The notes beneath the pieces are model-generated. The model was not told where the DNA came from. It saw nothing but the letters and a program-made list of their open reading frames with translations, and did no database searches. Positions 1 through 48,569 of a stretch of 48,569 bases of DNA are shown piece after piece (positions within the stretch are counted from its first letter, which is position 1; the number at the start of each line of letters is the position of its first letter). This DNA is from an uncultured Bacteroidales bacterium (lineage in GTDB: Bacteria; Bacteroidota; Bacteroidia; Bacteroidales; Dysgonomonadaceae), in assembly GCA_964293155.1 (NCBI GenBank), contig CAXYYA010000028.1:1-48569 (forward strand), given 5' to 3'. The position numbers and the translations under genes were made by a program.

Positions 1-1129
1 TCCCTCCCATAATGCATTTCACCAGTGTTGATTCTCCCTCGCCGTTTTTTCCCACAAAAGCACCTTCCTCACCCCGGTTGATGGTCAGTGTTACGTTTGA
101 GAATACCTGATGATCGCCATATTTTTTGGCTAAATTTTCAGTAACGACCGGATAGGAGCCTGATCGTGGTGCAGGAGGAAACTTTAAATTCAGGCGTGAA
201 TTGTCCACTTCATCCACTTCAATGCGTTCGATTTTTTCGAGTTGTCTGATGCGTGACTGTACCTGGTTGGATTTGGTGGCTTTGTATCGAAATCGTTCGA
301 TGAATGCCTCGGTATCCTGAATTTGTTTCTGCTGATTTTCGTAAGCCCGTTGCTGTTGTTCACGCCTCTCTTTTCTAAGTTCGAGGTATTTGGAGTAATT
401 TACTTTGTAATCGTGGATATTCCCCAACACAATTTCGATAGTGCGGTTGGTTACGTTGTCTAAAAAAGCTTTGTCGTGTGAAACCAGCATCACGGCATTG
501 GTTCGTGAGATAAGGAAGGTCTCTAGCCATTGGATAGATTCAATGTCCAGGTGGTTGGTCGGCTCATCCAGCAGGAGTACGTCGGGTGATTGGAGCAGAA
601 TCTTGGCCAGCTCAATGCGCATCCGCCATCCACCGCTGAATTCTTGCGTCGGGCGGTTAAAGTCGGAACGATTGAATCCTAACCCCAGTAATGTTTTCTC
701 GGTTTCGGCTTCAAAATCATTGATGCCCGACATCAGAAGCAACTCCTGCACGTCGGTGGATCGTTGAATAATATGGTGGTATTCGTCCGATTCATAATCG
801 GTCCGTTCAGCCAATTGCCGGTGAAGCACTTCCAGTTCCTGTTCCAGTTTTTTTAAGTGCTCGAACGCAAGTGCTGCCTCTTCCTTTACCGTTCGTTCAT
901 TGCTGAGCTTCATCTGTTGTGGCAGGTAGCCCACCGTGACTTCTTTCGGGTACGAAATGATGCCGCTTGTAGGCTGTTGTGCTCCCGCCATAAGTTTCAG
1001 TAACGTGGATTTTCCCGCGCCGTTTTTCCCGGCGAGTGCAATTCGTTCGTTCTTGTTGAGAACAAAAGAAATACTGTCGAGTAACGTAAAGCCGCCGAAT
1101 TCAACGGTGAGGTTATCAATGGAAATCAT
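1..1129 (-). CDS. ABC-F family ATPase (tandem ABC domains), partial. The N-terminal ~375 aa lie in the window and the gene continues past coordinate 1.
   Basis: Reverse-complement translation from the ATG at 1129..1127 gives MISIDNLTVEFGGF...ALAGKNGAGKST (Walker A), then the ABC signature FSGGWRMRIELAKIL and Walker B LLLLDEPTNHLD. A second ABC domain starts before the window edge. This strand is not in the ORF track because there is no stop in the window. Confidence 0.85.
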   Translation of the reverse strand, partial: MISIDNLTVEFGGFTLLDSISFVLNKNERIALAGKNGAGKSTLLKLMAGAQQPTSGIISYPKEVTVGYLPQQMKLSNERTVKEEAALAFEHLKKLEQELEVLHRQLAERTDYESDEYHHIIQRSTDVQELLLMSGINDFEAETEKTLLGLGFNRSDFNRPTQEFSGGWRMRIELAKILLQSPDVLLLDEPTNHLDIESIQWLETFLISRTNAVMLVSHDKAFLDNVTNRTIEIVLGNIHDYKVNYSKYLELRKERREQQQRAYENQQKQIQDTEAFIERFRYKATKSNQVQSRIRQLEKIERIEVDEVDNSRLNLKFPPAPRSGSYPVVTENLAKKYGDHQVFSNVTLTINRGEEGAFVGKNGEGESTLVKCIMGG

Positions 1130-1372
1130 CTGATCGAAATTTTGTGCAAAGAAACATCATTATAACCAAACACGGAATTATTTAACTTATATATTTAAGA
1201 AAACAATGTTAAAACATAAATTTAGGCAACTTCATGCAAACGATTGCATCCGATGTGAAGTACAAATAAATCAAAAGATATATATAAATCAATGAAAAAA
1301 ATGTAAATTTGTAAAAAATGGATTTTATTGAGTGAAATGTCTGATTTTTATAACTTCTAATTTTGAACGATT

Positions 1373-4315
1373 ATGACAAAAAGTGAAAAACAAAATTTAT
1401 CACAGCTGCGGAAAGCAATCATAATTTTATTTTTATGCATGTTTTCTTTTGGTATGATGGCTCAGAGTCATACGGTTACCGGTACGGTGAAAGACAACAA
1501 AGGTGAGCCACTTATTGGTGTTACGGTTCAGGTTCAGGGAACTACAACAGGTACGGTTACGGATATTGACGGAAATTTCGCAATTCAAAATGTGAGGCCA
1601 AATGATAATTTGGAGTTTTCGTATGTGGGAATGAAATCGCAAGTTATTCCTGTTCAAGGCAAGACGAATATTCAGGTAACTTTATCGGATGATTCAGAGT
1701 TGCTGGACGAGGTGGTTGTTGTAGGTTATGGTACGCAAACAAGAAGGGAGATTACCGGATCGGTGGCGAATGTAACCGAAAAAGACTTTAATCAGGGTGT
1801 TACCCGTAATGCAGCTGATTTACTGCAAGGTAAAGTTGCAGGGTTGTCCATTACTTCTGCCAGTGGTGACCTAAACGATAACCCGATTATCAGACTCCGT
1901 GGTGTGAATACGTTACAGCGGGACAACGGCCCGTTCATCGTTATTGACGGAGTTCCCGGAGGAGACTTGTCTTCTGTGGCGCCTCAGGACATCGAATCAA
2001 TATCGGTATTGAAAGATGCATCTTCTGCAGCTATTTATGGATCGAGATCGGCCGGAGGTGTTATTCTCATCACCACAAAACGCGGATCGGGAAGCACACA
2101 ACGAATTTCGTACGATGGTTACCTGGCATTCTCGAATGCGGCGAACAAACCCGATATGTTGTCGGCGCAGGATTGGCGTGATTATGTGAACAAGAATAAT
2201 TTGCAAGAGCAAGCTAAAGCTTTTGACAGGTATAATGCCGATACCGATTGGTTCGGCGAAATTATGCGGACGGGAATTTCACACAACCACTCCTTATCGC
2301 TTTCAGGCGGCGGATCGGCTCACAATTACAGGGCTTCCGTAAACTACCGGAATATGGAAGGAATTATGAAAGACAATAGTTTCGAAAACATAAACTTCCG
2401 TTTCCAATTCAGTCAAAGGGCGATAAATAATAAATTGAGAGTAGGGTTAACAGGAGTTGCCAATATCCGGAACATATCTCCCAGTAATAAAACCAATACG
2501 ATGCTGGCATCCAATTTCCTGCCCGTTTATCCGGTTTATAATCCCGACGGTAGTTGGTTTGATTTAACGGAATGGAACCAAGGCAACCCATTGCGACAGA
2601 TCGCTGAAAATTACAGAGATATCAAAAATGTGGATTTCTATGGAAACGGCGATGTCGAGTTTAATTTTACGGAAGATTTGATTGGTAAATTAACGCTTTA
2701 CAAACAGCGCATGGGATTCGATTATGCGCAGTACGACAGTAGTGAGACCTATTCGGGAAGAGACCCGAAAGGATTTGCCAACCGCTCGGCTTTCACCAGA
2801 AATAAAGATTTGTTGGAATCAACATTAACCTACAATACCAGGTTGGGAGATGCTCACAAAATAACTCTTCTCGGAGGTTACTCGTGGGAGCAAAACGATT
2901 TTCAACGGGTTTATGCACAAAACAGGTTCTTTATTACCAATTTATTGGGAGCAAATGACTTGCAGTCGGGGCAAAATCTTTTGCCCGAAGATGTTGGATC
3001 GGAAAAGAACATGTTCCGTCTTATATCATTCTTCACCAGAGCTAATTATGCGTTTAAAGAACGCTACATGTTAACGGCTACATTGCGCTATGACGGATCT
3101 TCAAAATTCGGGCCGAATAACAAATGGGGTACTTTCCCATCAATTTCGGCTGCATGGGGAATTTCACAGGAAGAATTCATGAAAGACGTAAACTGGCTGG
3201 ATGATCTTAAATTGCGTGTTGGTTATGGAGTTACAGGCAACCAGGACGGACTTGATCCGTACAGAACGCTGGAACTTTATGGCCGGTACGGTTCGTATTA
3301 CGATTCGGGAAATTGGTACACCGCTTACAGAATTTCGCAGAATGCCAACCCCGACCTTAAATGGGAACAAACATCTTCCTTCAACATTGGTTTGGACTTT
3401 GTTCTGCTAAAAAACAGGTTGAGCGGAACGGTGGAGTGGTACAAAAAGAATACTTCGGACATGTTGTATGAATACACGGTACCAACGCCTCCTTTTTTGC
3501 ATGACAGAATTATGGCGAATGTTGGCGATATGTTGAACACAGGTATCGAGTTCGCTCTCACGGCCGGAATCATACAAACCAAGGACTTCGGCTGGACTAC
3601 ATCGTTCAACGGCGCATTCAACAGAAACAAAGTTACGAAACTTTCAAACGATTTATATTCAACCAATAGATTGTATGTGGGAGACGTTGGCGGAATTCGC
3701 GGTATGTCGGCCACCACTTCAACAATCATCGAAGAAGGTTACCCTGTAGGTCAGTTTTACATGTTGAAATGTGATGGAATTGATTCCAACGGAAAGTATA
3801 TCATAGAAGATATTGATAAAGATGGCACCATTTCCGATGCCGATCGTACGTATGTTGGAAATCCTCAACCCGATTTTGTTTTCGGTTGGCAAAACACGTT
3901 GAACTATAAGAATTGGGATTTATCGTTCTTTTTCAGAGGAACTTATGGGAATGATGTGTTGAATATCGGAAAAATAGCATACTCCAATTTGCAAAGTTTA
4001 ATCGGTGCAAATGTAAGAAAAGAAGCTATCGCAATAGGATTAAATCAAGCTCCCCAACTCTGCAGCTATTATGTTGAAGATGGTTCCCACATAAGGTTAG
4101 ACAACGCAACATTGGGATACACTTTCAATACTTCCAAACTGGGATGGCTCAATTCGGCAAGATTATACCTAACGGGTCAGAATTTGTTTGTTCTCACAAA
4201 ATACACAGGGCTTGATCCCGAAGTTCGTATGGATGGTGTCGACCCAGGGAAAGAGGAAAGGGAATTTTATCCGAAAGCAAGGACATTTACATTCGGAGTA
4301 AGCTTAAATTTCTAA
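1373..4315 (+). CDS. SusC/RagA-family TonB-dependent outer membrane receptor
   Basis: 980-aa protein with a signal peptide, a carboxypeptidase-regulatory-like N-domain, a TonB plug region (VVVVGYGTQTRREITGSV, DIESISVLKDASSAAIYGSRSAGGVILITTK) and a C-terminal aromatic end (SLNF). A SusD-like gene follows immediately. Confidence 0.9.
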   Translation: MTKSEKQNLSQLRKAIIILFLCMFSFGMMAQSHTVTGTVKDNKGEPLIGVTVQVQGTTTGTVTDIDGNFAIQNVRPNDNLEFSYVGMKSQVIPVQGKTNIQVTLSDDSELLDEVVVVGYGTQTRREITGSVANVTEKDFNQGVTRNAADLLQGKVAGLSITSASGDLNDNPIIRLRGVNTLQRDNGPFIVIDGVPGGDLSSVAPQDIESISVLKDASSAAIYGSRSAGGVILITTKRGSGSTQRISYDGYLAFSNAANKPDMLSAQDWRDYVNKNNLQEQAKAFDRYNADTDWFGEIMRTGISHNHSLSLSGGGSAHNYRASVNYRNMEGIMKDNSFENINFRFQFSQRAINNKLRVGLTGVANIRNISPSNKTNTMLASNFLPVYPVYNPDGSWFDLTEWNQGNPLRQIAENYRDIKNVDFYGNGDVEFNFTEDLIGKLTLYKQRMGFDYAQYDSSETYSGRDPKGFANRSAFTRNKDLLESTLTYNTRLGDAHKITLLGGYSWEQNDFQRVYAQNRFFITNLLGANDLQSGQNLLPEDVGSEKNMFRLISFFTRANYAFKERYMLTATLRYDGSSKFGPNNKWGTFPSISAAWGISQEEFMKDVNWLDDLKLRVGYGVTGNQDGLDPYRTLELYGRYGSYYDSGNWYTAYRISQNANPDLKWEQTSSFNIGLDFVLLKNRLSGTVEWYKKNTSDMLYEYTVPTPPFLHDRIMANVGDMLNTGIEFALTAGIIQTKDFGWTTSFNGAFNRNKVTKLSNDLYSTNRLYVGDVGGIRGMSATTSTIIEEGYPVGQFYMLKCDGIDSNGKYIIEDIDKDGTISDADRTYVGNPQPDFVFGWQNTLNYKNWDLSFFFRGTYGNDVLNIGKIAYSNLQSLIGANVRKEAIAIGLNQAPQLCSYYVEDGSHIRLDNATLGYTFNTSKLGWLNSARLYLTGQNLFVLTKYTGLDPEVRMDGVDPGKEEREFYPKARTFTFGVSLNF

Positions 4316-4334
4316 CATTTTAATAATTACGATT

Positions 4335-5906
4335 ATGAAAAGAAAGTTTATATATATAATTAATATAGCAATTGCAGCACTGCTTTTTTCATGTACGAAT
4401 CTTAACGAAGATGTATATGATAAAATACCCGCAGACGAATTCGGAAACACTCAGGCTCAGATAAACTCCATTATTGCACCTATTTACAGGACACTGACAG
4501 GTCTGTGGCCCGGTGATGGTTTTGTTATTGCGGAAGAAGTTGGAGATATGGCCATTACACCGACAAGAACCGGTGGTGACTGGTGGGACGGCGGTATTCA
4601 CATGGAACTCGGACGTCACGTTTGGCAACCCCGAAACGGCGCGATTAACGGTTTGTGGAATACGGCAAGTAACGGCACGTCAACCTGTAATAAAATTATG
4701 GCCATTATTGAGGCAAACAAGTCGCTCGATGAAACTCAAAAACAGGCTGTGTATGCCGAGATCAGGGGCGTAAGGGCATTTTGGTATTATATTTTTCTGG
4801 ATTACTTTGGAAATGTACCTTTAGTAACGAGTTTCAATGATCAGGAGTTGCCTGCAACCAAGACCAGAAAAGAAGTATATGATTTTGTTGTAAGTGAGTT
4901 GAACGCGATAAAAGACCTGCTTCCCGCCGATGTTTCAGCCAAAACATACGGAAAGTTTACCAAAGGAGCCGCATATTTTCTGTTGGCGAAAATGTACCTC
5001 AATGCCGAGATATTTACCGGAACATTAACAGCTAACTCCTTTACAAAAGGAGCAGCCGAATGGCAAAAAACCATTGATGCCTGCGATGCGGTTTTGGACT
5101 TGCCTTATATCCTTGAACCAACATGGACACTGAATTTTGCCGTGAATAACGAAGCATCGAAAGAGATAATCTTCCCGTGTGTATTCACAAAGAAAGAATG
5201 GGGTAATTACATCCTTCACCGCACGTTGCATTACAAAGATCCCATCGCGTTGGGCATAAGTATCAGTCCTTGGAACGGTATTAGTGCAGTGCCGGATTAT
5301 GTAAACAGTTTCGATAACGCTGATAAGCGAAAAGCATGGTCGTTCCTTACCGGACCTATGATTGATCCGGCTACGGGTACCGTTTTATATACGCAGCACG
5401 GCAGGCCGTTGATTCACACCGTGGATATTCCCATGATCGCCGGAACAACGAGTAAATATGATGGTGTTTGGGGAGAAGTGGAACAAGAAGTCGGTGCAAG
5501 ATGTTTCAAATGGGCTATCGAACCCGGTATGTCGGCAACGTCTGAAAACGATTTTGCATTTTTCCGTTTAGCAGATGTTTATCTGATGAAAGCGGAAGCA
5601 TTGGCCAGACTGGGAAGAACAGCCGAAGCTTTGCCATTGGTTAACGCGGTAAGAACGCGTGCTTTTGATGATAAAACAAAATTATTGACTGCCGTAACGC
5701 TGAATGATATTTATAAAGAACGTCGTTTTGAGTTGGCGTGGGAGTGCTATACGCGTCAGGATATGATCCGTTTTGGAACGTTCACCGCTCCGCATTTTTT
5801 GAAACCGGAAGTAACGCCAATTTATCGCATCTTGTTACCGATACCTGTTCAGGCATTGGAGGCGAATAATAAACTGACACAGAATCCGGGATATCCTGGT
5901 TTATGA
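4335..5906 (+). CDS. SusD/RagB-family nutrient-binding outer membrane lipoprotein
   Basis: 523 aa with a lipoprotein signal (LLFSCTN). It sits 19 bp after the SusC-like gene. TPR-like helical content and length are typical of SusD partners. Confidence 0.85.
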   Translation: MKRKFIYIINIAIAALLFSCTNLNEDVYDKIPADEFGNTQAQINSIIAPIYRTLTGLWPGDGFVIAEEVGDMAITPTRTGGDWWDGGIHMELGRHVWQPRNGAINGLWNTASNGTSTCNKIMAIIEANKSLDETQKQAVYAEIRGVRAFWYYIFLDYFGNVPLVTSFNDQELPATKTRKEVYDFVVSELNAIKDLLPADVSAKTYGKFTKGAAYFLLAKMYLNAEIFTGTLTANSFTKGAAEWQKTIDACDAVLDLPYILEPTWTLNFAVNNEASKEIIFPCVFTKKEWGNYILHRTLHYKDPIALGISISPWNGISAVPDYVNSFDNADKRKAWSFLTGPMIDPATGTVLYTQHGRPLIHTVDIPMIAGTTSKYDGVWGEVEQEVGARCFKWAIEPGMSATSENDFAFFRLADVYLMKAEALARLGRTAEALPLVNAVRTRAFDDKTKLLTAVTLNDIYKERRFELAWECYTRQDMIRFGTFTAPHFLKPEVTPIYRILLPIPVQALEANNKLTQNPGYPGL

Positions 5907-5926
5907 TCATTCACTAAATATAATAG

Positions 5927-5958
5927 AAAATGCTCAGGTTTTTCCTGAGCATTTTTTA
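5927..5958. terminator. Intrinsic terminator hairpin after the SusD-like gene, plausibly bidirectional
   Basis: AATGCTCAGG-TTTTT-CCTGAGCATT stem-loop followed by TTTTTT. Confidence 0.6.
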
Positions 5959-5974
5959 TCATTTGCCTTAGAAC

Positions 5975-6008
5975 AAGCGAGTTCCGACTCGCTTGATTTT
6001 TTTATTTT
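5975..6008. terminator. Second hairpin, AAGCGAGTTCCGACTCGCTT, followed by GATTTTTTTATTTT. It is a copy of a hairpin repeat also found upstream of hisS.
   Basis: Perfect 7-bp stem plus T-run on the plus strand. A near-identical hairpin lies at 7432-7451. Confidence 0.45.
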
Positions 6009-6012
6009 AAAG

Positions 6013-7374
6013 CTATTTGGAAATCGCTTTACCCAATTCTTCACCCGAAACCAATTTCTGTTCTCCCGATTTCATATCCTTCAACGTAATTTTACCTTCC
6101 TTCATTTCGTTTTCTCCCATTAACGCGACAAAAGGGATATTGTTGCTGTCGGCATACGACAGTTGTTTCTTCATTTTGGCGGCTTCGGGATAAATTTCGG
6201 CACAAATTCCTTTGTTTCGCAATTGGGCGAGGAGAGGCAAGATATAAGATTCTTCCTTATCGCCGAAATTCACAAAAAGCACATCGGTGGCGTGTGTAGA
6301 GTTTTCGGGGAAAAGGTTGAGTTGGTTGAGCACATCGTAAATGCGGTCGGCACCGAAGGAGATGCCGACACCCGATACGCCCGGCAGTCCGAAAATGCCC
6401 GTCAGGTTATCGTAACGGCCGCCGCCGGTGATGCTACCGATCTCTGCGTCAAGCGCTTTTACTTCGATAATAGCGCCGGTATAATAGTTGAGTCCGCGGG
6501 CAAGGGTAAGGTCGAGTTCAAGTTCGCAACCGATGCTTAATAAACCGGTTTTGTTGAGAATAAATTCCAGCTCCTCCACACCTTTCAATCCGGTTTGGGA
6601 GACCGAAAGCACGCTTTTCAGCGTTGCAAGTTTGTCGTTGTTCGTGCCTTCGAGCAATATGATAGGCTGCAATTGTTGAATAGCGGCTTCGGAGATTCCT
6701 TTTTCCCGAAGTTCTTCGTTCACCTTTTCCAACCCGATTTTATCCAATTTATCGATAGCCACCGTGATGTCGGTAATTTTATCGGCTTCGCCGATGATTT
6801 CGGCAATTCCCGAAAGTATTTTTCGGTTGTTGAGTTTTACGGATACACGGATATTTAATCTGCGAAAAACTTCATCAATGATCTGGATCAGTTCCACTTC
6901 GTTGAGCAGCGAATCAGAACCCACCACATCGGCGTCGCATTGAAAAAATTCGCGATAACGACCCTTTTGCGGACGGTCGGCACGCCACACGGGCTGAATC
7001 TGAAACCGCTTGAATGGAAACGAAATTTCGTTGCGGTGCATTACCACGTAGCGGGCAAACGGTACGGTAAGGTCGTATCGCAATCCTTTTTCCGAAATTT
7101 TGTTGGCGGTTTTAGCCGAGTTTCCTTCGGTAACGTCATCGGCGTGCATACTCGACAGGAAATCGCCCGAGTTCAATATCTTAAACAGCAGTTTATCGCC
7201 TTCTTCGCCGTATTTTCCCATCAATGTGGAAAGGTTTTCCATGGCGGGCGTTTCGATCTGGCGGAAGCCATATAGGCGGTACACTTCTTTAATGGTGTCG
7301 AAAATATAGTTGCGTTTCGCCATCTCTTCGGGCGAAAAATCGCGCGTTCCTTTGGGTATGGACGGTTTTTGCAT
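6013..7374 (-). CDS. hisS: Histidine--tRNA ligase
   Basis: 453 aa. The N-terminus [18 protein letters not shown] is the class-II HisRS motif-1 region. Length and the anticodon-binding C-domain are consistent. Confidence 0.95.
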
Positions 7375-7431
7375 CGTTGTTTGTGTTTTGATTCAGGATG
7401 CAAAGATAGTGATTTTTGGGTTACGGGGGTG

Positions 7432-7451
7432 AAGCGAGTTCCAACTCGCTT
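7432..7451. repeat. Palindromic hairpin AAGCGAGTTCCAACTCGCTT, the second copy of the hisS-flanking repeat
   Basis: 19/20 identical to 5975-5994, in the same orientation. Confidence 0.4.
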
Positions 7452-7639
7452 TAAAAATTCAAACGAATCGGAATTCGTTTTCAATCAGAAATCGTTTAAA
7501 AGTGACTTTAGGGTTTTGACTATTAAGTAGAGCTACAACAATAGCCTTGTGAAGTTTTCAAAATTTCTCCCCATTGTCGTAACTTTTTATTCATCATTCT
7601 TGTTATAAGTATTATTAAAATATCCGTAAAAAGAACATT

Positions 7640-9310
7640 ATGACTATTCTTCCCGAAAAAATAGAAAATTATTCCGGCATCATCGCTTTTATGCTTAAGT
7701 ATCGTAACAGCCACGTTTTTAACACCGTTGTGGATAATGCCGCGGACTTAGACGATGACGAAAAAACCGAAAGCGATGATTCAGGAATAACTCCGCAGGA
7801 TTTTGCAAACGATCTTAAACAGATGGGCCCCGTGTATGTGAAGTTGGGACAACTCTTATCCACACGTCCCGATTTATTACCCGAAGAATATTTGGATGAA
7901 CTGGCAAATTTGCAGGACGATGTAGAACCCATTGGATATGGGAAGATTGAGCGGTTGATAGAAGAGGAATTGGGTGTAAGAATTTCCAAAGCTTTCAAGA
8001 CATTTGATCCGGCACCCTTAGCCAGCGCTTCCATCGGCCAGGTACACAGGGCGGAATTGCCATCGGGCAAAAAAGTGGCCGTTAAGGTGCAGCGTCCCGG
8101 TATCCGGAAACAGTTTACGGAAGAACTGGAAACCTTAAAAAACATGGTGGACATGGCCGTAAAATACACGAAAACAGCCGATAAATACGCGCTGGACGAT
8201 GTTCTGGATGAACTCAGCCACATGTTAATGAACGAGCTGGACTATAAAATGGAGGCTCAAAGTCTGGTTATTTTGGGACAAAATCTCAAAGAATACAAGC
8301 GTCTTATCGTTCCTCAGCCGGTGATGGATTATTGCACTCCAAAAATCTTAACGATGGATTATGTGGAAGGTAAGAAAGTTACAAAAGTATCGCCATTTAC
8401 CAAAACGGAAGTGGATTTCACTCCATTGATCGATGAGTTAGTTAAGTCCTATCTTCAACAAGTGGTTATTGACGGTTTTGCACACGCCGATCCGCATCCG
8501 GGTAATGTACATTTTACTCCTGACAATAAAATAGCGCTGATAGATTTGGGCATGGTAGCCAAATTTAGCAATACGTTGAAAGATCAAATGTTGCGTTTGC
8601 TCCTTGCCATGAGTGAAATGTCGGGCGATAAGATCGTGGATATTTTACTGGGAATGAGCACGTATGACGAGACTGCAATGATAAAAGATTTCAGGAAAGA
8701 TGTTAACAGATTAGTTCTGGATAATCAAATCAGTATCGCTAAAGATTTAAAAACAGGCCGACTGATTATTCAAATGAATCGGATGGCTGCCGAGCGAAAC
8801 ATAAAAATAGCCGTAGAACTAAATCTGCTCGGCAAAATATTGTTGAATATTGATCAGATTATTGCAACATTAACTCCCGATTATGATTTTCAGAAAGCTA
8901 TAAACGAAAATGCCGAACGGTTGATGACGCAGAAAATGACGCAGGAATTGAAACCTGAAAACATGTTTAAAATGCTGTTGGAAACCAAAAAATTGGGCGA
9001 AAATTTACCGGAACGTTTAAACAAAATTTCTCAACGTTTAGCGGACAACGAGTTTGAAATTAAAGTGAATGCGATTGACGAAAAACGTTTTACCGATGGT
9101 TTTCAGAAAGTGGCTAACCGAATTACTGTGGGGTTAATAATTGCGGCACTTATTCTTGCCGCTTCTATGCTCATGCGTATGCCCACAAGTTTTACCATTC
9201 TCGGATATCCCGGGTTACCCCTTATTTTCTTTTTAATTGCATCCGGAGCAGGGATTATGTTGGTTTATAATATCATATCGAAAGACGAATATTTCCGAAA
9301 AAGAAAATAG
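7640..9310 (+). CDS. ABC1/AarF/UbiB-family atypical protein kinase with a C-terminal membrane anchor
   Basis: 556 aa. The ABC1 kinase-like core (GQVHRAEL, VAVKVQRPG, HADPHPGNV, IDLGMVA) is followed by two C-terminal TM helices. Confidence 0.85.
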   Translation: MTILPEKIENYSGIIAFMLKYRNSHVFNTVVDNAADLDDDEKTESDDSGITPQDFANDLKQMGPVYVKLGQLLSTRPDLLPEEYLDELANLQDDVEPIGYGKIERLIEEELGVRISKAFKTFDPAPLASASIGQVHRAELPSGKKVAVKVQRPGIRKQFTEELETLKNMVDMAVKYTKTADKYALDDVLDELSHMLMNELDYKMEAQSLVILGQNLKEYKRLIVPQPVMDYCTPKILTMDYVEGKKVTKVSPFTKTEVDFTPLIDELVKSYLQQVVIDGFAHADPHPGNVHFTPDNKIALIDLGMVAKFSNTLKDQMLRLLLAMSEMSGDKIVDILLGMSTYDETAMIKDFRKDVNRLVLDNQISIAKDLKTGRLIIQMNRMAAERNIKIAVELNLLGKILLNIDQIIATLTPDYDFQKAINENAERLMTQKMTQELKPENMFKMLLETKKLGENLPERLNKISQRLADNEFEIKVNAIDEKRFTDGFQKVANRITVGLIIAALILAASMLMRMPTSFTILGYPGLPLIFFLIASGAGIMLVYNIISKDEYFRKRK

Positions 9311-9490
9311 CGGGAACATCATTTTAAAATTAACGTGAGTTCAATACAAGAAAAGGCTCTTAATTGATTTATAATAAGGTAATAAGGTCTTTGTTCTATT
9401 TTAATTTAACTCTACTAAGGTTGCTTTTAAAAAATAAGGTTTCCAATACGCTTTGAACCCTGCCTACCGCAGGCAAGCTTATTTACAAAT

Positions 9491-9839
9491 ATGATTATCC
9501 GCATAATGTCCTACATCAATTGCCACGTCCCTTTACAGGCTGTGTAAAAAACATCGCAACAGTATCAATTTGTCATTCCGACGATAGGAGGAATCTTATT
9601 TGTCATAAATTATAGACTCTTCACTCCGCAAAGCTGCGTTCAGAGTGACAAAAAGACACCTAATTTTCATTTTTACACAGCCTCTTTAGGGCGTGGTTTT
9701 TGAGATACAGAGCAGATAGGCTTTAGCCGAAATTTATACTATTATTGGGCTGAAGCCCGTAATTCTTAGACATTATTATCCCACGACTTAAAAATCGTGG
9801 CAATAGATAAAGCCGTTAGGACACTTTGCGGATAATCAT
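9491..9839. mobile_element. MITE-like element of the outer family (TIR ATGATTATCCGC / GCGGATAATCAT) carrying a nested 148-bp insertion
   Basis: Terminal inverted repeats and subterminal hairpins (CCACGTCCC...GGGCGTGG, CCACGACTTAAAAATCGTGG). With the 9536-9683 insertion removed, it is near-identical in reverse complement to 46226-46420. Confidence 0.7.
9536..9683. mobile_element. Nested 148-bp MITE-like element of the inner family (TIR CAGGCTGTGTAAAAA...TTTTTACACAGCCT) with a 5-bp CTTTA target-site duplication
   Basis: Flanked by CTTTA at 9531-9535 and 9684-9688. The uninterrupted homologous site at 46226-46420 reads CCTTTAGGGCG. A second copy lies at 23143-23291. Confidence 0.65.
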
Positions 9840-9984
9840 TTTTACGAATAATATAACCTTAATAGGAATCAACGCAAGCAAAGTTTCAGCCTTATTAGCT
9901 TATTTACTGATTCTTATGAAATGAGTTGTGTCAAACTCACGTTAATTATTTCTTTCGCATTTTACACGGATTAGAACCGATAAT

Positions 9985-11580
9985 TTAGCTACTGCACACC
10001 TGCAAAGCGGCCGGAACAATATCAATGGTTACGGGAGTTGTGCCGCTGATCTCACCGTCAATTACCAGTTTCTGCGTCGGGTGTGTATCTAACTCCACGT
10101 GTTTCCCCTGAAAATGCTTCACGAATTCGCTACCTTCGGTAGGTTTGTCTTTGAGCAACTGCACCAATGTTTCGGCGGCATTTGCTTCGTTTTCCACGTT
10201 CACGATTACCGTCACGTCCAGCAGCCCGTCGTCCGGTAACGGTTCAGAACCTCCCTGTGCAAAAATGGATGTTTTAGGTGCAGTGTTTGCGATTGTTACG
10301 CTTCCGGTTTGAAACGTGTAGGTTTGATCATCAACTTTTAACGTTGCTTCAAAAATATCTTCTTTTTTAATGTGTTTTATTCCTCCGAGAATGTATCCGA
10401 AAGCGCCCCATTCGTCTTTTAAGCCGTCTTCGGCTTCTTCGGTCATTCCGCGCTCCAAACCTGCGCCTGCAAGCAAAACCATGTAAGAGTCGTTTATTTT
10501 CGCTATATCAATTTTGCGCGTTTTTCCCGAAGTGATCACGGCGCACGCCGTTTCAATGGGTTTCAACCGGATGCCATCGCCGTACAACATGGAAGCCAGG
10601 GCGTTGCTCGTCCCGAACGGAATTATTCCCATTACTGCGTCGGTATTTACCAAGGCTTGAGCCACCTGTGTTACGGTACCGTCGCCTCCGGCGGCAACCA
10701 CAAATTGCTTCCCTTCATTCACCAATTGTTGGGCAATGTCTTTAGCCTGATTTTGCTCTGTAGCTTCATGGAACGTGAGTTCGAAAAAGCTTTTCAACAG
10801 TTCGTTGACTTTATCCAGTTTTTCTTCTTTGGCTGTTCCTGCTGCTGCATTATAGATGATATGCAGTTCATCGGATTTCTTTTCCATGGATATCCCGAAG
10901 CTGTTCAGACTGGCGAATTGTCGTGTATTCGGCTTAACGTTCGGCCTGACTTTCCGGACTTCGTCAATCAAATCCTGATACGAACGCGACGGGTCCAGAA
11001 ATTTGAGATACGCCAAAAGTACGGTCACCGACCGACCTTGTCCCAATGCGCAGTGGATCAAAACTTCTTTTCCGTCTTTTCGTTGCTGATCAATCCATCT
11101 GACAGCCATTTCCAATTGGTTTTTCCGGGGACTATTGTGATCCATTACCGGGATGTTCAGATATTCTACATCACGTCCTAAAAATTGTGTTTCAATGGCA
11201 TCGAATTCAGCCGTAACGTCCAGTATGGCATTGATAGGACTCTCTTTGAGCGATTTCAGATCGGTGAACACCAACCGTCTGCTCAACCATAATCCGTCAC
11301 GGATTTCCTGCAATGGTGGCACATTGTCTCTTGATCGGGCGATCAGATTAAAAATGGTGGCGCCCAGCAAAACCGGAAATATGGCAATTTTTATGTAAAA
11401 CGGTAGTCGCCCGCCCTTGCTTTTAAAAAGCATTTCGCCGAAGTCGGCGAAATAAGCGATCGCGTAATAAAGCGATGAGAGCGATATCCAGATTAAAATG
11501 ATCTGTAGGATAAGAGGAGTGAAAAAACTAAGTACGGCAACAAGTACCGAAAAAATCAGGTAGATGTATCCTCTGTTCAT
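9985..11580 (-). CDS. Membrane-anchored fusion protein: dual-specificity/tyrosine phosphatase domain plus diacylglycerol-kinase-family (YegS-like) lipid kinase domain
   Basis: 531 aa with N-terminal TM helices. The CX5R phosphatase motif is VLIHCALGQGRSVTV. The DAGK_cat glycine motif is FVVAAGGDGTVTQV and a YegS-like C-domain follows. Confidence 0.75.
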   Translation of the reverse strand: MNRGYIYLIFSVLVAVLSFFTPLILQIILIWISLSSLYYAIAYFADFGEMLFKSKGGRLPFYIKIAIFPVLLGATIFNLIARSRDNVPPLQEIRDGLWLSRRLVFTDLKSLKESPINAILDVTAEFDAIETQFLGRDVEYLNIPVMDHNSPRKNQLEMAVRWIDQQRKDGKEVLIHCALGQGRSVTVLLAYLKFLDPSRSYQDLIDEVRKVRPNVKPNTRQFASLNSFGISMEKKSDELHIIYNAAAGTAKEEKLDKVNELLKSFFELTFHEATEQNQAKDIAQQLVNEGKQFVVAAGGDGTVTQVAQALVNTDAVMGIIPFGTSNALASMLYGDGIRLKPIETACAVITSGKTRKIDIAKINDSYMVLLAGAGLERGMTEEAEDGLKDEWGAFGYILGGIKHIKKEDIFEATLKVDDQTYTFQTGSVTIANTAPKTSIFAQGGSEPLPDDGLLDVTVIVNVENEANAAETLVQLLKDKPTEGSEFVKHFQGKHVELDTHPTQKLVIDGEISGTTPVTIDIVPAALQVCSS

Positions 11581-11687
11581 AGGATTAGCGATTGTATTTA
11601 TTTGAACTATAACAAAGTAAATTTAAAGAATAAACATTTTTAACACGGGCAAAGTTCAGAGAGTAAAGTTGTTTTTAAGTACGAAAC

Positions 11688-11724
11688 AAAAAGCGCATCG
11701 CAATATTTTGCGACGCGCTTTTTG
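11688..11724. terminator. Intrinsic terminator downstream of the PhoH-like gene
   Basis: AAAAAGCGCATCGCAA-TATT-TTGCGACGCGCTTTTTG. An 11-bp stem with one G-U position, with A-run and T-run flanks (bidirectional shape). Confidence 0.65.
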
Positions 11725-11761
11725 TCTTATGTCTTATGTCTTTGTTCTTTGTTCTAACTGT

Positions 11762-13153
11762 TTACAACAGATTACTTGCCAGTTCAGAAAGCTCGCTCCG
11801 TTCACCTTTCACGAGGTTTACGTGCGCGAAAATATTTTGTCCCTTCATCTTATCAATCATATACGCAAGGCCGTTGGATTGCGAATCGAGGTAAGGTTGG
11901 TCAATTTGTTGCAGGTCGCCCGTGAACACCATTTTTGTGCCTTCGCCTGCGCGGGTGATAATGGTTTTCACTTCGTGAGGGGTGAGGTTCTGAGCTTCGT
12001 CTATAATGCAAAACGTTTCCGTGAGGCTACGGCCGCGGATGTAAGCCAAGGCTTCGATTTCCAGTTGTCCCGATTTTTGCATTTCTTCAATTACGCGCAA
12101 ATCGCCGCTGTTGGTTCCAAGTTGCGATTTGATCACGTTCAGGTTATCGAAAAGCGGTTGCATGTAAGGCGCGATTTTCTGTTTTTCGTCGCCGGGCAGG
12201 AATCCCAGGTCTTTGTTGGACAATGATACAATGGGGCGCGCAAGCAGTATCTGATGATACAGTTTGTTTTGTTTGAGCGCCGATGCCAGCGCCAAAAGGG
12301 TTTTTCCGGTTCCGGCTTTTCCGGTGAGCCCCACGAGTTTCACTTCGGGATCGTTCAACACCTTAAAAGCAAAAGCTTGTTCGGCGTTTCGCGGATGGAT
12401 GCCGAAATTGTTGTCTTTATCAACCTTTTCAACCGTTTTGGTGAACGGATTGTAGCGTGCCAATACGCTGTTGCGGTCGCTTTTAAGTATAAAACACTGG
12501 TTTGGCGCAATTTCCGTTTGAAAATTGAATTCGTCGAAATCCACCCCTTTTTGCTGTGCATAGATCTGATCAATCAAATCGGGATTCACACCCTCAATAA
12601 CGAGCTCTTCCTGTTCAAATATGTCAATGTTGGTAACTTTGTCAGTGATATAATCTTCGGCCAGCAATCCGAGCGAGCGCGCTTTCATGCGCAGGTTAAT
12701 ATCTTTGGATACTAAAATGGCTTTGGTTTTCGGATATTTTTCCGTGATGCTTTGCAAGGTGGACAGTATGCGATTATCAGGGACTCTTTCGGGGAAAGCT
12801 TGCGTAATTTTCGGATTATCAGGAATATTAACAATGTATAATTTTCCGCGTCCGACACCGAGTTCGGCTCCGTTGGTAAACAGATCATCGTCTGTTATCA
12901 GGTCCAGTTCCCGCACAAATGCGCGAGCATTAAAATTTATTTGTTCGTTGCCTTTTTTAAATTTATCCAATTCTTCCAATACCACAAAAGGAATATAAAC
13001 ATCGTTCTCTTCAAAATTATCCAAACACTTGTAGTCGTGCAGGATAACGTTGGTGTCGAGAATGAAATTCTTTTTGGGATTCCGTGAAGTTGATTTAGTC
13101 TTTACGGTTGACTTTTCGGTTGTAGCTTTCGTAGTCTTACCAGTTGTTGCCAT
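11762..13153 (-). CDS. PhoH-family ATPase with an N-terminal PIN domain (YlaK-like)
   Basis: 463 aa. The PIN-like N-terminus is NFILDTNVILHD. The Walker A is GLTGKAGTGKTLLALA and a PhoH C-domain follows. Confidence 0.85.
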   Translation of the reverse strand: MATTGKTTKATTEKSTVKTKSTSRNPKKNFILDTNVILHDYKCLDNFEENDVYIPFVVLEELDKFKKGNEQINFNARAFVRELDLITDDDLFTNGAELGVGRGKLYIVNIPDNPKITQAFPERVPDNRILSTLQSITEKYPKTKAILVSKDINLRMKARSLGLLAEDYITDKVTNIDIFEQEELVIEGVNPDLIDQIYAQQKGVDFDEFNFQTEIAPNQCFILKSDRNSVLARYNPFTKTVEKVDKDNNFGIHPRNAEQAFAFKVLNDPEVKLVGLTGKAGTGKTLLALASALKQNKLYHQILLARPIVSLSNKDLGFLPGDEKQKIAPYMQPLFDNLNVIKSQLGTNSGDLRVIEEMQKSGQLEIEALAYIRGRSLTETFCIIDEAQNLTPHEVKTIITRAGEGTKMVFTGDLQQIDQPYLDSQSNGLAYMIDKMKGQNIFAHVNLVKGERSELSELASNLL

Positions 13154-13264
13154 GTTTCGTTGCGTTTAAAGTTTTTGTACGTTTTTTCATTTCAATAAAA
13201 ACGTAAATATACTAAGAATGTTTACACGAAACGCATTTATTTCGTTTTTTGATGCGTCGTTCCA

Positions 13265-13296
13265 CAAAAAAAGCGCCATTGGCGCTCTTTATTTTC
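13265..13296. terminator. Hairpin terminator AGCGCCA-T-TGGCGCT with A/T flanks, downstream of the lipoprotein gene
   Basis: Perfect 7-bp stem flanked by AAAAAAA and CTTTATTTT. Confidence 0.55.
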
Positions 13297-13312
13297 CGAT
13301 CATTATCTTCCG

Positions 13313-13720
13313 TTATGTGAAAGTGATTTCCTGAAGCCCAAGGTCGCCAATTGTCATTTTAAGCACCAGTTGGGTTAATGAGACCGAAACCACTTCGTAT
13401 CGCGTAACAATGGCCCCGTTTTTCAGGGTAAGCAATTTTCCGTCGGTTGATAATTGCCATTCTCCGCTTTGGTTGGTTTCTGCGAAACAAATATCGGAGC
13501 CAACGTTGATGGTGTAGGTGCCATCCGCTTTAAAATCCCAGACATCGTCTTTCTGACAATCCAACAGGTCAATCGGCGCTTGCGAAGTCATTTTCCAGTT
13601 TTTTACCATCATAGCCGCTTTCGTGAGGTCGCCCTGTATTTCCTCTTTCGAGCAGGACGAAACCAATATTCCGATGAGGCTGGTTAGCAGGAAAAGCGCT
13701 AAATAATTCAATTTTTTCAC
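13313..13720 (-). CDS. Small lipoprotein, lipocalin-like domain
   Basis: 135 aa with a lipoprotein signal (ILVSSCSK). The W...DGTYT...GEWQL...L pattern is typical of Bacteroidales lipocalin-like lipoproteins. Confidence 0.5.
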   Translation of the reverse strand: MKKLNYLALFLLTSLIGILVSSCSKEEIQGDLTKAAMMVKNWKMTSQAPIDLLDCQKDDVWDFKADGTYTINVGSDICFAETNQSGEWQLSTDGKLLTLKNGAIVTRYEVVSVSLTQLVLKMTIGDLGLQEITFT

Positions 13721-13980
13721 AAGGATTACTTTTTTTGATTAATAAGTATAAAAATAGAAGTTGTGAACTTCAAAAACAGTTTCTTTTTAATATAAACGCG
13801 TGAAGCTTTGTGAATGTTAATGCTTTAAACATACTTTACGATAACATCTCGTTTTTTTGCGTTTACTAACGCTTTGTCGGTTTCTTTCACATCATTCCTT
13901 GTTTTCAGGATAAAGTTTTGAGCAGAACAATACAAAAAGTATTATCTTTGTCATCATTTTTGACTTTAAATAAAACGTTT

Positions 13981-16074
13981 ATGAAGAAAATCTTATTAGC
14001 AATTTGTTTTATGACAGCAATCACAGCTCTCCACGCGGAAGAGAATCCGTTTTTTAAACCGTACGCCACGCCTCACGAAACGCCACCGTTCGATAAAATT
14101 AAAACCGGACATTTTGAACCGGCTTTCGATAAGGCGATACAGGAACACGAACGTCAAATTGATGCTATCGCAAACAACGCCCAGGCGCCTACTTTCGCGA
14201 ACACTATTTTGGCTATGGAGTATTCCGGCGAATTGTTGAACAAAGTGAGCAGCGTGTTTTTCAATCTGTTAAGTGCCGAGAGCAACGATGAGATGATGGA
14301 AATATCGCAACGCTTGAGCCCGAAACTTTCGGAACACGGCAACAACATCAACCTCAACGAAAAACTTTTCAACCGAGTGAAAGCGGTTTATGATGTCCGC
14401 AACACATCGGGACTTACGCCGGAGCAGATCCGCTTGGTGGAAAAATATTATCAGGGGTTTGAAGACAGCGGCGCTACGCTTTCTCCCGAAGACAAAGCGA
14501 AATACAGGAAATTATCAGCGGAGTTGAGCCTGGCATCGTTGGAATTCGGGCAAAACAGTTTGAAAGAGACCAATAAGTACGAGATGCTGCTTACCGATAA
14601 AGCCGATCTTGCCGGACTTCCCGAAAGCGTGCTGGACGCCGCTGCGGCCAAAGCCAAATCGAAAGGAAAGGAAGGCTGGATGTTCGATTTGTCTGCGCCC
14701 AGTTACATCGGTTTTATGAAGTACTCATCGCGTCGCGATCTGCGCGAAAAACTCTACATGGCCTACAATACCAAAAGTGTGATGGGTGGCGAGTTCGATA
14801 ACCAACAGAACGTGGAAAAGATCGTTAACCTGCGGTTACAGATCGCTAACCTGCTCGGATACAAAACGTATGCCGATTATGCGCTGAAATACCGCATGGC
14901 AAAAAATCCCGGTGGCGTTTACAACCTGCTCAACGATCTGGCAAAAGCCTATGGCCCCGTTGCCGCAAAAGAATTCAACGATGTGCAGGCTTACGCCTCC
15001 GAAATGGAGGGAAAACCGGTTGATATTCAGCCGTGGGACTGGAGTTATTATTCCGATAAACTGAAAGACGAACGTTTTAGCGTGAACGATGAACTGGTTC
15101 GCCCGTATTTCGAGTTGGAACGTGTGAAAAAAGGCGTTTTCGGACTGGCTACCGACCTTTACGGTTTAACGTTTGTGAAAAATCCCGACATCCCCGTTTA
15201 TCATCCCGAAGTGGATGCGTATGACGTGATGGACGAAAACGGCAACTTCCTCGCCGTGCTTTTCACCGACTTCCATCCCCGCGATGGCAAGCGCGCCGGC
15301 GCCTGGATGACGGAGTATAAAAGCCAGTGGGTGAGAGACGGAAAAGACAGCCGTCCGCACGTATCGCTGGTGATGAATTTTACCCGTCCTACCGAAACCA
15401 AACCCGCATTGCTCACTTTCGACGAGGTAGAGACTTTCCTCCACGAGTTTGGACACGCCCTGCACGGAATGCTTTCGCGCGGAAACTACGAATCGCTGAG
15501 CGGAACCAACGTTTACCGCGATTTTGTGGAACTGCCGTCGCAAATCATGGAAAACTGGCTGGTGGAAAAAGATTACCTCGACAAATTTGCCGTGCACTAC
15601 AAAACAGGTGAGAAAATGCCTGCCGAACTGGTTCAAAAGATCATTGACGCGGCCAACTACAACGCCGGTTACCTTTGCCTGCGGCAATTATCGTTCGGCT
15701 ACCTGGATATGGCCTGGCACACGTTAGATAGCCCTTTCGCCGGCGATGTTCGTGCATTCGAGCATGCCGCCATGGATAAGGTGAAAGTGCTTCCGGTGAT
15801 ACCCGAAACCTGCATGTCCACATCGTTCGGACACATTTTCTCGGGCGGATACGCCGCCGGATACTACGGTTATAAGTGGGCGGAAGTGTTGGATGCCGAT
15901 GCATTTTCGGTATTCCGTAAAAACGGTATTTTCGATAAAAAAACGGCCGCATCGTTTCGCCGCAACATTCTTGAAAAAGGCAACTCGCAAGAGCCGATGA
16001 CGCTGTACAAGAATTTCCGCGGGCAGGAGCCTTCCATCGAAGCTTTGCTCCGGAGAAACGGCGTGAAAGAATAA
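13981..16074 (+). CDS. dcp: M3-family zinc metallopeptidase (peptidyl-dipeptidase Dcp / oligopeptidase A-like), secreted
   Basis: HEFGHALH zinc motif and M3 family length. The ORF track begins at 13918, but the Met at 13981 (MKKILLAICFMTAITALHA) gives a clean signal peptide and is the more likely start. Confidence 0.85.
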   Translation: MKKILLAICFMTAITALHAEENPFFKPYATPHETPPFDKIKTGHFEPAFDKAIQEHERQIDAIANNAQAPTFANTILAMEYSGELLNKVSSVFFNLLSAESNDEMMEISQRLSPKLSEHGNNINLNEKLFNRVKAVYDVRNTSGLTPEQIRLVEKYYQGFEDSGATLSPEDKAKYRKLSAELSLASLEFGQNSLKETNKYEMLLTDKADLAGLPESVLDAAAAKAKSKGKEGWMFDLSAPSYIGFMKYSSRRDLREKLYMAYNTKSVMGGEFDNQQNVEKIVNLRLQIANLLGYKTYADYALKYRMAKNPGGVYNLLNDLAKAYGPVAAKEFNDVQAYASEMEGKPVDIQPWDWSYYSDKLKDERFSVNDELVRPYFELERVKKGVFGLATDLYGLTFVKNPDIPVYHPEVDAYDVMDENGNFLAVLFTDFHPRDGKRAGAWMTEYKSQWVRDGKDSRPHVSLVMNFTRPTETKPALLTFDEVETFLHEFGHALHGMLSRGNYESLSGTNVYRDFVELPSQIMENWLVEKDYLDKFAVHYKTGEKMPAELVQKIIDAANYNAGYLCLRQLSFGYLDMAWHTLDSPFAGDVRAFEHAAMDKVKVLPVIPETCMSTSFGHIFSGGYAAGYYGYKWAEVLDADAFSVFRKNGIFDKKTAASFRRNILEKGNSQEPMTLYKNFRGQEPSIEALLRRNGVKE

Positions 16075-16386
16075 TCGTCTTAGCGCGAGCGTCGTGCGGT
16101 TTTGAGCCGCAAGATGCATTCCGGAACGGCAGAAGAATGATAATTTGACAGAAATTGTCCGTAAACGTCCTCAAATATCGGGGGCGTTTTTCTTTTTTAC
16201 GTTTTTTACCGAAAAAAAACAACTAAAAACGTAAGACTTAGTTTTTTATTCCTATCTTTGCTGCGCAAAAGTTTTTATAGCAGAATCGTTTTCAAATTTC
16301 TTCTCGCAACGTTAAGCAATTGGTTAACCTCTCTTATACATTATCTTTCTGCGCAATTTTTAATTTATTTATTTTAATTTTTTTAC

Positions 16387-16704
16387 ATGAACATTTTCGT
16401 TGCAGGCTTGAGCTATCAGATTAGCGATGCCGATTTAAAAGAGCTTTTTGAGGAATATGGAGAAGTATCCTCAGCAAAAATTATTACAGACAGGGAAACG
16501 CGCCGTTCTAAAGGCTATGGCTTTGTAGAAATGGCTGATGAAGACGGACAACGTGCTATTGATGAATTAAACGGAGCAGAATACGACGGACGTACATTAT
16601 CGGTATCCGTGGCTCGTCCACGCGCCGAAGGCGGCGATCGCCCGCGCCACAACAACCGTGGTGGTTACGGAAATCGCGAAAACCGTGACAGAAACAGATA
16701 TTAA
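16387..16704 (+). CDS. RRM-type RNA-binding protein with an Arg/Gly-rich tail
   Basis: 105 aa. RNP-2 is IFVAGL and RNP-1 is KGYGFVEM, followed by an RGG-like tail. Confidence 0.85.
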   Translation: MNIFVAGLSYQISDADLKELFEEYGEVSSAKIITDRETRRSKGYGFVEMADEDGQRAIDELNGAEYDGRTLSVSVARPRAEGGDRPRHNNRGGYGNRENRDRNRY

Positions 16705-16728
16705 GGAACAAAAACTTCGATAGTATGA

Positions 16729-16765
16729 AAGACTGCTTCTGAAAATGATGCAGTCTTTTTTTATT
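16729..16765 (+). terminator. Terminator after the RRM gene
   Basis: AGACTGC...GCAGTCT stem followed by TTTTTTT. Confidence 0.5.
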
Positions 16766-16813
16766 GAACTATTTAACAGATCGAGTGTTATTAAACCAAA
16801 TTGCGACGCGCTC

Positions 16814-17509
16814 ATGAGCACTTTTTTACAAATTGAAACAGCTACACCGGTTTGTTCGGCTACCCTTTCAAAAAACGGAGAAATCGTTTACAATAAAGAA
16901 GACTTTACGGGACAATCGCATGCGGTAAAACTCGGCGTGTTTGTGGAAGAAACAATGCAACACGTCCGCCGTGAAGGGCTGCATGTGGATGCCGTTGTGG
17001 TGAGTAGCGGCCCGGGCTCTTATACCGGATTGCGCATTGGCGTGTCCGAAGCAAAAGGCCTCAGCTATGGCCTCGGCGCGCCGCTGATCGCTATCCCCAC
17101 GCCTTTGATCATGGCGCACATGTTGAAAGACGAAGTAGAAGAAGATGCTCTTCTTTGTCCGATGATAGATGCGCGGCGAATGGAAGTCTATGCCACTTTC
17201 TTCGATACTTCGCTGAACGTTGTTCGCCCCACAGCCGCCGATATTGTAACGGAAAACAGCTATTCCGACCTGTTGGAAAACCATCGCGTGGTGTTTTTCG
17301 GTAACGGAGCCGATAAGTGTAAAACGATGATCACACATCCCAACGCCCGATTTTTACCGGATGTTTATCCGCTCGCTTCGGCCATGACGGCGCTCGCCGA
17401 AAAATCTTTCACAGAAAAAGATTTCGTGGACACGGCTTATTTTGAACCTTTTTACTTAAAAGAATTTGTGGCCACCGTGCCGAAAAATAAAGTATTGTCT
17501 AATATATAA
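16814..17509 (+). CDS. tsaB: tRNA threonylcarbamoyladenosine (t6A) biosynthesis protein TsaB (YeaZ-like)
   Basis: Kae1/YeaZ fold motifs are present (VVSSGPGSYTGLRIG). The track ORF starts at 16745 inside the upstream terminator, so the start was moved to the Met at 16814 (MSTFLQIETATPV). Confidence 0.8.
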   Translation: MSTFLQIETATPVCSATLSKNGEIVYNKEDFTGQSHAVKLGVFVEETMQHVRREGLHVDAVVVSSGPGSYTGLRIGVSEAKGLSYGLGAPLIAIPTPLIMAHMLKDEVEEDALLCPMIDARRMEVYATFFDTSLNVVRPTAADIVTENSYSDLLENHRVVFFGNGADKCKTMITHPNARFLPDVYPLASAMTALAEKSFTEKDFVDTAYFEPFYLKEFVATVPKNKVLSNI

Positions 17510-17514
17510 ATTAA

Positions 17515-17703
17515 TTGATTATGAGCGATTTTAAAATTAAAGTTCAGCCCAACGGCCCGCTTATCGTGACCGGAAAATTCAAATTGGAATTACAAAACGG
17601 AACAGTTGAAGAAAAAGAAACGGCCACGCTTTGTCGTTGTGGACATTCGCAGAATAAACCTTTTTGCGACGGATCGCACCGGAAAGTTGGTTTTGAAGGG
17701 TAG
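17515..17703 (+). CDS. CDGSH iron-sulfur domain protein
   Basis: 62 aa containing CRCGHSQNKPFCDGSH. Confidence 0.75.
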   Translation: MIMSDFKIKVQPNGPLIVTGKFKLELQNGTVEEKETATLCRCGHSQNKPFCDGSHRKVGFEG

Positions 17704-17744
17704 AGGGAAAAGGTCTGTACAACATTTGTTATAAAATTATTTTT

Positions 17745-17960
17745 ATGATTATCCGCAAAGTGTCCTAATATCAATTGCCACGGCTTTCAAGCCGTGGAAG
17801 GTATGAATTTAATTAAATTGGCTTTAGCCGAAATTTATGTAAACTTCCCGATTGCGGAATAAGTTGGGCTAAAGCCCATCTCATAGATACATCTAATTAT
17901 CCACGCCATAAATGGCGTGGCAATTGACACGGTTAATTAGGAAGGTTTGCGGATAATCAT
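17745..17960. mobile_element. MITE-like element, outer family, divergent variant (216 bp)
   Basis: Termini are ATGATTATCCGCAAAGTGTCCTAA...GCGGATAATCAT. The subterminal hairpins are CCACGGCTTTCAAGCCGTGG and CCACGCCATAAATGGCGTGG. The central GGCTTTAGCC/GGGCTAAAGCCC palindromes are shared with the other copies. Confidence 0.65.
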
Positions 17961-18455
17961 TATTATTTTAAACGCTAAGACGCCAAGCCGCTACGTTATT
18001 TTCTCATTTAAAAGAAAGCCTGTCTCTCAGATTATTAGTGAGGTGAAAAATAACTCTTTGCGCCTTCCCGTCTTTGCGCCTTTGCGTACATAAAACGCTT
18101 TTATATGCTGATGTGCGTTATTTTTTGATGAAATGTTGTTAGCGATGTAGTCCCTATAATTATCGGATCACTTCAAACAATGATAAATTGAAAAGATTAT
18201 CATGATTTTGATACAACTTCTTCAATTAACCATAAACTTAGAAACTGTTTTGAATTTTTTCTGACGATGTTTTTTATTCATTTTTTGATGGATTTGGATT
18301 CCTGCCTGCGGCAGGCGGGTTCGTTACGAATCAAATAGCGGGCTATTTGGAAGAAAGGAAAATTCAAAGACGCAAAAAAGGGCAAAAAACAGTCTGAAAG
18401 AATCAGAAAAATAGTTAAAAAACAAGATTCGTAAAATTCAAAACAGTTTCTTACA

Positions 18456-19535
18456 ATGCAAATGAAAACAAAATCATTTTTTTTACTCTGTTGTCTTCTG
18501 TTTGTTTCACTGGTGATTTATGCCGAAACACCTCTCACCGTAAGGGGATTATGCTTAGGTGCACCGGCTAAGGACGATGTTCCCGCATTTGTGAAACTGA
18601 TTGACGAAAAACTAGCGCCCGACAGCGTGAACACGTTGGTGCTGCGCATTGATTACCGCTACGAATACAAATCGCATCCCGAGCTGAGAGCCGATAACCC
18701 GTTATCGGAAGCCGATGTGAAAAAAATTGTGGCCGCTTGCAAGCGGCACAATATTAGGGTGATCCCGCAGGTGAATTTATTAGGGCATCAATCGTGGGCA
18801 AGCCAGACAGGCAAGTTGTTGGAAGTTTATCCGCAATTCGATGAGACCCCGTCCATTAAACTGCCGAAAGATTATAAATGGCCGAATGCCGACGGATTGT
18901 ACTGTAAAAGTTACTGTCCGCAGCATCCAGAAGTGCACGATGTTGTATTCGAGGTAGTGGATGAAATTGTGCAGGCGTTTGAATCGGATGCGTTTCACGC
19001 GGGAATGGACGAAGTGTTCTACATTGCGCATCCCGATTGTCCCCGGTGCAAAGGTGAAGACCCTGCTGTTCTGTTCGCGGGCGAAGTAACGAAAATTCGC
19101 AACCATTTAGCCGATAACGGCAAGGAGCTATGGATTTGGGGCGACCGGCTGATTGATGGAAAAACAACCGGTATCGGTTTGTGGGAAGGCAGTTACAACA
19201 ATACACACCGGGCTATTGATCTTATTCCCAAAGACGTGGTGATCAACGACTGGCATTACGAAAAACCGCATCCAACACCCGTGCTTTTTGCTGCCAAAGG
19301 TTTCGATGTGATTATTTGTCCCTGGAGAATACCCGATGTTGCCGTAAAGGAGGCTGCGATGATGAAGATGCTGCGTGAAAACGCTTCGGACGAAATGCGG
19401 CCGCGATATGCAGGCATCATGCATACCTTCTGGAGCGATGCACGCACGTTTATAGACGGGATGAACAATACTACAGAAAAAGGCAAAAACGATCCTTCCG
19501 TTCAAACATTCAAGGAATTGGTGAAGGTTTGGTAG
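18456..19535 (+). CDS. Secreted GH20-like (beta-N-acetylhexosaminidase-family catalytic TIM-barrel) protein
   Basis: Signal peptide present. RGLCLGA...NTLVLRID...IRVIPQVNLLGHQSW...FHAGMDEV mirrors the GH20 RG-x-LD, H-x-H-x-D, VIPEID-x-PGH and HIGGDE pattern. Confidence 0.6.
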   Translation: MQMKTKSFFLLCCLLFVSLVIYAETPLTVRGLCLGAPAKDDVPAFVKLIDEKLAPDSVNTLVLRIDYRYEYKSHPELRADNPLSEADVKKIVAACKRHNIRVIPQVNLLGHQSWASQTGKLLEVYPQFDETPSIKLPKDYKWPNADGLYCKSYCPQHPEVHDVVFEVVDEIVQAFESDAFHAGMDEVFYIAHPDCPRCKGEDPAVLFAGEVTKIRNHLADNGKELWIWGDRLIDGKTTGIGLWEGSYNNTHRAIDLIPKDVVINDWHYEKPHPTPVLFAAKGFDVIICPWRIPDVAVKEAAMMKMLRENASDEMRPRYAGIMHTFWSDARTFIDGMNNTTEKGKNDPSVQTFKELVKVW

Positions 19536-19553
19536 CGAATGGCCGAAAAACAA

Positions 19554-19578
19554 ATAAAAAATCCCGGGATTTTTTTAT
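19554..19578. terminator. Palindromic bidirectional terminator AAAAAATCCCGGGATTTTTTT between convergent genes
   Basis: Perfect palindrome with A-run and T-run flanks. Confidence 0.5.
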
Positions 19579-20090
19579 TACTGATTCTGTCCGTAATAAA
19601 CGTCCTTTTCTGTTTGCGGGATGAGGGTGGGAGAGTACTCAACCGGAGAAAGAACGTAACTGTCGCCGAAGATAACGCGTTCGTTCTCTCTGAACGTCAG
19701 TGTTGTGTCGTCCACCATCACAAACGCGCCGGAGCCTTCCAGCAGTTTATTGTTCTTCAACAGAAAGTATTTGTCAATGTTGGAAACAAATCCTTTGGAC
19801 ATGAACCGGTAAACGCCTTTCAGCGTATCGCCCGAAATAGTGCCTTTGTATTCGCCCTGCGAGTTTTCGGCGTTGCGTAGCTTATAGAACAAAAAGCCCT
19901 TAAAATTATCGCCGGTGCGTTCCAGTTCCAGTTTAACGGTGTCTCGTTTTATTGAACCTACGTAAGACAGATACTCCGTTTTCGGAGTTGTAAGCGCCGT
20001 GGAATCAACCGTTTGGGATGTTTCGCCTCCTTTTTTAGAGGTACACGAAACTGCCATCACAAGCGCAAGTGCGAAAAATAATTGTTTCAT
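19578..20090 (-). CDS. Lipoprotein of unknown function (tandem paralog 1)
   Basis: 170 aa with a lipoprotein signal (VSCTSK). Shares GDTLKGV..FMS.G..SN.DKYFL.K...LLEG with its neighbour. Confidence 0.6.
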   Translation of the reverse strand: MKQLFFALALVMAVSCTSKKGGETSQTVDSTALTTPKTEYLSYVGSIKRDTVKLELERTGDNFKGFLFYKLRNAENSQGEYKGTISGDTLKGVYRFMSKGFVSNIDKYFLLKNNKLLEGSGAFVMVDDTTLTFRENERVIFGDSYVLSPVEYSPTLIPQTEKDVYYGQNQ

Positions 20091-20134
20091 AAGATAAGGA
20101 AATGAAGTGGGTATAAAAAATGAGCTAAAGTTGG

Positions 20135-20659
20135 TTATTTGTTTGTTTTCAGCTTATAGTAGAACTCCCTGTTTTGGCGGGAAATAAATTCATCCGCGCA
20201 AGTTGCCGGTTGGAGGATATAACTTTCGCCGAACTTCACCCGAGCCGTATCGGTAAAAACCAGCGAAATGGAATCTTTTTCGGTGAGCGGGCCGATTCCT
20301 TCCAACAAGTTTCCGTCTTTCATCAGAAAGTATTTATCCACGTTGGATATCATTCCTTCCGACATAAAATTGAATACACCTTTCAGCGTATCGCCCGAAA
20401 CCTTGCCGTTGTATTCTCCGATGGAACTATCGCTCTCATAACGGTCGTAAAACAGAAATCCGTTGAAATCACTATCGGTGCGTTTCAGTTCCAGTCTCAC
20501 GGAATCCCGGTTTGCCGTTCCTAAAAAACAAAGTTTTTCCGTTGCCGGAACAAGTGTTGCCACCGAGTCGGTTTGAGCTGCGCTATTCCCGCTTTTGTTG
20601 TTGGTGCATGCCATCGCAAGCAATGCGATGCTTACCAGCGGCACAAAAAAATATTTCAT
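20135..20659 (-). CDS. Lipoprotein of unknown function (tandem paralog 2)
   Basis: 174 aa with a lipoprotein signal (LAMACTNNK). It aligns along its full length with the 19578-20090 product. Confidence 0.6.
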   Translation of the reverse strand: MKYFFVPLVSIALLAMACTNNKSGNSAAQTDSVATLVPATEKLCFLGTANRDSVRLELKRTDSDFNGFLFYDRYESDSSIGEYNGKVSGDTLKGVFNFMSEGMISNVDKYFLMKDGNLLEGIGPLTEKDSISLVFTDTARVKFGESYILQPATCADEFISRQNREFYYKLKTNK

Positions 20660-20729
20660 CAGTTAAGGGTATAAAATTAATTTTCCGATGTATTAACAAA
20701 TAACTGTTACCGAATGTTCTTTCGCCCCG

Positions 20730-21611
20730 TTATTTGTATATCAGTTTCTTCCCGGCCAATAAGGTGTTTTTCATCAATGAAACAATGGTCATTGGGCCAA
20801 CGCCTCCGGGAACGGGAGTGATGTACGAACATTTGGGCGCAACCTCGTCGAATGCCACATCGCCTTTCAATTTGAACCCCGATTTGGTTTTGTCGCTCGG
20901 CACACGTGTTGTGCCCACGTCAATAACCACAGCGCCTTCTTTTACCATATCGCCTTTCAAAAATTCGGGAACGCCCAGCGCAGCGATGATAATATCGGCT
21001 TGCAGACACATATCTTTGATGTTTTTTGTGCGGCTGTGGCAAACGGTTACGGTGCAATCGCCGGGATAGGCTTTTTGTAACATGAGCTGCGCCACAGGTT
21101 TACCTACGATATTGCTCCGCCCCAGCACAACACAATGCTTGCCACGGGTTTCAATTTCGTATCGTTTCAACAATTCCACGATTCCCGACGGCGTAGCCGA
21201 CAAAAAACACGGCATGCCGAGCGACATGCGGCCTACGTTCACGGGATGAAAGCCGTCAACATCTTTGCGGTAATTGATGGCTTCGGTGATTTTGTCTTCC
21301 GAAATGTGTTTGGGCAACGGCAGTTGCACGATGAAACCGTCAATATCGGCATCGTTGTTCAACCGATCTACGCAAGCGAGCAGTTCCTCTTCCGTAACAT
21401 CGTCTTCATAACGGATGAGCGTGGATTTAAAACCCACTTCTTCGCACGCTTTTACCTTGTTGGCCACGTAGGTTTCGCTGCCTCCGTCGTGTCCCACGAG
21501 AACGGCGGCCAAATGTGGCGTTTTTCCACCGTTGGCTCTAAGTTGCGTAACTTCTTCCGCGATTTCTTTTTTTATTTGGGCGGCTACGGCCTTTCCGTCG
21601 ATTAACTGCAT
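20730..21611 (-). CDS. folD: Bifunctional methylene-THF dehydrogenase / methenyl-THF cyclohydrolase
   Basis: [11 protein letters not shown] start and conserved FolD core. The track ORF extends 10 codons further upstream to 21641, but the internal Met is the canonical start. Confidence 0.9.
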
Positions 21612-21661
21612 AATTATATTTTTTATTTGAGACGCAAGCATTGCGTCTCTACAACCCGCAA

Positions 21662-22987
21662 CTATCTTCTTCTCATATTTTTCATCATCGCTTTTCCGCC
21701 GCCGGTAGTCATCATACGCATCATTTTGCGGGTCTCGTCGAACTGTTTGAGCAGTTTGTTCACTTCCTGAACACTGGTTCCGCTTCCCAAAGCGATGCGT
21801 GCGCGGCGGCTGCCGTTCAGTATCTCGGGATTGGTGCGTTCTTTCGGCGTCATTGAGCGGATGATGGCTTCGATGCCTCTGAAAGCATCGTCGTCAATAT
21901 CCATATCTTTGATCTGTTTTCCAACACCGGGTATCATGGATGCCAAATCCTTGAGGTTACCCATTTTTTTGATTTGCTGGATTTGGGAAATGAAATCGTT
22001 GAAATCGAATTGATTTTTGGCGATCTTTTTCTGTAGGCGACGGGCTTCCTCTTCGTCGTATTGTTCCTGCGCTTTCTCAACCAGCGAAACAATGTCGCCC
22101 ATGCCGAGAATACGGTCGGCCATACGTTCGGGATGGAAAACATCAATCGCATCCAGCTTTTCGCCCGTTCCCACAAACTTAATAGGTTTGTTCACAACCG
22201 AGCGAATGGAAAGCGCGGCTCCGCCGCGGGTATCGCCGTCCAGCTTGGTAAGCACAACGCCGTTGAAATCGAGCCTGTCGTTAAATTCTTTTGCGGTGTT
22301 CACCGCATCCTGTCCGGTCATGGCATCCACAACGAAAAGGATTTCCTGCGGATTTACGGCATTCTTGATGGCGGTGATCTCGTTCATCATCTGCTCGTCA
22401 ATGGCCAGACGTCCTGCCGTGTCAATGATCACGAGGTCTTTACCGTGCTGACGGGCGTATTGAATGGCGTTTTGCGCGATCTTGACCGGATTTTTGTTCT
22501 CTTCTTCCGAATACACCGGCACGCCGATTTGCTCGCCCAGCACTTTCAACTGCTCAATGGCCGCAGGACGATATACGTCGCCGGCAACCAACAACGGATT
22601 TTTGCCGCGCTTGGATTTGAGCATGTTCGCCAGCTTTCCCGAAAACGTAGTTTTACCCGAACCTTGTAACCCCGACATCAGAATAATCGCCGGATTGCCC
22701 TTGATGTTAATATCGGTGGCGGTACCGCCCATGAGGGTTGCCAACTCGTCGTGGACGATCTTAACCATCAACTGGTCGGGTTTCACGGCGGTAAGCACGT
22801 CTTGCCCCATCGCTTTCTCCTTGACGGTTTCGGTGAAATCTTTGGCAGTTTTATAGTTCACGTCGGCATCGAGCAACGCGCGGCGCACTTCTTTTAGCGT
22901 AGAAGCAACGTTAATTTCGGTGATTCTTCCTTCACCTTTCAGTATCTTGAACGACCTTTCGAGCCTGTCACTTAAATTTTCAAACAT
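21662..22987 (-). CDS. ffh: Signal recognition particle protein Ffh
   Basis: 441 aa. The N/G domain carries GLQGSGKTT and the Met-rich M domain ends [10 protein letters not shown]. Confidence 0.95.
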
Positions 22988-23142
22988 CGTAATTTATCCT
23001 ATATTTTTATTGGGCTACAAAGATAGTGAAAATGCTTTATTTGGCAAAGACGTAAAGTTTATCCGCAATGTTTCGAGGCTGAGAATTTTCAGTAGTCATG
23101 GCTAAAGCCGGTGTTCACGTTTGCTGGGTTCTCCGCTTTAAA

Positions 23143-23291
23143 CAGGCTGTGTAAGAAACATCGCAACAGTATCATTTTGTCATTCCGACGATAGGAGGAA
23201 TCTTTATTTGTCATAAATTATAAACTCTTCACTCCGCAAAGCTGCGTTCAGAGTGACAAAAAGACACCTAATTTTCATTTTTACACAGCCT
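23143..23291. mobile_element. Second copy of the inner-family MITE, 149 bp and about 97 percent identical to 9536-9683
   Basis: Same TIRs and internal sequence. It is flanked by TTAAA/CTAAA. An isolated outer-family terminus, ATTGCGGATAATCA, lies at 23316-23329. Confidence 0.6.
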
Positions 23292-23850
23292 CTAAAAGCA
23301 GGGTTATTAAGACGTATTGCGGATAATCAAAAAAATGACTATTTTTGTGAACGGGAAAAACATTTGTAAATGCCCATTAATTTGGTTGATTATTAAATCG
23401 CATAAATGAAGATGTTGGCAACGATTTGTAAATGTAAACTACAAAAATTTGGTAAATGGACAAGATTTGGTTAATAACAATAGCAACTGCAATTTTTTTG
23501 ATCATAAATTTTCTTTTTTATAAAACGCTCAACGTGTATTACAAAGAGGAATTTGGCAAAAAGACGTGAAAATTAGGAGGAGGGAGAATATACTTTTGGC
23601 AGGCATCAATAATTGTCAGCACAATAGGTGCGTTGATAGCAATTTATTTTTTAAAATAGTAAACGTTCATCACACCCTTCCCGCTTACGCGGATTTCTCG
23701 TCATAACGAGCGCACAGGTTCGAGCGGTAATCGGTGTGTGCCGCAGGCAAGAGTTTACTTCGTAACACACGCTTTGCAAAAGCGCGCGAGCACAAGCGGG
23801 ACACGAAGTTTGTAACTTCGTGAACGAAGGCACAGCCATCGTCTCCCAAT

Positions 23851-23893
23851 AAAAAAATCCGCCAAACGCTTCATCGCTTGGCGGATTTTTTAT
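23851..23893. terminator. Bidirectional intrinsic terminator
   Basis: AAAAAAATCCGCCAA-ACGCTTCATCGC-TTGGCGGATTTTTTA. It lies directly after the stop of the 23913-24743 minus-strand gene, and the plus-strand side also carries a T-run. Confidence 0.6.
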
Positions 23894-23912
23894 ACAGTTG
23901 ATCTTTAAATTT

Positions 23913-24743
23913 CTACAAAGGTATTAAGTAAAATGCCGACACGGAAAACCCTGAACTTACTTTATAATCGGCAGCGCTATCTTTCGTAAACGGGAAATTG
24001 AGCGAATATCCAAATTGCAGCTCAAAATTGCCCAAATTTACACTCAAGGGGAGAAACAGCTGGACGTTTAACAAGCCGAATACTTCCTCGGGAGTGGTTG
24101 CAAGGTTTATGGTTTCTTTGGCAAAATAGCCCGAAATTTCAGGGCCGAAATAAAAACGGTTGTTTTTCCCAAAATCTAAAAAATAAAAACCGGCAAAAAC
24201 GCTCGGACTGAGCGTATAGAATGTCTGACTCCCGAAAAGCAAATTGTTGGAGATACGTGCTCCATACCAGTCTTTTCGGTACGAAAGCGTTAAGTTGGCA
24301 TTGTTTTCATAGGGATAAATGGCTGTGGTGTCGGAATTGTAAATGAGACGGCTGTATGAACCGCTGGCTCTGAAGTGCTTGCTTTTATCCAGGTAAAGGC
24401 CGTATCCAAGCGTCAGCATTGTTGTGGTGTAGCCGGGCGAAAGCTGGTCGTACCATATTCCGGATGCTCCTGCAAAGAGTCCGTATTTGCTGAAATAATA
24501 AACGTGACCACTTACATTCGCTAAGTCGGTACCGATTTCTCTGCCTGCAAAGAACGTTTTATTATTGTAATTAAGGCCTGCGTACAAAAAGTCTTTCTTT
24601 TCACTAATTATTTCAGACAATAAAGTTTCATCACTAAATATCAAATCATTTAGTAATGAGTCAATTCTATCGGTTTGAGCGGCGGCTGAAATACCGTATA
24701 GAAGGAACAATATAAAGAATGCTTTTTTCATATGTTTATTCAT
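23913..24743 (-). CDS. Secreted, probably outer-membrane protein of unknown function
   Basis: 276 aa with a signal peptide (FFILFLLYGISAAAQ). The composition is aromatic/Gly-rich and beta-strand-like. Confidence 0.5.
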   Translation of the reverse strand: MNKHMKKAFFILFLLYGISAAAQTDRIDSLLNDLIFSDETLLSEIISEKKDFLYAGLNYNNKTFFAGREIGTDLANVSGHVYYFSKYGLFAGASGIWYDQLSPGYTTTMLTLGYGLYLDKSKHFRASGSYSRLIYNSDTTAIYPYENNANLTLSYRKDWYGARISNNLLFGSQTFYTLSPSVFAGFYFLDFGKNNRFYFGPEISGYFAKETINLATTPEEVFGLLNVQLFLPLSVNLGNFELQFGYSLNFPFTKDSAADYKVSSGFSVSAFYLIPL

Positions 24744-24916
24744 TGATTTTTACATTATGGTCACATAGCTCATTCGAACGTACGAGAGAACACGCGTTTT
24801 AATTAATCCCCTGTTTCAAAATTATTCCGGTATGGCAGTTATTCCAATACCTTTAATAAAAACTTTTGAAAGAGCGTGAGCTCTTTCAAAAGTAATTTAA
24901 TTTTCATAATTAAGGT

Positions 24917-25558
24917 TTATTTGCCGCCACCTTTCATGCCGCCACCTTTTCCACCACCTTCGCCAAGCTGCTGCATTTGTTGCTGCATTTGCTGTTGCTG
25001 GCTGCCGGTAGATATATTCTGGTGTTCTCTGATTTGGTTGCGTTGTTGTTCCTTAACCTGTTCTTTGGTTTGCGTTGCAACTCCTTTGTTCAACCGGTTT
25101 TGATCTCTATACTGCAATTTCAGCATATTGCGTTGTTCTTCCGACAGAGAATTCATAAAGGCTTCTCTTTTTTCAGCTCTGGTCATCGTTTGGTTTTGAA
25201 GCAATTCAATTTGTTCGGGGGTAAGAGAGTTCTTGAATTGTTCGCGATTTCTCTGATTTACCATGCTCTGAATATCAGCATTTACCTGATTCCCTGTTGC
25301 TGAATGTAACCGATCCCGATCCCTCTGTTGCAATTGGTCAGCATCTTCAAGCGGATCGTGAATGCGGTCTCTTGTCTGGTCTTTCAACTGATCTTTCAGT
25401 TGATCTTTAGTTTGATCTTTGGTCTGATCTTTCAATTGATCCTTTTTTTCAATTTTGGTTTGGTCTTTTGCTCTTATAGGTGTGGTTTGAGCAAATGTAT
25501 TTGCGGCTAAAAAAAGAAAAGCTACAAATAAAACTCCGAAGATTGATTTTGTTTTCAT
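24917..25558 (-). CDS. Secreted LTXXQ-motif (Spy/CpxP-like) protein with KDQ[T/L] tetrapeptide repeats and a Gln/Gly-rich tail
   Basis: Signal peptide present. (KDQT/KDQL) x7 repeats. SLTPEQIELLQN...REAFMNSLSEEQRNMLKLQ are LTXXQ-type helices. The C-terminus is QQQQMQQQMQQLGEGGGKGGGMKGGGK. Confidence 0.6.
   Translation of the reverse strand: MKTKSIFGVLFVAFLFLAANTFAQTTPIRAKDQTKIEKKDQLKDQTKDQTKDQLKDQLKDQTRDRIHDPLEDADQLQQRDRDRLHSATGNQVNADIQSMVNQRNREQFKNSLTPEQIELLQNQTMTRAEKREAFMNSLSEEQRNMLKLQYRDQNRLNKGVATQTKEQVKEQQRNQIREHQNISTGSQQQQMQQQMQQLGEGGGKGGGMKGGGK
25368..25450. repeat. 12-bp tandem repeat (TGATCTTTNNNT, about 7 units) inside the LTXXQ gene, encoding KDQT/KDQL
   Basis: Visible directly as CTTTCAACTGATCTTTCAGTTGATCTTTAGTTTGATCTTTGGTCTGATCTTTCAATTGATC. 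Confidence 0.7.
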
Positions 25559-25691
25559 AATTCTTGTTTTTAATAATTAATTCGTTTCCGTTTTGTATAA
25601 GATAACCGAACAAGTCTTGTAATACCCTACTTTTTTATTGAGATTTTTTCAATTAAATACTTTTTTTACTTTGAAAGGCGGTTCCAGCGGT

Positions 25692-26948
25692 TTATCTTGG
25701 AGATTGTTTTCCGCCTTCTCTTCTCATTCCGCCACCTTCTTTTTCAACCGGAGTGTTGGACAACTGGTTTTTACGATTCCGTTGTTCATCTTTCACGTTC
25801 TCTTTTATTCCGTCTTTGTGAACATCTTTGCCGAATTCTATTTCAGTGTTTTGATCCCTGAGCAATTGTCTTTGTTCGTTTGTAAGGGATTTAATGAACG
25901 CTTTCTGTCTTTCAGTTCTGCTCAACGTTTTGTCTTCCAGAATGTCGAGTTGCTTTTGGGTCAGTGAGTTTCTGAATCGGTTTTTAGCCGGTTCCGCATT
26001 ATTGTCTGCTGTTTCCCCCTGGCGATTTTGAAGATTCGTGCGTTCCTGATTTTCGGTTTGCAGTTTTGTCTCCGCTTCGTCTAGTAAGTTTTTAATTTCG
26101 TTTAAATGATTTTCCTTTAGCTCATTCGACAAATTCGGTTCTACTTTTAACGGGGTTGGCTCCTGCAACTGAATTTTCTCCTGACTCATCGTTCTCTGCC
26201 TTTCCGGTTCGGGTTTCATTTCGTCTTTTGGAATGACGGCAGGTTTTTCTTCCGTGATATTCATATCTTTTTCTTCTACGGCTACAGTTACTTCCGGAGT
26301 TACCTCAGTAGGATTGTTGTGATGCTGAGAAATAATTTCGAACTGTTTATCCGCCTTCAGCCTTGCTTTCTGACCGGTCGTTATCACAACTTCGTTTTTT
26401 TCGGCAAACTCCACAAGCATCACTTTTCCATGTTCGCAATTCACCTGGTATTCATTTTCGCGAGCCGTTACCAAAAATCGTGTTCCTAAAACCACCGTTT
26501 TGGCCTTTTCAGAAACAACTTCGAACCTACTTCCGCTTTCCACTTCAAAATAAGCTTCGCCGTTTAGCTTTGTTGTCCGGCTGAACTTCCACAGCAAAGG
26601 TTTGTAGCTCAGCGACGAATTGGCGTGCAACACCACCTTGGAATTGTCCGGCAAAAGAAAACTCTTTTCAGCTATCACGGTTTTCACATTCTTTGTATAT
26701 AATGTTGCTGTAACAGCAAATGAAACCAATAAAGCGATCGAGGCTACTGCCGCGTATTTCAACAGTTGGAAATACCGGACGGGCTGAACTTTCTTCCCGG
26801 TTGGGTTAGCATCCAGTTTTGCTTCCATTTCCATCCAAATATCCTCTTTGGACCTGATCCATTGAGGTCGGGTGTTGGAAATGATATCTTCTACTTCCTT
26901 CGAAAATACGATATTTTCTTTTTCGGAATATGTATGTTTAATAATCAT
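25692..26948 (-). CDS. FecR-family anti-sigma factor with an extra C-terminal LTXXQ (Spy/CpxP-like) periplasmic domain
   Basis: 418 aa. The cytoplasmic N-domain is followed by one TM helix (AAVASIALLVSFAVTA) and a FecR domain (VVLHANSSLSYKP...GEAYFEVE...TRFLV). The C-terminus NSLTQKQLDILEDKTLSRTERQKAFIKSLTNEQRQLLRDQ matches the neighbouring secreted protein. Confidence 0.8.
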   Translation of the reverse strand: MIIKHTYSEKENIVFSKEVEDIISNTRPQWIRSKEDIWMEMEAKLDANPTGKKVQPVRYFQLLKYAAVASIALLVSFAVTATLYTKNVKTVIAEKSFLLPDNSKVVLHANSSLSYKPLLWKFSRTTKLNGEAYFEVESGSRFEVVSEKAKTVVLGTRFLVTARENEYQVNCEHGKVMLVEFAEKNEVVITTGQKARLKADKQFEIISQHHNNPTEVTPEVTVAVEEKDMNITEEKPAVIPKDEMKPEPERQRTMSQEKIQLQEPTPLKVEPNLSNELKENHLNEIKNLLDEAETKLQTENQERTNLQNRQGETADNNAEPAKNRFRNSLTQKQLDILEDKTLSRTERQKAFIKSLTNEQRQLLRDQNTEIEFGKDVHKDGIKENVKDEQRNRKNQLSNTPVEKEGGGMRREGGKQSPR

Positions 26949-26957
26949 AGGGTTTGG

Positions 26958-27440
26958 TTATAATAATGATTTTTTCAAAAATTGTAATGCTGCACTCATT
27001 CGTTTTTCTACAGCTTTCACACTTAAGCCCAGACGTTCGGCAATTTCCCAGTATTTCAAGCCCTCAATCCTCGACATTAGAAATACGGCTCGTTGCTTTT
27101 CGTTCAAACTGTTAAGTGCGATTTTATACTTTTCAAGTAACTCTTTGTGACTCAATGTATCTTCTGTCGAAGGCTCGTTACCGTAATAACGGATCGAAGC
27201 TATATAGTTCATTTCCAATACATCACGTCTATATTTACTAACAAACATGTCACCGGCAATTTTATAGAGGAGACGTTTTGCTGTTGTTTTATCTACCTCG
27301 AATTGTTTCTCCCAAAGCCGCATAAAAACCTCCTGTGCTATGTCTGAAGCATCATCCGGCCCCGCACCTCTATAATACAGGTAACCCCGTACCGAATCGA
27401 AGTAGGTATCGAACAAATATTTAAAATCCTCTTTTGTCAA
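26958..27440 (-). CDS. ECF (sigma-70 family) RNA polymerase sigma factor
   Basis: 160 aa. Region 2 is DIAQEVFMRLWEK and region 4 is KYWEIAERLGLSVKAVEKRMSAAL. It ends 9 bp before the anti-sigma gene start. Confidence 0.85.
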   Translation of the reverse strand: MTKEDFKYLFDTYFDSVRGYLYYRGAGPDDASDIAQEVFMRLWEKQFEVDKTTAKRLLYKIAGDMFVSKYRRDVLEMNYIASIRYYGNEPSTEDTLSHKELLEKYKIALNSLNEKQRAVFLMSRIEGLKYWEIAERLGLSVKAVEKRMSAALQFLKKSLL

Positions 27441-27708
27441 AATACAATGTACTTAACTTTGTTAGTATCCGAATGAATAAGCAAATACCCTACAATTTTT
27501 ATTATTATTCTTAATAAATTCCCGAAAATTATGAAAAATCAGGCATTTCAGGAAGATACCCATGAGTTTATTTCAACTTTTTTGACGATAAATAAACCGG
27601 CATTTTAAGTGGCACCGTGCTCAGCTATTTTTTCGCTGAATAAGGAATGGGCAATGCCGCAAGAAACGTTAGTGCCCGGTTTTATAATAAACAATATAAA
27701 TAAAGCGC

Positions 27709-28323
27709 TTATTTCACCAAATTCAAACCATCCTTTGCCGATTGATCCGTTGGCGAGATAATGAGAACCGTGTTGAAAAGCCGTTGCGCATCGTTCTTTT
27801 TCCCGAGGAAATATTTTGTCCAGGCGCTCATCAGCGTAGAGTAATAATCGAACGGATACATCTGTTGCACCAAATCGAAATATTTCTCGGCTTCCATAAA
27901 GTTTTTCCGATAATAATAAATGTTTCCCAGCGCGTAATTTACCCGCGAATTCACCTTGTCCAGCAAAAGAATTTTTTTGTAAACCGCTTCCAATTCATCG
28001 GTTTTTTTCTGCGCTTCCAGCGGATAGCACAGGCCGAGCAGCGCTTCAACCGCTTTAGGAGCTATGTCCACCGCTTTTTGGTAAAATTTCTTGCTGCTTT
28101 CGTAATCTTTGGAAAGATAATACAACCAACCCATTCTCAGAAATTTATGATAATCGAATCCATTCAGGCTGTTTAATTCGCTGATGGCTTTCTGGTAATC
28201 GCCTGACGACTCGTACTGATAACTGTTTGCAAAAACCTGCGAAGGATTCACCTGTGCCGATGCGGTAATTAAGCCCGCCGCCAGCAGAAAGGTGAGTACC
28301 GTTTTTTTAATTAAAAGTTCCAT
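27709..28323 (-). CDS. Secreted TPR-repeat protein
   Basis: 204 aa with a signal peptide. The TPR-like repeats are rich in Y, K, A and L. Its start overlaps the upstream gene stop by 13 nt. Confidence 0.65.
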   Translation of the reverse strand: MELLIKKTVLTFLLAAGLITASAQVNPSQVFANSYQYESSGDYQKAISELNSLNGFDYHKFLRMGWLYYLSKDYESSKKFYQKAVDIAPKAVEALLGLCYPLEAQKKTDELEAVYKKILLLDKVNSRVNYALGNIYYYRKNFMEAEKYFDLVQQMYPFDYYSTLMSAWTKYFLGKKNDAQRLFNTVLIISPTDQSAKDGLNLVK

Positions 28324-29696
28324 TGTAACGCGAGATTTAAAAGATGATTATTATATTTGTATGTTGTGTAATTGGTTGACGAATAGGCGTATCCTTCCCT
28401 TTGTTGCCATTGATATCCGGCCGATAACATGGTTTTTTTGATAAAATAGGAGAGGGAAGCACCCGCAAGGGCTTTAACGGGATCGTACGTGTCGTAAACT
28501 AAAAATGAGTGCCCGGTAATGTAATTTTGATGATTCCCGATGCTGAACGCCCCATCCAGCCACAGCGATTTGGCTAATTTTACACCCAAATTTTGAGAAA
28601 AAACAACTTGTGTGCCTGTCCAGGCGTTTTGGTTGTAGATGGCTGCAAGAGCGGTTGTTCCGTAAAAATCGAGGTTTCCCAGCGGATAATAAGTGAGCGA
28701 TCCTTTTGCCTGATACTGATGTCCGCCGCCGAAATTGGAATAAGCCACGGCAATTTCGGGCAAGGTGTACGCAGAGCGTTTGTTAAGAAATGCCAGCATG
28801 GAGAAAGCCGAAATCGTGTTTCCGGTTGATGCGGTGTAATATATGGAAGGATAATAAAAACCGCCTCCGCCAGGGCCCCCGCCTCCTCCACCCGGGCCGT
28901 ATCCGCCGGCACGCGTTCCCATAGTGGCAGATGCAACAGCGGTCGTAGTGTACGGGATCGCTTTATCAATCTTTTCGATGTTGTAATACGCGCCGGCAAA
29001 TCCCCAGGTAACGTTATTATCCGAGAAAAAATCAAATCCGGCGATCAATTGATGTTGAGACAATCTCTCTTCTTTTACCAATCCCGTGCTGTTTGACCGC
29101 TGAAACTTGGTGTTATACAGTTGATATCCGAGTTTTAGCTTGGCCTTGTCGGAGAGTTTAAACCCAACGCCCAGCGTAGTGAATACCATATCCTGAAACT
29201 GGTTCAGCGAATCGTAGCCCATAAAATTTGAACGCAGATCGGGTTTGTTGTCGTTCGTAAGATAACCGCCTGAGAGCGCAATAAAATCCATCGCCGAAGG
29301 CGAATATCCGATAGCGGCCTGCGTGTGTGGCGCGAGCGATTTGGCAAGTATATCGGCATTGTTTTTCTGGCCGCTCAGCAGGTAGGCGTAATACAGGCTT
29401 TCCAACAGAGCCGGCTCGGTGGAAGTTTCTGCAAGCGTTTTTTTGTAAAATTCCGCCGCTTTGGCATAATTTTTCAGTTCATAATAAGCAATAGCGGTGC
29501 GGTAATTCAGATAATAAAAATCAATGTTTTGCGCCTGCGCCTGTTTGCTGGTCTCAATCAGATTTTTATAATCCTTTTGCAGGTATTGCTGATAGGTAAT
29601 GCTGTCAATGCGGGTTGCTTCCGGGCTTTGTTGCGCCTGTAGCGCAAACGTCCACATCATCATTACCGTTGCGAATGTTATACCCATTCGATACAT
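28311..29696 (-). CDS. Outer-membrane protein with an N-terminal TPR-like region and a C-terminal beta-barrel-like domain with a Gly-rich loop
   Basis: 461 aa with a signal peptide. TPR-like helices are followed by a GGYGPGGGGGGPGGGG tract. The strand pattern alternates aromatic/hydrophobic residues and the protein ends NLALQWNF (terminal Phe). Confidence 0.5.
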   Translation of the reverse strand: MYRMGITFATVMMMWTFALQAQQSPEATRIDSITYQQYLQKDYKNLIETSKQAQAQNIDFYYLNYRTAIAYYELKNYAKAAEFYKKTLAETSTEPALLESLYYAYLLSGQKNNADILAKSLAPHTQAAIGYSPSAMDFIALSGGYLTNDNKPDLRSNFMGYDSLNQFQDMVFTTLGVGFKLSDKAKLKLGYQLYNTKFQRSNSTGLVKEERLSQHQLIAGFDFFSDNNVTWGFAGAYYNIEKIDKAIPYTTTAVASATMGTRAGGYGPGGGGGGPGGGGFYYPSIYYTASTGNTISAFSMLAFLNKRSAYTLPEIAVAYSNFGGGHQYQAKGSLTYYPLGNLDFYGTTALAAIYNQNAWTGTQVVFSQNLGVKLAKSLWLDGAFSIGNHQNYITGHSFLVYDTYDPVKALAGASLSYFIKKTMLSAGYQWQQREGYAYSSTNYTTYKYNNHLLNLALQWNF

Positions 29697-31870
29697 AAGA
29701 CATGTTTTTTAGTGTTAATTTCCATTCTGTTTTTTATTACCGTGATAGTTGATTCTTTCACCGGCATTTTTATATTGAACGACTTAGCGTCTATAATGCT
29801 TTGATATACAATTTTTTCAGGATAAAAAATATGATCCGATTCCGTTAATTGCGAACGGTAATTTATGGTTGTGAAAATAACAAAAGGCGCCAAAAAATCC
29901 TGAAACCAACGCGTTCCGAAGGGGTGTTCCTTGGTAAGCGGTATTTTATCGGTAACGGAGATCTCTTTTTCGTTGGACAGCAATAATTTAAAGCAACTAC
30001 GGTAAAACAAATACAACGGCGATGATTTTCTTCCTTCAAAATCGGTAAAATAGAACATGGTGCCATCGTTTTCCACGTACGCCACGGCTTTCGATTTTTC
30101 GCAACGGATGTAGGTTTTGTTGTATTCGTCGGTAGCAATTGTCCAGGGATAATTTTCGTTGTCGTAGGTAACTTTCAGCAACCGGCCCGGTTTGCCTTCG
30201 AAAGCATCTTGCGCCAGCAACGAAGGAACTACGTTGAAGATCGTAGTATCCTGTTTCGGAACCTCGCCGATGTGCAAGAGCGGCTTACCGGCTGTTTTTT
30301 CAAAGAAATAACCCATGGGGTACGCATGTGTTGCCGACCCGATTTCGGGCGACAACTGCACCTGAAAATGAAGGTGCGGCTCCGGCGAACGTCCCGAATT
30401 GCCGCATGCGGCAAGTACGGTTCCTTTTGTTACATAATCGCCGGTTCGCACGTTAAAACTGTCTTTTTTAAGGTGGCTTAGCTGCGAGTATAACCCGTTC
30501 AAATGATTGATAATGATCGTATTTCCCCAATTCTTTTTCGTGTTTACATCATTTATTTCATTGTCTTCGGTAATGTTGCTGATCATGTACACATAACCGT
30601 CGGCCGGAGCCAACACCGGTTTGTTGTAACAGTAAAAATCTTCTTTCTGCGCACACCGGCCGAAACACGTTTTTCCTTCTTCGTCCGTGATCATAAAATC
30701 CAACGCTTTTCCCCATGCGCCCAGGTGGGTTATTGTACCGTTGTAGCCCTGCGTTACACGCCATTCTCCCAAAAAAGGCAATTGCATTTTAAACAGCATG
30801 TTTTGTGCGAAACGCTGCATGTAATTCACGTTTTTATATACCGTTTTCTCGGGATTATAATATTGAATATACGGAAAAATAAAGAACCGGCTAAAGCTGC
30901 GTTGTTTGAGAATGAACAGTACGAGAATGGATAAAAGACTGAATGATAATGTGTAAGAAGACAGCCCGGTATCCGATATCAAACTCTCCACGCTGGCATA
31001 AAACAGAAACAGGGCGGGCGTGAGGCCAATGACCAGTATGTAGCTGTAGATGTTGGGGATGATAAAGAAGCTTCCGATTGCCATTCCCCAGAAAATGTAG
31101 TTAACGCCAGCCAGATCCTGCGTGAGTTCTGCGATATCCACGCCAAGCAATTTACTGATGATAAATGCAAAGAAAAATCCAAAAAATGCTACCGTGGATT
31201 TGATGCGTGAGTGAAAAAGCAATGCAACGGCTATGATGATGCCGACTAACACGCTGTCGGTAAAGAAAATGGATGCCAATGTTTTAAAATAATAAAACAA
31301 CATGGGCGGCAAGTGCGCATTATCGAGTGAGTGGACGAAAGTGTACCACGGTACTTTCATTTGCCCGGCCAACACGATGGTGAAACGGTCGAACGGAATA
31401 ATGTACTCAATGTTCGTGAACGATTTTACCGAAAGATCAACGATGAACAACGTGAAAACAAACGGCAGAGTAAGCACGGGAATATCGTGCTTCGCAAAAA
31501 CCGATTCGAGCCATACCGTGAACATGAATACCAGAATAACCGATAAAACAAAAAGAATAATGAACGAGCCGTTCACGTAAAATTTGTAAACCAGACTCAA
31601 CCCGACAAAAACGGCGTTAAATCCGTACAATCCGCTCTTGATCCTTTTCTTCGAAAATCCGAGCCCGTGCGCGATGATGTTCGTCAGAACCACAGCCGAA
31701 AGTCCGCCCAATCCCAGCCGGATGTCCAGCATGCTAAGCACCAGCAAGATGATCGCTAACCACCTGCTTTGCGAGAAAAATATCATGGCATAGCTGTTCA
31801 GCGTGCCATCGAGATACATCAACGCGTATGATTTGAGACTTTGTTTCATTTGTTTATGATTTCGGGACAA
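29678..31870 (-). CDS. Polytopic membrane protein (urea-transporter-like duplicated domain) fused to a C-terminal M23/LytM zinc metallopeptidase domain
   Basis: 730 aa. The first ~330 aa hold about 10 TM segments with internally repeated GLYGFNAVFVG / LAGVNYIFWG and LTLPF motifs. The M23 motifs are HLGAWGKALD ... GNSGRSPEPHLHFQV. The stop overlaps the downstream gene start by 19 nt. Confidence 0.7.
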   Translation of the reverse strand: MSRNHKQMKQSLKSYALMYLDGTLNSYAMIFFSQSRWLAIILLVLSMLDIRLGLGGLSAVVLTNIIAHGLGFSKKRIKSGLYGFNAVFVGLSLVYKFYVNGSFIILFVLSVILVFMFTVWLESVFAKHDIPVLTLPFVFTLFIVDLSVKSFTNIEYIIPFDRFTIVLAGQMKVPWYTFVHSLDNAHLPPMLFYYFKTLASIFFTDSVLVGIIIAVALLFHSRIKSTVAFFGFFFAFIISKLLGVDIAELTQDLAGVNYIFWGMAIGSFFIIPNIYSYILVIGLTPALFLFYASVESLISDTGLSSYTLSFSLLSILVLFILKQRSFSRFFIFPYIQYYNPEKTVYKNVNYMQRFAQNMLFKMQLPFLGEWRVTQGYNGTITHLGAWGKALDFMITDEEGKTCFGRCAQKEDFYCYNKPVLAPADGYVYMISNITEDNEINDVNTKKNWGNTIIINHLNGLYSQLSHLKKDSFNVRTGDYVTKGTVLAACGNSGRSPEPHLHFQVQLSPEIGSATHAYPMGYFFEKTAGKPLLHIGEVPKQDTTIFNVVPSLLAQDAFEGKPGRLLKVTYDNENYPWTIATDEYNKTYIRCEKSKAVAYVENDGTMFYFTDFEGRKSSPLYLFYRSCFKLLLSNEKEISVTDKIPLTKEHPFGTRWFQDFLAPFVIFTTINYRSQLTESDHIFYPEKIVYQSIIDAKSFNIKMPVKESTITVIKNRMEINTKKHVLCIEWV

Positions 31871-31949
31871 AAAACAAAGACATACGGAACAAGACTTTGC
31901 GTTGCATTATTCAACACCGGCCTGATGACGGTAAATTGCGTTGCTATTT

Positions 31950-33305
31950 TCAAAGTTTAAACCCTTTCAGATGTTCCGGTGTAACCTCCTGTTGTACAAT
32001 GGATTCCACGGTTTCGCTTTTGCGAATAAGATGCACTTTCCCCGTGGTATCAATCATGACCACATTGGGACGTAGCGTAATGAATTGCATCCATTGTGTC
32101 ATGTTGTAAGCGCCCACTTCGTGCACCACCACGCGGTCGTCCTTTTTTAACAGCGGTAAGCTAACGCTTTCGCGCAGGCAGTCAATGTTCATGCAAAGCG
32201 GCCCGTACAGCGCCATTTCTTCGGCATGCTGTGTGAAATCCTGCGCTGGCGATACTTTGTGATTGTACCAAAACGATGTGAACATGATATTTACCCCGAT
32301 ATCGAGCACGGTAGCCCGACGGCCGTTGGCCAGGCGTTTGGTTGCAAGCACGGAACCGAGCAGATAACCCGCTTCGTCAATCAATGCGCGTCCGGTTTCG
32401 AGGATCAGCAAGGGCAATTCATCGGGTTTAAAGCCGAATTGCAAAATGGTTCCGGTGATGGCTTCGGCATAATCGTCGAACGTAGGAATAACATCAGCAC
32501 CTTGCAGATACGAACCTTTGAGTGTGTTGGACGAACAGAATCCGCCACCCATATCAATGTATTTTATCTTTACGCCGGTTTTGTTTGCCGTATTTTGCGC
32601 CAGTTCGCACAGTTTGCGCGCCGCAACGGCATAAGCGTTGGCGGTGAGCATGTAGGTGCCGATGTGGGTGTGTAATCCTTCCAACTGAAGGTTTGGCTGC
32701 GTAATGATCTTCATGATCGCATTCCACGCCTGCCCGCTTTCGTAGTTGAAGCCGAACCTGTCCCACTGCGGATAAACGCCGGTGTCCATATTTACGCGAA
32801 TGGCAACACGCGCTTTTTGTGAAGTTCCTTCCAAAATCTCGATAAGCGAATAGAGCTCGTCGAAATGATCAATGTGGATGAGCGAACGGTTTTCCACGGC
32901 TATTTTCAGGTCATCGGCCGATTTATCAGGGCCGTTGAAAATGATCAGATTGCCCGGAACGCCGTTGCGAAGGGCTTTTTGGTATTCAAAACCCGATACG
33001 ACTTCCGCCCAGCTTCCTTCCTGATGGAAAACGTTGCAAACGGCATCCAGATAGTTGGTTTTGTAGCTCCAGGCGAATTGCACTTTCGGATAGCGCATTT
33101 TAAAGGCTTTTTGTGCTTTTTGATAGGTTTGGCGGATGGTTTTTTCGCTGATTACGAAGAGCGGCGAGCCGTATTCATCCATTAACCCGGCAACTGCCAC
33201 GCCATCAATTTGTTTCACAGGTATGTATTCGGTTCTGCTGCCGAATTTATTCATCAGGTTTGTGTTCAGTTTCTGAATCACAGGACGTTCGTAGGTTGGT
33301 TTCAT
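31950..33305 (-). CDS. Fold-type III PLP-dependent decarboxylase (Orn/DAP/Arg decarboxylase family)
   Basis: 451 aa. The PLP lysine motif is AWSYKTN, the glycine motif is DMGGGF, and beta/alpha-barrel plus C-terminal beta-domain features are present. Confidence 0.8.
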   Translation of the reverse strand: MKPTYERPVIQKLNTNLMNKFGSRTEYIPVKQIDGVAVAGLMDEYGSPLFVISEKTIRQTYQKAQKAFKMRYPKVQFAWSYKTNYLDAVCNVFHQEGSWAEVVSGFEYQKALRNGVPGNLIIFNGPDKSADDLKIAVENRSLIHIDHFDELYSLIEILEGTSQKARVAIRVNMDTGVYPQWDRFGFNYESGQAWNAIMKIITQPNLQLEGLHTHIGTYMLTANAYAVAARKLCELAQNTANKTGVKIKYIDMGGGFCSSNTLKGSYLQGADVIPTFDDYAEAITGTILQFGFKPDELPLLILETGRALIDEAGYLLGSVLATKRLANGRRATVLDIGVNIMFTSFWYNHKVSPAQDFTQHAEEMALYGPLCMNIDCLRESVSLPLLKKDDRVVVHEVGAYNMTQWMQFITLRPNVVMIDTTGKVHLIRKSETVESIVQQEVTPEHLKGFKL

Positions 33306-33391
33306 ATTGCCTTTGACCCCTGTAGTGGGATTTATTTAGTTATTATGAGCGTCCGACGGCTTGAAGTCCGTCTGACGCATATTTCAGACGG

Positions 33392-34447
33392 TTATCGAGC
33401 ATATTCCCCTGTTGTGGAAATCTGCTGAAATTCCGATATATCCACGATCATATCGTACGCGTAGCGGATAAATATTTTGCCGCTTTCGTACTCCGTGAAT
33501 GGTAGTACATCCTCGCTCAACGCCATTTTCACCAAAGCTTCGGCGTGATTTTGGCCGCAGCCGATAGCAAGGTACATCCAGGCGGGAAAACGGGGATTCA
33601 TTTCCAGCAGATAATATTCGTCTTTTTTTGTTTTGATAAACTCCAGTTCGCAACCGCCTTTCCATCGGCTGTTCTCAATTACGCGACGAGAAATCTCCAT
33701 GAGTTTATCGTCTTCCAACGAAACGCCCGACCATGCTTTTCCCTTGTCCGTGATGTACAATTTTCGCATCGGCACCGCGCCGATGCATCGGCCTTTTCCG
33801 TCGCCGATGGCGGTAACGTTTACTTCCGTTCCGGTTACAAACTCCTGGACGATAATGGGATATCCCCATTTGGCGACGATTTTGTAAAAATAAGAGCTGG
33901 CCTGCTCGTAGTTCGAAGCAATGTAGGCATCGTAGTATCGCCCTTTGATCACCATGGGATAATCGAGGTCATCTTCCAGTTTTTTAATTTCCGAAACCTG
34001 ATTAATGATATGGCTTTCCGGTACTTTTATATCGTATTTTTCGCCGAATTTATTCAGTTCCGATTTGTGGCGCTCTTCAAATTGCTCATGCGATGGCAGG
34101 AAAGTGGCTATCCCAAGCTCCGATTTTAATTCGTGTTGAATTTTGATGAAATTGTGCAATTCGGCATCAAAATTCGGGATGAGCACGTCAATTTTTTCCT
34201 GGCTCACGATGTATTGCAGCCGCTCTTTGAGCATGGCTGAGCCCGCGGTGGGCAAAGGCAGCTGATAGACTTTGTCCACCAATTCGTGCATATAAATTCC
34301 CGGTTCCAGCGTTTCGTACGATAAGCCGACAATGCGCACATCGAACGCCGAACTGTCTTTCAATGCACGAATAACGGGAATTCCCGGCCCGGGGCTGTCA
34401 ATGTTGTTGAGCCCAGTGACCGCTACGGTAATTTTTCGCTTATTCAT
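33392..34447 (-). CDS. ATP-grasp family carboxylate-amine ligase
   Basis: 351 aa. The ATP-grasp core (KGRYYDAYIA, IIVQEFVTGTEVNVTAIGDG, CELEFIKTKKDEYYLLEMNPRF) is present. The start overlaps the PqqD-like gene by 8 nt. Confidence 0.75.
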   Translation of the reverse strand: MNKRKITVAVTGLNNIDSPGPGIPVIRALKDSSAFDVRIVGLSYETLEPGIYMHELVDKVYQLPLPTAGSAMLKERLQYIVSQEKIDVLIPNFDAELHNFIKIQHELKSELGIATFLPSHEQFEERHKSELNKFGEKYDIKVPESHIINQVSEIKKLEDDLDYPMVIKGRYYDAYIASNYEQASSYFYKIVAKWGYPIIVQEFVTGTEVNVTAIGDGKGRCIGAVPMRKLYITDKGKAWSGVSLEDDKLMEISRRVIENSRWKGGCELEFIKTKKDEYYLLEMNPRFPAWMYLAIGCGQNHAEALVKMALSEDVLPFTEYESGKIFIRYAYDMIVDISEFQQISTTGEYAR

Positions 34448-34685
34448 TTTCGGATAGTTGGTAGCTTTTTAACATATCCAGAAAATCGTTGAGGTCTTTC
34501 TCGGCCGTGTGGGCATCGAGTTCGTATTCATCCTGAAGTGCTTTCAAAACGGTTTCGTTACTTTCACCGTTTTTTAATTGTTGAAGAACGAAAACGCCGG
34601 TTTGGTTTACACTGAAACTGTCGCCTGTAAGTGGATTAAAGATAAATCCGTTTTCGCTGATGGCTATGTTTTTTCTAATGTTCAT
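34440..34685 (-). CDS. PqqD-family protein (RiPP recognition element-like peptide chaperone)
   Basis: 81 aa. FNPLTGDSFSVNQTGVFVLQQLKNGESNETVLKALQDEYELDAHTAEKDLNDFLDMLKSYQL matches the PqqD/RRE winged-helix pattern. Confidence 0.7.
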   Translation of the reverse strand: MNIRKNIAISENGFIFNPLTGDSFSVNQTGVFVLQQLKNGESNETVLKALQDEYELDAHTAEKDLNDFLDMLKSYQLSENE

Positions 34686-34719
34686 AGGACGTATATCTGT
34701 TAATGGGTTATTTCCTATG

Positions 34720-35328
34720 TTACGGTTGTACGATATCGGAGAACTGTGACAAATTTAATACTTTTGGTTGATAATCAATGCCTCTGCGCGATAAATTTCG
34801 TACAAACGCCCGCAAATGGTTCTCCGAAGCGCGCAAGAGGTTGGAATAAATCCGTTGGATATCGGGATTGTCGGTTTTCTGCAAGTGCGATTGCAGGTCT
34901 TCGATATCCTGTTCTTCGATCAACGCTCCGGCTTGCAGCGCCTCGATGAGCGTTGTGCCTTTGGTGAGCTCGGTGTACATTTTCTGTAACTCACGATTGG
35001 TAAACACGCCTTCCGCTTTCGCGAGGTCTTTTAACCCATACGTATCCACAAGCCACATCATGGCGTTCTGGTGCACCGTTTCGCTACGCGAAATATTTCG
35101 GAAGATAGGGATGCTATACTGCCGGGCGTAAAACGTATAAACGTCGTGGGCAAGTTTTTCTTCTTCGCGCATGTACTCAATGCTTTGGATGTCGGCCTTC
35201 GTCAGATTTTGCGTTGAAGCCGGTATTCCCATCGTCTTATTCTGTGTGGTTTTAGCCCCATCGGCAGCTTGGGGCAACAAAAGTATTGCCCCTGCCGCGA
35301 TCAGAATGAATAAATATTTTGTTTTCAT
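34720..35328 (-). CDS. Exported DUF2202-like (ferritin-like superfamily) protein, paralog 1
   Basis: 202 aa with a signal peptide. YMREEEKLAHDVY...SETVHQNAM...LRASENHLRAF is a ferritin-like four-helix pattern of E/H ligands. Confidence 0.6.
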   Translation of the reverse strand: MKTKYLFILIAAGAILLLPQAADGAKTTQNKTMGIPASTQNLTKADIQSIEYMREEEKLAHDVYTFYARQYSIPIFRNISRSETVHQNAMMWLVDTYGLKDLAKAEGVFTNRELQKMYTELTKGTTLIEALQAGALIEEQDIEDLQSHLQKTDNPDIQRIYSNLLRASENHLRAFVRNLSRRGIDYQPKVLNLSQFSDIVQP

Positions 35329-35332
35329 TTTT

Positions 35333-36025
35333 TTATGTGTTTATGATAGCGTTGAAATCATCGTTGCTCAATAATTGAGGTTGATATGCAATACCGTTGA
35401 ATTTGAGATTTGCGACAAAGGCTTTCAAATGAAACTGTGAAGCACGGAGTAGATTACCGTAAATTCTTTTGATAAACGGGTTTTCTGTTTCGGCTATTTC
35501 TCTTTGAAGATCAATAATATCGTGTTCTTCGATAAAAGCGCCGGCTTTGTAAGCATCTACAACTGTAAGGGCTTCGGTTGTAAGCTTTGTGTATAAATTT
35601 TGCAATTCTTCGATGTTAAATACCCCCGGTACCGTTTCGGCGGGAGTCTCAATTTTGTAGAGATTAATAAGCCAGGCGATAGCTTTTCCGTGTGCTATCT
35701 CGCTTTTGGAGATGTTGCTGAACACGGGTCTGGCGAATTTTTCGTTAAAATACACATACACATTATTGGCTAATTTTTCTTCTTCGCGCATGTACAGGAT
35801 GCTGTTTATTTCACTTTCGGTGAGTGGCGCGAGTTGCGTATTTGTCAACAAACAAAGCGAATCGGTGGTTGCAGCCAGTGTTGCATCAAGTCGCGTAGTT
35901 GAAACTGCGTTTATCAATGCGGCTTGTTCGGCATTTTCTTCCGGTGAATTTACGCTGTTCGCTTCACAACCGAAAAGCAAAATTGCAAGAAATGCCACGA
36001 CGGAAATTTTTTGATAAGTTTTCAT
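35333..36025 (-). CDS. Exported DUF2202-like (ferritin-like) lipoprotein, paralog 2
   Basis: 230 aa with a lipoprotein signal (LLFGCE). YMREEEKLANNVY...SEIAHGKAI...LRASQFHLKAF parallels the neighbour. It lies 4 bp upstream of paralog 1. Confidence 0.6.
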   Translation of the reverse strand: MKTYQKISVVAFLAILLFGCEANSVNSPEENAEQAALINAVSTTRLDATLAATTDSLCLLTNTQLAPLTESEINSILYMREEEKLANNVYVYFNEKFARPVFSNISKSEIAHGKAIAWLINLYKIETPAETVPGVFNIEELQNLYTKLTTEALTVVDAYKAGAFIEEHDIIDLQREIAETENPFIKRIYGNLLRASQFHLKAFVANLKFNGIAYQPQLLSNDDFNAIINT

Positions 36026-36079
36026 AATGAAAAAGTTGGTTTACTGTGATTAAGTTAATGAGATAAGCGTTTTGTAAGA

Positions 36080-36109
36080 AAAAATGGGGAGCGAATCCCC
36101 ATTTTTTTG
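36080..36109. terminator. Intrinsic terminator after the EF-hand-repeat gene
   Basis: AAAAAATGGGGA-GCGAA-TCCCCATTTTTTT. Confidence 0.6.
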
Positions 36110-36123
36110 TGGTTGGTGCGTGG

Positions 36124-36687
36124 TTATTTTGTGGTTTCCCTACGGTCGCAAATACCGTTTTTATTGGCGTCCACAAAATTTACCGCACTGCCTTTTCCAT
36201 TCCGAAGGCCGGTGCCTTTCCCTGTACCGCGTCCCTGGCGCGGTGTTCCGTTTTCGAAGTTGTCACAAATGCCGTCTTTGTCGGCATCTACGAAATTTGC
36301 TCCACCACCTCTGCCGTTACGCAGTCCGTTGCCATAGCCTTGTCCGCGTCCTCCACGGGGAGTTCCGTTTTCGAAATTGTCGCACACGCCATCTTTATCG
36401 GCATCCACAAAGAAGCGTCCTTGTCCTCTGCCGTTGCGTAATCCCTGGCCTTTGCCTTGTCCGCGGCCGCTACCGTCGAGCAGTCGTTGTTTGCCGTTGG
36501 CATTCGGATTTCCGGGTGTTCCGTTCTCGAAATTATCGCAAACGCCGTTGTTGTTTTTGTCCACAAATGCAGGTCCGGTTTGAGCGGTTTTCGCCGTTTC
36601 CTTTGCTGCCTGATTTTGATTTTGGGCGGTTGCTAATCCTATGGTGGCAACCAGCGCCATTGCAGTGATAAATACTTTTGTTTTCAT
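36124..36687 (-). CDS. Secreted protein with four canonical EF-hand calcium-binding loops separated by Gly/Arg-rich linkers
   Basis: 187 aa with a signal peptide. There are four repeats FVD(A/K)(D/N)K(D/N)G(V/I)CDNFENGTP, and each matches the EF-loop D-x-D-x-D-G-x-x-D-x-x-E and contains one Cys. The linkers are GRGQGKGQGLRNGRGQG. Confidence 0.6.
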   Translation of the reverse strand: MKTKVFITAMALVATIGLATAQNQNQAAKETAKTAQTGPAFVDKNNNGVCDNFENGTPGNPNANGKQRLLDGSGRGQGKGQGLRNGRGQGRFFVDADKDGVCDNFENGTPRGGRGQGYGNGLRNGRGGGANFVDADKDGICDNFENGTPRQGRGTGKGTGLRNGKGSAVNFVDANKNGICDRRETTK

Positions 36688-36717
36688 AATAATCTTATTT
36701 TTAATTGTTTATTTAAT

Positions 36718-37293
36718 TTATCTGGTTTCGTTCCAATCGCGTCCGTAGCGATGCCGGTATCCGCGTCCCATACCGAGACTGTCGGTTCGGTTATATCCGT
36801 ATCCGTACCCGCGACGGGCATTCACCGTTTCATCGCGATACAACGGTAGGAATGCTCTTTCTAATTGAGCGCACTGCGCGTCGTTGCACGCCGATTTTAT
36901 CTTCAGGTAGAAATCGTTTGTAAGCTTTTTCAGTTCTGCGTGATGATTTCCGATGTGATCCGATAACGCATTTAATTTTGTTTCGTCGGGTTTCGGTTTG
37001 TTCAACTCCATGAACATTTCGTTTTTCAGCGAATCCATTTCGTAAATCAGCAGGTTGGCACGGGGTTGAAATTCCCGGTTCGCTGCGCGAAAAACATCCA
37101 TCTGATCATTGTCGAATCCCAGCCTTTGCCGAAAATACCTTCCGGTGAGCGGGGGCTGGCCTTCGTCAATAACAATTGCTGTGTTATCGTCTTTTTCCTG
37201 CTGATTGTGATAGACGATAGTTCCGATGGTTGTCAGGTTCAGCACCACAAGCAGTGCAATTACCCACATCATTATTTTATTCGTCTTATTCAT
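36718..37293 (-). CDS. Membrane-anchored periplasmic Spy/CpxP/ZraP-like protein (periplasmic heavy-metal sensor family)
   Basis: 191 aa. An N-terminal TM anchor is followed by a helical domain (QMDVFRAANREFQ...HHAELKKLTNDFYLKI) and a Tyr/Gly/Arg-rich tail. It overlaps the upstream gene by 8 nt. Confidence 0.5.
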   Translation of the reverse strand: MNKTNKIMMWVIALLVVLNLTTIGTIVYHNQQEKDDNTAIVIDEGQPPLTGRYFRQRLGFDNDQMDVFRAANREFQPRANLLIYEMDSLKNEMFMELNKPKPDETKLNALSDHIGNHHAELKKLTNDFYLKIKSACNDAQCAQLERAFLPLYRDETVNARRGYGYGYNRTDSLGMGRGYRHRYGRDWNETR

Positions 37294-37579
37294 AATCGTC
37301 GAAATTATAATAGCCTAAATTCTCGATCTGACTGTCGTTTATGTTCATCGTAAACTCGTGAGAAACGCTTTTCTGGTAACTGTTACCGATGCTTACGCCT
37401 AAAAATGCAACGGCAGCAAGGCTGGCAGCCACAACCACAGTTTGCCAAACGGGCGTTCTGCGACGCTCCGGTTGTTGCCTTTTTTCGATTTCGGCCATCA
37501 CCCGCGTACTCAGGAACGGATTATGTTCCGTTTGCTTTTCGCGTTTGATGAAATCGTCTATGTACTGTTCCGTTTTCAT
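37286..37579 (-). CDS. Small single-pass membrane protein, putative anti-sigma factor
   Basis: 97 aa. A cytoplasmic N-terminus is followed by one TM helix (VWQTVVVAASLAAVAFLGVSI). It lies immediately downstream of an ECF sigma gene (36-bp gap). Confidence 0.4.
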   Translation of the reverse strand: MKTEQYIDDFIKREKQTEHNPFLSTRVMAEIEKRQQPERRRTPVWQTVVVAASLAAVAFLGVSIGNSYQKSVSHEFTMNINDSQIENLGYYNFDDYE

Positions 37580-37615
37580 TTTTTGTTCGTTTTATAGGTT
37601 AGACATTTGTATTGA

Positions 37616-38161
37616 TTATTTCCTACGGTCATATTCTAATTTTTTTTGCAGAGTGCTTTTTGCACGTTGTAAAAGTTGTTCCACAGCGCCTTCCGATTTT
37701 TTCATGACGGCGGCAATTTCTTTCTGCGGTAATTCTTCGTATTTACTCAGGATGAAAGCTGTTCGTTGCGAATCGGGCAGGGAATTGATGGCGTTTTTTA
37801 TCCGCTTGTCCCGTTCCGATTGTTCCAATCGTTCCAACGGCGTCTTTTCCTCACTCTGTTTGTGAAAGATGTTTTCCAACGATTCCACCACGCGGTTCTT
37901 CTTTTTTCGATTCACAAAATTGATACTCGCGTTTACGGTAATCCGGTACAGCCATGTAACAAATTGGGCTTCGCCCTTGAAATCGGGCAACGATTGATAT
38001 ATTTTAATGAAAACTTCCTGCGTGATATCTTCCGCATCTGCTTTGGAGTGCACAAAACCCAACGTCGTTCGGAACACCATACCCTGGTATTTCTCCATAA
38101 GTTCTTTAAAGACAATGGTGTTACCTGAAATTATTTCTTGTATGAGTTGCTCGTCCGACAT
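37616..38161 (-). CDS. ECF (sigma-70 family) RNA polymerase sigma factor
   Basis: 181 aa. Region 2 is DITQEVFIKIYQ and region 4 is LPQKEIAAVMKKSEGAVEQLLQRA. Confidence 0.85.
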   Translation of the reverse strand: MSDEQLIQEIISGNTIVFKELMEKYQGMVFRTTLGFVHSKADAEDITQEVFIKIYQSLPDFKGEAQFVTWLYRITVNASINFVNRKKKNRVVESLENIFHKQSEEKTPLERLEQSERDKRIKNAINSLPDSQRTAFILSKYEELPQKEIAAVMKKSEGAVEQLLQRAKSTLQKKLEYDRRK

Positions 38162-38392
38162 GTGCAGCAGTTCTTTTTCGTTTGTTTAGACAACGAAGAC
38201 CGGTTTTTCCTACGGTTGGTGATAATTTAACATTGCAATTTCGTTAAAAAATTTGGAACTAAAAAAAGTTTTTTTATTTTTGCAAAAGATAATGTTCTAT
38301 CGAACAACCGATATCATGATGTGTTAGTTTCTCTTTCGACTGCCGTCTCAGGCAGGTATTTTTTTAGCGCTACTGATTTAAACCAACCAGCT

Positions 38393-39664
38393 ATGAAAAC
38401 GAATTTTTTTATTTTTGGCATAATATCCCTTATGCTTGTATCCTGTTATCAGGAATATCCTGCACATTTTAGGCAGTATATTGATGTGAATGCTTCCATT
38501 GATGGGCTGAAAACCCGCGCCACAAATGCCTCATGGGAAGCGAATGATGCCATCGGAATTTATATGAAAATCAGTGGAGAGGGTTTGTCTGTACCAGCTT
38601 TGGCTGAAAATTCGAAATATATTACCGACGGAACGTCCGCTTTTCAGTCTGCTACGGCCGATGGAGCTATCAGCTTTCCGCTCGACGGCACTGATGTGGA
38701 TTTCATCGCGTATTATCCACATCAAACAACAATCACGGACTTAACGTATCCGGTAAATGTTTCCGATCAAAGCAGCCTGCCGGCTATTGACTTGTTGTAT
38801 TCAAACAATGCCGCGGGGCTAAATTCTCAAAATCCGGATGTTGGGCTGACTTTCGTTCACCAATTATCGAAGATAAACGTGCTAATTATGCCCGAAGATG
38901 CAACGTCTGATTTAAGCGGTTTAACCGTAACGATGACCGGTGTGGGAACCTCCGCAACATTTTCATTAGCCGACGGAACGCTTTCGGCGCCCGCTATCAC
39001 GGGTAATGTCGCATTCAATATGAGTTCCGACGGACGCACTGCTCAGGCTATTCTATTGCCGATGGCCGATTTCACGGGTAAATCGCTTATTATCGCTTTT
39101 GGATCCAATTCTTACGAATTCCCGTTGACTCAAGGGGTAAATATCACTTCTTTCGAAAAAGCAACGCAATACACGTATAACGTTACGCTTTCATCGCAAG
39201 CACTGTCGGTTTCCAACGCAACCATCACCGATTGGGTTACCGGCCCGTCGGAAAATGTGATCATCGGAAGCGTCGGAACGGCGCCTGTAACCGGCGGAAC
39301 ACTCGATGATCCGTTTACTATTGAGGAGGCAATTGCCAATCAGGGGTTGATGGATAGATGGGTAAGAGGGTTTATTGTGGGTTACTATAAAACGACTTCC
39401 TATAAATCATTTACCACAAGTGTAGATGATGTGACGAGCACCACCAACATTGCTTTAGCAACAGTTAGCACAGAGACCGATTCAACCAAAACGTTTCCTG
39501 TACAATTGTCTGCTACCCAAATCAGAGATACACTCAATCTGCTGGATCATCCTGAAAATTTGGGCAGAGAAGTTCTGGTACGAGGAGATTTGGCAACTTA
39601 TCAATACATTGCCGGAATGAAGGCGGCTGATGGAGCAGTAATTAACGGAGATACCATTCCCTAA
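38393..39664 (+). CDS. Cell-surface lipoprotein, fimbrillin-like (FimA/Mfa-type N-domain)
   Basis: Lipoprotein signal MKTNFFIFGIISLMLVSC. The Thr/Ser-rich beta architecture resembles Bacteroidales fimbrillin-family proteins. The track ORF begins at a GTG at 38321, and the Met at 38393 is preferred. Confidence 0.45.
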   Translation: MKTNFFIFGIISLMLVSCYQEYPAHFRQYIDVNASIDGLKTRATNASWEANDAIGIYMKISGEGLSVPALAENSKYITDGTSAFQSATADGAISFPLDGTDVDFIAYYPHQTTITDLTYPVNVSDQSSLPAIDLLYSNNAAGLNSQNPDVGLTFVHQLSKINVLIMPEDATSDLSGLTVTMTGVGTSATFSLADGTLSAPAITGNVAFNMSSDGRTAQAILLPMADFTGKSLIIAFGSNSYEFPLTQGVNITSFEKATQYTYNVTLSSQALSVSNATITDWVTGPSENVIIGSVGTAPVTGGTLDDPFTIEEAIANQGLMDRWVRGFIVGYYKTTSYKSFTTSVDDVTSTTNIALATVSTETDSTKTFPVQLSATQIRDTLNLLDHPENLGREVLVRGDLATYQYIAGMKAADGAVINGDTIP

Positions 39665-40782
39665 TTTACGTGATACCCCTGGCTATGCATTTCCGATGCA
39701 CGAAAGAGGGTGTATTTTTCCTCGTTTAGCGGATAATCCCAGCAACCGAGGCTGTGATAGATTTCGCCGCCGAAACCCGATTTGAATTTATACAACCCGT
39801 ACATCGGGTGTTCGGGATCGGGCGTGGGCGATATGCCGAACATATCATACTGGGTGCAGCCTGCGGCTTTCGATAGCCGGATGGCTTCCCACTGCAACGC
39901 GTATGCAGCCATCAGGTTCCGGTTTTCCGACGAAGAGGCGCCATACAAATACGAACCCCTGTTTCCCGAAATTACCAGAAACATGGCTGCGAGCGGTTTT
40001 TGGTTATATTCCGCAATCAAAAGACGCACACGCGCCGGTGAACGTGTATTATCGGCTTTTGCCGAAAGCACGGCTTCAAAGTATTTTATATCGTTTAGCA
40101 GGATACCGTTTCGTGCCGCCGTCTCTTTGTAGAGTTCATACCACGTGGAAATTTCCTCCATCCCTGCCGATTTTACGGTTGCGCCGCGACGTTGTGCCAG
40201 ACGGATGTTGTAGCGGGTTTTCGGTTTCATGCGTTGCAGGATGCTTTCTTCGTCTTGTCTTAGGTTCAGATAAACGGTACTTGCCGGAAGTATGTTGGAA
40301 AGCGCTTTTTTGAAATTCCAGTTTTCCGTATTGAAATTGAACCGGAATTCTTGTGTGCGTAATTCCGGTTCGCCTTTCCATAAGCCGTTTTCATCAAAAT
40401 TATCGGCTTCTTTTGTCCAGTATGATTCCCAACAAAGATCATAGCGAATGAGGATGCAGTTATTCGGTAAATACGGGCGAATGCTTTCCGATAATTCTTC
40501 CAGAAAAAGGCTTTGAAATTCATCGGATGGTTCCAGTTCAGGGCCGTAAGGCACATACGCCACAGAATGATTCCTGTCGATTTGTTGCAGGACGATCAGC
40601 AGGTCTGAAACCAGCAATTTATCGCTCCTGGAATGAAAAATATCCGACTCCCTCGATTTAAACCCGACAGCAAGCGTTTCGGCGCCCAGCTTGTTCTTTA
40701 CTTCCGACCAAAATGCCGTCTGTTGCAGAATGGGCGTTTTGTTCAGTTCGTCCGTGTCTTTTTTCCGAATATCTAACAGCAT
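39661..40782 (-). CDS. FemAB-family aminoacyltransferase (GNAT fold)
   Basis: 373 aa. YLYGASSSENRNLMAAYALQWEAIRLSKAAGCTQYDMFGI matches the FemAB/lipid II peptidyltransferase family core. Confidence 0.75.
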   Translation of the reverse strand: MLLDIRKKDTDELNKTPILQQTAFWSEVKNKLGAETLAVGFKSRESDIFHSRSDKLLVSDLLIVLQQIDRNHSVAYVPYGPELEPSDEFQSLFLEELSESIRPYLPNNCILIRYDLCWESYWTKEADNFDENGLWKGEPELRTQEFRFNFNTENWNFKKALSNILPASTVYLNLRQDEESILQRMKPKTRYNIRLAQRRGATVKSAGMEEISTWYELYKETAARNGILLNDIKYFEAVLSAKADNTRSPARVRLLIAEYNQKPLAAMFLVISGNRGSYLYGASSSENRNLMAAYALQWEAIRLSKAAGCTQYDMFGISPTPDPEHPMYGLYKFKSGFGGEIYHSLGCWDYPLNEEKYTLFRASEMHSQGYHVN

Positions 40783-40872
40783 GATTATTTTTATTTTACG
40801 GGTGCAAAGGTAGGCATTATTTCCATGTAAACAAAACGGCGCAAACCCGAAAATTTGCGCCGAAAGCTTTTC

Positions 40873-43191
40873 CTATATTGTGAATTTTAACCCGGTAAAG
40901 AACGTGCGCGGTAAAGACGGGCCGTACATGTAGCCGGCGTCGCGAAGCGCTCCCTGATCAAAATCCTGCTGAAAGCTATTGAAAAGGTTCTGTATACCTG
41001 CGTTAAGTTGCACAAAAGTGCTAGTCGTTAAGCGAAAATCTTTTGCTACTTTAACAGTAAGGTCGAAAAAATCCGGTGTTCGCACCGCGACATCTTCCGG
41101 CACATACCCGGCAAAGTGTTGTACCCACATAGGTCCTGTATATACGCCTGAAACTGAAATGTTGAACGTTTCAACCGGTAATATATTGGCAGTAAGGTAG
41201 CCATAAACATCTGGTGTGCGAAACATATTTCGTTTCGGTACCACATCGGGATTGTTGCTCCACGATTCAGCTTCGTCATACAAACTCTCTTGAACTGTTG
41301 CGCCCAACTGAAGTTGAAATTTACGGCTTGGAGCTATTTTTCCTTCCATGTTTAGGCCTTTAACCACTGCCCCTGATCCGTTTCTCCTTTCCTGTAATAA
41401 ATTTCCTTGCTCATCTCTTCCGATCTCTTCCAGCAGAAACACGTCTTTCAGGTGCGTATAAAACCCTTCGATCAGCAGGTTGGCTTGCACAACGCCGAAT
41501 GTTCTGTAGATATCGGCCGATATACTGAAAGTTTGTGACCGCTCGGGTTTGAGATCAGGAGAGAGCTGAATGATGCATACCTCTCCGCCTACGGCGGTAA
41601 TGTGCAAGTCTTCATCGAAAGCCTGCGGAGCCCGAAAACCAGTGGAATATCCGCCGCGAAACACGATAAACGGGTTAGGAGTATAACGCACGTTTATCCT
41701 CGGACTAAAAATAGCATCCTGTATCAGGTTGTGCTTATCTAAGCGGGCGCCTAGTAAGATACTCCATTGCTCGTTTTTCCATTCGTTCTGGGCAAAAACA
41801 CTCTGTATATTCACCGATTGATCCAGAATGCGGTTATATCCGAGCATTTGGTCGTGCATTACGTTATAATTCATTTCCAATCCAGCGGTGATTATTGAAG
41901 GCATAAACAGAAAACGATCCGCACTGTAGTTGTATTGCATGCCGCCCATCATGCTTTTATCGTTTGTTGTTCCGTAAGCATTCGGGTCTTTCTGCGCGCC
42001 GTAGTAACTTTGTCTGTCTATAAATTGCCCTGAGAGATACAGGTTTACCTTGTGTTTGTAATCGCGCGACAACACGTTATAGTTTATGTTTGCGGAGTGA
42101 ATGTTATGTTCCGCTTGTTCGGTGATATCGGTTTCGTGTGGTGGTTTATGGAGCAGATTACCGCCACGACGGAATTCGTTGATAAAATGATATTCGGCTT
42201 TGAGTTTATGATAGTTGTTGAAATTATAAAACCCGCGAAGCCCGATATTGCTGCTATTCAATTTGCCAATTTCGGTAAATCCGTCGCCGTCGTAATCCAG
42301 CGCAGCGCGCTGGCGTGAGGAGCCGAAGATCATCATGCCCGTTTTTAAATTGCCGTTTACCAGTGAGGTGTGAAAGGAGAGGTTGTTGTCCGGTGATTTT
42401 CCGTTGATAATATTTGTAACATTGTTAATAGATAATGAGTTGGCTTTGGGCTCTTTTGTTATGATATTTATAGTCCCCGCTATAGCGTTAGAGCCGAACA
42501 AAGCCGATCCGCCGCCGCGTACAACTTCAACACGCTCAATCATATTGGCGGGAATCTGCTCGATGCCGTACACGCCGGCCAATGCGCTAAAGATAGGACG
42601 GCTGTCAATAAGGATTTGTGAATATGGACCGTCTAGTCCGTTGATGCGAACCTGCTGAAATCCGCAATTCTGACAGTTGCTTTCTACACGTAATCCCGGC
42701 TGAAAGTTCAATCCCTGCGCCAGCGTTACGGAATTGGTGTTTTCCATAAGCAACGGAGTGATAACGTTTACTATCGTGGGCGCTTCTCTGCGTTTAGTTT
42801 CTGTGCGGTTGGCAGATACAACTACCGTTTCAAGTATTATCTCGTCGTCATCTACTTCGAAATTTACTTCAATGGTTTCACTCTCCTGTAAAGTAACAGA
42901 TTTTTCTACCGGCTTATATCCTATACCGGAGACCATTAGCGTGAAATTTCCTTCGGGCAGGTTTTTTAGGTAATAATGTCCCGATGCGTCGGTTGAAGTG
43001 CCGAAGTGGGTTCCTTTTAAAGATACAGTTACAAAGGGAATATGTTCCTTTGTGGATTTATTGAGCACGTGTCCAATAATATTGGCATCGCTACTTCTTT
43101 GTCGATTACGATGCTGATGTCTGTTTTGTTGTGGAAATACAGCGGTTGTTATGCTGAACAAGATGCACAGCACTATAATAATTTTTTTCAT
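40873..43191 (-). CDS. TonB-dependent outer membrane receptor
   Basis: 772 aa. A signal peptide is followed by a carboxypeptidase-regulatory-like domain, a plug (VVVSANRTETKRREAPTIVNVI) and a barrel. Confidence 0.85.
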   Translation of the reverse strand: MKKIIIVLCILFSITTAVFPQQNRHQHRNRQRSSDANIIGHVLNKSTKEHIPFVTVSLKGTHFGTSTDASGHYYLKNLPEGNFTLMVSGIGYKPVEKSVTLQESETIEVNFEVDDDEIILETVVVSANRTETKRREAPTIVNVITPLLMENTNSVTLAQGLNFQPGLRVESNCQNCGFQQVRINGLDGPYSQILIDSRPIFSALAGVYGIEQIPANMIERVEVVRGGGSALFGSNAIAGTINIITKEPKANSLSINNVTNIINGKSPDNNLSFHTSLVNGNLKTGMMIFGSSRQRAALDYDGDGFTEIGKLNSSNIGLRGFYNFNNYHKLKAEYHFINEFRRGGNLLHKPPHETDITEQAEHNIHSANINYNVLSRDYKHKVNLYLSGQFIDRQSYYGAQKDPNAYGTTNDKSMMGGMQYNYSADRFLFMPSIITAGLEMNYNVMHDQMLGYNRILDQSVNIQSVFAQNEWKNEQWSILLGARLDKHNLIQDAIFSPRINVRYTPNPFIVFRGGYSTGFRAPQAFDEDLHITAVGGEVCIIQLSPDLKPERSQTFSISADIYRTFGVVQANLLIEGFYTHLKDVFLLEEIGRDEQGNLLQERRNGSGAVVKGLNMEGKIAPSRKFQLQLGATVQESLYDEAESWSNNPDVVPKRNMFRTPDVYGYLTANILPVETFNISVSGVYTGPMWVQHFAGYVPEDVAVRTPDFFDLTVKVAKDFRLTTSTFVQLNAGIQNLFNSFQQDFDQGALRDAGYMYGPSLPRTFFTGLKFTI

Positions 43192-43364
43192 TTTTATTTG
43201 TTGTCAATTATACGATTAATGAGAGTGCATCAAAAGCAAGACTATCGCTTTAAATTGTTATAGCAACGTGAAAACCATATTCACTTCGCGAACGAGCAAA
43301 TAGTGATACGATAACAGTTTTTCACTTCTGGCAGTCTCTGTGAATTATGTGCGAAAAAATCCGC

Positions 43365-43739
43365 TTAAAAAGAATAAAACGTAGAATTGAAAGGTGGAGC
43401 GCGCAATCCGTTAGAGTGAATGAAAATGTTTTTTTGCGCGATATGTTGTGCTTTTGGGTATCGTGAAATGCAGATGTAACGGTTAAATGCATCAACGGAA
43501 ACATCGAAATGCAAGCCGAGAGAAAAGAAATGAGACAGAACATGAATAAGATTAAACGACGACGTGTTGTGTTGATGATCGGCTTTGTTTCCGTCGTGAA
43601 CCGGAAAATGCAGATGCGAGTGTATTACGCGTTCGCCGTTAACGGTATGAGTGTGAGTAAATAAAGAAATACTTCCGTAATAGCTTGCAAAAAGCATTAA
43701 CAGAAAATATCCCGATAGTATTCTAACCCTTTGTCTCAT
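43365..43739 (-). CDS. Small His-rich membrane-anchored protein of unknown function
   Basis: 124 aa. An N-terminal hydrophobic segment is followed by HTHTVNGERVIHSHLHFPVHDGNKADHQH. It lies immediately upstream of the TonB-dependent receptor on the same strand. Confidence 0.35.
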   Translation of the reverse strand: MRQRVRILSGYFLLMLFASYYGSISLFTHTHTVNGERVIHSHLHFPVHDGNKADHQHNTSSFNLIHVLSHFFSLGLHFDVSVDAFNRYICISRYPKAQHIAQKNIFIHSNGLRAPPFNSTFYSF

Positions 43740-43844
43740 TGCGATGGCAAAGATACGATTATTTAGAATAAGTTTAAATAGTATTGATAAAATTGATTAC
43801 AAACCGACCGTAATTGCGAGCGCCTATGCCGTAAAAAAACTCCT

Positions 43845-44831
43845 TTACAATTTCGATAAAACCTCTTCTGATAATTTAAGGGAAGGCTTTGACTTTTTTG
43901 CCGACACCGCAAGCACTTCGCACGCGAGGTGTTCTCCCGGCCTCATTTTCCGGAGATAAAGCCTCACGGTATCTATTTTTTTGCCATAGATACTTTCGGT
44001 TATCTCCAGCGAACACCGGTACTTGTCTTGCAGCAGGTAAGCTTTGCCGTTGTATTCATCGGCAATGACGGTTATATCTACAACCGTGTTTACGAGGGCG
44101 GCAAGTTGCTCCCGCTCTTCCTGCGACAGATCGGGTTCGGCTTCCTCACGTGGTTTGCGCCTGTTGAAACATCTTGGCGAGACATATTGCGTGCTGTCCG
44201 TGGTATTACGAATACCGTCAACGGCAACGGGAACGACTTCCGCGGCAGTTTCTCGAAATTCAAGGGTCTGTTTCTTTTCTGAAAACGCCAGAAAACGCAC
44301 TTGCCCGGCTTTCATGTTGGCAATGGTAGCTTTTCCTTTCAGGTTTTCCGCCGGAATAAAACCGTGCACTGATCCGCATTTCCATCCGAAATGAAGCCCC
44401 AGCTCTACGTGCACGCCTTTAGATGATGTTTGCAGGATGATCCCCTTGTATATGCTGCCCGGTTTCAGGTCGGGCACACAGGCTCTGTTCACCACTGCGT
44501 CCACAAGAACGAAATTCCGTTGCGGAAAGGCTTCATATACCGAGCCGAGGAAAGAGTGCATCACCAGATAGGGCGCAGCGTTGTGCCACCACTCCATATT
44601 GGGGTACGACCATGCCATGTGGCCATACGATACGAAACCGGAAATTTTTTCAACGCGTATGTTGAATCCTTTTTTGTTAAACGACCTTATCTCGAAAGGG
44701 AAAATTTCACCCGATGCTTCAGCCACGAGCATCCGGTTAAACTTGTCTTCTTCGGGCTCGTCTTTCTGTTTCCAGAAATCGTTGCGCTCTGACGGGCGAA
44801 ACCATCGCGCCAATATATCAATTATTTTCAT
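43845..44831 (-). CDS. Hypothetical protein
   Basis: 328-aa ORF with a clean frame. No motif was recognised. Confidence 0.4.
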   Translation of the reverse strand: MKIIDILARWFRPSERNDFWKQKDEPEEDKFNRMLVAEASGEIFPFEIRSFNKKGFNIRVEKISGFVSYGHMAWSYPNMEWWHNAAPYLVMHSFLGSVYEAFPQRNFVLVDAVVNRACVPDLKPGSIYKGIILQTSSKGVHVELGLHFGWKCGSVHGFIPAENLKGKATIANMKAGQVRFLAFSEKKQTLEFRETAAEVVPVAVDGIRNTTDSTQYVSPRCFNRRKPREEAEPDLSQEEREQLAALVNTVVDITVIADEYNGKAYLLQDKYRCSLEITESIYGKKIDTVRLYLRKMRPGEHLACEVLAVSAKKSKPSLKLSEEVLSKL

Positions 44832-44952
44832 TTGGGTTTATAACAGGTTTGCCGACCGATGCCGCGGTTTACGGCAAAGGGGAGGAACTAAAAACGGATG
44901 CGGATCGTAAAACCCGCACCCTTTAATAACAGAAAATTCCAATCTTCTTTCC

Positions 44953-45702
44953 TTAAGCGCCCGGCGGCAACGGAATATCGGGTTCGCTGCTTCCCTTACC
45001 GTCTTTTGCTTTGCGTATGGCCAGCATGTTTTTGTAATAGCTGATCAATTCATTTATCTTCCCAATGATGTTTTGGTACACTTCCGCATCGCCCACCAGC
45101 GAAAGGCCGTTTATGGCGGTTACAATTTTTTTGTAAGCTTCATCAACTGCTCCGCGGGTTTTGGAAACGTTGCCGCTACCGCGGGAGGCCTGCTCGTCGT
45201 TGCGCGAACCGAATCGGGTGATGAAATCGTCGTTGGCTTCTTTTAATTTGGTAACCAGCGTTGTTTGTTCGGTAACGGCAAGGTCACCGGCATAATTGGT
45301 TATAAGTTGATCTACGAGGCTGGTAAGGGCTTTACTTTCCTCCGGATAGGGGTCGCGGCTCACGTATCCCACCTGATCTACGATGCGCCGGATGTTATCG
45401 GCGGCGGCGCGCACATCGGGGTCAAACCAATTGATCTTGGCATTAAGATCGTTAATGAAAGCGCTGTAAATCTCGTCGCGATACTCATCGGCGGCAGCGA
45501 TGCCTGAGGTCAGGCGGCTGCCCGATTCCACGTTAATGGTGTTGATTTCGGTTTGTAGCGCTTTCACATAGGCAGGGTAGATTTTGATAATACCCAGTTT
45601 TTCGGCAGTTTCTTCCTCTATATATTTTTTCACCAAGTCGTGAAATTGTGCATGTTCTTTGTCACGGTAGCGTGAGAGGTCAAATCGTTGAATCTGTTCC
45701 AT
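44953..45702 (-). CDS. Hypothetical protein
   Basis: 249-aa ORF, helical with charged residues. No motif was recognised. Confidence 0.4.
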   Translation of the reverse strand: MEQIQRFDLSRYRDKEHAQFHDLVKKYIEEETAEKLGIIKIYPAYVKALQTEINTINVESGSRLTSGIAAADEYRDEIYSAFINDLNAKINWFDPDVRAAADNIRRIVDQVGYVSRDPYPEESKALTSLVDQLITNYAGDLAVTEQTTLVTKLKEANDDFITRFGSRNDEQASRGSGNVSKTRGAVDEAYKKIVTAINGLSLVGDAEVYQNIIGKINELISYYKNMLAIRKAKDGKGSSEPDIPLPPGA

Positions 45703-45779
45703 TGTATTCCAATTTAGTTAAAAATTTATTCAGCGGCAGCATTGCCGGTAACAATAAAGAGCATCAGCTCTTTCTTTAG

Positions 45780-46105
45780 TGCGATGCTGCGGGATGCTTT
45801 CGGGTTGCCCCGAAGAGGCGCCGCATGACCGCAGACTGCATTGTAACTTCCCGATATCGTGCCGCAATCGTGCGGCTGTCTTTCGTACATTCCCGATGGT
45901 TCCCCGCACGCGTGCGGGAACATTTCTGGGCGCCCCCAAAGTGGGCCGCCCGCCTGCGGGAAGGGTTCGTTAATTCCCCCAAACATGCTGCAAAGCTGTG
46001 GCTTAATTTCGGGGTTTTACGGATGCGGCCGCACTGTTTTTCTCCTTTCTTCTGCCGCATGCCCTACGTTAATCCGCGTTTGCAGCCCGGTTCCGGGCAT
46101 CTAAA
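45780..46105. repeat. GC-rich (about 60 percent) cluster of short palindromic hairpins
   Basis: GCCGCAATCGTGCGGC, CCCGCACGCGTGCGGG, GCGGCCGC and GCCCGGTTCCGGGC are arranged in TTCCCG-led repeating units. Six-frame ORFs on both strands here are repeat artefacts. Confidence 0.4.
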
Positions 46106-46225
46106 GATCGCTTATGCGCAAATATATATGTTAAAAACGTCATTTGCAAGTAAATTAACAGATAATATTTTATGTTTTAGAGCAGGTTTTTTGGGAAAAA
46201 TGATAAGGTTAACCATCAATTTTTC

Positions 46226-46420
46226 ACATTATCCGCGAAGTGTTCTAACGGCTTTATCCATTGCCACGACTTTTAAGTCGTGGGATAATGATGTCTAAGA
46301 ATTACGGGCTTTAGCCCAATAATAGTATAAATTTCGGCTAAAGCCTATCTGCTCTGTATCTCAAAAACCACGCCCTAAAGGGACGTGGCAATTGATGTAG
46401 GACATTATACGGATAATCAT
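46226..46420. mobile_element. MITE-like element, outer family, intact copy (195 bp) lacking the nested insert
   Basis: It is the reverse complement of 9491-9839 minus the insert at 9536-9683. One terminus is degenerate (ACATTATCCGC). Confidence 0.7.
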
Positions 46421-46523
46421 ATTAAATTATTATTCATGTCATTTCCTCTTTATGCCCAATTTTGGGTGGGGACGTGACAAGATGAAACTGTTCTTGCTCT
46501 TTTGATACTGCCTCTTTTATTGT

Positions 46524-48026
46524 TTATTTTTCAATCGTATTCTTTTTGGGCGCGTTTACCGGAGATTCCTTTTCAATAGGAATAGTTTCTGTTGTTTCTT
46601 TGCCTTTCAGGTAATTGGGCAACTGCATTCCCGCCATATTGAACAAGTCGTCCAATGGTGGAATGGTTCGCATTAACCCCGAAAGAAAGTTCGCGGTAGA
46701 GCCTTTACCATCTGCATTATTTCCCGAATCCCAAACGGTAACTTTATCAATTTTCAGGTTTTTAACCGCTTCAACCTGTGTTCTGATGAGTTCCGGTAAT
46801 TTCTCGATCATCAGCAACTGATACGCTTTATCGGGATCGCCGCCGGCGGCCGAAACCACATCTTTGTACCCTTGCGCCTGCTTGCTCAGAATCTCGAACA
46901 AACCGCGCGCTTCGGCGTCCATTTTGGCGAAGATGGCATCGGCATCGCCTTTAGCTTGAACGCGAGTGCGTTCGGCCACGGCTTGTGCGTCAATAATGGC
47001 TTTTTGTTTGGCGATCTCGGCCGGAACCACAATGTTGGCGGTTTCGGTAGAACGTTCGCGTTCGGCGCGGGCATTTTCGGCCAACTTTTCAGCCACATAA
47101 GCTTCTTCCAGCGCTTTTGCCTGTTGCACTTTCTCGGCCGCGATAGCCAGACGCGCAGCCTCGGCTTCTTTTTCGCGACGTGCCGCATCGGATTGGGCGA
47201 TGGTAATTTTTGCCGTATTTTCACCCTGAACGGCTATGGAGTTTGCTTCGGATGTTTTGATACGCGTTAGTTTATCGGCTTCGGCCTTTCCGATCAATTC
47301 GTCTTTCTTAGCCGATGCAATATTTACCTCGCGGTCTTTATCGGCCTCAGCTTTACCGGTCTCACCGATCTTTTCTTGTTGTGCCACGCTGATTTTGGCT
47401 TCGTTTATGGCCTTTGCTGCGGCTTCTTTTCCCAACGCTTCAATGTATCCCGACTCGTCTTTGATATCGGTAACGTTCACGTTGATCAATTTCAGACCGA
47501 CTTTCTTCAATTCCGAATCCACTGTTTTGGAGATGGCTTCAAGGAATTTATCGCGGTCGGAGTTGATTTCTTCGATCGTCATGGTGGCGATCACCAAACG
47601 CAGTTGTCCGAAGAGAATGTCGGAAGCCAGTTCTTTTATTTTATCGGGTGTAAGCCCCAACAACCTTTCGGCGGCCGTGTTCATCAGATCGGGTTCGGAC
47701 GAAATGGCAATGGTAAACCGTGAGGGTACATCCACGCGAATATTCTGACGGCTGAGCGCGTTGGTGAGGTTGGCCTCGATGGACAATGGCTTCAGATCGA
47801 GGTAAGCGTAGTCCTGAATTACCGGCCACACAAAAGCGCCTCCGCCAGGAATACAACGAGCCGAGGAGCCGCCTGTTTTTCCGTAAACCACCAGAATTTT
47901 ATCGGAAGGACATCTTTTAAAACGCGATGCCAGCGCCAGAATAGTAACAAAAATAACTACCGCCAGTATGATGATCAGGAACAATGGCGATGAAAGCGTC
48001 TCCGTCGGTAATCGCATCCAGTTCAC
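46524..48026 (-). CDS. Flotillin-like SPFH/band-7 protein (YqiK-type)
   Basis: 500 aa. An N-terminal TM helix is followed by an SPFH domain and a long Ala/Glu/Lys-rich coiled coil (AEADKDREV..., EAEAARLAIAAEKVQQAKALEEA). Confidence 0.85.
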   Translation of the reverse strand: MNWMRLPTETLSSPLFLIIILAVVIFVTILALASRFKRCPSDKILVVYGKTGGSSARCIPGGGAFVWPVIQDYAYLDLKPLSIEANLTNALSRQNIRVDVPSRFTIAISSEPDLMNTAAERLLGLTPDKIKELASDILFGQLRLVIATMTIEEINSDRDKFLEAISKTVDSELKKVGLKLINVNVTDIKDESGYIEALGKEAAAKAINEAKISVAQQEKIGETGKAEADKDREVNIASAKKDELIGKAEADKLTRIKTSEANSIAVQGENTAKITIAQSDAARREKEAEAARLAIAAEKVQQAKALEEAYVAEKLAENARAERERSTETANIVVPAEIAKQKAIIDAQAVAERTRVQAKGDADAIFAKMDAEARGLFEILSKQAQGYKDVVSAAGGDPDKAYQLLMIEKLPELIRTQVEAVKNLKIDKVTVWDSGNNADGKGSTANFLSGLMRTIPPLDDLFNMAGMQLPNYLKGKETTETIPIEKESPVNAPKKNTIEK

Positions 48027-48489
48027 GCACAGAACCCCTCACACTGATCAGAATTTTTCCTTTGCCCGACCGTTGAGGCGGAATGGTAAGATACACTTCC
48101 GCCGTTTTATTCAGCGTTTCTTCCATTTTAAACGAATCGTTTTCGGCCAGTCGCATAAATTGCTTTATGATGAAGAAAAACAGCGCCACAAAAATAATGC
48201 CGACCAGTGTAGCTACAAAAATCAACAAAATTTTGTTGGAAATAAGCGGATAAAACACAATTCCCGACCAACTGAAACCGAGTAGAAAATTGATGAGATT
48301 GCGCAGCGAAAACAATTGAAACGGCGCATCGGTATCGCTGAAATCACCATCGAAATCGGCGTCCACGCCATCCATGGAGTTGCCACCGATAAAGGTCATG
48401 ATGGCCTGAATGATAAAAATCAAACTAACGGGAATGGCGATATACCAAAAGGTTCTCAACAAGGGTTCCAGGTTTTGTAATGCATCCAT
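47917..48489 (-). CDS. NfeD-like membrane protein (YqiJ-type partner of flotillin)
   Basis: 190 aa. Three TM helices are followed by an acidic DGVDADFDGDFSD segment and a C-terminal beta-rich region. The ORF overlaps the flotillin start by about 110 nt in a different frame. Confidence 0.6.
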   Translation of the reverse strand: MDALQNLEPLLRTFWYIAIPVSLIFIIQAIMTFIGGNSMDGVDADFDGDFSDTDAPFQLFSLRNLINFLLGFSWSGIVFYPLISNKILLIFVATLVGIIFVALFFFIIKQFMRLAENDSFKMEETLNKTAEVYLTIPPQRSGKGKILISVRGSVRELDAITDGDAFIAIVPDHHTGGSYFCYYSGAGIAF

Positions 48490-48569
48490 AGTGTTAAAAT
48501 TTAACTTTCCAAAGATAAGTAATCAATAAAAATTAATGTTATATTTTTCGTGTCCAATATTTTTTAATA

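Follow-up and report, generated by a model that had tools for sequence, protein, structure and literature searches.

IS1397 and ISKpn1, which insert in the loops of BIMEs, serve as a comparison for palindrome targeting by mobile elements. Insertion of ISPpu9 in REP has also been described (10.1101/2025.01.17.633520). Within the IS1182 family, palindrome targeting by some members has been noted, and IS1272 of staphylococci targets hairpins, often terminators, with little primary-sequence specificity (PMC4923244, PMC5678879). Direct repeats of 4 bp are published for ISPse1 (PMC3281130, Table 2) and for IS1182-derived MITEs of 160-169 bp in Methanosarcina, while an IS1595-derived MITE, a derivative of ISHwa6, has a direct repeat of 8 and an inverted repeat of 25; nested elements are routinely handled in IS and MITE annotation (PMC3852290).

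Here we describe a nest of such elements in a window (the whole stretch of DNA that was analysed) of 48,569 nucleotides from an uncultured Bacteroidales bacterium. As with IS1397/ISKpn1 and ISPpu9/ISPpu10, a hairpin-forming repeat is the landing site of another mobile element, but those are autonomous members of the IS3 and IS110 families, whereas here the guest is a MITE with IS1182-type ends and the host a MITE with IS1595-type ends. Both are additional members of known families, nesting and insertion into hairpin repeats are already known, and general knowledge of MITEs is unchanged by the locus. It is a clean natural record of transposition, in which filled site, uninterrupted copy and duplication are found together. 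The most useful addition is evidence, drawn from several phyla, that dyad centres are the insertion sites of this IS1182 lineage and that the four bases at the centre are duplicated, which probably accounts for the nest. Structure-guided targeting in this family thereby gains natural-sequence support from many phyla; its earlier documentation came mainly from IS1272, with deletion of the hairpin instead.

The filled site and its uninterrupted copy

The first-pass annotation had read positions 9491-9839 as a MITE nested inside another MITE, and as the reverse complement of 46226-46420 apart from one inserted block. Both statements were borne out: identity outside the insert is 96-98%, and the alignment contains a single 153-bp gap. 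The features involved are as follows.

9490-9840, plus strand: outer MITE copy A, 351 bp including the inner insert, with IS1595-family ends
9482-9489, strandless: left target duplication of outer copy A (TTTACAAA), matching 9841-9848 at 7 of 8 positions
9841-9848, strandless: right target duplication of outer copy A (TTTACGAA), matching the left one at 7 of 8 positions
9536-9684, plus strand: inner MITE copy 1, 149 bp, with IS1182-family ends; missing from copy B
9532-9535, strandless: left target duplication of inner copy 1 (TTTA), present once in copy B (46376-46379, complement)
9685-9688, strandless: right target duplication of inner copy 1 (TTTA), by the 4-bp rule
9523-9530, plus strand: 5' arm (CCACGTCC) of the outer hairpin that the inner element interrupts, pairing with 9689-9696
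9689-9701, plus strand: 3' arm (GGGCGTGG) of the split hairpin and a TTTTT run
46224-46421, minus strand: outer MITE copy B, without the insert, a paralogous 'empty site'
46363-46388, minus strand: intact target hairpin of copy B (CCACGTCC-CTTTA-GGGCGTGG, then TTTTT)

Repeat finding and alignment gave two complementary blocks, 9488-9535 against 46376-46423 (48 nt, 98%) and 9684-9836 against 46228-46380 (153 nt, 96%), which overlap in copy B only at 46376-46380, where the minus strand reads CTTTA. This pentamer occurs once in copy B, whose uninterrupted sequence is CCACGTCC-CTTTA-GGGCGTGG-TTTTT, and twice in copy A, so that the two copies differ by one 153-bp gap; in a pairwise alignment MAFFT set the gap 16 nt too far to the left, still as a single gap of 153 bp. 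The locus is a single clean insertion with both target duplications and an uninterrupted copy. With duplication and uninterrupted copy both in the window, and with autonomous families that have the same ends (below), the nesting stands, and the first reading, that one non-autonomous element transposed into another, is supported.

Several details of that reading had to be adjusted. The inner block had been given as 148 bp (9536-9683) and measures 149 bp (9536-9684); its own terminal inverted repeats are perfect over 14 bp (AGGCTGTGTAAAAA at 9537-9550, TTTTTACACAGCCT at 9670-9683). The 12-bp outer terminal repeats ATGATTATCCGC/GCGGATAATCAT are present, but the inverted repeat runs on imperfectly for ~25-35 nt and the element spans 9490-9840. 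The CTTTA direct repeat is likewise there, but only TTTA is target duplication, the C being the last base of the element. Copy B had been called the empty-site allele; an uninterrupted copy does lie in the window, but it is a paralogue at another locus, not an allele of the copy A site. Copy B has a degenerate right end and no recognisable target duplication, and it is identical in the NCBI MAG contig JAQVEB010000006.1. Finally, the outer element was said to have come first and the inner later. This order is shown only for the present locus, where the outer hairpin seen whole in copy B is interrupted by the insert. Outer copies A and B differ at 7 of 201 positions (~3.5%) and inner copies 1 and 2 at ~3 of 151 (~2%), values that, with so few sites, are not significantly different and do not establish a family-wide chronology.

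Further copies of both families are present elsewhere in the window.

17744-17961, plus strand: outer-family copy C, 218 bp, with the same ends, a different interior and two subterminal CCACG...CGTGG hairpins
23055-23331, plus strand: short degenerate outer-family element hosting inner copy 2, with ends TTATCCGCAAT...ATTGCGGATAATCA
23143-23292, plus strand: inner MITE copy 2, 150 bp, 97-99% identical to copy 1
23139-23142 and 23293-23296: target duplication of inner copy 2 (TAAA), by the 4-bp rule

Copy C has a 25-nt inverted repeat (88%) and a perfect 8-bp duplication, ATTATTTT, at 17736-17743 and 17962-17969, and the element at 23055-23331 has degenerate ends and no recognisable target duplication. 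As inner copy 2 lies inside this degenerate element, the outer family hosts both of the window's inner copies. The two families have the characters of MITEs. They are short (149-150 bp for the inner, 195-218 bp for the outer without insert) and carry no transposase gene, with no ORF of at least 80 aa in 9311-9984; the 14-bp perfect ends of the inner element are accompanied by TTTA/TTTA and TAAA/TAAA duplications, and the ~24-bp ends of the outer by duplications matching at 8/8 and 7/8 positions. Dispersed copies (two inner, four outer) occur together with uninterrupted sites, namely copy B and locus L120, which is described below.

Family identity of the two elements

At its two ends, outer copy A carries TATGATTATCCGC...GCGGATAATCATT, in agreement with the 24-bp terminal repeats seen on full-length elements of the IS1595 family. 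A scan of metagenomes with ATGATTATCCGCAWANNNTCCTA yielded at least 120 loci, and among the matches listed the paired ends fell into two size groups, one of 92-470 bp, with diverse MITE interiors, and one of 1076-1102 bp with at least 11 elements, whose ends agree with the outer ends at all of 24 nt. Of these large elements, the two that were scanned, in loci L151 and L171, each encode a 317-aa protein scoring 186-197 bits on NF033547 ('IS1595 family transposase', cut-off 75), and the L151 protein also matches PF12762. Homologues of the L151-type transposase were found by tblastn in the other large outer-type elements, at least 13 complete ones (60-81% identical) being present in the loci analysed. 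Offset analysis of the 77 paired ends listed gave a duplication of 8 bp and ends of the form W-A-TGATTATCC...GGATAATCA-T-W. The full-length copy in L151 is bounded by a perfect 8-bp duplication, TTATCTTT, and its 24-nt terminal repeat recurs without change at 17745-17768.

The nearest named relative of the outer-type transposase is ISBbi1 of Bacteroides (46% identity; ends CTGATTCTCCGC / CTGATTATCCGT). Like the outer element, ISBbi1 and other IS1595-family elements of Bacteroidota have ends of the TGATT(A/C)TCCG type, and the outer family shares with IS1595-family elements an 8-bp AT-rich duplication and an IS of ~1.1 kb with a single transposase of ~317 aa (NF033547, PF12762); the transposases with the exact outer ends are, however, only 46-50% identical to those of ISBbi1 and its Bacteroides relatives. 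Judging from its ends and the 8-bp duplication, the outer MITE is an IS1595-family derivative. Close to each end, outer-family copies also have a subterminal TCAATTGCCACG-stem-loop-CGTGG hairpin (17771-17798 / 17900-17927, 9516-9530 / 9787-9812, and 46363-46388), the stem interiors of which vary yet stay complementary (GTCC/GGGC, GCTT/AAGC, CCAT/ATGG, ACTT/AGTC); the full-length IS in L151 has no such subterminal hairpins.

For the inner element, one genome per species was scanned with AGGCTGTGTAA-N(100-130)-TTACACAGCCT, which returned at least 119 loci. The matches listed come from Oxalobacteraceae, other Beta-, Gamma- and Alphaproteobacteria, Bacteroidales, Nitrospirales, Gemmatimonadaceae, a cyanobacterium and others; nearly all of these copies carry AGGCTGTGTAAAAAC...GTTTTTACACAGCCT and measure 124-149 bp, and their interiors are lineage-specific, while the ends are conserved across many phyla. 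A blastn comparison of the window with the 119 genome loci listed, the source genome not among them, gave no match. In Massilia sp. CFBP 13721 (L008, 3719-5399), the same 15-16-nt ends, 1681 bp apart, enclose a 514-aa ORF whose product scores 457 bits on NCBIfam NF033551 ('IS1182 family transposase', cut-off 270) and also matches Pfam DUF772, DDE_Tnp_1 and DDE_Tnp_1_6. Transposase fragments adjoin solitary inner-type ends in four further loci (L017, L038, L103 and L118).

The named relatives nearest to the L008-type transposase are ISPa7 (73% amino acid identity) and ISPmo1 (70%). On plasmid NZ_CP026333.1, ISPa7 reads GGCC, then CAGACCGTGTAAAAAC...GTTTTTACACGGTCTG, then GGCC again. The inner ends match those of the full-length Massilia copy exactly, and the terminal repeat, CAGRCYGTGTAAAAAC, agrees with that of ISPa7 at 14 of 16 positions. 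The inner element shares its 4-bp duplication with the ISPa7/ISPmo1 group of the IS1182 family (to which ISPse1 and the ISMac2-derived MITEs of Methanosarcina may be added) and, like the ISPa7 group, inserts at the centre of a palindromic site; unlike that group, it is a non-coding derivative of 149 bp from an uncultured member of the Bacteroidota, with an interior unrelated to those of the proteobacterial copies. From the match of its ends, together with the duplication and the palindromic target, we class the inner MITE as a putative IS1182-family derivative.

Each set of ends thus has an exact counterpart on autonomous elements, the duplications follow rules of 4 bp and 8 bp, and the uninterrupted site is a hairpin. 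The first-pass annotation had called for a search for transposases with matching termini, and these were found outside the window, of IS1182 type in L008 and of IS1595 type in L151 and L171. With both transposases as queries, tblastn over the window returned nothing, and neither the window nor the short contigs of the same species encode an IS1182-family transposase. A candidate full-length inner-type element at L227 53-1882 was rejected as chance near-matches flanking ordinary genes. Scans of viral contigs with the outer terminal repeat and the inner core gave no matches, and a text search of the literature with the terminal 13-mers recovered only irrelevant primers.

Target sites and the origin of the nest

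We tested every duplication offset on the 121 inner-type copies listed, to which the two window copies add up to 123. An exact 4-bp direct repeat lies just outside S-AGGCTG...CAGCCT-S in 71 of the 121 (73 of 123 with the window copies; the termini of inner copy 1 are C-AGGCTG...CAGCCT-C), and 31 of these 73 repeats are non-palindromic, for example GACC/GACC and GGTC/GGTC. Extensions to 5 bp occurred at about the chance rate (18 and 24 of the 71 listed copies with a 4-bp repeat). From these 123 copies, and from inner copy 2, at which TAAA/TAAA matches and TTAAA/CTAAA does not, it follows that the duplication is of 4 bp rather than 5, and a 5-bp CTTTA duplication was rejected on both grounds. 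A 2-bp duplication around a 151-bp element fits the two window copies but is unsupported by the 123-copy analysis. Many Bacteroidales inner-type copies show no 4-bp duplication with the boundaries used and have a uniform CTTTT right flank, so that the element end is perhaps longer there; the right end may lie further out, or these copies may form a distinct sub-family. The copies with the CTTTT flank are those in L012, L031, L041, L067, L080, L082, L089, L092 and L107, and their interiors have in common a long imperfect hairpin, CGTCATTGCGA..GAAGCAATC-loop-GATTGCTTC..TCGCAATGACG.

The target hairpin in copy B folds as DNA at -8.8 kcal/mol (z = -4.3) with a stem of 8-9 bp. Because the CCACGTCC...GGGCGTGG hairpin was absent from the output of a simple terminator scan, a role as terminator, suggested by the modelled fold and the T-run, is put forward only tentatively. 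For inner copy 2, the alignment of L120, which is 99.4% identical across 4.7 kb, runs as far as 23142, where the left TAAA ends, and the contig passes from there straight into the right flank. The uninterrupted site there reads CTCCTCTT-TAAA-AAGCGGAG, an 8-bp stem with one mismatch whose loop is the duplication; the last ~100 nt of L120 are far more diverged than the rest of the contig, for which reason this 'empty site' is perhaps a paralogue rather than an allele. Two contigs of a sister strain, L121 and L122 (99.5-99.7% identical), have a different outer-like segment upstream of ffh, and in L121 a CCACGCCC-TAAAG loop is broken by an inner-family left end in the opposite orientation, with one junction seen where the contig ends. 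Inner copies are hence nested in hairpin loops of outer-family elements in 2 of 2 cases in the window and in a third, with one junction, in the sister strain. These are the only three inner-family insertions known in this species, and a preference for outer-family hairpins therefore rests on few events; target choice in this organism would be structure-guided.

In Oxalobacteraceae, MITEs and full-length IS alike occupy the GGCC/GGTC centre of GTCCGC-N4-GGCC-N4-GCGGAC, and uninterrupted palindromes of this type are plentiful in the same loci (five in 8 kb of L010, at positions 447, 2771, 3191, 4473 and 4780). In the proteobacterial palindromes the tetramers that flank the centre are as a rule unable to pair, so that the target there may be a particular sequence or a protein-bound site rather than an extruded hairpin. 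Highly repeated in Herbaspirillum and Massilia (L004, L010, L059, L083 and others), this REP-like palindrome is where IS1182-type MITEs and the L008 full-length IS preferentially insert.

The locus is very probably best explained as a stack of MITEs with IS1595- and IS1182-family ends, in which the inner one was placed by targeting of hairpin or palindrome centres. An outer element with IS1595-family ends, related to ISBbi1, would have inserted into AT-rich intergenic DNA with an 8-bp duplication, bringing with it G+C-rich stem-loops of the form CCACGnnn-loop-nnnCGTGG. An inner element with IS1182-family ends, related to ISPa7, would have been mobilised by a transposase encoded elsewhere, presumably supplied in trans, and joined at the loop of one of these stem-loops, duplicating four loop bases (TTTA). 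Since the IS1182 lineage selects dyad centres and the outer family offers them, the nesting is most likely not due to chance; that the insertion lies in a hairpin loop, its likely cause, had escaped the first-pass annotation.

Coincidence would mean that the inner MITE landed more or less at random in AT-rich intergenic DNA, much of which consists of outer elements. Four outer-family copies in 48.6 kb do make up a noticeable share of the intergenic DNA, just two inner copies are present in the window, and the duplicated tetramers, TTTA and TAAA, contain only A and T. We nevertheless regard chance as improbable, given that both insertions are centred in the loops of hairpins with 8-bp stems, that the third event in the sister strain struck the same type of loop, that the family and its autonomous IS lie at palindrome centres across phyla, and that hairpin targeting is known for IS1272 (PMC4923244, PMC5678879).

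It is hardly credible that the inner block is a structured RNA or terminator module, a long hairpin with a U-run, copied by recombination or gene conversion. Direct target duplications at 73 of the 123 copies listed argue against it, as do identical ends enclosing an IS with an IS1182-family transposase and the clean presence/absence difference with its duplicated tetramer, even though inner copy 1 folds into a long hairpin (z = -4.7), the ends are kept across many phyla around a variable interior, and CTTTTT follows many of the Bacteroidales copies. Rfam gave no match over the whole window at gathering thresholds, and a permissive scan of 9200-10100 returned only a chance-level MIR1861 (E = 0.11); a tRNA scan found none, and a structured-RNA identity was discarded for lack of a useful Rfam match. 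The least probable explanation of all is an IS1272-style 'stem-loop replacing' insertion, since IS1272, although of the same family and like the inner element in its hairpin targets (PMC4923244, PMC5678879), removes the stem-loop wholly or in part and produces no duplication, whereas in the present case neither hairpin arm is lost and four loop bases are duplicated, ISPa7 (GGCC/GGCC) and most of the family copies listed likewise duplicate, and the observed pattern is that of the loop-duplicating pathway c in Fig. 13 of PMC5678879.

Insertion at hairpin or palindrome centres, the reading that we prefer, might extend to the lineage as a whole. The near-invariant ends S-AGGCTGTGTAAAAAC occur, among the matches listed, in Bacteroidota, Alpha-, Beta- and Gammaproteobacteria, Nitrospirota, Gemmatimonadota and Cyanobacteria. 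The IS1182 lineage that bears them could be a 'parasite of repeats' that recognises dyad centres, duplicates exactly the four bases at the centre and for that reason colonises other repeat families by preference, such as REP-like palindromes and IS1595 MITEs, giving rise to multi-layer nests like the present one of three levels; we hold this broader proposition, in all its parts jointly, to be evenly balanced between true and false.

A third layer, strain variation and the surrounding window

Outside the outer element lies one further repeat.

9330-9945, strandless: third foldback repeat around outer copy A (the outermost layer), recognised by inverted ends and arm motifs

Its perfect inverted ends, TTAACGTGAGTT, are at 9330-9341 and 9934-9945, and its arms, 9330-9489 and 9849-9945, carry the mirrored motifs AATAAGGTAATAAGGT and CTACTAAGGTT; internal mirrored motifs rich in TAAGGT mark the family. 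As outer copy A sits inside this repeat, the locus is three elements deep. Uninterrupted homologues of the third family, 175-237 bp long with ends TTAACGTGAGTTCGATATAAGAAT, are found in L194 (144-318), L207 (227-456) and L157 (788-1024); neither an autonomous partner nor a clear target duplication was found for this family. The third-family ends read TTAACGTGAGTTCGATAT. In L157 and L207, the end of an IS1595-type MITE and that of the third family are no more than ~10 bp apart. A 291-bp element in L133 (10632-10922) combines IS1182-type ends with an interior built from the third family's foldback motifs, rich in TAAGGT; it is flanked by CCCC-TGAA on one side and TAAA-GGGG on the other, again a hairpin loop.

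Upstream of ffh, strains that are 99.4-99.7% identical display three arrangements: a filled site (window 23034-23340), an uninterrupted one (L120, 1-160), and a different outer-like segment with its own inner insertion (L121/L122, 1-256). The uninterrupted site in L120 and the arrangement in L121, in strains more than 99% identical, suggest recent activity of the inner family, and the region upstream of ffh indicates recent repeat-driven turnover. As the elements are polymorphic between such closely related strains, they are possible strain markers. Short-read contigs of the same species break at outer and inner elements, and short-read assemblies of this Bacteroidota species are accordingly fragmented by these repeats.

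The window is otherwise an ordinary stretch of Bacteroidota chromosome, with SusC/D-like genes, an ABC1 kinase, a DAG-kinase/phosphatase, TsaB, GH20, Ffh and an M3 peptidase, and all of its mobile elements are intergenic. The species is represented by the NCBI MAG GCA_028698105.1 and several metagenome assemblies; an exact look-up of the ABC1-kinase product returned no record. At 36145-36560, within overlapping ORFs (36084-36687), there are at least three tandem 117-bp units, 72-83% identical, which probably encode a repetitive protein. Diverged direct repeats (73-77%) relate the ORF at 34720-35328 to that at 35333-36025, and 19725-19856 to 20288-20419, suggesting tandem paralogous genes in both intervals (34720-36025 and 19725-20419).

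Follow-up and report, generated by a model that had tools for sequence, protein, structure and literature searches.

A catalogued fusion of a membrane-associated Cys-based phosphatase and a DAGK_cat-family kinase contains a predicted portable phosphatase module

Introduction

PFK-2/FBPase-2 is a bifunctional switch that carries its kinase and its phosphatase on one chain. In Pfam, the family PF22741 (PTP-NADK, 'DSP-PTPase fused to NAD+ kinase') pairs a DSP domain with a kinase of the DAGK_cat superfamily. The bacterial kinases DgkB, BmrU and YegS are soluble proteins of ~300 amino acids with a two-domain fold. Bacterial kinases of the DAGK_cat family use phosphatidylglycerol (PG), ceramide or dihydrosphingosine as substrates (PMC10331486), and diacylglycerol (DAG) as well, as in the case of DgkB. 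In Staphylococcus aureus, the polytopic membrane protein GdpS brings soluble DgkB to the cytoplasmic leaflet and orients it there, and the GGEEF motif of GdpS is kept yet dispensable for this role (PMC11962490). Among phosphatases, a bacterial PTPMT1-like DSP with a transmembrane (TM) segment is a phosphatidylglycerophosphate (PGP) phosphatase (Teh et al, 2013; PMC3576122), and the features listed for PTPMT1-like enzymes include basic residues in the CX5R motif (PMC3576122).

Here, we describe a gene from an uncultured Bacteroidales bacterium (Dysgonomonadaceae) that encodes both types of enzyme in one membrane polypeptide. We compare this protein with the systems above, identify a membrane-plus-phosphatase unit that it shares with proteins of other architectures, and weigh what the two catalytic halves may do together.

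Results

A catalogued family of phosphatase-kinase fusions

The gene lies at 9985..11580 on the minus strand of the window, the 48,569-nucleotide stretch that we analyzed (contig CAXYYA010000028.1 of assembly GCA_964293155.1), and is a complete coding sequence for 531 amino acids, with an ATG start and a TAA stop. Its product consists of membrane helices, a DSP phosphatase domain and a DAGK_cat/YegS_C lipid kinase. The initial annotation had proposed that a single membrane polypeptide joins a Cys-based phosphatase to a lipid kinase, and a Pfam search bears this out, with three domain matches that are each above cut-off and far beyond chance: DSPc (PF00782; residues 108-228, E = 1.1e-18, 67.8 bits against a cut-off of 33.5), DAGK_cat (residues 239-362, E = 4.4e-25, 88.1 bits against 23.6) and YegS_C (residues 384-529, E = 4.9e-14, 52.8 bits against 27). 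Both sets of catalytic motifs are intact: the HCALGQGRS and GGDGT sequences on which that proposal had rested are present, and the Cys, the Arg and GGDG are invariant when relatives are aligned.

This architecture is already catalogued as the NCBIfam equivalog NF009025 (PRK12361, 'hypothetical protein'), which the protein matches over nearly its full length (526.2 bits against a cut-off of 505, E = 6.9e-158; residues 3-529 align with positions 6-538 of the 546-position profile). Members number in the hundreds, are ~540 amino acids long, and have the same order of helices, DSP and DAGK_cat/YegS_C domains. We found no structural difference between them and the Bacteroidales protein, which is 35-44% identical to the dominant gammaproteobacterial and verrucomicrobial members and has Q rather than R as the fourth X residue of its CX5R P-loop. 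At JGI, members carry the label 'diacylglycerol kinase family enzyme/protein-tyrosine phosphatase'. We located relatives at 382 places among 185,579 species genomes, in Bacteroidia, Verrucomicrobiota and many Alteromonadales. The same architecture is widespread across several phyla, with most members in the Alteromonadales and Verrucomicrobiota. Elsewhere there is a protein of 100% identity (P0001) and an orthologue of 91% identity (L006). Marine bacteria that can be cultured, among them Alteromonas, Shewanella and Pseudoalteromonas, commonly carry a member of the family. No paper describing it came up in our literature searches, which covered PRK12361, the DSPc and DAGK_cat combination, the fusion, and the gene in marine bacteria.

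In alignments of 23 and 76 fusion sequences, the catalytic residues of both halves are invariant across phyla. Ratios of dN/dS are 0.02-0.04 in all three regions of the protein (~0.03), with the lowest value, 0.023, in the DSP domain; both catalytic domains are thus under strong purifying selection.

A conserved membrane block precedes the phosphatase

The N terminus had been described as a TM anchor. A membrane segment is indeed present, but it is not one helix: hydropathy and an AlphaFold 2 (AF2) model instead delineate a conserved block of ~85 residues with three helices (residues 3-18, 23-45 and 61-84) and invariant residues of its own. The first two helices (residues 3-45; 11446..11574, minus strand) are strongly hydrophobic and modeled with pLDDT values of 94-97, and we read them as a two-TM hairpin. 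Within them, Y7, W31 and Y43 do not vary among the 23 aligned sequences and keep at least 90% conservation when 76 are aligned. A basic loop with conserved K53, G57 and P60 leads into helix 3 (residues 46-84 together; 11329..11445, minus strand), which is kinked and contains an invariant proline, P69. Across family members, the median best-window hydropathy of helix 3 is 1.28, versus 1.84 for helix 1 and 1.96 for helix 2; 63-75% of members have a helix 3 below the hydropathy threshold, and a net positive charge (net +2) flanks it on either side. Because it is less hydrophobic in most of the family, helix 3 is probably interfacial rather than membrane-spanning.

Using hhalign, we detected a weak alignment of helix 3 with the N-terminal membrane anchor of PTPMT1 (IKIAIFPVLL against ARVLFYPTLL). 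When this match was tested alone, 12 of 200 shuffled sequences reached its score (p ~0.06). The likeness is for this reason suggestive only, and we do not claim homology between helix 3 and the PTPMT1 anchor.

The phosphatase half

The Cys-based DSP phosphatase domain spans residues 89-232 (10885..11316, minus strand). Its P-loop, HCALGQGRS (residues 176-184; 11029..11055, minus strand), has the CX5R form H176-C177-ALGQG-R183-S184, and an Asp, D147 (11140..11142, minus strand), lies 30 residues ahead of the catalytic Cys in the general-acid position. The general-acid role of an Asp at this position is established PTP enzymology. An HCX5R(S/T) P-loop and an Asp ~30 residues upstream of it are both features of the DSP superfamily. 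None of the 76 aligned fusions, which represent at least three phyla, departs from C177, R183, S184 or D147, and H176 reaches at least 90% conservation among them; D147 is invariant in alignments A1, A2, A4 and A5. Judged by these residues, the phosphatase half appears catalytically complete.

A further family signature, LDVTAEFD, occupies residues 120-127 (11200..11223, minus strand) and aligns with ITMNEEYE of PTPMT1. The form D.T.E[FY] is kept in 76/76 fusions and in 13/16 proteins that consist of the membrane block and DSP domain standing alone, and forms fused to PAP2 domains carry LDLTAE at this position. At the fourth X position of the P-loop, this protein has Q where most fusions (49/76) have R or K. 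The ALGQG stretch contains no basic residue and those of relatives contain at most one, an observation that runs against the substrate proposal made in the Discussion.

Searches against PDB sequences and profiles did not discriminate among DSP subfamilies, giving approximately equal scores for many DUSP subfamilies. By sequence, the nearest proteins are the protein-directed small PTPs and DUSPs (Tk-PTP, DUSP22 and the MKPs); structural neighbours include Cys phosphatases that cleave phosphoanhydrides, namely the RNA triphosphatases BVP and PIR1, and Siw14. PTPMT1, which like its Rhodopirellula baltica orthologue is a PGP phosphatase of cardiolipin and PG synthesis, aligns with 98.8% hhalign probability, in an alignment that extends into the PTPMT1 membrane anchor. 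Our protein and PTPMT1 have in common an N-terminal membrane segment and the Asp of the acid (WPD-type) loop (D147 is in register with the STVDM Asp of PTPMT1; the flanking residues differ, with PVMDH here). Unlike the protein studied here, however, PTPMT1 lacks the two additional TM helices and is not fused to a kinase. It also ranks below many DUSPs by profile score against our DSP domain; its P-loop Lys is absent (Lys is found at the first position in 0 relatives), and its Arg is also absent here. The resemblance to the lipid phosphatase PTPMT1 is only weak.

The membrane block and phosphatase form a predicted portable module

AF2 predicts the membrane block plus DSP domain (TM+DSP) with a pTM of 0.86 when modeled alone, versus 0.64 for the full-length protein. 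What this analysis adds is the recognition of the helices and DSP domain as what appears to be one rigid and portable module. With a profile of the module we searched 1.84 billion representative sequences, and recovered it in three architectures: alone, with DAGK_cat, or with PAP2/PAP2_3. The standalone form is ~235 amino acids long, and 77 newly retrieved representatives of 200-270 amino acids are among the best 150. K53, G57 and P69 of the membrane block are common to the other architectures, and in an alignment of 25 sequences that mixes fusion, standalone and PAP2-fused forms, C177, R183 and D147 are likewise conserved.

The uncharacterised PAP2-TM-DSP proteins (for example P0247, P0189 and P0254) keep K53, G57, P69, LDxTAE, the acid Asp and the CX5R Cys and Arg in register, and differ from the fusion in carrying an N-terminal integral-membrane PAP2 or PAP2_3 domain in place of a C-terminal kinase. 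The fourth P-loop X residue tracks architecture: it is R/Q/K, H, or, in most PAP2 fusions, aromatic or aliphatic. NCBIfam and PDB searches gave no assignment of the PAP2 subtype. In Cerasicoccus, a PAP2 protein is encoded convergently next to the fusion gene itself. Judging from domain content, the partners of the module appear to be lipid-phosphate enzymes. The standalone gene had no recurrent neighbour in four long contigs and 24 usable metagenome loci; in two related loci, a UbiA prenyltransferase gene is convergent with it.

These architectures bear on the possibility that the kinase alone is the working lipid enzyme, with the TM+DSP portion mainly tethering and orienting it, or acting as a protein phosphatase on another target. 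Soluble DgkB needs just such a polytopic membrane protein with a non-catalytic enzyme-like domain (PMC11962490), the DSP is nearest by sequence to protein-directed enzymes, and HCALGQGRS lacks the basic residues of lipid-directed PTPMT1. Against a tethering role, C177, R183, S184 and D147 do not vary among the 76 fusions, C177, R183 and D147 hold across all three architectures, and the DSP is the most constrained region of the protein. In addition, the abundance of the module without a kinase implies that kinase tethering is not its primary role, and fusion to PAP2, already an integral membrane enzyme, would make no sense for a mere tether. We consider this explanation unlikely.

Members of the PAP2 family supply periplasm-facing undecaprenyl-pyrophosphate phosphatases, and the PAP2 fusions raise a different possibility: that the protein supplies polyprenyl phosphate, the kinase acting on undecaprenol and the DSP converting undecaprenyl pyrophosphate to undecaprenyl phosphate at the cytoplasmic face. 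Each face of the membrane would then be served by an active site of a PAP2-DSP protein, and both the phosphoanhydride-cleaving structural neighbours of the DSP and the UbiA gene in two loci fit this idea. The case is entirely circumstantial, however. Our searches gave the PAP2 domains no subtype, and in the loci that we examined neither uppS, bacA nor any cell-wall gene is conserved as a neighbour. We know of no DAGK_cat-family kinase that uses polyprenols, and the undecaprenol kinase that is known is a member of the DgkA family, which is unrelated. Polyprenyl phosphate supply is very unlikely on this evidence.

The kinase half belongs to the lipid-kinase type

A variable linker, residues 229-238 (10867..10896, minus strand), joins the phosphatase to the kinase and is modeled at low confidence, with pLDDT below 50 at residues 233-235. 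The DAGK_cat nucleotide-binding domain follows at residues 239-362 (10495..10866, minus strand), as defined by Pfam, alignment with DgkB and BmrU, and Foldseek, and contains the GGDGT (residues 298-302; 10675-10689, minus strand) and GTSN (residues 323-326, minus strand) motifs. The YegS_C beta-sandwich, residues 384-529 (9994..10431, minus strand), was placed by Pfam and by HMMER alignment to DgkB; here, D450-D451-G452 (10225-10233, minus strand) and D508-G509-E510 (10051-10059, minus strand) align with DDG and DGE of DgkB. GGDGT, DDG and DGE are thus all in register with the DgkB structure 2QV7 in our alignment. Motifs of the GGDG, DDG and DGE types reportedly have catalytic roles in DgkB. 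In the fusions, GGDG, D451-G452 and D508-G509 are invariant, and T302 and E510 are at least 90% conserved.

PDB sequence matches of the kinase half are DgkB, BmrU and YegS, with which it shares the two-domain fold and all three motifs, and among NCBIfam models it comes closest to the 'putative lipid kinase' model PRK00861 (273 bits), PRK13057, YegS and DgkB. Foldseek gives BmrU/DgkB at TM 0.85 and E = 1e-23, a strong match to SphK1 at E = 1e-19, and NAD kinases at TM 0.6 and E = 1e-11. By both sequence and predicted structure, the kinase half appears to be of the lipid-kinase rather than the NAD-kinase type. It scores just under the cut-off of the TIGR00147 subfamily (113.7 bits against 118.65), and falls below the cut-off of the equivalog model of every characterised member: 98.3 bits against 385 (NF009874) and 102.9 against 342 (NF009603) for DgkB, and 90.4 against 387 (TIGR03702) and 110.8 against 284 (NF009602) for YegS. 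By these scores, it is a divergent branch of the DAGK_cat superfamily and not orthologous to DgkB or YegS. A further difference from those soluble enzymes is its covalent tether to a membrane phosphatase.

The NAD kinases share the kinase fold, and weak matches to PF22741 PTP-NADK (19.4 bits against a cut-off of 27) and PF01513 NAD_kinase (23 bits against 25.5) would fit nucleotide chemistry, with an NAD kinase/NADP phosphatase-type pair like that of PTP-NADK. Both matches are below cut-off, however, NAD kinase equivalogs score 15-17 bits, the structural match is far poorer than that to lipid kinases, and a conserved membrane-embedded module would be unexplained for a soluble nucleotide substrate. 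We rejected this hardly credible reading on its Pfam, NCBIfam equivalog and Foldseek scores.

Bacteroidales commonly make sphingolipids, and the pair could in this host comprise a sphingoid-base or ceramide kinase and a sphingoid- or ceramide-1-phosphate phosphatase. Its structural neighbour SphK1 and the invariant acidic LDVTAEFD motif of the DSP domain would fit, as would two bacterial DAGK_cat kinases, CpgB, which acts on ceramide, and Porphyromonas gingivalis dhSphK1, which acts on dihydrosphingosine (PMC10331486). BmrU and DgkB are nonetheless better matches than SphK1, and the window contains no sphingolipid synthesis gene. Most of the family, moreover, is found in Alteromonadales and Verrucomicrobiota, which are not known to produce sphingolipids. 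We regard a sphingolipid role as highly improbable.

Gene neighbourhoods are uninformative

An ABC1/UbiB gene (7640..9310, plus strand) is convergent with the fusion gene, as the initial annotation had stated. The gap of 675 bp between the two holds a repeat element, has no open reading frame of at least 60 amino acids, and yielded no RNA or tRNA in our searches. As a meaningful feature, this adjacency does not survive comparison: in the 91% and 66% identical relatives, HisRS directly follows the fusion gene and there is no UbiB gene. With no such gene beside the fusion in its closest relative, the proximity to UbiB is incidental. The order PhoH2-fusion-UbiB is limited to two lineages of Bacteroidia; outside this class the neighbours are entirely different, and those in Cerasicoccus and Alteromonas are unrelated.

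When we clustered neighbours across 79 genome loci, only Alteromonadales-specific ones recurred: hemerythrin (25 loci), DUF2878 (20), a sigma-54 activator (19), GDH (15), BON (14), DUF2254 (10), phospholipase A1 (6) and DUF1328 (6). These have an envelope or stress flavour and reveal no pathway. In none of the lineages examined is pgsA, cdsA, cls or any further phospholipid gene conserved as a neighbour. As a clue to function, operon context was uninformative in every lineage that we examined.

Discussion

The fusion resembles the GdpS-DgkB system of S. aureus in that an enzyme-like cytosolic domain meets a DgkB-type kinase, and would provide the same geometry in cis. GdpS differs in carrying a GGDEF domain with a dispensable catalytic motif and in acting non-covalently, whereas the DSP has invariant catalytic residues and is also widespread without a kinase. 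Conserved catalytic residues are no proof that catalysis matters, since GdpS keeps a dispensable GGEEF.

If both halves are active, they might work oppositely on one lipid, interconverting PG and PGP or DAG and phosphatidic acid (PA) as a reciprocally regulated switch. Both active sites are intact, invariant and under selection, they lie on one polypeptide across a short flexible linker, and the fusion has been kept across phyla. A matched substrate/product pair exists in principle, since PG kinase activity is ascribed to YegS (PMC10331486) and DSPs of the PTPMT1 type remove phosphate from PGP (PMC3576122), and PF22741 shows that such pairings recur in this superfamily. Like PFK-2/FBPase-2, the protein has kinase and phosphatase on one chain, but no sensor or regulatory domain is among its Pfam matches, and an unregulated pair would just burn ATP. 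The module also occurs alone and with PAP2, so it needs no kinase-made substrate. Finally, the kinase is not a YegS orthologue by score (90-111 bits against cut-offs of 284-387), and the PG kinase activity of YegS is an in vitro observation only. Opposing activities are on balance doubtful, though far from fanciful.

Same-direction steps, or tethering by the DSP, fit the evidence equally well as opposing activities; we slightly prefer same-direction recycling of DAG to PG. In this tentative proposal, which we hold to be possible rather than probable, the protein is a bifunctional membrane-lipid phosphate enzyme that combines a DAG kinase with a PGP phosphatase. It would act at the cytoplasmic face of the inner membrane, where an N-in two-helix hairpin and an interfacial helix would pack rigidly on a PTPMT1-like Cys phosphatase and so put the CX5R pocket at the membrane surface. 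The flexible linker would tether a DgkB/YegS-type ATP-dependent lipid kinase to the same membrane patch; the kinase requires cytoplasmic ATP. The kinase would convert diacylglycerol to phosphatidic acid, and the phosphatase would turn phosphatidylglycerophosphate into phosphatidylglycerol by cleaving off the terminal phosphate. Both steps are on the route DAG to PA to CDP-DAG to PGP to PG, and the two activities would thus not be antagonists. We infer how the protein sits in the membrane, that its phosphatase acts on a lipid, and which substrates the two halves use, and the assignment of DAG and PGP is the weakest step of the proposal: DAG is a guess, because kinases of the family use several lipids and this one is by score no orthologue of DgkB or YegS.

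A broader and unlikely reading is that the helices and DSP represent an unrecognised family of bacterial lipid-phosphate phosphatases that are related to mitochondrial PTPMT1, embedded in the membrane and cytoplasm-facing, with the kinase fusion being a self-contained device that sets the level of one phosphorylated membrane lipid. The module would then be deployed alone, with PAP2 or with a lipid kinase, and the phosphorylated lipid whose level is set would be PGP, PA or polyprenyl phosphate. If true, this would be a bacterial switch for lipid homeostasis or signalling without a characterised precedent.

Neither the DgkB/YegS-type lipid kinases nor the Cys-based lipid phosphatases of bacteria are well mapped: no physiological role is known for YegS, and tests of PTPMT1-like PGP phosphatases from bacteria are limited to a single enzyme. 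The fusion is no surprise but a well-defined lead within a catalogued family, one that is conserved and strongly selected in several phyla and that hard-wires the two enzyme types together. The reuse of its module with PAP2 enzymes points to an unexplored part of envelope lipid metabolism.

Domain architecture and family of the fusion protein

The fusion gene (9985..11580, minus strand) is intact, with an ATG start and a TAA stop, and encodes a protein of 531 residues. The initial annotation had described a Cys-based phosphatase and a DAG-kinase-family kinase on one polypeptide, and this observation is confirmed: DSPc (residues 108-228, E = 1.1e-18), DAGK_cat (residues 239-362, E = 4.4e-25) and YegS_C (residues 384-529, E = 4.9e-14) all exceed their Pfam gathering scores, and the translated ORF carries both quoted motifs, HCALGQGRS in the phosphatase (residues 176-184) and GGDGT in the kinase (residues 298-302). 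The proposed single membrane anchor is instead a set of three N-terminal helices, two strongly hydrophobic (residues 3-18 and 23-45) and a third that is kinked (helix 3, residues 61-84).

NCBIfam NF009025 (PRK12361), an equivalog whose only name is "hypothetical protein", covers the protein end to end and scores 526 bits (cut-off 505). Searching 5.8 billion proteins returned 780 matches, the best 120 of which share the same three domains and a full length of ~540 aa, with one truncated exception. These 120 include Bacteroidia MAGs (66-100% identity), Puniceicoccales/Cerasicoccus (~42%) and many proteins from Alteromonas, Shewanella, Pseudoalteromonas, Idiomarina and Colwellia (35-38%). Matches bear generic names such as "diacylglycerol kinase family protein" or [quoted passage not shown], and a literature search for the fusion found no paper. 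Across 185,579 species (one genome each), 382 stretches encode a relative, the nearest in Bacteroidales bacterium UBA1035 (91% identity). The protein adds a new member to a known family, already catalogued and of uncharacterised function, and is nothing categorically new.

In family alignments of 23 and 76 members, the catalytic Cys and Arg and the GGDG motif are present and conserved. Phosphatase residues D147, H176, C177, R183 and S184, and kinase motifs GGDGT, G323-T-x-N326, D451-G452 and D508-G509-(E510), are invariant, or at least 90% conserved in the larger alignment. D147 lies 30 residues before the catalytic Cys, at the general-acid position, and the kinase motifs line up in register with their counterparts in DgkB (2QV7). 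Comparison with the 91% orthologue gave dN/dS values of 0.031 (membrane region), 0.023 (DSP) and 0.038 (kinase), which are approximate because dS is near saturation. Both halves look functional, and neither domain resembles a decaying remnant.

Genomic context of the fusion gene

A convergent ABC1/UbiB gene (7640..9310, plus strand) does lie downstream, as initially reported, but a meaningful link is refuted. HisRS directly follows the fusion gene, with no UbiB there, in L006 (the UBA1035 locus, 91% identity) and L009 (a 66% relative), so we regard the adjacency as incidental; UbiB separates the two genes only in the window and in a third locus, L007. As judged from sequence, the initial interpretation is partly supported: the domains and their predicted catalytic competence hold, and the UbiB link falls.

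UbiB and the fusion gene are separated by a gap of 675 bp with no ORF of at least 60 aa, no Rfam family and no tRNA. The UbiB gene and this repeat-bearing gap occur in the window and L007 and are absent from the position in UBA1035 and a Dysgonomonadaceae MAG, which indicates lineage-specific insertion or loss. The ~150-nt repeat has two copies (9535-9685 and 23142-23293; 97-99% identical), one of them in this long convergent gap. With inverted ends (ACAGGCTGTGTAAAAA ... TTTTTACACAGCCT) and internal hairpins (GTCATTCCGACGATAGGAGGAATC; CACTCCGCAAAGCTGCGTTCAGAGTG), it resembles a small mobile element of the MITE type; it matches no Rfam family.

On the other side, a PIN_4 + PhoH gene (PhoH2-type RNA helicase/RNase; 11762..13153, minus strand) lies 181 bp upstream on the same strand, an adjacency kept only in loci L007 and L008. 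A PAP2 protein is the convergent neighbour in Cerasicoccus, and DUF2878 and hemerythrin flank the gene in Alteromonas. Recurrent neighbours over 79 genome loci are Alteromonadales-specific and have an envelope/stress flavour (hemerythrin 25, DUF2878 20, sigma-54 activator 19, GDH 15, BON 14, DUF2254 10, phospholipase A1 6, DUF1328 6); no biosynthetic operon emerges over these loci. The outer-membrane phospholipase A1 (Pfam PLA1), directly upstream on the same strand in six Colwellia/Aliiglaciecola loci (L037, L045, L049, L051, L061 and L085), is the sole lipid-enzyme neighbour seen repeatedly.

Elsewhere, the window is typical of a Bacteroidales chromosome. A 730-aa ORF (29678-31870, minus strand) shows an unusual pairing of a urea-transporter (UT) membrane domain (residues 21-321) with Peptidase_M23 (residues 416-505). 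Diverged direct repeats (72-74% identity) occur at 19725-19856/20288-20419, 35130-35193/35749-35812 and 36145-36378, the last a 117-nt tandem duplication. Because the copies in each of the first two pairs lie within neighbouring ORFs that are similar in size (19578-20090/20135-20659 and 34720-35328/35333-36025), these are probably tandem paralogous genes.

The kinase half resembles lipid kinases

The nearest NCBIfam models for the kinase are uncharacterised "putative lipid kinase" families, then YegS and DgkB, and all these equivalogs score far below cut-off; TIGR00147 was just missed (113.7 against 118.65). BmrU/DgkB superpose on the AlphaFold model of the full-length protein (pLDDT 85) with a TM score of 0.85 (E = 1e-23), followed by SphK1, YegS and AGK. 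Together, the sub-cut-off equivalogs and this superposition point to a predicted kinase of the lipid-kinase type that is an orthologue of no characterised enzyme. NAD kinases rank after the lipid kinases (E = 1e-11 only); NAD(P) chemistry is scarcely credible, and was rejected on scores. Known lipid substrates of bacterial DAGK_cat kinases are DAG, PG (in vitro), ceramide and dihydrosphingosine (PMC10331486), so the lipid cannot be deduced from the fold. Roles in polyprenyl-phosphate supply and in sphingolipid metabolism both appear very unlikely.

The phosphatase belongs to a portable membrane module

Sequence profiles place the DSP domain at a similar distance from archaeal PTPs, DUSP22 and MKPs (~64 bits), with PTPMT1 somewhat more distant (50 bits). 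For profile-profile alignment, the PTPMT1 catalytic-domain sequence was checked against 3RGO and full-length vertebrate orthologues were added. Residues 63-232 aligned with PTPMT1 residues 12-185 (98.8% probability, E = 5e-17), pairing IKIAIFPVLL of helix 3 with the membrane anchor ARVLFYPTLL, and LDVTAEFD of DSP with ITMNEEYE. Tested alone, the helix 3/anchor match kept its register, and 12 of 200 column shuffles reached its score, so this likeness is suggestive only. PTPMT1-type enzymes have an N-terminal TM segment, basic residues in CX5R and an acid-loop Asp (Teh et al, 2013; PMC3576122). The fusion protein has a membrane segment before DSP and the Asp, but its loop, ALGQG, lacks the basic residues; relatives carry R or K in the P-loop at the fourth X position only.

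A profile of residues 1-232 (the TM+DSP module), searched against 1.84 billion representative proteins, gave 246 matches at E <= 1e-30. Besides the fusion family, the best 150 of these contain 77 newly retrieved standalone modules of 200-270 aa that match the profile along its full length, including the membrane helices, and none of the neighbouring genes examined for this form is recurrent. In a further set of ~450-480 aa, the module is C-terminal to a PAP2/PAP2_3 domain (PAP2_3 exceeds its cut-off in two of these proteins, P0247 and P0226, and falls short of it in the others). A 395-aa relative of the standalone form, P0319, has an extra NUDIX domain (PF00293) in a precomputed Pfam list, which would be a further fusion partner.

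Kinase-fused, standalone and PAP2-fused forms share, in register, K53, G57, P69, LDxTAE, D147 and the CX5R Cys and Arg. Which residue occupies the fourth X position of the P-loop varies with the architecture: R/Q/K with the kinase, H in standalone forms, and aromatic or aliphatic in most PAP2 fusions checked. Structure prediction of the module by itself gives a single rigid body (pLDDT 91, pTM 0.86); the full-length protein has a pTM of 0.64 and a low-confidence linker at residues 233-235. On this evidence, the phosphatase forms a unit integrated into the membrane, and its two recurrent fusion partners, kinase and PAP2, are both lipid-phosphate enzymes. This portable module is the main new result of our analysis. 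Its partners are the best evidence, by guilt by association, that the phosphatase substrate may be a membrane lipid. A role for DSP as a tether or a protein phosphatase is unlikely, weakened by the invariant catalytic residues, by constraint being strongest on DSP and by the fusion to PAP2.

Topology and proposed function

Across the family, helices 1 and 2 are hydrophobic (median best-window hydropathy 1.84 and 1.96). Helix 3 is less so (1.28): only 37% of fusions and 25% of standalone forms have one that passes a TM threshold. The preceding loop and the following segment each carry a net charge of +2. This favours an N-in hairpin with an interfacial helix 3, which would place DSP and kinase in the cytoplasm. 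The kinase's ATP is cytoplasmic.

We tentatively propose a bifunctional lipid-phosphate enzyme at the cytoplasmic face, with two same-direction activities in anionic-phospholipid recycling: the kinase half would phosphorylate DAG to PA, and the PTPMT1-like module would dephosphorylate PGP to PG, while holding the kinase at the membrane in cis. This arrangement would parallel that of GdpS, which recruits and orients the soluble DgkB in trans (PMC11962490). Nearly as likely is the opposing cycle on one lipid initially suggested, for which a YegS-type PG kinase and a PGP phosphatase would make a plausible substrate/product pair, although the protein has no regulatory domain and the module also exists independently of the kinase. 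The TM+DSP module and its partnerships with kinase and PAP2 domains offer a specific and testable entry point into the metabolism of bacterial membrane lipids.

Follow-up and report, generated by a model that had tools for sequence, protein, structure and literature searches.

Element A, a probable non-autonomous IS1595-family MITE with a four-hairpin interior in an uncultured Bacteroidales bacterium

Insertion sequences such as IS1397 and ISKpn1 target palindromic repeats and insert into REP/BIME loops. IS1595 is a well-known family, and MITEs are ordinary bacterial mobile DNA, tens of thousands of which have been catalogued in Bacteroidota (PMC11602168). Members of the IS1595 family are described as normally duplicating 8 bp of target (PMC8101967). 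Here, we describe a short intergenic repeat, named element A, that touches on each of these systems. Its termini and target sites are those of IS1595, its interior is a hairpin module that occurs elsewhere without IS1595 ends, and two of its copies are interrupted by a second small element, named element B. Searches of the literature, using sequence strings and IS1595 MITEs in Bacteroidales as queries, returned no prior description of the TIR family of element A or of the hairpin module.

Copies, target sites and termini of element A

The window, i.e. the whole 48.5-kb stretch of DNA that was analyzed, contains four copies of element A (9491-9839, 17745-17960, ∼23055-23330, and 46225-46420). 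These copies, the parts of the second one (which is the one originally flagged), and the two copies of element B are as follows.

9490..9840, + strand: MITE A copy 1, TIRs at 9491-9513 and 9817-9839, 196 bp without its nested insert
9482-9489 and 9841-9848: target-site duplication (TSD) of copy 1, TTTACAAA and TTTACGAA, identical at 7/8 positions
9536..9684, + strand: element B copy 1, a 149-bp MITE with TIR (C)AGGCTGTGTAAAAA, unrelated to element A
17744..17961, + strand: MITE A copy 2 (flagged), 216 bp between ATGATT and AATCAT
17736-17743 and 17962-17969: TSD of copy 2, ATTATTTT on both sides, 8/8
17745..17768, + strand: left TIR of copy 2, ATGATTATCCGCAAAGTGTCCTAA
17771..17797, + strand: tag TCAATTG and outer hairpin 1 of copy 2, CCACGGC-TTTCAA-GCCGTGG
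17820..17877, + strand: central palindrome of copy 2, with GGCTTTAGCC at 17820-17829, the conserved GAAATTTAT, a spacer, and GGGCTAAAGCCC at 17866-17877
17901..17927, + strand: outer hairpin 4 of copy 2, CCACGCCA-TAAA-TGGCGTGG, followed by the tag CAATTGA
17937..17960, − strand: right TIR of copy 2, reverse complement ATGATTATCCGCAAACCTTCCTAA
23055..23330, + strand: MITE A copy 3, degenerate, ∼122 bp without element B
23143..23292, + strand: element B copy 2, 97.3% identical to the first
46225..46420, − strand: MITE A copy 4, 196 bp, in the orientation opposite to copy 1

The end pattern ATGATTATCCGYRWANNNTYCTA, allowing up to three mismatches, is found at seven sites in the window (9491+, 9839−, 17745+, 17960−, 23330−, 46225+, and 46420−) versus 0.05 expected, and none of 100 dinucleotide-preserving shuffles reaches seven. 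The shared termini that a first-pass annotation of this DNA had reported are therefore where it had placed them, and the MITE-like family that it had proposed is borne out by IS1595-family TIRs and 8-bp TSD. Its catalogue of copies needed some revision. The sequence at 23316-23329, taken for an isolated terminus fragment, is really the right end of a degenerate full copy (∼23055-23330). In this copy, 16 of 23 positions of the left end (AAGTTTATCCGCAATG at 23055) agree with the TIR, the right end departs from the pattern at three positions, and GGCTAAAGCC is present at 23100. The copy listed as 46226-46420 exists, but its true start is 46225, with one decayed end (CACATTATCC).

Copies 1 and 4 are nearly identical. 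Once element B and one TTTA are removed, copy 1 aligns without gaps to the reverse complement of 46225-46420 over 196 bp, with 94.9% identity that spans the TIRs as well as the interior, 36 kb away and in the opposite orientation. Copy 17745 is ∼68% identical to both. The TIRs are 24-25 nt long, and their arms are 88% complementary in copy 17745 and up to 100% between copies. Two internal features singled out in the first-pass annotation are indeed present and are found nowhere in the window outside element A copies, namely CCACG...CGTGG hairpins at five sites (9781, 17778, 17901, 46264, and 46368) and GGCTTTAGCC / GGGCTAAAGCCC central palindromes (9719, 17820, 17866, 23100, 46306, and 46336). 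The longest ORF lying wholly within copy 17745 has 31 aa. No ORF of the window spans the copies, which are thus not parts of a larger single-copy gene.

Target sites were analyzed by comparing the flanking 8-mers of 18 TIR-bounded elements, with a one-base offset on each side. These 8-mers are identical at 7/8 positions or more in 10 of the 18 elements, versus 0.65% of mismatched left/right controls, and the signal appears only at offset combinations summing to 2. The duplicated targets are strongly AT-rich. Besides the duplications bordering copies 1 and 2, one of the insertion sequences discussed below (in L110) is flanked by TAATTTTA/TAATTTTA. The flanks of copy 46225 agree at 5/8 positions only and copy 23055 has no recognizable TSD, and hence both look like old immobilized insertions; with their decayed ends, they are probably immobile fossils. 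The base just outside ATGATT/AATCAT varies (A or T, once C) and is not always complementary, so that the boundary of the element is uncertain by one base.

Insertion sequences of ∼1.08 kb in genomes of Tannerella and Paludibacteraceae have the 23-nt end ATGATTATCCGCAAAGTGTCCTA as their TIR. Over its first 23 nt, copy 17745 is identical to the left TIR of a 1093-bp element in a Tannerella MAG (L099:464-1556) and of a 1075-bp element in a long-read Paludibacteraceae MAG (L110:3272-4346). Each contains one ORF, of 317 aa in L099 and 259 aa (truncated) in L110, and both ORFs have a Pfam DDE_Tnp_IS1595 domain (PF12762). The L099 ORF also has a Zn_ribbon_IS1595 domain (PF12760) and scores 184 bits on the NCBIfam model for IS1595 family transposases (NF033547, cut-off 75). 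The closest annotated relatives are IS1595-family transposases from Bacteroides and Chondrinema plasmids (46-48% identity), with values of 48% for the transposase of a Bacteroides xylanisolvens plasmid and 42% for ISBbi1. With only 42-48% identity between the partner transposase and annotated ISBbi1-type proteins, the parent is a family member that has not been named. The TIR contains the last four codons and the stop of the transposase (…TLCG-TAA) and, as assessed by tblastn, the transposase or its C-terminal 20-60 residues adjoins the TIR in more than 20 further loci. Nine of these are contig ends of one Paludibacter MAG, eight of them at 75% identity, which indicates that the autonomous element is multi-copy in related genomes.

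A scan with the end pattern, limited to one genome per species, identified at least 117 loci. Among the matches listed, most are in Paludibacter, Paludibacteraceae, Tannerellaceae, Parabacteroides, Bacteroides, and other Bacteroidales MAGs, and very many lie 25-140 nt from a contig end, which is the signature of a multi-copy repeat breaking short-read assemblies. The window copies share only the terminus (24-54 nt) with these listed loci, not the interior. Inward-facing pairs of ends delimit short elements of 94-360 bp with diverse interiors, in addition to the two ∼1.08-kb elements. One of the short elements (L110:1190-1283, 94 bp) has both TIRs and a single TTGCCACG..CGTGGCAA hairpin, and seems to have arisen by deletion from the same composite as element A; a further MITE with the same TIRs (in L085) is a deletion derivative of the insertion sequence. 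In viral contigs, the TIR pattern has three matches and the conserved 19-mer of the interior (see below) has none. By eye, the TIR contains no good match to an outward Bacteroidota-type promoter (TAnnTTTG).

Together, the IS1595 TIRs and the AT-rich 8-bp duplications identify the copies of element A as non-autonomous MITEs of the IS1595 family, a reading to which we assign a probability of roughly 0.87.

The interior hairpin module and the nested element B

The interior of element A is organized as a tag (CAATTG), an outer hairpin, GGCTTTAGCC-GAAATTTAT...GGGCTAAAGCCC, a second outer hairpin, and a second tag. Copy 17745 is predicted to fold into a multi-branched structure comprising the TIR stem, closure by CAATTG, a pair of outer hairpins and, in the center, one long hairpin, with z-scores relative to shuffles of −9.4 as DNA and −8.5 as RNA. 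A metagenome scan with the internal 19-mer that is conserved best (GGCTTTAGCCGAAATTTAT) returned 42 loci, only one of which has an IS1595 TIR nearby. A perfect hairpin of at least 5 bp lies upstream of the 19-mer in 30 of 40 distinct sites; in ∼27 of them, 17-26 nt separate the end of the hairpin from the 19-mer, and 23 have a TTTA loop. A tag of the CAAT(A/T)G type, which is CAATAG in bare relatives, generally precedes the hairpin, and a mirror half consisting of GGCTAAAGCC, the second outer hairpin, and CWATTGA is present at 13 sites. In many metagenome contigs, the module is thus found without IS1595 ends, as half-units, full units, or clusters. A profile built from 14 units (nhmmer) detected second copies within individual short loci and, in L143, six or more in a row, and none in the at least 117 TIR-selected Bacteroidales loci. 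Since the module exists independently of IS1595 ends, element A is best described as a composite.

A bare copy of the CCACG subtype (in L155) is on a contig with 74-78% nucleotide identity to genes of the window. Among the other contigs with a module, L128 has a gene for a T9SS sorting-domain protein, consistent with an origin in Bacteroidota. TA dinucleotides often, although inconsistently, flank TCAATWG...CWATTGA in bare modules.

In an alignment of 14 sequences, the outer hairpins are paired at 96 and 94%, with changes on both sides in 7/8 and 8/8 pairs, respectively. Their covariation score is 0.455, versus at most 0.09 in slid controls and 0.16 in shuffles. The central GGCTTTAGCC/GGCTAAAGCC pair is invariant and is therefore uninformative on covariation. 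With such strong compensatory change in its outer stems, the module resembles REP/BIME repeats.

Two copies of element A are themselves interrupted. The first copy of element B splits hairpin 1 of copy 1 within its TTTA loop and is flanked by a TTTA duplication (9532-9535 and 9685-9688). This explains why the copy at 9491-9839, correctly assigned to the family in the first-pass annotation, is 349 bp long instead of 196 bp. The second copy of element B is inside the palindrome GCTT-TAAA-AGC of copy 3, flanked by TAAA (23139-23142 and 23293-23296). The uninterrupted hairpin CCACGTCCCTTTAGGGCGTGG in copy 46225 is in effect an empty site for element B. The TIR of element B has no match in any of the loci collected for this analysis. 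Element B, the completeness of the fourth copy, and the separate dispersal of the interior module were all absent from the first-pass annotation.

How the composite arose can be considered at two levels. We infer that IS1595 ends captured, or were invaded by, a REP-dimer-like module and that the whole unit was then amplified. At a more general level, it is conceivable, and we propose it tentatively, that the four-hairpin core represents an undescribed REP/BIME-like superfamily of Bacteroidota, captured by IS1595 here and with hairpin loops that are targeted by element B. Such a superfamily would be defined by the CAAT(A/T)G tag, the outer hairpin with its TTTA loop, and the invariant GGCTTTAGCCGAAATTTAT with its mirror image, and it would exist as singletons, dimers, and clusters. 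Were this true, a non-autonomous element of one class would be hitch-hiking on the transposase of another, and targeting of the loops by element B would imply that the hairpins extrude in vivo, as cruciforms or as single-stranded hairpins.

Because the hairpin core also occurs without IS1595 ends, it could in principle spread by another route. A REP-associated tyrosine (HUH, Y1) transposase, or RAYT, might mobilize the module in the form of single-stranded DNA, the IS1595-like ends being incidental. Bare modules do have the organization of REP, with half-units, inverted dimers, and the tandem cluster in L143 (PMC3733652), their outer hairpins stay paired while the sequence changes, and a conserved tag is found at the foot of the hairpin. 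Moreover, a related species (L164, 86% ABC1 identity) encodes a RAYT (NF047646, 101.7 bits). However, the REP that flanks this RAYT (L164:4868-5416) is another one, GGCGCAAGTTTGTAACTTGTGCC, with no occurrence in the window, and the tag of the module is neither GTAG nor CGTC. Module-bearing loci contain no RAYT as assessed by tblastn, which is a weak negative considering that these loci have short flanks. In the window, IS1595 TIRs enclose every module, and the well-preserved copies are flanked by direct repeats of 8 bp, which REP/RAYT transposition does not make. The two youngest copies are equal in length and 95% identical including their TIRs. We therefore consider it very unlikely that a RAYT moved the copies in the window, and non-autonomous transposition as an IS1595-family MITE accounts for them better.

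Gene context, possible RNA roles and mobilization

All four copies are intergenic, as the first-pass annotation had noted, but they do not all follow gene ends. Copy 9491 is between two convergent genes, encoding an ABC1/UbiB-like protein (stop at 9310) and a DAGK/phosphatase protein (stop at 9985). Copy 17745 starts 42 nt past the stop of a 62-aa ORF (17515-17703) and is 496 nt before the start of a GH20 gene; the 62-aa ORF is of the CDGSH type, as its homolog in L172 has a Pfam zf-CDGSH domain. Copy 46225 is 104 nt after the stop (46524) of a Band_7/flotillin-like gene. The exception is copy 23055, which is 5' of ffh, 68 nt upstream of its start codon at 22987.

Contigs for comparison of these sites came from look-ups with the Ffh and GH20 proteins and from a search for ABC1 homologs, and exact-protein look-ups with ABC1 (7640-9310), the 62-aa ORF, Band_7, and TsaB returned no contigs. 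A Logan contig of the same species (L160, ABC1 protein 99%) stops 26 nt into the TIR at the 9491 site, as expected for a multi-copy repeat. Copy 17745 is unchanged in L172, an ENA contig from this organism with 99.975% identity over 4 kb, in which a stretch of 752 nt that includes the insertion is identical. In two relatives with 86-89% protein identity (L161 and L164), the intergenic regions are rearranged and non-comparable. Among these same-species contigs and relatives, there is thus no unoccupied orthologous site.

The hairpins and their position raise the question of a role in RNA, and the first-pass annotation had suggested that they could act as terminators or be transcribed as structured RNAs. 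According to this explanation, the copies would be a small RNA gene, a 3'UTR stabilizer, or a terminator, and their spread would reflect function. The predicted RNA fold is far better than that of shuffles and the hairpin stems covary. Bare half-modules have A- and T-runs around hairpin 1, between a gene end and the next start, an arrangement reminiscent of a bidirectional terminator, and effects of MITEs on mRNA stability are known from other bacteria (PMC3733652). Several observations speak against such a role. Rfam 15 has zero matches at the gathering score in the whole window, and no match for the element at E ≤ 10 in 17700-18000 either, where the best hit is a plant miRNA model at 21.8 bits versus a threshold of 102 bits. 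A terminator scan of 17400-18500 found one weak site, at the 5-bp GGCTTTAGCC hairpin, versus 1.1 expected from shuffles, and in that region the CCACG hairpins of copy 17745 are not followed by a T-run. Moreover, the element is nearly palindromic and occurs in either orientation relative to its neighbors, with no preferred strand, properties more in keeping with a DNA-level element than with an RNA gene, and its TIRs and TSD are explained by transposition, not by an RNA function. Neither of the two suggested roles is thus supported by these scans, and we judge it very unlikely that an RNA function underlies the family as a whole. Exaptation of single copies is possible and is compatible with the MITE reading; lying near gene boundaries, copies could affect transcript ends or expression. 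Finally, one might take the copies for pieces of a larger single-copy feature, or for chance or segmental duplicates of a palindrome between genes. This notion draws on their AT-rich, low-complexity flanks only and is refuted by the number of TIR matches, the dispersal of the copies across 37 kb, in either orientation and between unrelated flanking sequences, the same TIR in at least 117 loci from many genomes, and the lack of any ORF spanning them.

Returning to the reading of element A as an IS1595-family MITE, no IS1595 transposase is encoded in the 48.5-kb window as assessed by tblastn. With this, and with no unoccupied orthologous site among the contigs compared, mobilization in trans in the source genome is inferred, most likely by an IS1595-family transposase. 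In such a scenario, an insertion sequence at another place in the genome would supply a zinc-ribbon/DDE transposase, which would bind both TIRs and insert element A into AT-rich 8-bp targets. Repair of the staggered cut would then duplicate the target, which would give 8-bp repeats one base outside ATGATT...AATCAT. The cargo between the TIRs is the four-hairpin module, not leftover transposase DNA, and the AT-rich target preference combined with selection against genic insertions would keep the copies intergenic.

Comparison with known systems

In practical terms, these repeats should be masked or labeled as IS1595-type MITEs during annotation, and they explain why short-read assemblies break at these sites in this organism and in related Bacteroidales. 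The composite architecture and the nested element targeted to loops are modestly interesting leads. The more interesting of these is the interior, i.e. a covarying hairpin module that is found elsewhere without IS1595 ends and the loops of which have been hit twice by element B. If confirmed genome-wide, it would add a REP-like system and a repeat-targeting element to a phylum in which such systems are little described.

With IS1595 insertion sequences, element A shares its TIR (23 nt identical in L099 and L110) and an AT-rich 8-bp target duplication. Unlike them, the window copies measure 196-216 bp, have no transposase, and have an interior unrelated to that of the insertion sequence. The likeness to REP/BIME/REPIN concerns the interior module only, which has tagged GC-rich hairpins with covarying stems and comes as singletons, inverted dimers with small spacer stem-loops, and clusters (PMC3733652). 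It differs from these repeats by its CAAT(A/T)G tag, which is not GTAG or CGTC, by having no associated RAYT in module-bearing loci (which have short flanks), and by always being found, in the window, inside IS1595 TIRs, with 8-bp TSD on well-preserved copies. Element B resembles the palindrome-targeting insertion sequences IS1397 and ISKpn1 in that its two insertions each fall exactly within the 4-nt AT loop at the tip of a GC-stemmed palindrome in element A, with a 4-bp duplication of the loop (TTTA or TAAA); unlike them, it is a 149-bp non-coding MITE, for which two insertions have been seen. Element A as a whole is most readily compared with Correia/NEMIS in Neisseria, RUP in Streptococcus pneumoniae, ERIC/YPAL, and Nezha, all of which are, like it, short, non-coding, TIR-bounded, multi-copy, and intergenic, form a long imperfect hairpin, and are presumed to be mobilized in trans. 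What sets element A apart from them is that its TIRs and the length of its TSD come from IS1595, and that its interior is not a deletion remnant of an insertion sequence but an independently dispersed four-hairpin module.

Element B and derivatives carrying the element A TIRs

Element A, the IS1595-type MITE with four intergenic copies in the window, itself carries insertions of a second MITE-like element, element B. This is 149-150 bp long and is bounded by the terminal inverted repeat (TIR) (C)AGGCTGTGTAAAAA.

9536-9684 (window): element B, first copy
23143-23292 (window): element B, second copy
L110:1190-1283: 94-bp mini-MITE with element A TIRs and only one TTGCCACG..CGTGGCAA hairpin
L085:91-353: 263-bp element derived from the insertion sequence itself by internal deletion, with the same TIRs as element A

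The two window copies of element B are 97.3% identical. Each interrupts a GC-stemmed element A palindrome precisely at its 4-nt AT loop, and the loop is duplicated as TTTA in one case and as TAAA in the other. Because three Logan contigs selected by the exact ffh protein (L166-L168) start in its interior, element B is multi-copy. Its TIR found no match across the other loci compared in this analysis.

The element A TIRs also bound shorter derivatives in other contigs. The mini-MITE in L110, a contig carrying a ∼1.08-kb IS1595-family element, is flanked by a perfect 8-bp target-site duplication (ATCACTTT). A further subfamily, with subterminal repeats TTTCGGTGCGCTGCACC, is represented in contig L115 by two MITEs in tandem. 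In L099, another contig with a ∼1.08-kb element, the IS1595-family transposase frame ends within the TIR (L099:464-482) that the window copies also carry, the reverse complement of TTATCCGCAAAGTGT encoding T-L-C-G followed by a TAA stop. Coding constraint on the parent insertion sequence may therefore explain some of the conservation of the TIR.

An inverted repeat upstream of GH20 and other repeats

18240-18451 (window): 212-bp segment bounded by a perfect 19-nt inverted repeat, AGAAACTGTTTTGAATTTT / AAAATTCAAAACAGTTTCT

The GH20 start codon lies 5 nt beyond the end of this segment, which may represent a promoter region capable of inversion or, alternatively, a further repeat. At least four same-organism assemblies (L173-L176) break at or just inside its right arm, and we infer a break there in L166; L172, a same-organism contig, continues through the segment in the same orientation as the window.

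Elsewhere in the window, hisS (6013-7374) has near-identical hairpins on either side, AAGCGAGTTCCGACTCGCTT (5975-5994) and AAGCGAGTTCCAACTCGCTT (7432-7451). Tandem repeats that have diverged to 72-83% identity and recur every 117 nt (36145-36500) fall within overlapping ORFs (36084-36687).

Bare hairpin modules and REP-like systems

Bare half-modules of the element A interior surround the conserved 19-mer in nine metagenome contigs (L118, L119, L123, L125, L132, L139, L149, L151, and L157). Each consists of the tag ATCAATAG, a hairpin between A- and T-runs that resembles a bidirectional terminator, a spacer of about 20 nt, and GGCTTTAGCCGAAATTTAT. In six of them (L118, L119, L123, L125, L149, and L157) an ATG follows about 10-100 nt downstream, which suggests that these half-modules are a terminator/promoter-region cassette.

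L164:4868-5416 (GCA_023424395.1, JAFADY010000017.1): REP-associated tyrosine transposase (RAYT) gene, NF047646, 101.7 bits

At least seven copies of the hairpin repeat GGCGCAAGTTTG(T/C)AACTTGTGCC, which is absent from the window, surround this gene. Gene and repeats together (L164:4600-6320) form a REP-RAYT system, and the genome that holds them is related to the window's organism (ABC1 proteins 86% identical). The hairpin module itself recurs in contig L143 (Ga0316612_1000252), where six or more whole or partial copies of the subtype CCTCCAGC-TTTA-GCTGGAGG lie within about 1.5 kb (L143:5275-6750), the first three at about 210-bp spacing; this arrangement is a BIME-like cluster.

Follow-up and report, generated by a model that had tools for sequence, protein, structure and literature searches.

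A small repeat with IS1182-family ends that probably inserts at hairpin centres, nested within another MITE family in a Dysgonomonadaceae bacterium

The 48,569-nucleotide contig of an uncultured Bacteroidales bacterium of the Dysgonomonadaceae that we analysed over its full length (the window; CAXYYA010000028.1, assembly GCA_964293155.1) carries two copies of a short repeat, here called the inner element, and one of these, copy B, lies close to a terminus of a second repeat family, here called the outer family. A reading made from the sequence alone had proposed either that the inner element preferentially targets outer-family sequence, or that an outer copy at this site had been degraded and had left an orphan terminus behind. 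The locus thus raises the question of whether the inner element does prefer outer-family DNA and, if it does, what it finds there.

The second, near-identical copy that had been claimed is borne out by alignment: copies A and B (Table 1) are separated by three substitutions and one one-base indel, and within the window their likeness breaks off abruptly at either boundary. The terminal inverted repeats of copy B occupy 23143-23158 and 23277-23292, the C at 23292 being its final base. The repeat has the form (C/G)AGGCTGTGTAAAAA, or C-AGGCTGTGTAAAAAAC when the inner element is written with its terminal base, and the core AGGCTGTGTAAAAA is present four times in the window against an expectation of 0.57. 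Every ORF in the element is of 41 aa or fewer and reads out into flanking DNA, and the one-base indel changes the reading frame between copies A and B. With its length of 149-150 bp, multiple copies, presence/absence polymorphism and no transposase gene, the inner element has the features of a miniature inverted-repeat transposable element (MITE). The copies found in the species are the two in the window and one at a further locus, seen in two other samples (contigs L002 and L003). Short-read contigs of the same species break 32-34 nt into the inner element, which is the pattern expected of a multi-copy repeat. An exact 28-mer from the element, with two positions left free, gave no match in genome, metagenome and viral contig collections, and a search of the literature for the terminal sequences as text returned no match.

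Table 1. Positions of the inner and outer repeat features in the window.
Feature	Position	Strand	Details
Inner MITE copy A	9536..9684	+	149 bp; flanked by TTTA at 9532-9535 and 9685-9688
Inner MITE copy B	23143..23292	+	150 bp; 97% identity to 9536-9684; terminal inverted repeat matches
Left target-site duplication, copy B	23139..23142		TAAA, read directly
Right target-site duplication, copy B	23293..23296		TAAA, read directly; empty site in L001 is CTCTTTAAAAAGCGGAG
Left arm of the short outer element hosting copy B	23054..23138		terminus TTATCCGCAAT at 23059-23069, GGCTAAAGCC hairpin, 5' half of target hairpin
Right arm of copy B's host element	23297..23331		3' half of target hairpin and terminus ATTGCGGATAATCA at 23316-23329
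Outer element 1	9490..9840	+	198 bp without the inner insertion; hosts copy A; 8-bp duplication TTTACAAA at 9482-9489 / TTTACGAA at 9841-9848
Outer element 2	17744..17961	+	218 bp, no inner insertion; perfect 8-bp duplication ATTATTTT at 17736-17743 and 17962-17969
Outer element 3	46228..46423	-	96% identical to element 1; unoccupied TTTA loop at 46376-46379

The outer family is represented by four copies in 48.6 kb, namely elements 1-3 and the host of copy B (23054-23331). Its terminal inverted repeats (TATGATTATCCGCAAAGTGTCCTAA) extend over at least 24 nt, each end has a subterminal hairpin, CCACG...CGTGG, whose loop is AT-rich, and the small hairpins GGCTTTAGCC and GGGCTAAAGCCC are found inside the elements; the short-stem TTTA and TAAA loops of the interior are empty in all four copies. 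The 8-bp repeats that flank the elements agree at 8/8 positions for element 2 and at 7/8 for element 1. Given these termini, hairpins and 8-bp direct repeats, together with several diverged copies and no coding capacity, the outer family has the appearance of an older MITE, unrelated to the inner element, that duplicates 8 bp of its target. IS200/IS605-type or REP-like hairpin elements were considered for both families and rejected in view of the clear terminal inverted repeats and direct duplications. We found no empty site for any outer copy, the element 2 locus being compared with the same strain only (99.9% identical), and the outer terminus pattern had no match in viral contigs. We compared both families by blastn with related Bacteroidales (80 loci, 1.4 Mb in all, the relative with 95% Ffh identity among them) and found neither; both appear to be lineage-specific. 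The window had no Rfam match at gathering score, with sub-threshold matches only at 22900-23950, and no tRNA genes were found in it.

The outer-family terminus that had been reported downstream of copy B, ATTGCGGATAATCA, is indeed present, 24 nt beyond the copy. At this site 29 nt are 79% identical to the right end of an outer copy (17931-17959) and 32 nt are 84% complementary to the left end of the outer copy at 17744-17961, which excludes the chance 11-mer match that the sequence-only reading had named as part of its own refutation. For the motif TTATCCGCAWW, 0.21 occurrences would be expected in the window; there are seven, of which all but one fall into three inverted pairs at a spacing of 200-340 bp. 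The inverted partner of the ATTGCGGATAATCA terminus is the 11-mer TTATCCGCAAT in the left arm, and copy B therefore lies inside a short outer-family element with both ends, at about 23054-23331. We rebuilt this host by taking the inner element and one copy of the duplication out of 23054-23331, and the result aligns with the outer family from one terminus over the subterminal and GGCTTTAGCC hairpins to the other terminus; the statement that no intact outer element surrounds the terminus thus does not hold. Because an outer element has at one end the inverted copy of the other, copy B can be read in either orientation with respect to its host. The closest named relative (L054) loses its homology to the window at 23047, just outside the host.

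Empty sites show that the insertions of copies A and B, into two outer elements that have diverged, were recent and separate. The empty form for copy A is outer element 3, in which the insert is absent; the alignment blocks of elements 1 and 3 overlap by 5 nt, CTTTA, centred on TTTA. The empty site for copy B is in contig L001, which has no insert, a host element 91.6% identical to that of the window and an ffh gene that differs from the window's at 17 of 1326 nt; the orthologous site lies in the context GTTCTCCTC-TTTAAAAA-GCGGAG. The third insertion, that of L002/L003, is upstream of the same ffh gene in a different outer-type element, where a left end of the inner family (94% identical over 34 nt) abuts CCACGCCCTAAAG in the context CCACGCCC-TAAAG. 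On the corresponding side of the same hairpin type the right inner end is found at copy A and the left inner end at L002/L003, so that this loop has received at least two insertions of opposite orientation. All three independent insertions seen in the species lie at most 1 nt from the AT-rich loop of a subterminal outer-family hairpin.

We scanned metagenomes with a pattern of the two inner ends, leaving the interior free, and obtained at least 120 loci (L096-L215). The matches listed include 91 symmetric elements of the form AGRCTGTGTAA...TTACACAGYCT, with a modal length of 136-138 bp and unrelated interiors. With the element bounds set as one base, the conserved core and one base, an exact 4-bp direct repeat flanks 54 of the 88 distinct copies from the metagenome matches listed and from the window, compared with 11/88 when partners were shuffled and at most 6/88 at lengths of 2, 3, 5 or 6; about one third of the listed relatives are without an exact 4-bp repeat, and a few (L142, L161, L177, L192, L196) have reverse-complement 4-mers. 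The non-palindromic 4-mers GGTC, GACC, GCGA, TCGC, TGAT, TTTA and TAAA are repeated directly, not inverted, and are therefore duplications, not extensions of the inverted repeat. The 4-bp duplication of IS1182-type MITEs is accordingly seen in the window (TTTA and TAAA), in the empty sites and in these listed relatives. The flanks TTAAA/CTAAA, which had been taken to indicate a TTA-like target at copy B, resolve into a perfect 4-bp duplication, TAAA, and the C that closes the element. Duplication of 5 bp (CTTTA; TTAAA/CTAAA) was dropped as a candidate, the family-wide 4-bp signal with a terminal G/C base providing the better fit.

The ends (G/C)AGGCTGTGTAAAAAC, palindromic flanks and duplication of 4 bp are features that the widespread MITEs of about 137 bp share with 1.68-kb IS1182-family elements. 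One such element (L156 8487-10168) is bounded by C-AGGCTGTGTAAAAAC / GTTTTTACACGGCCT-G and flanked by a GGCC duplication. It encodes a 514-aa transposase that is intact, reaches 462.7 bits against the NCBIfam model NF033551 "IS1182 family transposase" (cut-off 270) and is 74% identical to "IS1182-like element ISPa7 family transposase" proteins on Pseudomonas plasmids. A decayed copy with the same ends (L195 140-1818) contains three ORFs matching NF033551 as well as Pfam DUF772 and DDE_Tnp_1, and a further, partial copy of an IS1182-family element lies at about 13130-14584 of L139. ISPa7 itself, on plasmid pXWY, has the end C-AGACCGTGTAAAAAC, a close variant, with GGCC on both flanks. The interior of the inner element is unrelated to those of the metagenome MITEs, the match consisting of 15 terminal nt, and up to 29 nt at one end. 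Given that the AGGCTGTGTAAAAAC ends occur on L156 and L195 and AGACCGTGTAAAAAC on ISPa7, the inner element carries IS1182-family ends, and on sequence grounds it is a new, lineage-specific IS1182-family MITE, nested in another MITE, of a kind already known. An IS1182-type transposase was found neither in the window nor in the same-species contigs that we fetched, so we infer mobilization in trans; the same material yielded no partner element with the inner ends in this lineage. On pXWY (Pseudomonas sp. XWY-1, NZ_CP026333.1 323395-325646; L221), ISPa7 adjoins the class 1 integron integrase gene intI1, and its GGCC lies inside the imperfect palindrome GCTGATGGCC-GGCCGGCAGC, matching the target pattern of the metagenome relatives.

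The target of copy A is the hairpin CCACGTCCC-TTTA-GGGCGTGG, with TTTA as its loop; this hairpin, of the type hit also in L002, folds at -9.2 kcal/mol (z = -4.8). The rebuilt target of copy B is weak (-3.0 kcal/mol, z = -0.3, with 76 of 200 shuffles folding as well), and the case for a hairpin there therefore rests on position in the outer element, not on folding energy. The window targets are bulged, and are missed by a count of perfect-stem hairpins with 4-nt AT loops. Among the listed relatives, complementarity of the flanks is 5.76/12, against 4.55 with partners swapped and 3.19 when shuffled, and the folding energy of the rebuilt empty sites is -11.96 kcal/mol, compared with -9.60 for shuffled sequence (best of 50, -10.78) and -8.74 for nearby DNA. 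The flanks in GC-rich hosts take the form GTCCGC-N4-GGCC-N4-GCGGAC; those in AT-rich hosts include CCCC-TTTA-GGGG, CCCCGATA-TTTA-TATCGGGG, CCGTCGGT-TAAA-ACCGACGG and GGCGGCC-TGAT-GGTCGCC, and one metagenome insertion (L201) is in a terminator-like hairpin followed by a T run. The GTCCGC-N4-GGCC-N4-GCGGAC flank recurs in many soil and sediment contigs and could be a REP-like host repeat.

The outer family accounts for about 1.5% of the window and, counted from the ORF list, for about 13% of its roughly 5.7 kb of intergenic DNA, and the probability that three of three insertions would fall in outer DNA is about 0.002 under uniform intergenic insertion. This enrichment, the position of all three insertions at outer hairpin loops and the empty sites support the preferential landing in outer-family sequence that had been proposed from the sequence alone. 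The inner element thus favours outer DNA, most likely for its hairpins with AT-rich loops. Given that relatives with IS1182 ends insert at palindrome or hairpin centres in many hosts, the outer family would act as a hairpin supply, not as a sequence address, and by analogy with those relatives the cause is likely to be broader than had been supposed, a hairpin habit and not a specific sequence address. With only three insertions in the species, "any hairpin" is inseparable here from "outer-family hairpin", for instance as against terminators, and it is the evidence from relatives that favours "palindrome centre" as the general rule.

Other accounts of the association have to be set against these data. 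The terminus near copy B might have no element around it, being a chance match or what is left of a degraded outer copy, and the host is in fact short (124 bp, against 198-218 bp for the other outer copies), its left terminus agrees with the consensus at only 15 of 25 positions, and no clear 8-bp duplication was found at its flanks. However, an exact inverted 11-mer of a motif expected 0.21 times per window lies 257 nt off, the host aligns with the family from one terminus through hairpin and GGCTTTAGCC to the other, and L001 has the same short element, so that we hold this account to be quite unlikely. The term "orphan" is thereby largely refuted for the terminus, while "shortened derivative" is still true of the host; what survives of the degraded outer copy is its shortness, and what does not is the lone end, both termini being present. 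A second possibility is association by descent, in which outer and inner sequences were copied as one unit after a single insertion event and no target preference was involved. This would explain why the two window copies are placed alike in the architecture of their outer hosts, each in a subterminal hairpin loop, but the inner copies are 97% identical while their hosts scarcely align beyond the termini, and the L002 element is reversed in the same hairpin type. Moreover, a host 96% identical to that of copy A is empty, as is the orthologous L001 locus for copy B, and unless these empty sites are precise excisions they already contradict common descent, which we regard as extremely improbable.

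The preference could also reflect a short motif, for example C-TTTA-R, that is recognized in place of the hairpin and happens to be frequent in the outer family. The target of copy B folds no better than chance, the duplicated 4-mers of AT-rich hosts are mainly TTTA or TAAA, and the GGCTTTAGCC and GGGCTAAAGCCC hairpins show that the motif is common in outer elements, all of which would fit. Against this, the 4-mer varies with the host (GGCC, GGTC, GACC, GCGA, TCGC, TGAT, TTTA) while the symmetry of the flanks is kept throughout, the internal short-stem TTTA/TAAA loops are empty in every outer copy, and the published targets of IS1272 and TnSha1 are alike in structure, not in sequence (PMC4923244, PMC5678879). 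We judge recognition of a motif to be unlikely. Coincidence, by which the element inserts anywhere in AT-rich intergenic DNA and outer elements are merely common there, draws on the share of about 13% that outer DNA holds of the roughly 5.7 kb of intergenic DNA and on the small number of insertions, just two in the window and one elsewhere. It is very unlikely in view of the probability of about 0.002 for three of three, the location of all three at most 1 nt from the loop of one hairpin type, and the palindrome centres at which relatives are likewise found in other hosts.

In its ends and its duplication length, and probably in its target habit, the inner element matches the IS1182 family. 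Elements of another family have a comparable habit: IS1397 and ISKpn1, of the IS3 family, among other insertion sequences, insert in the loops of REP/BIME palindromes with a 3-4 bp duplication and so give rise to nested repeats. They would be functional analogues, in that a mobile element occupies the palindrome loop of another repeat family, but they differ in transposase family and ends, and the host repeat here is a MITE with terminal inverted repeats and an 8-bp duplication, not a REP. The terminal repeats of about 16 nt are like those of the ISPa7/ISPmo1 type, C-AGGCTGTGTAAAAAAC in the inner element corresponding to C-AGACCGTGTAAAAAC in ISPa7. The 4-bp duplication is shared with ISPse1, an experimentally captured member of the IS1182 family with 16-bp inverted repeats and a 4-bp duplication (PMC3281130), and with MITEPye1 of Paracoccus yeei, an IS1182-type MITE for which 18-bp ends and 4-bp duplications are described (PMC11578231). 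Like MITEPye1, which we compared by its description only, the inner element is MITE-sized and non-coding. Unlike ISPa7 and MITEPye1, it resides in a Bacteroidales bacterium and has an unrelated interior sequence, and its terminal base pair is C...C where G...C or C...G is usual.

That some IS1182 members target palindromes was stated in a 2015 review by Siguier and colleagues, as it is cited in PMC4923244 and PMC5678879. In staphylococci, the IS1182-family element IS1272 and TnSha1, which derives from it, use hairpins of differing sequence as targets and have hit the same hairpin repeatedly, independently and in both orientations (PMC4923244, PMC5678879); similarly, copy A and the L002 copy are in a CCACG..CGTGG hairpin in both orientations. 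IS1272 reportedly deletes or replaces its target hairpin, TnSha1 likewise removing part of it, and neither leaves a duplication (PMC4923244, PMC5678879), whereas the inner insertions keep the stem on both sides and duplicate the 4-nt loop, and the mode in which inverted repeats are replaced was not encountered. Such a loop-duplicating insertion is that of the hypothetical "loop only" pathway c in Fig. 13 of PMC5678879.

We therefore consider it probable that the inner element is an IS1182-ended, non-autonomous MITE that inserts at palindrome or hairpin centres, here those of the subterminal hairpins of the outer MITE, with copies A and B as separate and recent events. An IS1182-type DDE transposase encoded elsewhere in the genome would move it, and the partner element can be pictured as an IS1182-family transposase gene bounded by CAGGCTGTGTAAAAAAC ends. 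The inner element would integrate with duplication of 4 bp of the target, landing at the centre of a palindrome or hairpin, presumably with the hairpin itself being recognized and not outer-family sequence as such, and the handiest sites in this Dysgonomonadaceae bacterium would be the AT-loop subterminal hairpins of an older, unrelated MITE. It is conceivable, although we advance this only tentatively, that the (G/C)AGGCTGTGTAAAAAC group as a whole, full insertion sequences and MITEs of about 137 bp alike and in GC-rich as well as AT-rich hosts, integrates by DNA structure, its transposase cutting symmetrically round the four central bases of a cruciform or hairpin and so duplicating the loop exactly, and that hairpin-rich repeats serve as harmless landing pads for its multiplication. 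Were this true, it would be the conservative counterpart of the hairpin-deleting mode of IS1272.

The locus offers a clean natural example of a MITE nesting in a MITE, with filled sites, empty sites and a hit in the opposite orientation, in which the nesting is attributed to the hairpin preference of a transposase family, not to affinity for a particular repeat. A by-product is perhaps more useful, namely the set of MITEs of about 137 bp and full-length IS1182 elements that have one terminal sequence, a 4-bp duplication and palindromic targets in common, and with which a biochemist could test whether a DDE transposase chooses its targets by structure. For the annotation of Dysgonomonadaceae, two lineage-specific repeat families are defined that break short-read assemblies.

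From copy B, which is outside the stretch conserved with relatives, it is about 155 bp downstream to the ffh start codon, and nothing suggests a regulatory role or a cellular function for this copy. With 95% identity to the Ffh of a "Bacteroidetes bacterium" MAG, 91-93% to those of Proteiniphilum and 92% to that of Fermentimonas, the Ffh protein assigns the window to the Dysgonomonadaceae, Bacteroidales. L002/L003 (positions 1-242, compared with the window from 23035 onward) belong to strains with an identical Ffh protein and have wholly different DNA from about 47 bp upstream of the ffh start, and the region upstream of ffh seems to be a hot spot for these repeats. In L001 (positions 1-42, equivalent to the window from 23314 onward), similarity to the host element is lost directly after TTATTAAGACG; the contig runs on as GGACTACTGACAACTAAATAGGG... 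where the ATTGCGGATAATCA terminus is expected and ends 36 nt later. Sequence of the GGACTACTGACAACTAAATAGGG type was not found in the window, and the break after TTATTAAGACG may mark where a further repeat has inserted into the terminus.

A minus-strand segment at window 23640-23840, between copy B and the 276-aa gene, has a GC content of 51-56%, against 28-36% around it, and many hairpins. Four same-species contigs (L005, L006, L008 and L010) end at different points within it, L008 also diverging there, which hints at a further repeat or a variable stretch. Its folding energy is -66 kcal/mol (z = -2.2), and it matches no Rfam family. Immediately behind the 276-aa gene, at window 23849-23894, is a strong hairpin, perfect and long (AAAAAATCCGCCAAGCG...CGTTTGGCGGATTTTTTT) with A and T runs alongside, which is unoccupied by the inner element and looks like a bidirectional terminator. 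Elsewhere in the window, an imperfect 117-bp tandem repeat at 36145-36560 (TRF 36245-36465, 1.9 copies, 78% matches; up to three units by a repeat finder) lies within overlapping ORFs at 36084-36687 and probably encodes a repetitive protein. Adjacent paralogous pairs are found at 19578-20659 and 34720-36025, with a direct repeat of 74% over 132 nt in the pair of 170-aa and 174-aa ORFs and direct repeats of 73-77% in the pair of 202-aa and 230-aa ORFs.

Follow-up and report, generated by a model that had tools for sequence, protein, structure and literature searches.

An ECF sigma factor module whose FecR-type anti-sigma ends in a paralogue of the neighbouring secreted LTXXQ-like protein

FecR-type anti-sigma factors are thought to depend on an outer-membrane transducer, and a current question is how contact between the STN subdomain of the anti-sigma and the transducer governs proteolysis. 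What, then, does such an anti-sigma respond to where there is no transducer? The question arises from the window, by which we mean the whole stretch of 48,569 nucleotides that was analysed, in which a sequence-only reading had recognized an ECF sigma/FecR anti-sigma pair and had noted the absence of a SusC-like transducer. The open reading frames of the pair and of the downstream secreted protein are present on the minus strand at the positions first given for them (Table 1), and a scan of the whole window for receptor homologues revealed no TonB-dependent or SusC-like gene within or beside the module. The region is a four-gene ECF module, consisting of the sigma gene, the anti-sigma gene, a gene for a small secreted protein (hereafter sec) and a gene for a putative outer-membrane beta protein of 276 aa. 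The anti-sigma gene, which begins at 26948, follows the sigma gene, which ends at 26958, in the same orientation, and all related loci share this arrangement. A strong intrinsic terminator closes the module. The hairpin that separates sec from the 276-aa gene is probably a partial terminator or attenuator, and similar hairpins can be read from the sequence at the equivalent place in loci L002, L006 and L007.

Table 1. Genes, protein regions and regulatory elements of the module (amino-acid ranges refer to the protein named)
Feature	Position	Strand	Description or basis
ECF-type promoter motif GTAGGGTATT-N10-TTCGGATA, upstream of sigma gene	27466..27493	(-)	motif search
ECF sigma gene	26958-27440	(-)	160 aa, FecI-like Bacteroidota type
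FecR-type anti-sigma gene	25692-26948	(-)	418 aa; FecR-type N-terminal half and sec-like C-terminal copy
Anti-sigma, presumed cytoplasmic N-terminal region, aa 1-56	26781..26948	(-)	AlphaFold2 helices 17-25 and 34-47
Anti-sigma, predicted single transmembrane helix, aa 57-83	26700..26780	(-)	AlphaFold2 helix; hydrophobic segment YAAVASIALLVSFAVTATLY
Anti-sigma, periplasmic juxtamembrane FecR beta-subdomain, aa 86-207	26328..26693	(-)	PF04773; pLDDT about 90
Anti-sigma, charged Pro/Glu/Lys-rich linker, aa 208-317 (about 110 aa)	25998..26327	(-)	predicted mostly disordered
Anti-sigma, tethered LTXXQ-like module, aa 318-376, core FRNSLTQKQLDILEDKTLSRTERQKAFIKSLTNEQRQLL	25821..25997	(-)	BLASTP, shuffles, conservation
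Anti-sigma, disordered Lys/Gln/Gly-rich C-terminal tail, aa 377-418, ending GGGMRREGGKQSPR	25695..25820	(-)	pLDDT <50
Second ECF-type promoter motif GTAGGGTATT-N10-TTCGGTTA, upstream of sec gene	25603..25630	(-)	motif search
Secreted LTXXQ-like protein gene, sec	24917-25558	(-)	213 aa
Tandem DNA repeat encoding the (K/R)DQ(L/T) repeats of sec	25374-25468	(-)	Tandem Repeats Finder, periods 12, 24, 36
LTXXQ module of sec, aa 101-154	25097-25258	(-)	two LTXXQ-type motifs
Perfect 14-bp hairpin then T-run, between sec and 276-aa gene	24862..24893	(-)	sequence
276-aa protein gene, last gene of module	23913-24743	(-)	signal peptide, predicted all-beta
Intrinsic terminator	23852..23891	(-)	RNA fold -26 kcal/mol, z=-5.2; 17-bp stem then U-run

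The sigma factor matches Pfam Sigma70_r2 (PF04542), Sigma70_r4_2 (PF08281) and Sigma70_ECF (PF07638). It has sigma-2 and sigma-4 regions only and passes the superfamily model TIGR02937 (72.3 bits, cut-off 42.9), which places it among the ECF (group 4 sigma-70) factors; on the Bacteroidota subfamily model TIGR02985 it scores 112.6, below the cut-off of 126.4. The promoter motif upstream of its gene ends 25 nt (27441-27465) before the TTG start codon, and the motif has only two matches in the window, where 0.07 would be expected. Across 499 kb of loci, TAGGGT-N15-CGG[AT] occurs 69 times, on the module strand every time; among the related loci it precedes the sigma gene 31 times and sec 18 times, with sec in L049 and L050 in addition. 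Comparison of the related loci revealed no such motif in front of the 276-aa gene. Because the motif is common to the sigma gene and sec, we assign sec to the same sigma factor and infer that free sec is under its control, in which case the sigma factor would both autoregulate and drive sec.

The anti-sigma factor is 100% identical to 'FecR family protein [Petrimonas sp.]', and its sole Pfam match is FecR (PF04773, residues 95-176, E=1.2e-12, 48.5 bits against a cut-off of 24). No Pfam model matches aa 1-56, so the presumed role of this region as the sigma-binding anti-sigma domain is read from its position only; W30 and W38 are invariant in 15 anti-sigma homologues. A Foldseek search with the anti-sigma model returned 4M0H, a Parabacteroides anti-sigma (E=1e-10), and 6OVK, the PupR CCSSD (E=1e-7). 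These matches span only about half of each target chain (TMt 0.52–0.54), consistent with the FecR beta-subdomain of the model alone being matched. FecR_C (STN, PF16344) gave no Pfam match at E<=1 in the window anti-sigma, and the FecR_C region of the classical locus L001, used as a phmmer query, found nothing in proteins of the same fused type. Beyond the FecR subdomain, AlphaFold2 predicts a linker with pLDDT of about 30 at residues 210-279 and then a low-confidence helix at 275-309, and the length and sequence of this linker vary among homologues. The module that follows is modelled as four short helices with pLDDT 85–89.

The sequence-only reading had proposed that this C-terminal part is homologous to the downstream protein, naming pairwise alignment as the check and low complexity as the objection; the homology survived both. 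Composition-adjusted BLASTP aligns anti-sigma residues 246-391 with residues 27-174 of sec, within the mature protein, at 31% identity (E=7e-14), and none of 1000 composition-preserving shuffles (0/1000) reached the real Smith–Waterman score. Against the shuffles, the C-terminal half taken whole gave z=14.3, the 54-aa motif z=15.9 and the flank before the motif z=4.5, the last meaning that the similarity of the linker to the N-terminal part of sec is weak but above chance. The similarity is therefore no low-complexity artefact, though the motif supplies most of the signal. We conclude that the C-terminus of the anti-sigma and the neighbouring sec are true paralogues.

The core of the similarity is a double ‘SLTxxQ’ unit of ∼45 aa. 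In 15 homologues of 31–83% identity, no part of the C-terminal half is better conserved than this motif, with F325, S328, L329, Q333, I336, L337, F351, L355, E358, Q359, L362 and L363 invariant. The tails that follow are collinear in the alignment (KENVKDEQRN in the anti-sigma against KEQVKEQQRN in sec), and in the branch comprising L003, L010 and L011 the post-motif tails are strongly similar (z=8–16). Tethered and free copies of the motif share only 35–43% identity and differ systematically (ILED against LLQN; SLTQKQ against SLTPEQ), differences that could be those of divergent partners. Identity between the two copies is only about 57% at the DNA level; the duplication is therefore an old event that has since been maintained.

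Secretion of sec, its KDQ repeats and a tail with QQQMQQ and GGGK had likewise been claimed, and all are borne out. By inspection of the sequence, aa 1-23 form a typical Sec signal peptide (MKTKSIFGVLFVAFLFLAANTFA, with Q as the next residue), the repeats are encoded by a tandem DNA repeat, and the Gln/Gly-rich tail contains both motifs. Orthologues with a signal peptide and the motif occur in all related loci, and the number of KDQ repeats varies greatly among them, reaching ∼13 copies in L004.

The attribution of sec to the Spy/CpxP-like proteins held in part. The two proteins carry two LTXXQ-type motifs each, SLTPEQ and SLSEEQ in sec and SLTQKQ and SLTNEQ in the anti-sigma; in sec they belong to a signal-peptide-bearing protein that is helical as judged from the model of the tethered copy. 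A profile of the motif finds secreted proteins of ∼150 aa with four LTXXQ motifs (E=1e-12 to 1e-17). Its top matches P0069 and P0070 (199 and 236 aa) pass PF07813 at 24.8–29.5 bits, and within the same range so do P0078 and P0084, two proteins of ∼150 aa. In hhalign, motif alignment A2, which includes the tethered segment, matched this four-LTXXQ family at 99.5% (E=2e-22). By these profile comparisons, the sec and tethered motifs are clearly homologous to the ∼150-aa secreted LTXXQ proteins. The HMM search proposed as a check was less favourable: full-length sec has no Pfam (E<=1) or NCBIfam match, and the isolated 54-aa sec motif scores 24.1 bits (E=6.3e-5) on PF07813 LTXXQ, 0.2 bit under the cut-off of 24.3; 9 of the 15 motif segments match that model at E<=10. 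A PDB profile search with the motif found no solved Spy, CpxP or ZraP at E<=10, and with the four-repeat family it found CpxP only at a non-significant E=0.85–1.6. Membership of sec in the Spy/CpxP (LTXXQ) family thus appears marginal. The homologue alignments of the motif contain no conserved His, Cys or Met suggestive of metal binding.

The neighbourhood survey that had been suggested for FecR proteins with such a C-terminal extension proved informative. The sigma factor, the FecR::LTXXQ protein, sec and the 276-aa protein are found together in 10/10 fused loci examined, and none of these ten contains a TonB-dependent receptor (by scanning of the DNA, and for the tenth from its gene table). 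Motif-bearing fusion proteins of 400–450 aa form at least 19 clusters at 50% identity, all from uncultured Bacteroidota and all known from metagenome-assembled genomes; FecR was the sole Pfam match in all 10 of the clusters checked. Short anti-sigma relatives, unlike the fused proteins, carry FecR_C. The closest relatives of the module have a classical layout, with a sigma factor (51% identical between the window and L001), a FecR protein with FecR_C, a TonB-dependent receptor of 811–868 aa, sec and a protein of 280 aa. In L001, the STN-like FecR_C model has a weak match at the N-terminus of the receptor. The 276-aa protein is 35% identical to its L001 counterpart (E=3e-48), and an HMM search recovered it from all fused loci as well as from 10 classical ones. 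Sequence searches of Pfam, NCBIfam and PDB gave no match to it, and its single-sequence AlphaFold2 model is poor (pLDDT 38) and was used for secondary structure only; we regard it as a putative outer-membrane beta-barrel of an undescribed family.

In a tree of FecR N-domains the fused loci are monophyletic. Among the sec-like sequences, the tethered copies group in a single clade whose sister is the set of free copies from those loci, and the two have a parallel internal topology. Because the closest relatives have the classical layout, the form in the window is a single old derivative: its ancestor was a classical locus for TonB-dependent cell-surface signalling (CSS), which in a single ancient step lost the transducer gene and had FecR_C (STN) replaced by a copy of sec supplying the linker, the double-LTXXQ helical module and the tail, but which kept its free sec gene and its last gene. 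Since sec occurs, together with the 280-aa protein, in classical loci whose anti-sigma lacks the LTXXQ module, sec has a role independent of the anti-sigma.

Measured against CSS systems (FecI/FecR/FecA, PupI/PupR/PupB, FoxI/FoxR/FoxA and the FecI-like Bacteroidota ECF groups with FecR-type anti-sigmas), the module shares a FecI-like sigma gene directly upstream of a predicted single-pass anti-sigma that has a short, presumably cytoplasmic N-terminus and a periplasmic FecR juxtamembrane beta-subdomain, as well as a presumably autoregulatory promoter motif at the sigma gene, and its nearest relatives are complete CSS loci with a receptor. It differs in lacking the TonB-dependent transducer and in having, in place of STN, the ∼110-aa linker and an LTXXQ-like helical module copied from a protein of the regulon. 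ECF241 comprises FecI-like ECFs, mostly of Bacteroidetes, with a putative two-TM anti-sigma that sometimes matches PF13801, a heavy-metal-resistance domain related to LTXXQ (PMC7826278). As there, the extracytoplasmic part of the anti-sigma is LTXXQ/Metal_resist-related rather than FecR_C and no transducer is required. Nevertheless, we rejected an ECF241-type module, because the window anti-sigma has one predicted TM helix, a presumably cytoplasmic N-terminus and a bona fide FecR domain, PF13801 reaches only E=0.42 on the motif, and a free paralogue is encoded next door. CnrH/CnrY/CnrX, and the common operons of a sigma factor, a zf-HC2 anti-sigma and a PF13801 ‘periplasmic heavy-metal sensor’, also join an ECF module to a helical LTXXQ-related periplasmic sensory protein. 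There, a minimal anti-sigma is acted on by a sensor that is a protein of its own, whereas here one copy is covalently fused to a FecR-type anti-sigma and a second is free, and metal-ligand residues are not conserved.

The LTXXQ proteins CpxP, Spy and ZraP form homo-oligomers, and CpxP exerts feedback on its sensor. In CpxP–CpxA and ZraP–ZraS, stress induces a periplasmic LTXXQ protein that in turn inhibits the sensor responsible for its induction. Similarly, sec, with its two LTXXQ-type motifs, appears to be controlled by the pathway that we propose as its target, and the proposed negative feedback would run through a titratable periplasmic protein. The chassis in the window is an ECF sigma/anti-sigma pair rather than a two-component system, and its sensor, unlike CpxA and ZraS, bears a paralogous LTXXQ module. 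The likeness to CpxP is also limited by the marginal LTXXQ membership of sec and its lack of a significant match to solved CpxP.

In the resting state of CSS, the STN subdomain of the anti-sigma binds the signalling domain of the transducer, and this guards the anti-sigma from proteolysis (PMC11637429; PMC7186176). We propose that the tethered LTXXQ module took over the job of the lost STN, that of holding a regulon-encoded partner of the same fold; the replacement of STN by sec may in this way have preserved a design in which like pairs with like. The likeliest partner would be free sec, through homotypic LTXXQ–LTXXQ pairing. With sec bound, the periplasmic end of the anti-sigma would be shielded and the sigma factor sequestered. 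If free sec were titrated off, for instance by envelope clients, or degraded, the exposed end would be cut by a periplasmic protease, intramembrane proteolysis would follow and the sigma factor would be released; the fresh sec then made would turn the system off again. The sequence-only reading had suggested that the free paralogue competes with or mimics the sensor domain of the anti-sigma, a possible mechanism with which all the findings are compatible. Fusion to a copy of sec probably gives a self-contained feedback sensor, joining negative feedback of the CpxP–CpxA style to the ‘partner protects the anti-sigma’ logic reported for FoxA–FoxR. Taken as a whole, loss of the receptor from a CSS locus with feedback by pairing of tethered and free copies is the best explanation of the locus, one that we hold tentatively, at slightly under an even chance. 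Against it weigh the occurrence of sec in classical loci whose anti-sigma lacks the module, the systematic differences between tethered and free motifs, the marginal LTXXQ membership, a promoter assignment drawn from motif conservation, and the origin of all examples in metagenome assemblies. In its boldest form the module would be the first described ECF anti-sigma whose sensor is a tethered copy of a protein of its own regulon, the paralogues heterodimerizing so that the pathway measures its free output (product-mimicry feedback), in a receptor-independent descendant of CSS with extant intermediates; this we consider possible but somewhat doubtful.

The same conservation could be read differently. 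The tethered module might bind the periplasmic ligand or client of sec rather than sec itself; candidates are unfolded envelope proteins, a metal or a compound once imported by the lost receptor. Ligand on the tethered copy would then provoke proteolysis of the anti-sigma, and the induced free sec would mop it up as a buffering feedback. Because sec is older than the fusion and sits downstream of the TonB-dependent receptor in classical loci, it probably handles something periplasmic, and the same hydrophobic and Gln positions are kept in both copies. The LTXXQ and PF13801 relatives Spy, ZraP and CnrX are chaperones or metal sensors, and a PF13801-containing ECF module is present in the same window. 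However, the motif lacks conserved residues for metal, no ligand can be named, and 45 aa make a small module for independent binding, barring oligomerization; we regard sensing of a shared ligand as unlikely. A further reading, in our judgement improbable, replaces the transducer with a new outer-membrane partner: the long linker would allow the tethered module to reach the outer membrane and dock onto the 276-aa protein, taken as the normal partner of sec and now a substitute transducer, with free sec competing for the site. The 276-aa protein is indeed kept in every fused locus, each time after sec, the disordered linker resembles periplasm-spanning spacers such as that of TonB, and in CSS the partner of the anti-sigma C-terminus is an outer-membrane protein (PMC7186176). 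Yet the location and barrel fold of the 276-aa protein are putative, given its low pLDDT and lack of a family match, its gene is without the promoter motif and lies behind a hairpin, and binding of sec to it is purely putative.

Finally, the C-terminal module might have no function, being a compositional artefact or what is left, in decay, of a chance gene fusion. In favour of this, Lys, Glu, Gln and Asp abound in the two proteins, most of their length outside the motif is disordered, and the flank similarity in the window is weak. Nevertheless, the conservation data contradict this reading, which we consider barely credible: the alignment remains significant after composition adjustment and shuffling, twelve motif residues are invariant down to 31% identity, the architecture is kept across the fusion clusters, and the divergence of the two DNA copies indicates an old event that has been maintained.

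The clade of fused loci is a natural experiment in which the docking subdomain and the transducer were lost together and an LTXXQ copy from the regulon stands in their place, with loci of the ancestral type extant and usable for comparison. If the copies pair, as the preferred feedback reading has it, the module would offer a compact, transplantable design for a feedback sensor and an independent test of the model in which a partner protects the anti-sigma. Pairing would also open a first route to the function of the small secreted LTXXQ-repeat proteins of Bacteroidota, a widespread but unstudied family, and of the conserved 280-aa beta protein that accompanies them. If they do not pair, the locus would still be a clean case of sensor-domain swapping in ECF signalling.

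A second ECF module, which contains PF13801, lies in the same window at 34720-38161, and in L003, L008 and L049 a module of the PF13801 type lies immediately upstream of the fused one.

The FecR-type anti-sigma factor of the module (418 aa) has a single Pfam match, to FecR (PF04773, residues 95-176), and none to FecR_C (PF16344), the usual end domain of FecR proteins; a database entry named 'FecR family protein [Petrimonas sp.]' matches it at 100% identity. Residues 246-391 align instead with residues 27-174, nearly all of the mature form, of the secreted LTXXQ-like protein encoded downstream (hereafter sec), at 31% identity (E = 7e-14, composition-adjusted BLASTP). When local alignment scores were set against those of 1000 composition-preserving shuffles, z was 14.3 for the whole C-terminal half and 15.9 for a 54-aa core that carries two LTXXQ-type motifs in each protein (FKNSLTPEQIELLQNQTMTRAEKREAFMNSLSEEQRNML in sec, FRNSLTQKQLDILEDKTLSRTERQKAFIKSLTNEQRQLL in the anti-sigma factor). 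The homology between the two C-termini proposed in the sequence-only reading is thus borne out and, being significant after composition adjustment, is no low-complexity artefact. Outside the core, z fell to 4.5 before it and 2.3 after it in the window pair. In a deeper branch of related loci (L003, L010, L011) the post-core tails are strongly similar (z = 8-16), indicating that the duplicated piece was larger than the core. The two window cores are only ~57% identical at the DNA level; the paralogy is therefore old, and recent gene conversion between the tethered and free copies is ruled out.

As judged by eye, both sec and the 276-aa protein open with a Sec signal peptide of typical form, that of sec being MKTKSIFGVLFVAFLFLAANTFA and ending before Q. 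The KDQ repeats and Gln/Gly tail ascribed to sec were also found, the repeats as a tandem DNA array and the tail in both sec and the anti-sigma factor. The repeat tract, ~6 units long in the window and ~13 in the related locus L004, is very variable in copy number among orthologues and looks like a fast-evolving disordered spacer. As whole proteins, sec and the 276-aa protein matched no Pfam or NCBIfam family.

Coordinates of the module, its neighbours and selected features of related loci (window positions unless a locus is named)
Feature	Position	Strand	Remarks
Four-gene module	23852-27493	-	consecutive genes
ECF sigma factor, 160 aa	26958-27440	-	sigma-2 and sigma-4 regions; passes ECF superfamily model
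FecR-type anti-sigma factor, 418 aa	25692-26948	-	begins 10 nt past sigma stop codon
sec, 213 aa	24917-25558	-	signal peptide and LTXXQ-like core
276-aa protein	23913-24743	-	last gene of module
Promoter motif copies	25 nt before sigma start codon; 44 nt before sec start codon	-	pattern search
(K/R)DQ(L/T) tract of sec	25374-25468; L004 8399-9196		
Stretch between ffh and module terminator	22988-23912		~900 nt; no ORF >62 aa
Two overlapping secreted TPR protein genes (204 aa, 461 aa)	27709-29696	-	directly upstream of sigma gene
730-aa protein	29678-31870	-	urea-transporter membrane domain PF03253 (E = 1e-44) and C-terminal M23 peptidase PF01551
Second, different ECF module	34720-38161	-	related in L008 2406-4282, L003 2563-5469, L049 2280-4266
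Second module, sigma factor	37616-38161	-	
Second module, 97-aa single-TM protein	37286-37579	-	
Second module, membrane-anchored PF13801 Metal_resist protein	36718-37293	-	
Second module, secreted Cys/Gly repeat protein	36124-36687	-	four 'FVDxDKDGxCDNFENGTP' units
Second module, two DUF2202 ferritin-like proteins	within 34720-38161	-	
Sigma-70/FecR ORF (P0010, 334 aa)	L009 4689-5732		75% identity, close relative

An AlphaFold2 model of the anti-sigma factor, built with 15 homologues, begins with short cytoplasmic helices and a single transmembrane helix (57-83), followed by a beta domain (86-207, pLDDT about 90). After some 110 disordered or low-confidence residues come four short helices (321-376, pLDDT 85-89) that coincide with the conserved core, and then a disordered tail. 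In Foldseek searches the beta domain matched a Parabacteroides anti-sigma factor (4M0H, E = 1e-10) and the cell-surface-signalling (CSS) domain of PupR (6OVK, E = 1e-7), over only about half of each chain, consistent with the predicted domain corresponding to the juxtamembrane FecR subdomain alone. The PupR domain consists of this subdomain and a C-terminal STN subdomain, both of which are needed for transducer binding (PMC7186176); the window protein shares the former and lacks the latter.

A homology search with the anti-sigma factor brought up 19 long proteins (404-446 aa) that match FecR only and align over nearly their full length and, after them, many FecR plus FecR_C proteins of ~290 aa that match the N-terminal half only. 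In a search of representatives the 400-450-aa class formed 19 clusters at 50% identity, and all ten new clusters checked match FecR only. Ten loci encoding the fusion were compared (the window, L002, L003, L004, L008, L010, L011, L049, L050 and one JGI gene table). Every one carries the same cassette of sigma factor (160-161 aa), fusion protein, sec (195-299 aa) and a 272-318-aa protein, amid flanking genes that vary, and a TonB-dependent receptor is absent from all ten, in agreement with the earlier description of an ECF/FecR pair without a transducer. All come from metagenome-assembled, uncultured Bacteroidota (Bacteroidales, Paludibacteraceae, Petrimonas). A search of 185,579 species representatives matched the fusion protein nearly whole in only four loci (L008, L010, L011, L012) and partially in two (L009, L028). 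The L009 locus, which lies within ~400 nt of a contig end (at locus position 6090), has the sigma factor and the FecR N-terminal half in one ORF with sigma-70 and FecR domains, either a true fusion of sigma and anti-sigma factor or the product of a frameshift or misassembly.

The assignment of sec to the Spy/CpxP-like LTXXQ proteins held in part. On its own, the sec core reaches 24.1 bits against PF07813 (LTXXQ), just under the gathering score of 24.3, and full-length sec gives no match; 9 of 15 cores from relatives hit this family at E ≤ 10. When 1.84 billion representatives were searched exhaustively with HMMER, the core profile picked out 273 proteins at E ≤ 1e-3, among them fusion proteins, sec-type proteins and many secreted proteins of ~150 aa with four tandem LTxxQ units. 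The Pfam threshold is passed by the two top hits, P0069 (199 aa) and P0070 (236 aa), and by two of the ~150-aa proteins, P0078 and P0084, and the core aligns with the two central units of the four-repeat family at 99.5% hhalign probability (E = 2e-22). Homology to members of the LTXXQ group is clear, membership itself marginal; neither the core profile nor the four-repeat profile matched solved Spy, CpxP or ZraP significantly in the PDB, CpxP appearing only at E about 1. We read the core as a probable divergent branch of the LTXXQ world, and not as a demonstrable Spy or CpxP homologue. The best PDB matches (a designed helical repeat, the 'EEQRNAFIQSL' of protein A, and TFAM) were dismissed as short-motif coincidences. 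An indexed homology search with the core profile yielded nothing beyond two short fragments.

Because of its low complexity, full-length sec performed poorly in indexed searching, which missed the query itself and returned a single relative, P0001. This protein lies in a locus (L001) ordered sigma factor, 292-aa FecR protein with FecR_C, 847-aa TonB-dependent receptor, sec and 300-aa protein; its sigma factor is 51% identical to that of the window and its 300-aa protein 35% identical to the 276-aa protein. The receptor N-terminus matches an STN-like FecR_C model weakly, ahead of a carboxypeptidase-regulatory-like domain, as would be expected of a signalling transducer. Ten such five-gene classical loci were found (L001, L006, L007, L013-L016, L020, L025, L026). 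Neighbour-joining analysis of the FecR N-terminal region groups the fused loci into a single clade, and all outgroups are classical loci. In a tree of cores the tethered copies likewise group into a single clade and are sister to their free counterparts in those loci, with the same internal split on both sides; the free copies of classical loci fall outside. Both trees are short and without bootstrap support, yet agree on a single event in which sec would have been duplicated and the FecR_C subdomain and receptor then lost, leaving one copy fused in frame, the tethered and free copies probably diverging in parallel thereafter.

The sigma gene and sec are preceded by a common motif, GTAGGGTATT-N10-TTCGG(A/T)TA, present in two copies in the window against 0.07 expected by chance. 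Across 499 kb of related loci a relaxed form, TAGGGT-N15-CGG[AT], was counted 69 times (about 2 expected, on a naive estimate), on the module strand in all 69 cases, with 31 copies ahead of the sigma gene and 18 ahead of sec; L049 and L050 likewise have it ahead of both. We infer that it is the cognate ECF promoter, through which the sigma factor would regulate itself and drive sec. The 276-aa gene has no copy of the motif ahead of it; between it and sec lies a hairpin of 14 bp with a T-run, and a strong terminator comes after the gene. The relaxed motif also lies ~50-250 nt past the receptor gene in seven classical loci (L017, L018, L021, L033, L029, L034, L036) in which HMM searching found no sec gene, and other, unrecognized regulon genes may follow the receptor gene there.

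With the domain swap, its conservation, its receptor-dependent origin and the common promoter motif established, a mechanism can be proposed by analogy. CpxP, Spy and ZraP form homo-oligomers, and CpxP acts as an inhibitor of its own inducing sensor. Together with the classical design set out below, this would make the most economical model one in which free sec pairs with the tethered copy and feeds back on the sigma factor; we favour it tentatively, at a little under an even chance. While free sec is bound to the tethered copy, the anti-sigma factor would be kept intact; if free sec were titrated away or degraded, the periplasmic end of the anti-sigma factor would lie open to proteolysis; the sigma factor would then be set free, and freshly made sec would reset the system. 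In the resting state of classical CSS, the STN subdomain of the anti-sigma factor contacts the transducer's signalling domain, which has the STN fold too, and this contact stabilizes the anti-sigma factor and shields it from proteolysis (PMC7186176, PMC11637429). In such systems the domain on the anti-sigma factor thus pairs with one of like fold on a partner encoded in the regulon. The fused clade would keep this like-with-like design in another fold, with an LTXXQ module on the anti-sigma factor and a free LTXXQ paralogue apparently controlled by the same sigma factor.

Free sec might, alternatively, compete with the tethered copy for a common ligand or client, which we consider unlikely. 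Competition for the conserved 276-aa beta protein, which the tethered copy would reach via its long linker, seems less likely still; the gene for this ~280-aa protein always directly follows that for sec, in receptor-containing and receptor-less loci. The chief caution is that sec and this protein were both present already in receptor-dependent loci, and so have a job of their own. That the tethered copy is a non-functional relic is essentially excluded, as its conservation speaks against it.

If free sec does pair with the tethered copy, the logic of the module would resemble that of CpxP-CpxA on a different chassis. Of the defining features of a CSS anti-sigma factor the window protein lacks two, the STN subdomain and a cognate transducer; it appears to keep the rest. 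The nearest published precedent that we found is ECF241, a group of FecI-like ECFs, mostly of Bacteroidetes, whose putative anti-sigma factor sometimes matches PF13801 (PMC7826278). Unlike the window protein, that anti-sigma factor has two transmembrane helices and no FecR domain, and the description consulted mentions no adjacent free paralogue (PMC7826278). Candidate groups for the window's sigma factor are ECF239 and ECF240, which are FecR-regulated and belong to Bacteroidota, as against ECF241 (PMC7826278). Full-text literature searches gave no description of the FecR-LTXXQ fusion architecture.

No sequence match in Pfam, NCBIfam or the PDB was obtained for the 276-aa protein, a profile of 13 sequences included, and together with its orthologues it forms an undescribed family. 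A single-sequence model predicts it to be all-beta, at a pLDDT of 38 that is unusable for fold. Beyond it, the ORF-poor stretch next to ffh, like the rest of the window, gave no match in Rfam and tRNA scans. On the other side of the module, the 461-aa TPR protein combines a Gly-rich stretch with a C-terminal half rich in beta structure; neither TPR gene is kept beside the module in other loci. The domains of the 730-aa protein are an unusual combination.

The second ECF module lies ~7.3 kb from the fused module in the window, and both are LTXXQ-related. Sequence comparison led us to reject kinship of sec with the window's PF13801 protein (BLASTP E = 11). In L008, L003 and L049, at least the first four genes of the second module (encoding sigma factor, small single-TM protein, Metal_resist-type protein and Cys-repeat/MJ0753_N-like protein) adjoin the fused FecR::LTXXQ module on its upstream side.

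Follow-up and report, generated by a model that had tools for sequence, protein, structure and literature searches.

The gene cluster

The window analysed here is a stretch of 48,569 nucleotides from an uncultured member of the Bacteroidales. Three of its genes, coding for a membrane protein in which a urea transporter (UT) domain is fused to an M23 peptidase (UT-M23), an outer-membrane (OM) protein and a TPR protein, had been described in a first-pass annotation as a three-gene operon. The overlaps between consecutive genes were confirmed (19 nt for UT-M23/OM protein, 13 nt for OM protein/TPR protein) and the overlapping triplet is real, but the unit in this genome comprises six genes, of which the triplet is the tail. 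Ahead of it, on the same strand, lie genes for a PqqD-like protein, an ATP-grasp ligase and a PLP decarboxylase, spaced by one 8-nt overlap, of the end of the PqqD gene with the start of the ATP-grasp gene, and two gaps of about 85-100 nt. The features of the cluster are:

34440..34685, minus strand: PqqD-like small protein, first of the six genes, 81 aa (Pfam PqqD, E=1.1e-12)
33392..34447, minus strand: cytoplasmic ATP-grasp ligase, 351 aa (Pfam ATPgrasp_Ter, CPSase_L_D2, ATP-grasp_3)
31950..33305, minus strand: fold-III PLP decarboxylase, Orn/DAP/Arg family, 451 aa (Pfam Orn_Arg_deC_N and Orn_DAP_Arg_deC)
29678-31870, minus strand: UT-M23 fusion ORF, 730 aa counted from TTG
30890..31849, minus strand: UT-fold channel domain, residues 1-320 of the 723-aa form
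30305..30787, minus strand: M23/LytM-type zinc peptidase domain, residues about 355-515, predicted cytoplasmic
29681..30292, minus strand: family-specific beta-rich C-terminal domain, residues 520-723
28311-29696, minus strand: OM protein ORF, 461 aa
29307..29636, minus strand: periplasmic TPR domain of the OM protein, residues about 21-130, about 3 repeats
28311..29291, minus strand: OM beta-barrel, residues 136-461, ending in Phe, with a disordered Gly-rich loop at 247-291
27709-28323, minus strand: secreted TPR protein ORF, 204 aa, signal peptide ending ...ITASA/Q (Pfam TPR_2, E=1.6e-15)

Since UT-M23 homologs are 720-735 aa long, the ATG at 31849 is a more likely start than the TTG, giving a protein of 723 aa. 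Signal peptides are present in the OM protein and the TPR protein, while none was seen by eye in the PqqD-like protein, the ligase or the decarboxylase. The PqqD-like protein falls under the cut-offs of all NCBIfam PqqD subfamilies, the ligase under every NCBIfam cut-off and the decarboxylase under those of lysA and FslC. The only PDB sequence match of the ligase is 2pn1 (E=3e-4), and the decarboxylase has its best solved relative in FslC (7kh2, E=1e-54), which acts on N-citrylornithine, with DAP decarboxylases and BtrK ranking next. The substrates of FslC (N-citrylornithine) and BtrK (Glu-S-carrier) are amino acids conjugated before decarboxylation.

Architecture and predicted topology of the triplet proteins

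The urea-transporter-like nature proposed for the membrane domain was borne out by a Pfam UT match (PF03253; E=1.4e-44, residues 21-321) that covers the model end to end (2-291 of 292), and no extra hydrophobic helix was seen after the domain. UT channels are normally trimers. The internal duplication noticed earlier is also real, the two halves aligning with each other in hhalign at E=4e-4 over 113 columns: LYGFN(74) aligns with LAGVN(246) as described, but the partner of LTLPF(126) is YTLSF(299) and not a second LTLPF, so the second copy is degenerate. The first-half pore motifs GFN and IPVLTLPF (LPxxTxPF) are retained in the family. In its second half the family has V/S/A/T/L in place of the second pore-helix Phe of dvUT (the GFN Phe) and S/T/A in place of the aligned Glu; the first-half Gln is variable. 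Such divergence of the pore would fit a channel retuned away from urea.

The fused M23 peptidase domain proved genuine as well (Peptidase_M23, E=1.5e-16, residues 416-505), with C-terminal catalytic motifs that are invariant among 70 homologs. H375, D384, H449, H459, H492 and H494 do not vary in these 70 sequences, H459 and H492xH494 being the family's other motifs, and GNSGRSPEPHLHF is found at residue 483. The canonical HxxxD attributed to the domain is absent from the expected N-terminal position, where the family has the invariant T-H375-LGAWGKAL-D384, that is, Hx8D; the sole literal HxxxD is HLKKD at 459, which matches the 'YxHL' catalytic-His motif.

The AF2 model of the OM protein (pLDDT 84.9) has a signal peptide, helices at 25-129 (about 3 TPRs) and a beta-barrel at 136-460, thereby confirming the TPR helices and the barrel ending in Phe (C-terminus ...LALQWNF) that had been read from the sequence; the barrel is probably 14-stranded. 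The GGYGPGGGGGGPGGGG stretch pointed out as a loop exists, but it is not conserved and corresponds to the disordered loop 247-291 (pLDDT<50), in which no residue reaches a majority consensus in an alignment of 48 sequences. The third gene was correctly recognized as coding for a secreted TPR protein, given its strong Pfam TPR matches and the signal peptide read from its sequence.

The UT topology and the positive-inside rule predict that the M23 and C-terminal domains probably lie on the cytoplasmic side. The C-terminus is cytoplasmic in SLC14 UTs, the alignment of the UT-M23 family profile with human UT-A reaches into the juxtamembrane segment at the C-terminal end of the latter, and the 43 residues past the last TM helix average 5.8 K+R versus 1.8 D+E, while the inter-half loop is acidic (1.7 versus 4.0). 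Other C-terminal UT fusions bear EF-hand and ankyrin domains (PMC12998343), typically of the cytosolic type. The link to peptidoglycan hydrolysis suggested in the first-pass annotation requires a periplasmic M23 and is therefore doubtful. Against this placement, no earlier case of an M23 domain in the cytoplasm is known to us; such domains, like small beta-barrel-like ones, typically belong to the periplasm, and the partner proteins of UT-M23 are all extracytoplasmic.

Conservation and alternative gene neighbourhoods

UT-M23 occurs in all of 80 loci from Bacteroidota-type bins, 76 of which have the OM protein and 73 the TPR protein; the TPR gene adjoins the OM protein gene, in either order, in 73 of the 80, and loci devoid of the OM or TPR gene are on short or truncated contigs. 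The triplet is also syntenic in a Kapaibacterium genome. The lack of synteny in related genomes that would have spoken against the earlier description is decisively contradicted (73-76 of the 80 loci, in several named Bacteroidota orders and families), and the conservation exceeds chance expectation. We read the triplet as the core of an as yet uncharacterised module of the cell envelope in Bacteroidota-type bacteria. The earlier statement that no system of this composition has been described holds, the literature yielding no account of it; the sole element already noted in print is the combination of UT and M23 domains (PMC12998343).

Two gene orders, type A and type B, were distinguished among the examined loci having upstream sequence. 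In type A, the genes for PqqD, ATP-grasp and PLP decarboxylase directly precede the triplet in the same order (20/20 clustered loci, plus this window and Kapaibacterium), with those for PqqD and ATP-grasp adjacent or overlapping in every case, and the overlaps recur (mostly 13-19 nt for UT-M23/OM protein and 13 nt for OM protein/TPR protein, in first-ATG ORFs). Type-A bins are labelled Bacteroidales, Flavobacteriales/Flavobacteriia and Chitinophagales, and ATP-grasp identity is 67-88% between Bacteroidales and Flavobacteriales/Chitinophagales loci. Type A is paraphyletic in a UT-M23 NJ tree, so its gene order is probably the ancestral one.

In type B, a non-homologous fold-I Orn/Lys/Arg decarboxylase and a different ATP-grasp (NF005096, 1e-217) are found divergently oriented beside the triplet in 21-24 of 26 loci. 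PqqD was not detectable in these loci, where a 145-aa neighbour has no similarity to PqqD by hhalign; by eye, this neighbour has a VOC/glyoxalase-fold look. Because type-B loci form one monophyletic clade in the UT-M23 tree and the type-B enzyme trio occurs elsewhere without the triplet, the link may be inherited synteny. More distant relatives of the decarboxylase/ATP-grasp pair share an operon with genes for an aminotransferase, amidases and an aldehyde dehydrogenase, a composition that we compare to the Puu acylated-diamine route. In two loci (L029 and L015) the triplet occurs with no such ligase or decarboxylase enzymes within 5-10 kb.

Upstream of the six genes, the window contains a further group of genes:

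37616-38161, minus strand: ECF sigma factor (Pfam)
37286-37579, minus strand: putative anti-sigma factor, 97 aa
36718-37293, minus strand: Metal_resist-domain protein (Pfam)
36124-36687, minus strand: secreted repeat protein

These genes (36124..38161, minus strand) are possible regulators outside the core. This context is conserved solely in Bacteroidales loci: genes for the sigma factor, the Metal_resist protein and the secreted repeat protein recur ahead of the PqqD gene in 13-15 of the 80 loci. Several non-Bacteroidales type-A loci have a histidine kinase and a LytTR regulator instead.

Proposed function and related systems

Our preferred reading, to which we assign a probability of roughly 0.35, is that a small amide or amine made by the ligase and the decarboxylase travels through a conduit spanning both membranes, M23 serving as a processing hydrolase in the cytoplasm. 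The UT-fold channel would be in the inner membrane, with the M23 hydrolase and the novel beta-rich domain on its cytoplasmic side, the secreted TPR protein in the periplasm and the barrel, with its own periplasmic TPR arm, in the outer membrane; we infer that the three proteins may be in physical contact. The proximal half of the cluster, in which the PqqD-like protein would be a chaperone, would make an amide-linked, decarboxylated amino-acid derivative in the cytoplasm, possibly on a peptide carrier: the ligase would form the amide, the decarboxylase would remove the alpha-carboxylate of the conjugated amino acid, and M23, placed where the channel opens to the cytoplasm, would cut a peptide or amide bond, releasing or trimming a product that would enter the periplasm via the modified UT pore and cross the outer membrane via the two TPR elements and the barrel. 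Export rather than import is here a proposal. The UT pore is very narrow, and small solutes do not normally need a dedicated OM channel.

If M23 and the C-terminal domain were periplasmic, UT-M23 could be an inner-membrane-anchored peptidoglycan endopeptidase in a wall-spanning assembly with the TPR protein and the TPR-barrel, the UT domain acting as anchor, sensor or channel. The characterised M23 relatives found, all of them extracytoplasmic cell-wall enzymes or their regulators, point in this direction, as do the conserved catalytic residues, the signal peptides of both partners, the resemblance of the C-terminal domain to small beta-barrels, which are commoner outside the cytoplasm, and a secreted triple-M23 protein encoded directly upstream of the Kapaibacterium cluster. 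It is nonetheless unlikely, as it demands an inverted or odd topology from a UT domain matched over 2-291 of 292 positions, with no extra hydrophobic helix following it, a strongly basic post-TM tail and an acidic inter-half loop, runs against the cytosolic type of other C-terminal UT fusions (PMC12998343), and offers no reason for the tight linkage to a cytoplasmic ligase and decarboxylase. In a more specific form of the conduit explanation, the cluster would follow the logic of PQQ and mycofactocin: PqqD would present a ribosomal peptide encoded elsewhere, ATP-grasp and decarboxylase would modify a residue or an appended amino acid, and M23 would excise the product, which would exit through the UT channel and the OM barrel. 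The PqqD domain (E=1.1e-12), the 8-nt overlap of its gene with that of ATP-grasp in the window, the fusion of a peptidase to the presumed exporter and the use of carrier-bound amino acids by BtrK-like decarboxylases agree with such a peptide origin, which becomes rather improbable given that the flanks of 20 clusters (19 type-A loci and this window), taken as 500 nt on the upstream and 450 nt on the downstream side, contain no conserved small ORF, and that PqqD is below all curated NCBIfam subfamily cut-offs and not detectable in type-B loci.

Transport could also be inward, with the barrel and TPR proteins capturing an external small amide or peptide-like nutrient that UT admits, cytoplasmic M23 cleaves and the decarboxylase and ligase process further. 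UT channels are bidirectional, the 14-stranded FadL, CymA and OmpG barrels are uptake channels, and the operon of the wider type-B trio relatives looks catabolic by composition. We hold this catabolic role to be quite doubtful, however: a ligase that spends ATP would be odd in a catabolic pathway unless there is a Puu-like acyl-protection route, whose amidase, transaminase and dehydrogenase are absent beside the triplet in both cluster types, and TPR-armed OM barrels are known mainly from export systems. The least credible possibility is an ordinary urea transporter with an accessory peptidase domain, devoted to nitrogen acquisition. Homologs are labelled 'urea transporter' in their source annotations and the Pfam UT match is well over the gathering score, but UT-M23 reaches 98.5 bits against a cut-off of 274.6 for the NCBIfam urea-transporter equivalog, its second half has diverged at positions that align with pore residues of dvUT, neither the annotated neighbours in the window nor the families conserved in related loci include one of the urease or allophanate pathway, and conserved coupling to the OM barrel, TPR proteins, ligase and decarboxylase is not accounted for.

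With respect to known UT/SLC14 proteins (dvUT, UT-B, UT-A), the fusion described here differs in carrying about 400 residues of M23 and novel domain; its second-half pore motifs are degenerate (LxSYTLSF), with small residues at the dvUT pore-helix Phe position, it remains below the equivalog cut-off and outside a urease context, and an OM barrel and a TPR protein regularly accompany it. M23/LytM peptidases (lysostaphin, LytM, MepM/ShyA, Csd1-3/Pgp3, EnvC/NlpD) have HxxxD, whereas this family has Hx8D, in which a short helical stretch is inserted, about 20 more inserted residues after the Asp and a private C-terminal beta domain, in a predicted cytoplasmic, channel-tethered arrangement. PCAT ABC transporters, with their C39 domain, and ClbP/ClbM of colibactin export share the logic of physically coupling a processing hydrolase to the passage of a biosynthetic product through the membrane, by analogy only and without homology, the conduit here being a passive-channel fold without ATPase or antiporter and the hydrolase an M23. 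FslA/FslC (rhizoferrin, Francisella) and BtrJ/BtrK (butirosin; BtrJ is an ATP-grasp enzyme) also combine an amide-forming ligase with a fold-III PLP decarboxylase, although their export or uptake partners are unrelated to those found here, and this cluster has a PqqD-like protein instead of an NIS synthetase or carrier protein. Finally, the exopolymer export systems PgaA, BcsC, PelB and AlgK with AlgE resemble this cluster in that the OM beta-barrel has a periplasmic TPR arm, fused to it or as a partner, and is encoded next to the inner-membrane component; the presence here of one TPR element within the barrel protein and another as a free protein is reminiscent of AlgK/AlgE and PgaA.

The gene triplet and its six-gene cluster

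The three genes encode a fusion of a urea-transporter (UT) domain to an M23 peptidase domain (UT-M23), an outer-membrane (OM) protein with a TPR arm and a barrel, and a secreted TPR protein. They lie head to tail, with the overlaps of 19 nt (UT-M23/OM) and 13 nt (OM/TPR) reported in the first-pass annotation. The unit is larger than the three-gene operon described there, as genes for a PqqD-like protein, an ATP-grasp ligase and a fold-III PLP decarboxylase are located directly 5' on the same strand:

34440-34685, minus strand: PqqD-like gene, in the set directly upstream of the triplet (Pfam PqqD, 48.6 bits)
33392-34447, minus strand: ATP-grasp ligase, upstream of the triplet
31950-33305, minus strand: fold-III PLP decarboxylase, upstream of the triplet
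29678-31870, minus strand: UT-M23, 730 aa if the TTG start is used
28311-29696, minus strand: OM protein, 461 aa
27709-28323, minus strand: secreted TPR protein, 204 aa

A scan of GTDB species representatives yielded 175 encoding loci, nearly all labelled as Bacteroidota lineages, while the few with other labels look like mislabelled bins. Of these, 80 were fetched, and tblastn detected UT-M23 in all 80, with the OM protein in 76 of them and the TPR protein in 73, the misses falling on short or truncated contigs. The triplet is therefore syntenic in relatives, firmly contrary to the lack of synteny that the first-pass annotation had named as a refutation. The six genes were present in identical order in all 20 of the clustered loci of this kind (hereafter type A), in bins with labels that include Bacteroidales, Flavobacteriales/Flavobacteriia and Chitinophagales, and also in a Kapaibacterium genome. 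The stop/start overlaps recur in type-A loci (mostly 13-19 nt and 13 nt, considering first-ATG ORFs). Two other triplet loci (L029 and L015) have no ligase or decarboxylase enzymes within 5-10 kb.

In the window the PqqD and ATP-grasp genes share 8 nt, and in all type-A loci the two are adjacent or overlapping, so a PqqD-like domain is coupled to a maturase gene, as in PqqD/RRE pathways. The regions flanking 20 clusters (the window and 19 type-A loci) contain no conserved ORF of 12-70 aa that could correspond to a precursor peptide. Ligase and decarboxylase are 67-72% identical between Bacteroidales and the other type-A lineages, and UT-M23 43-47%. Among solved structures, the decarboxylase is closest to FslC (E=1e-54), followed by diaminopimelate (DAP) decarboxylases and BtrK; FslC is an N-citrylornithine decarboxylase, and both FslC and BtrK act on already conjugated amino acids. 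None of the six cluster proteins had a PADLOC match that would point to anti-phage defence.

With respect to regulation, 13-15 Bacteroidales loci share, upstream of the cluster, genes for an ECF sigma factor, a protein with a Metal_resist domain and a secreted repeat protein, and a short putative anti-sigma factor lies among these genes in the clustered loci; in several other type-A loci a histidine kinase and a LytTR regulator take the place of the ECF sigma module. Scans for sigma-70-type promoters and terminators around the cluster gave results at chance level, no site with the Bacteroidota-type -33/-7 pattern was found within or directly upstream of it, and the window holds no Rfam families or tRNAs.

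The repeat protein of the window (36124-36687, minus strand) is a secreted protein of 187 aa with four repeats FVD-x4-G-[VI]-CD-[NR]-[FR]-E, the first three continuing NGTP, which resemble calcium-binding DxDxDG motifs and are separated by Gly/Arg/Gln-rich linkers (e.g. GRGQGKGQGLRNGRGQGR). Only its N-terminus matches a family, DUF6520, and weakly; homologs between the ECF sigma module and PqqD were found in 15 of the 80 loci. Between this gene and PqqD lie two tandem genes for secreted DUF2202 (ferritin/rubrerythrin-like) paralogs (34720-36025, minus strand), 35 nt from PqqD. Since just 4 of the 80 related loci have homologs, the pair was probably inserted locally into the cluster.

Other neighbouring genes deserve mention. 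Downstream of the triplet, the region 23913-27440 (minus strand) encodes a FecI-like ECF sigma factor with a FecR-domain protein, whose long C-terminal half is rich in K, E and Q and ends in a Gly-rich tail, along with a secreted low-complexity protein of 213 aa, in which KDQ(T/L) units are repeated and the tail is GGGKGGGMKGGGK, and a protein of 276 aa that has a signal peptide but matches no family. Outside the conserved cluster, a FemAB-family protein (39661-40782, minus strand; E=1.3e-42) is encoded beside a TonB-dependent receptor; this family is best known for building peptidoglycan cross-bridges in Gram-positive bacteria. In the Kapaibacterium locus (L081, GCA_046328995.1), a secreted protein of 1014 aa (6696-9740, plus strand) is encoded 20 nt upstream of the PqqD gene; it is made of three near-identical modules, each with an M23 domain and an unknown domain, and its C-terminus resembles, by eye, a tail for type-9 secretion.

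The type-B neighbourhood

In 26 other loci, designated type B, the gene order is UT-M23, TPR, barrel, and a divergent upstream operon contains a 145-aa gene (25/26), a decarboxylase (24/26) and an ATP-grasp gene (21/26). The decarboxylase (911 aa) is of the fold-I Orn/Lys/Arg type and the ATP-grasp protein (495 aa) belongs to family NF005096; this decarboxylase, non-homologous to that of type A, is again paired with an ATP-grasp enzyme. The idea that the linkage between triplet and enzymes arose twice independently was weakened by the remaining data: in a neighbour-joining tree type B forms a single clade nested within type A, and a metagenome scan showed that the type-B enzyme trio mostly occurs without the triplet, only the closest relatives of the ligase (at least 69% identity) being neighbours of UT-M23.

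Distant relatives of the type-B ligase belong to a seven-gene operon conserved in metagenome loci L098-L162 (e.g. L099, 4505-13826), encoding a class-III aminotransferase, a CN-hydrolase, a VOC-like 138-aa protein, a fold-I Orn/Lys/Arg decarboxylase of the 911-aa type, the NF005096 ATP-grasp enzyme, a C45 hydrolase and an aldehyde dehydrogenase, with an additional amino-acid permease in some loci. This looks like a catabolic route for a basic amino acid via an acylated diamine, its composition being similar to that of the Puu pathway, which runs through acylated diamines. Such a composition supports a chemistry in which the product of a decarboxylase is joined by a ligase into an amide. Given that the trio mostly occurs without the triplet, in this longer, catabolic-looking operon, we consider the type-B link as suggestive of a tie between triplet and enzymes.

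The 145-aa protein was considered as an analogue of PqqD and discarded (hhalign probability 0.4%); by eye it has the look of a VOC/glyoxalase fold. The protein (e.g. L037, 9049-9486, minus strand) is around 90% identical, by eye in six sequences, among bins labelled Sphingobacteriaceae, Sediminibacterium, Sphingobacteriia and Bacteroidia, a degree of conservation that is unusual given that it matches neither Pfam nor NCBIfam families.

Features of the UT-M23, OM and TPR proteins

An ATG at position 31849 gives a UT-M23 product of 723 aa, which fits the length of its homologs (720-735 aa), and its numbering is therefore used here. Residues 21-321 match Pfam UT (PF03253) from end to end (model positions 2-291 of 292; E=1.4e-44, 152.9 bits against a gathering score of 25), which confirms the urea-transporter-like domain proposed in the first-pass annotation, and the AlphaFold2 model obtained with 70 homologs had a mean pLDDT of 85.8 and a pTM of 0.74. 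The internal duplication that had been noticed is also real: hhalign matches one half of the membrane domain to the other with E=4e-4, pairing LYGFN with LAGVN and LTLPF with YTLSF, and this corresponds to the ordinary inverted repeat of UT proteins. The first half keeps its pore signatures (F77 and IPVLTLPF). The motif of the second half is LxSYTLSF, where the T/S and F of LPxxTxPF are kept and both Pro are lost; the position aligned with the second pore-helix GFN Phe is V, S, A, T or L in the UT-M23 family, the aligned pore-entrance Glu is S, T or A, and the first-half Gln is variable. The pore roles of these positions (GFN Phe, LPxxTxPF, entrance Gln/Glu) are those reported for dvUT. The score against the NCBIfam urea-transporter equivalog TIGR03441 was 98.5 bits, below the cut-off of 274.6 set for orthologs of those bacterial urea transporters that have been characterised. 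Between the two halves, a loop predicted to be periplasmic (residues 142-181, window about 31307-31426) carries an extra short helix and a D176 that is invariant in 70 sequences, with H173 nearly invariant; the TPR partners may dock at this loop.

The description of the second domain as a canonical M23/LytM peptidase held for the fold and the C-terminal motifs: the domain matches M23, and Pgp3, lysostaphin and Csd1 line up in register with its C-terminal half (HxH at H492/H494; catalytic His of YxHL at H459). It did not hold for the N-terminal zinc-ligand motif HxxxD, which is absent at the expected position, where an invariant H375-x8-D384 is found, followed by an insert of about 20 residues. 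H375, D384, H449, H459, H492 and H494 are invariant in 70 UT-M23 sequences. Residues 520-723 form a beta-rich C-terminal domain with no credible Pfam match, for which 245 relatives were found among 1.84 billion representative proteins searched; among the matches listed, these are proteins of around 720-750 aa matched at their C-terminal end or shorter proteins, and the ten shorter ones inspected were all fragments of UT-M23-type fusions.

The M23 and C-terminal domains are probably cytoplasmic, a prediction drawn from homology and charge bias. In UT proteins both termini are cytoplasmic, as established for SLC14, and EF-hands and ankyrin repeats are typically cytosolic modules. In human UT-A, the alignment with the UT-M23 family profile extends over the last helix and on into the C-terminal juxtamembrane segment, and no hydrophobic helix was found C-terminal to the UT domain in the AlphaFold2 model or the sequences. 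On average over 70 sequences, the stretch of 43 residues that follows the last helix contains 5.8 K+R versus 1.8 D+E, and the 40-residue loop between halves 1.7 K+R versus 4.0 D+E. The domains fused C-terminally to UT in other proteins are EF-hands and ankyrin repeats (PMC12998343), in line with this placement.

The AlphaFold2 model of the OM protein (pLDDT 84.9) shows a signal peptide, helices at 25-129 that amount to around three TPRs, and then a barrel (136-460) closing with Phe, in agreement with the architecture deduced in the first-pass annotation. The Gly-rich loop noticed there was discarded as a functional feature, being disordered (pLDDT <50) and lacking a consensus in the homolog alignment. 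Comparison of the barrel gave scores of 18.1 with Omp33, 17.5 with OmpG, 16.7 with PorV and 17.5-17.8 with BAM-associated barrels of Porphyromonas and Bacteroides. FadL, TodX, CymA, OmpG and PorV are 14-stranded, and the barrel of the OM protein, with the geometry of FadL/OmpG/CymA-like channels, is probably 14-stranded as well.

A possible export route and its relation to known systems

Starting from the observed folds, motifs, gene order and conservation, the model we favour, to which we assign a probability of about 35%, is that of a conduit for a product of the ligase and the decarboxylase. These enzymes would make a small amide-linked amine in the cytoplasm, and the M23 domain, at the cytoplasmic mouth of the channel, would cleave a peptide or amide bond, releasing or trimming the amine; the UT pore, with its altered second half, would pass the product into the periplasm, from where the free TPR protein, together with the barrel and its TPR arm, would carry it over the outer membrane. 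Topology, chemistry, direction of transport and protein contacts are those that we infer. The more far-reaching proposal, doubtful at present, is that a UT fold has been recruited as an inner-membrane exporter of a small amine or amide put together by the ligase and the decarboxylase (possibly on a PqqD-bound peptide scaffold) and, through release by a cytoplasmic M23 domain and TPR adaptors leading to a dedicated, probably 14-stranded barrel, forms a new kind of two-membrane conduit.

The envelope-spanning assembly put forward in the first-pass annotation, in which the peptidase would act on peptidoglycan in the periplasm, draws on the M23 fold but is undercut by the predicted cytoplasmic location of that domain, where an extracytoplasmic one would be expected, and seems unlikely. 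A version of the conduit in which the product is built on a peptide scaffold has the PqqD-like gene in its favour, but the lack of a conserved small ORF flanking the clusters, even if a precursor could be encoded elsewhere, makes it rather improbable. An uptake and catabolic route, which may be set beside the catabolic look of the seven-gene operon, was given only a small chance. That UT-M23 is a plain urea transporter is very improbable in spite of its fold, with a score below the curated TIGR03441 cut-off and second-half positions that diverge from the aligned dvUT pore residues.

Bacteroidota count among the major bacteria of gut, soil and aquatic habitats, and a large part of their envelope biology is still unassigned. 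At least 175 GTDB species-representative loci encode the module, and more than 100 homolog clusters are listed for the fusion family; in databases the module is annotated only as "urea transporter" or "M23 peptidase". The first of these annotations is probably misleading for inferences on the nitrogen cycle from metagenomes. The tight link with ligase and decarboxylase points to an unknown, widely distributed metabolite. A cytoplasmic M23 domain would change the view of the roles of these domains, being the first to act inside the cell, and conduction of a non-urea product in export would widen the repertoire of a medically studied channel family.

Literature searches returned no description of the six-gene cluster, in line with the earlier remark that no system of such composition was known; the only mention found was of the pairing of UT and M23 domains in bacteria (PMC12998343). 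In our judgement the composition fits none of the kinds of system described so far, its function being proposed here. The layout of the OM protein, with a periplasmic TPR region N-terminal to the barrel, is that of PgaA, BcsC and PelB, but these have 16-stranded barrels, to which it corresponds neither in barrel nor in sequence, and no glycosyltransferase family indicative of a polysaccharide synthase was found in the window or the conserved neighbour families scanned (Pfam/NCBIfam). By barrel similarity, sequence and gene context it is not a member of the TPR-barrel exporter families. It has no Pfam or NCBIfam match to OM-channel families either and, whereas FadL and CymA carry an N-terminal hatch or plug, its N-terminus is a TPR domain. 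Similarly, UT-M23 shares the fold of UT/SLC14 proteins but departs from them in the curated equivalog test and, judging by the aligned positions, apparently in part of the pore signature, and it combines the fold and C-terminal motifs of M23/LytM peptidases with an Hx8D motif in place of HxxxD and a predicted location opposite to their extracytoplasmic one.
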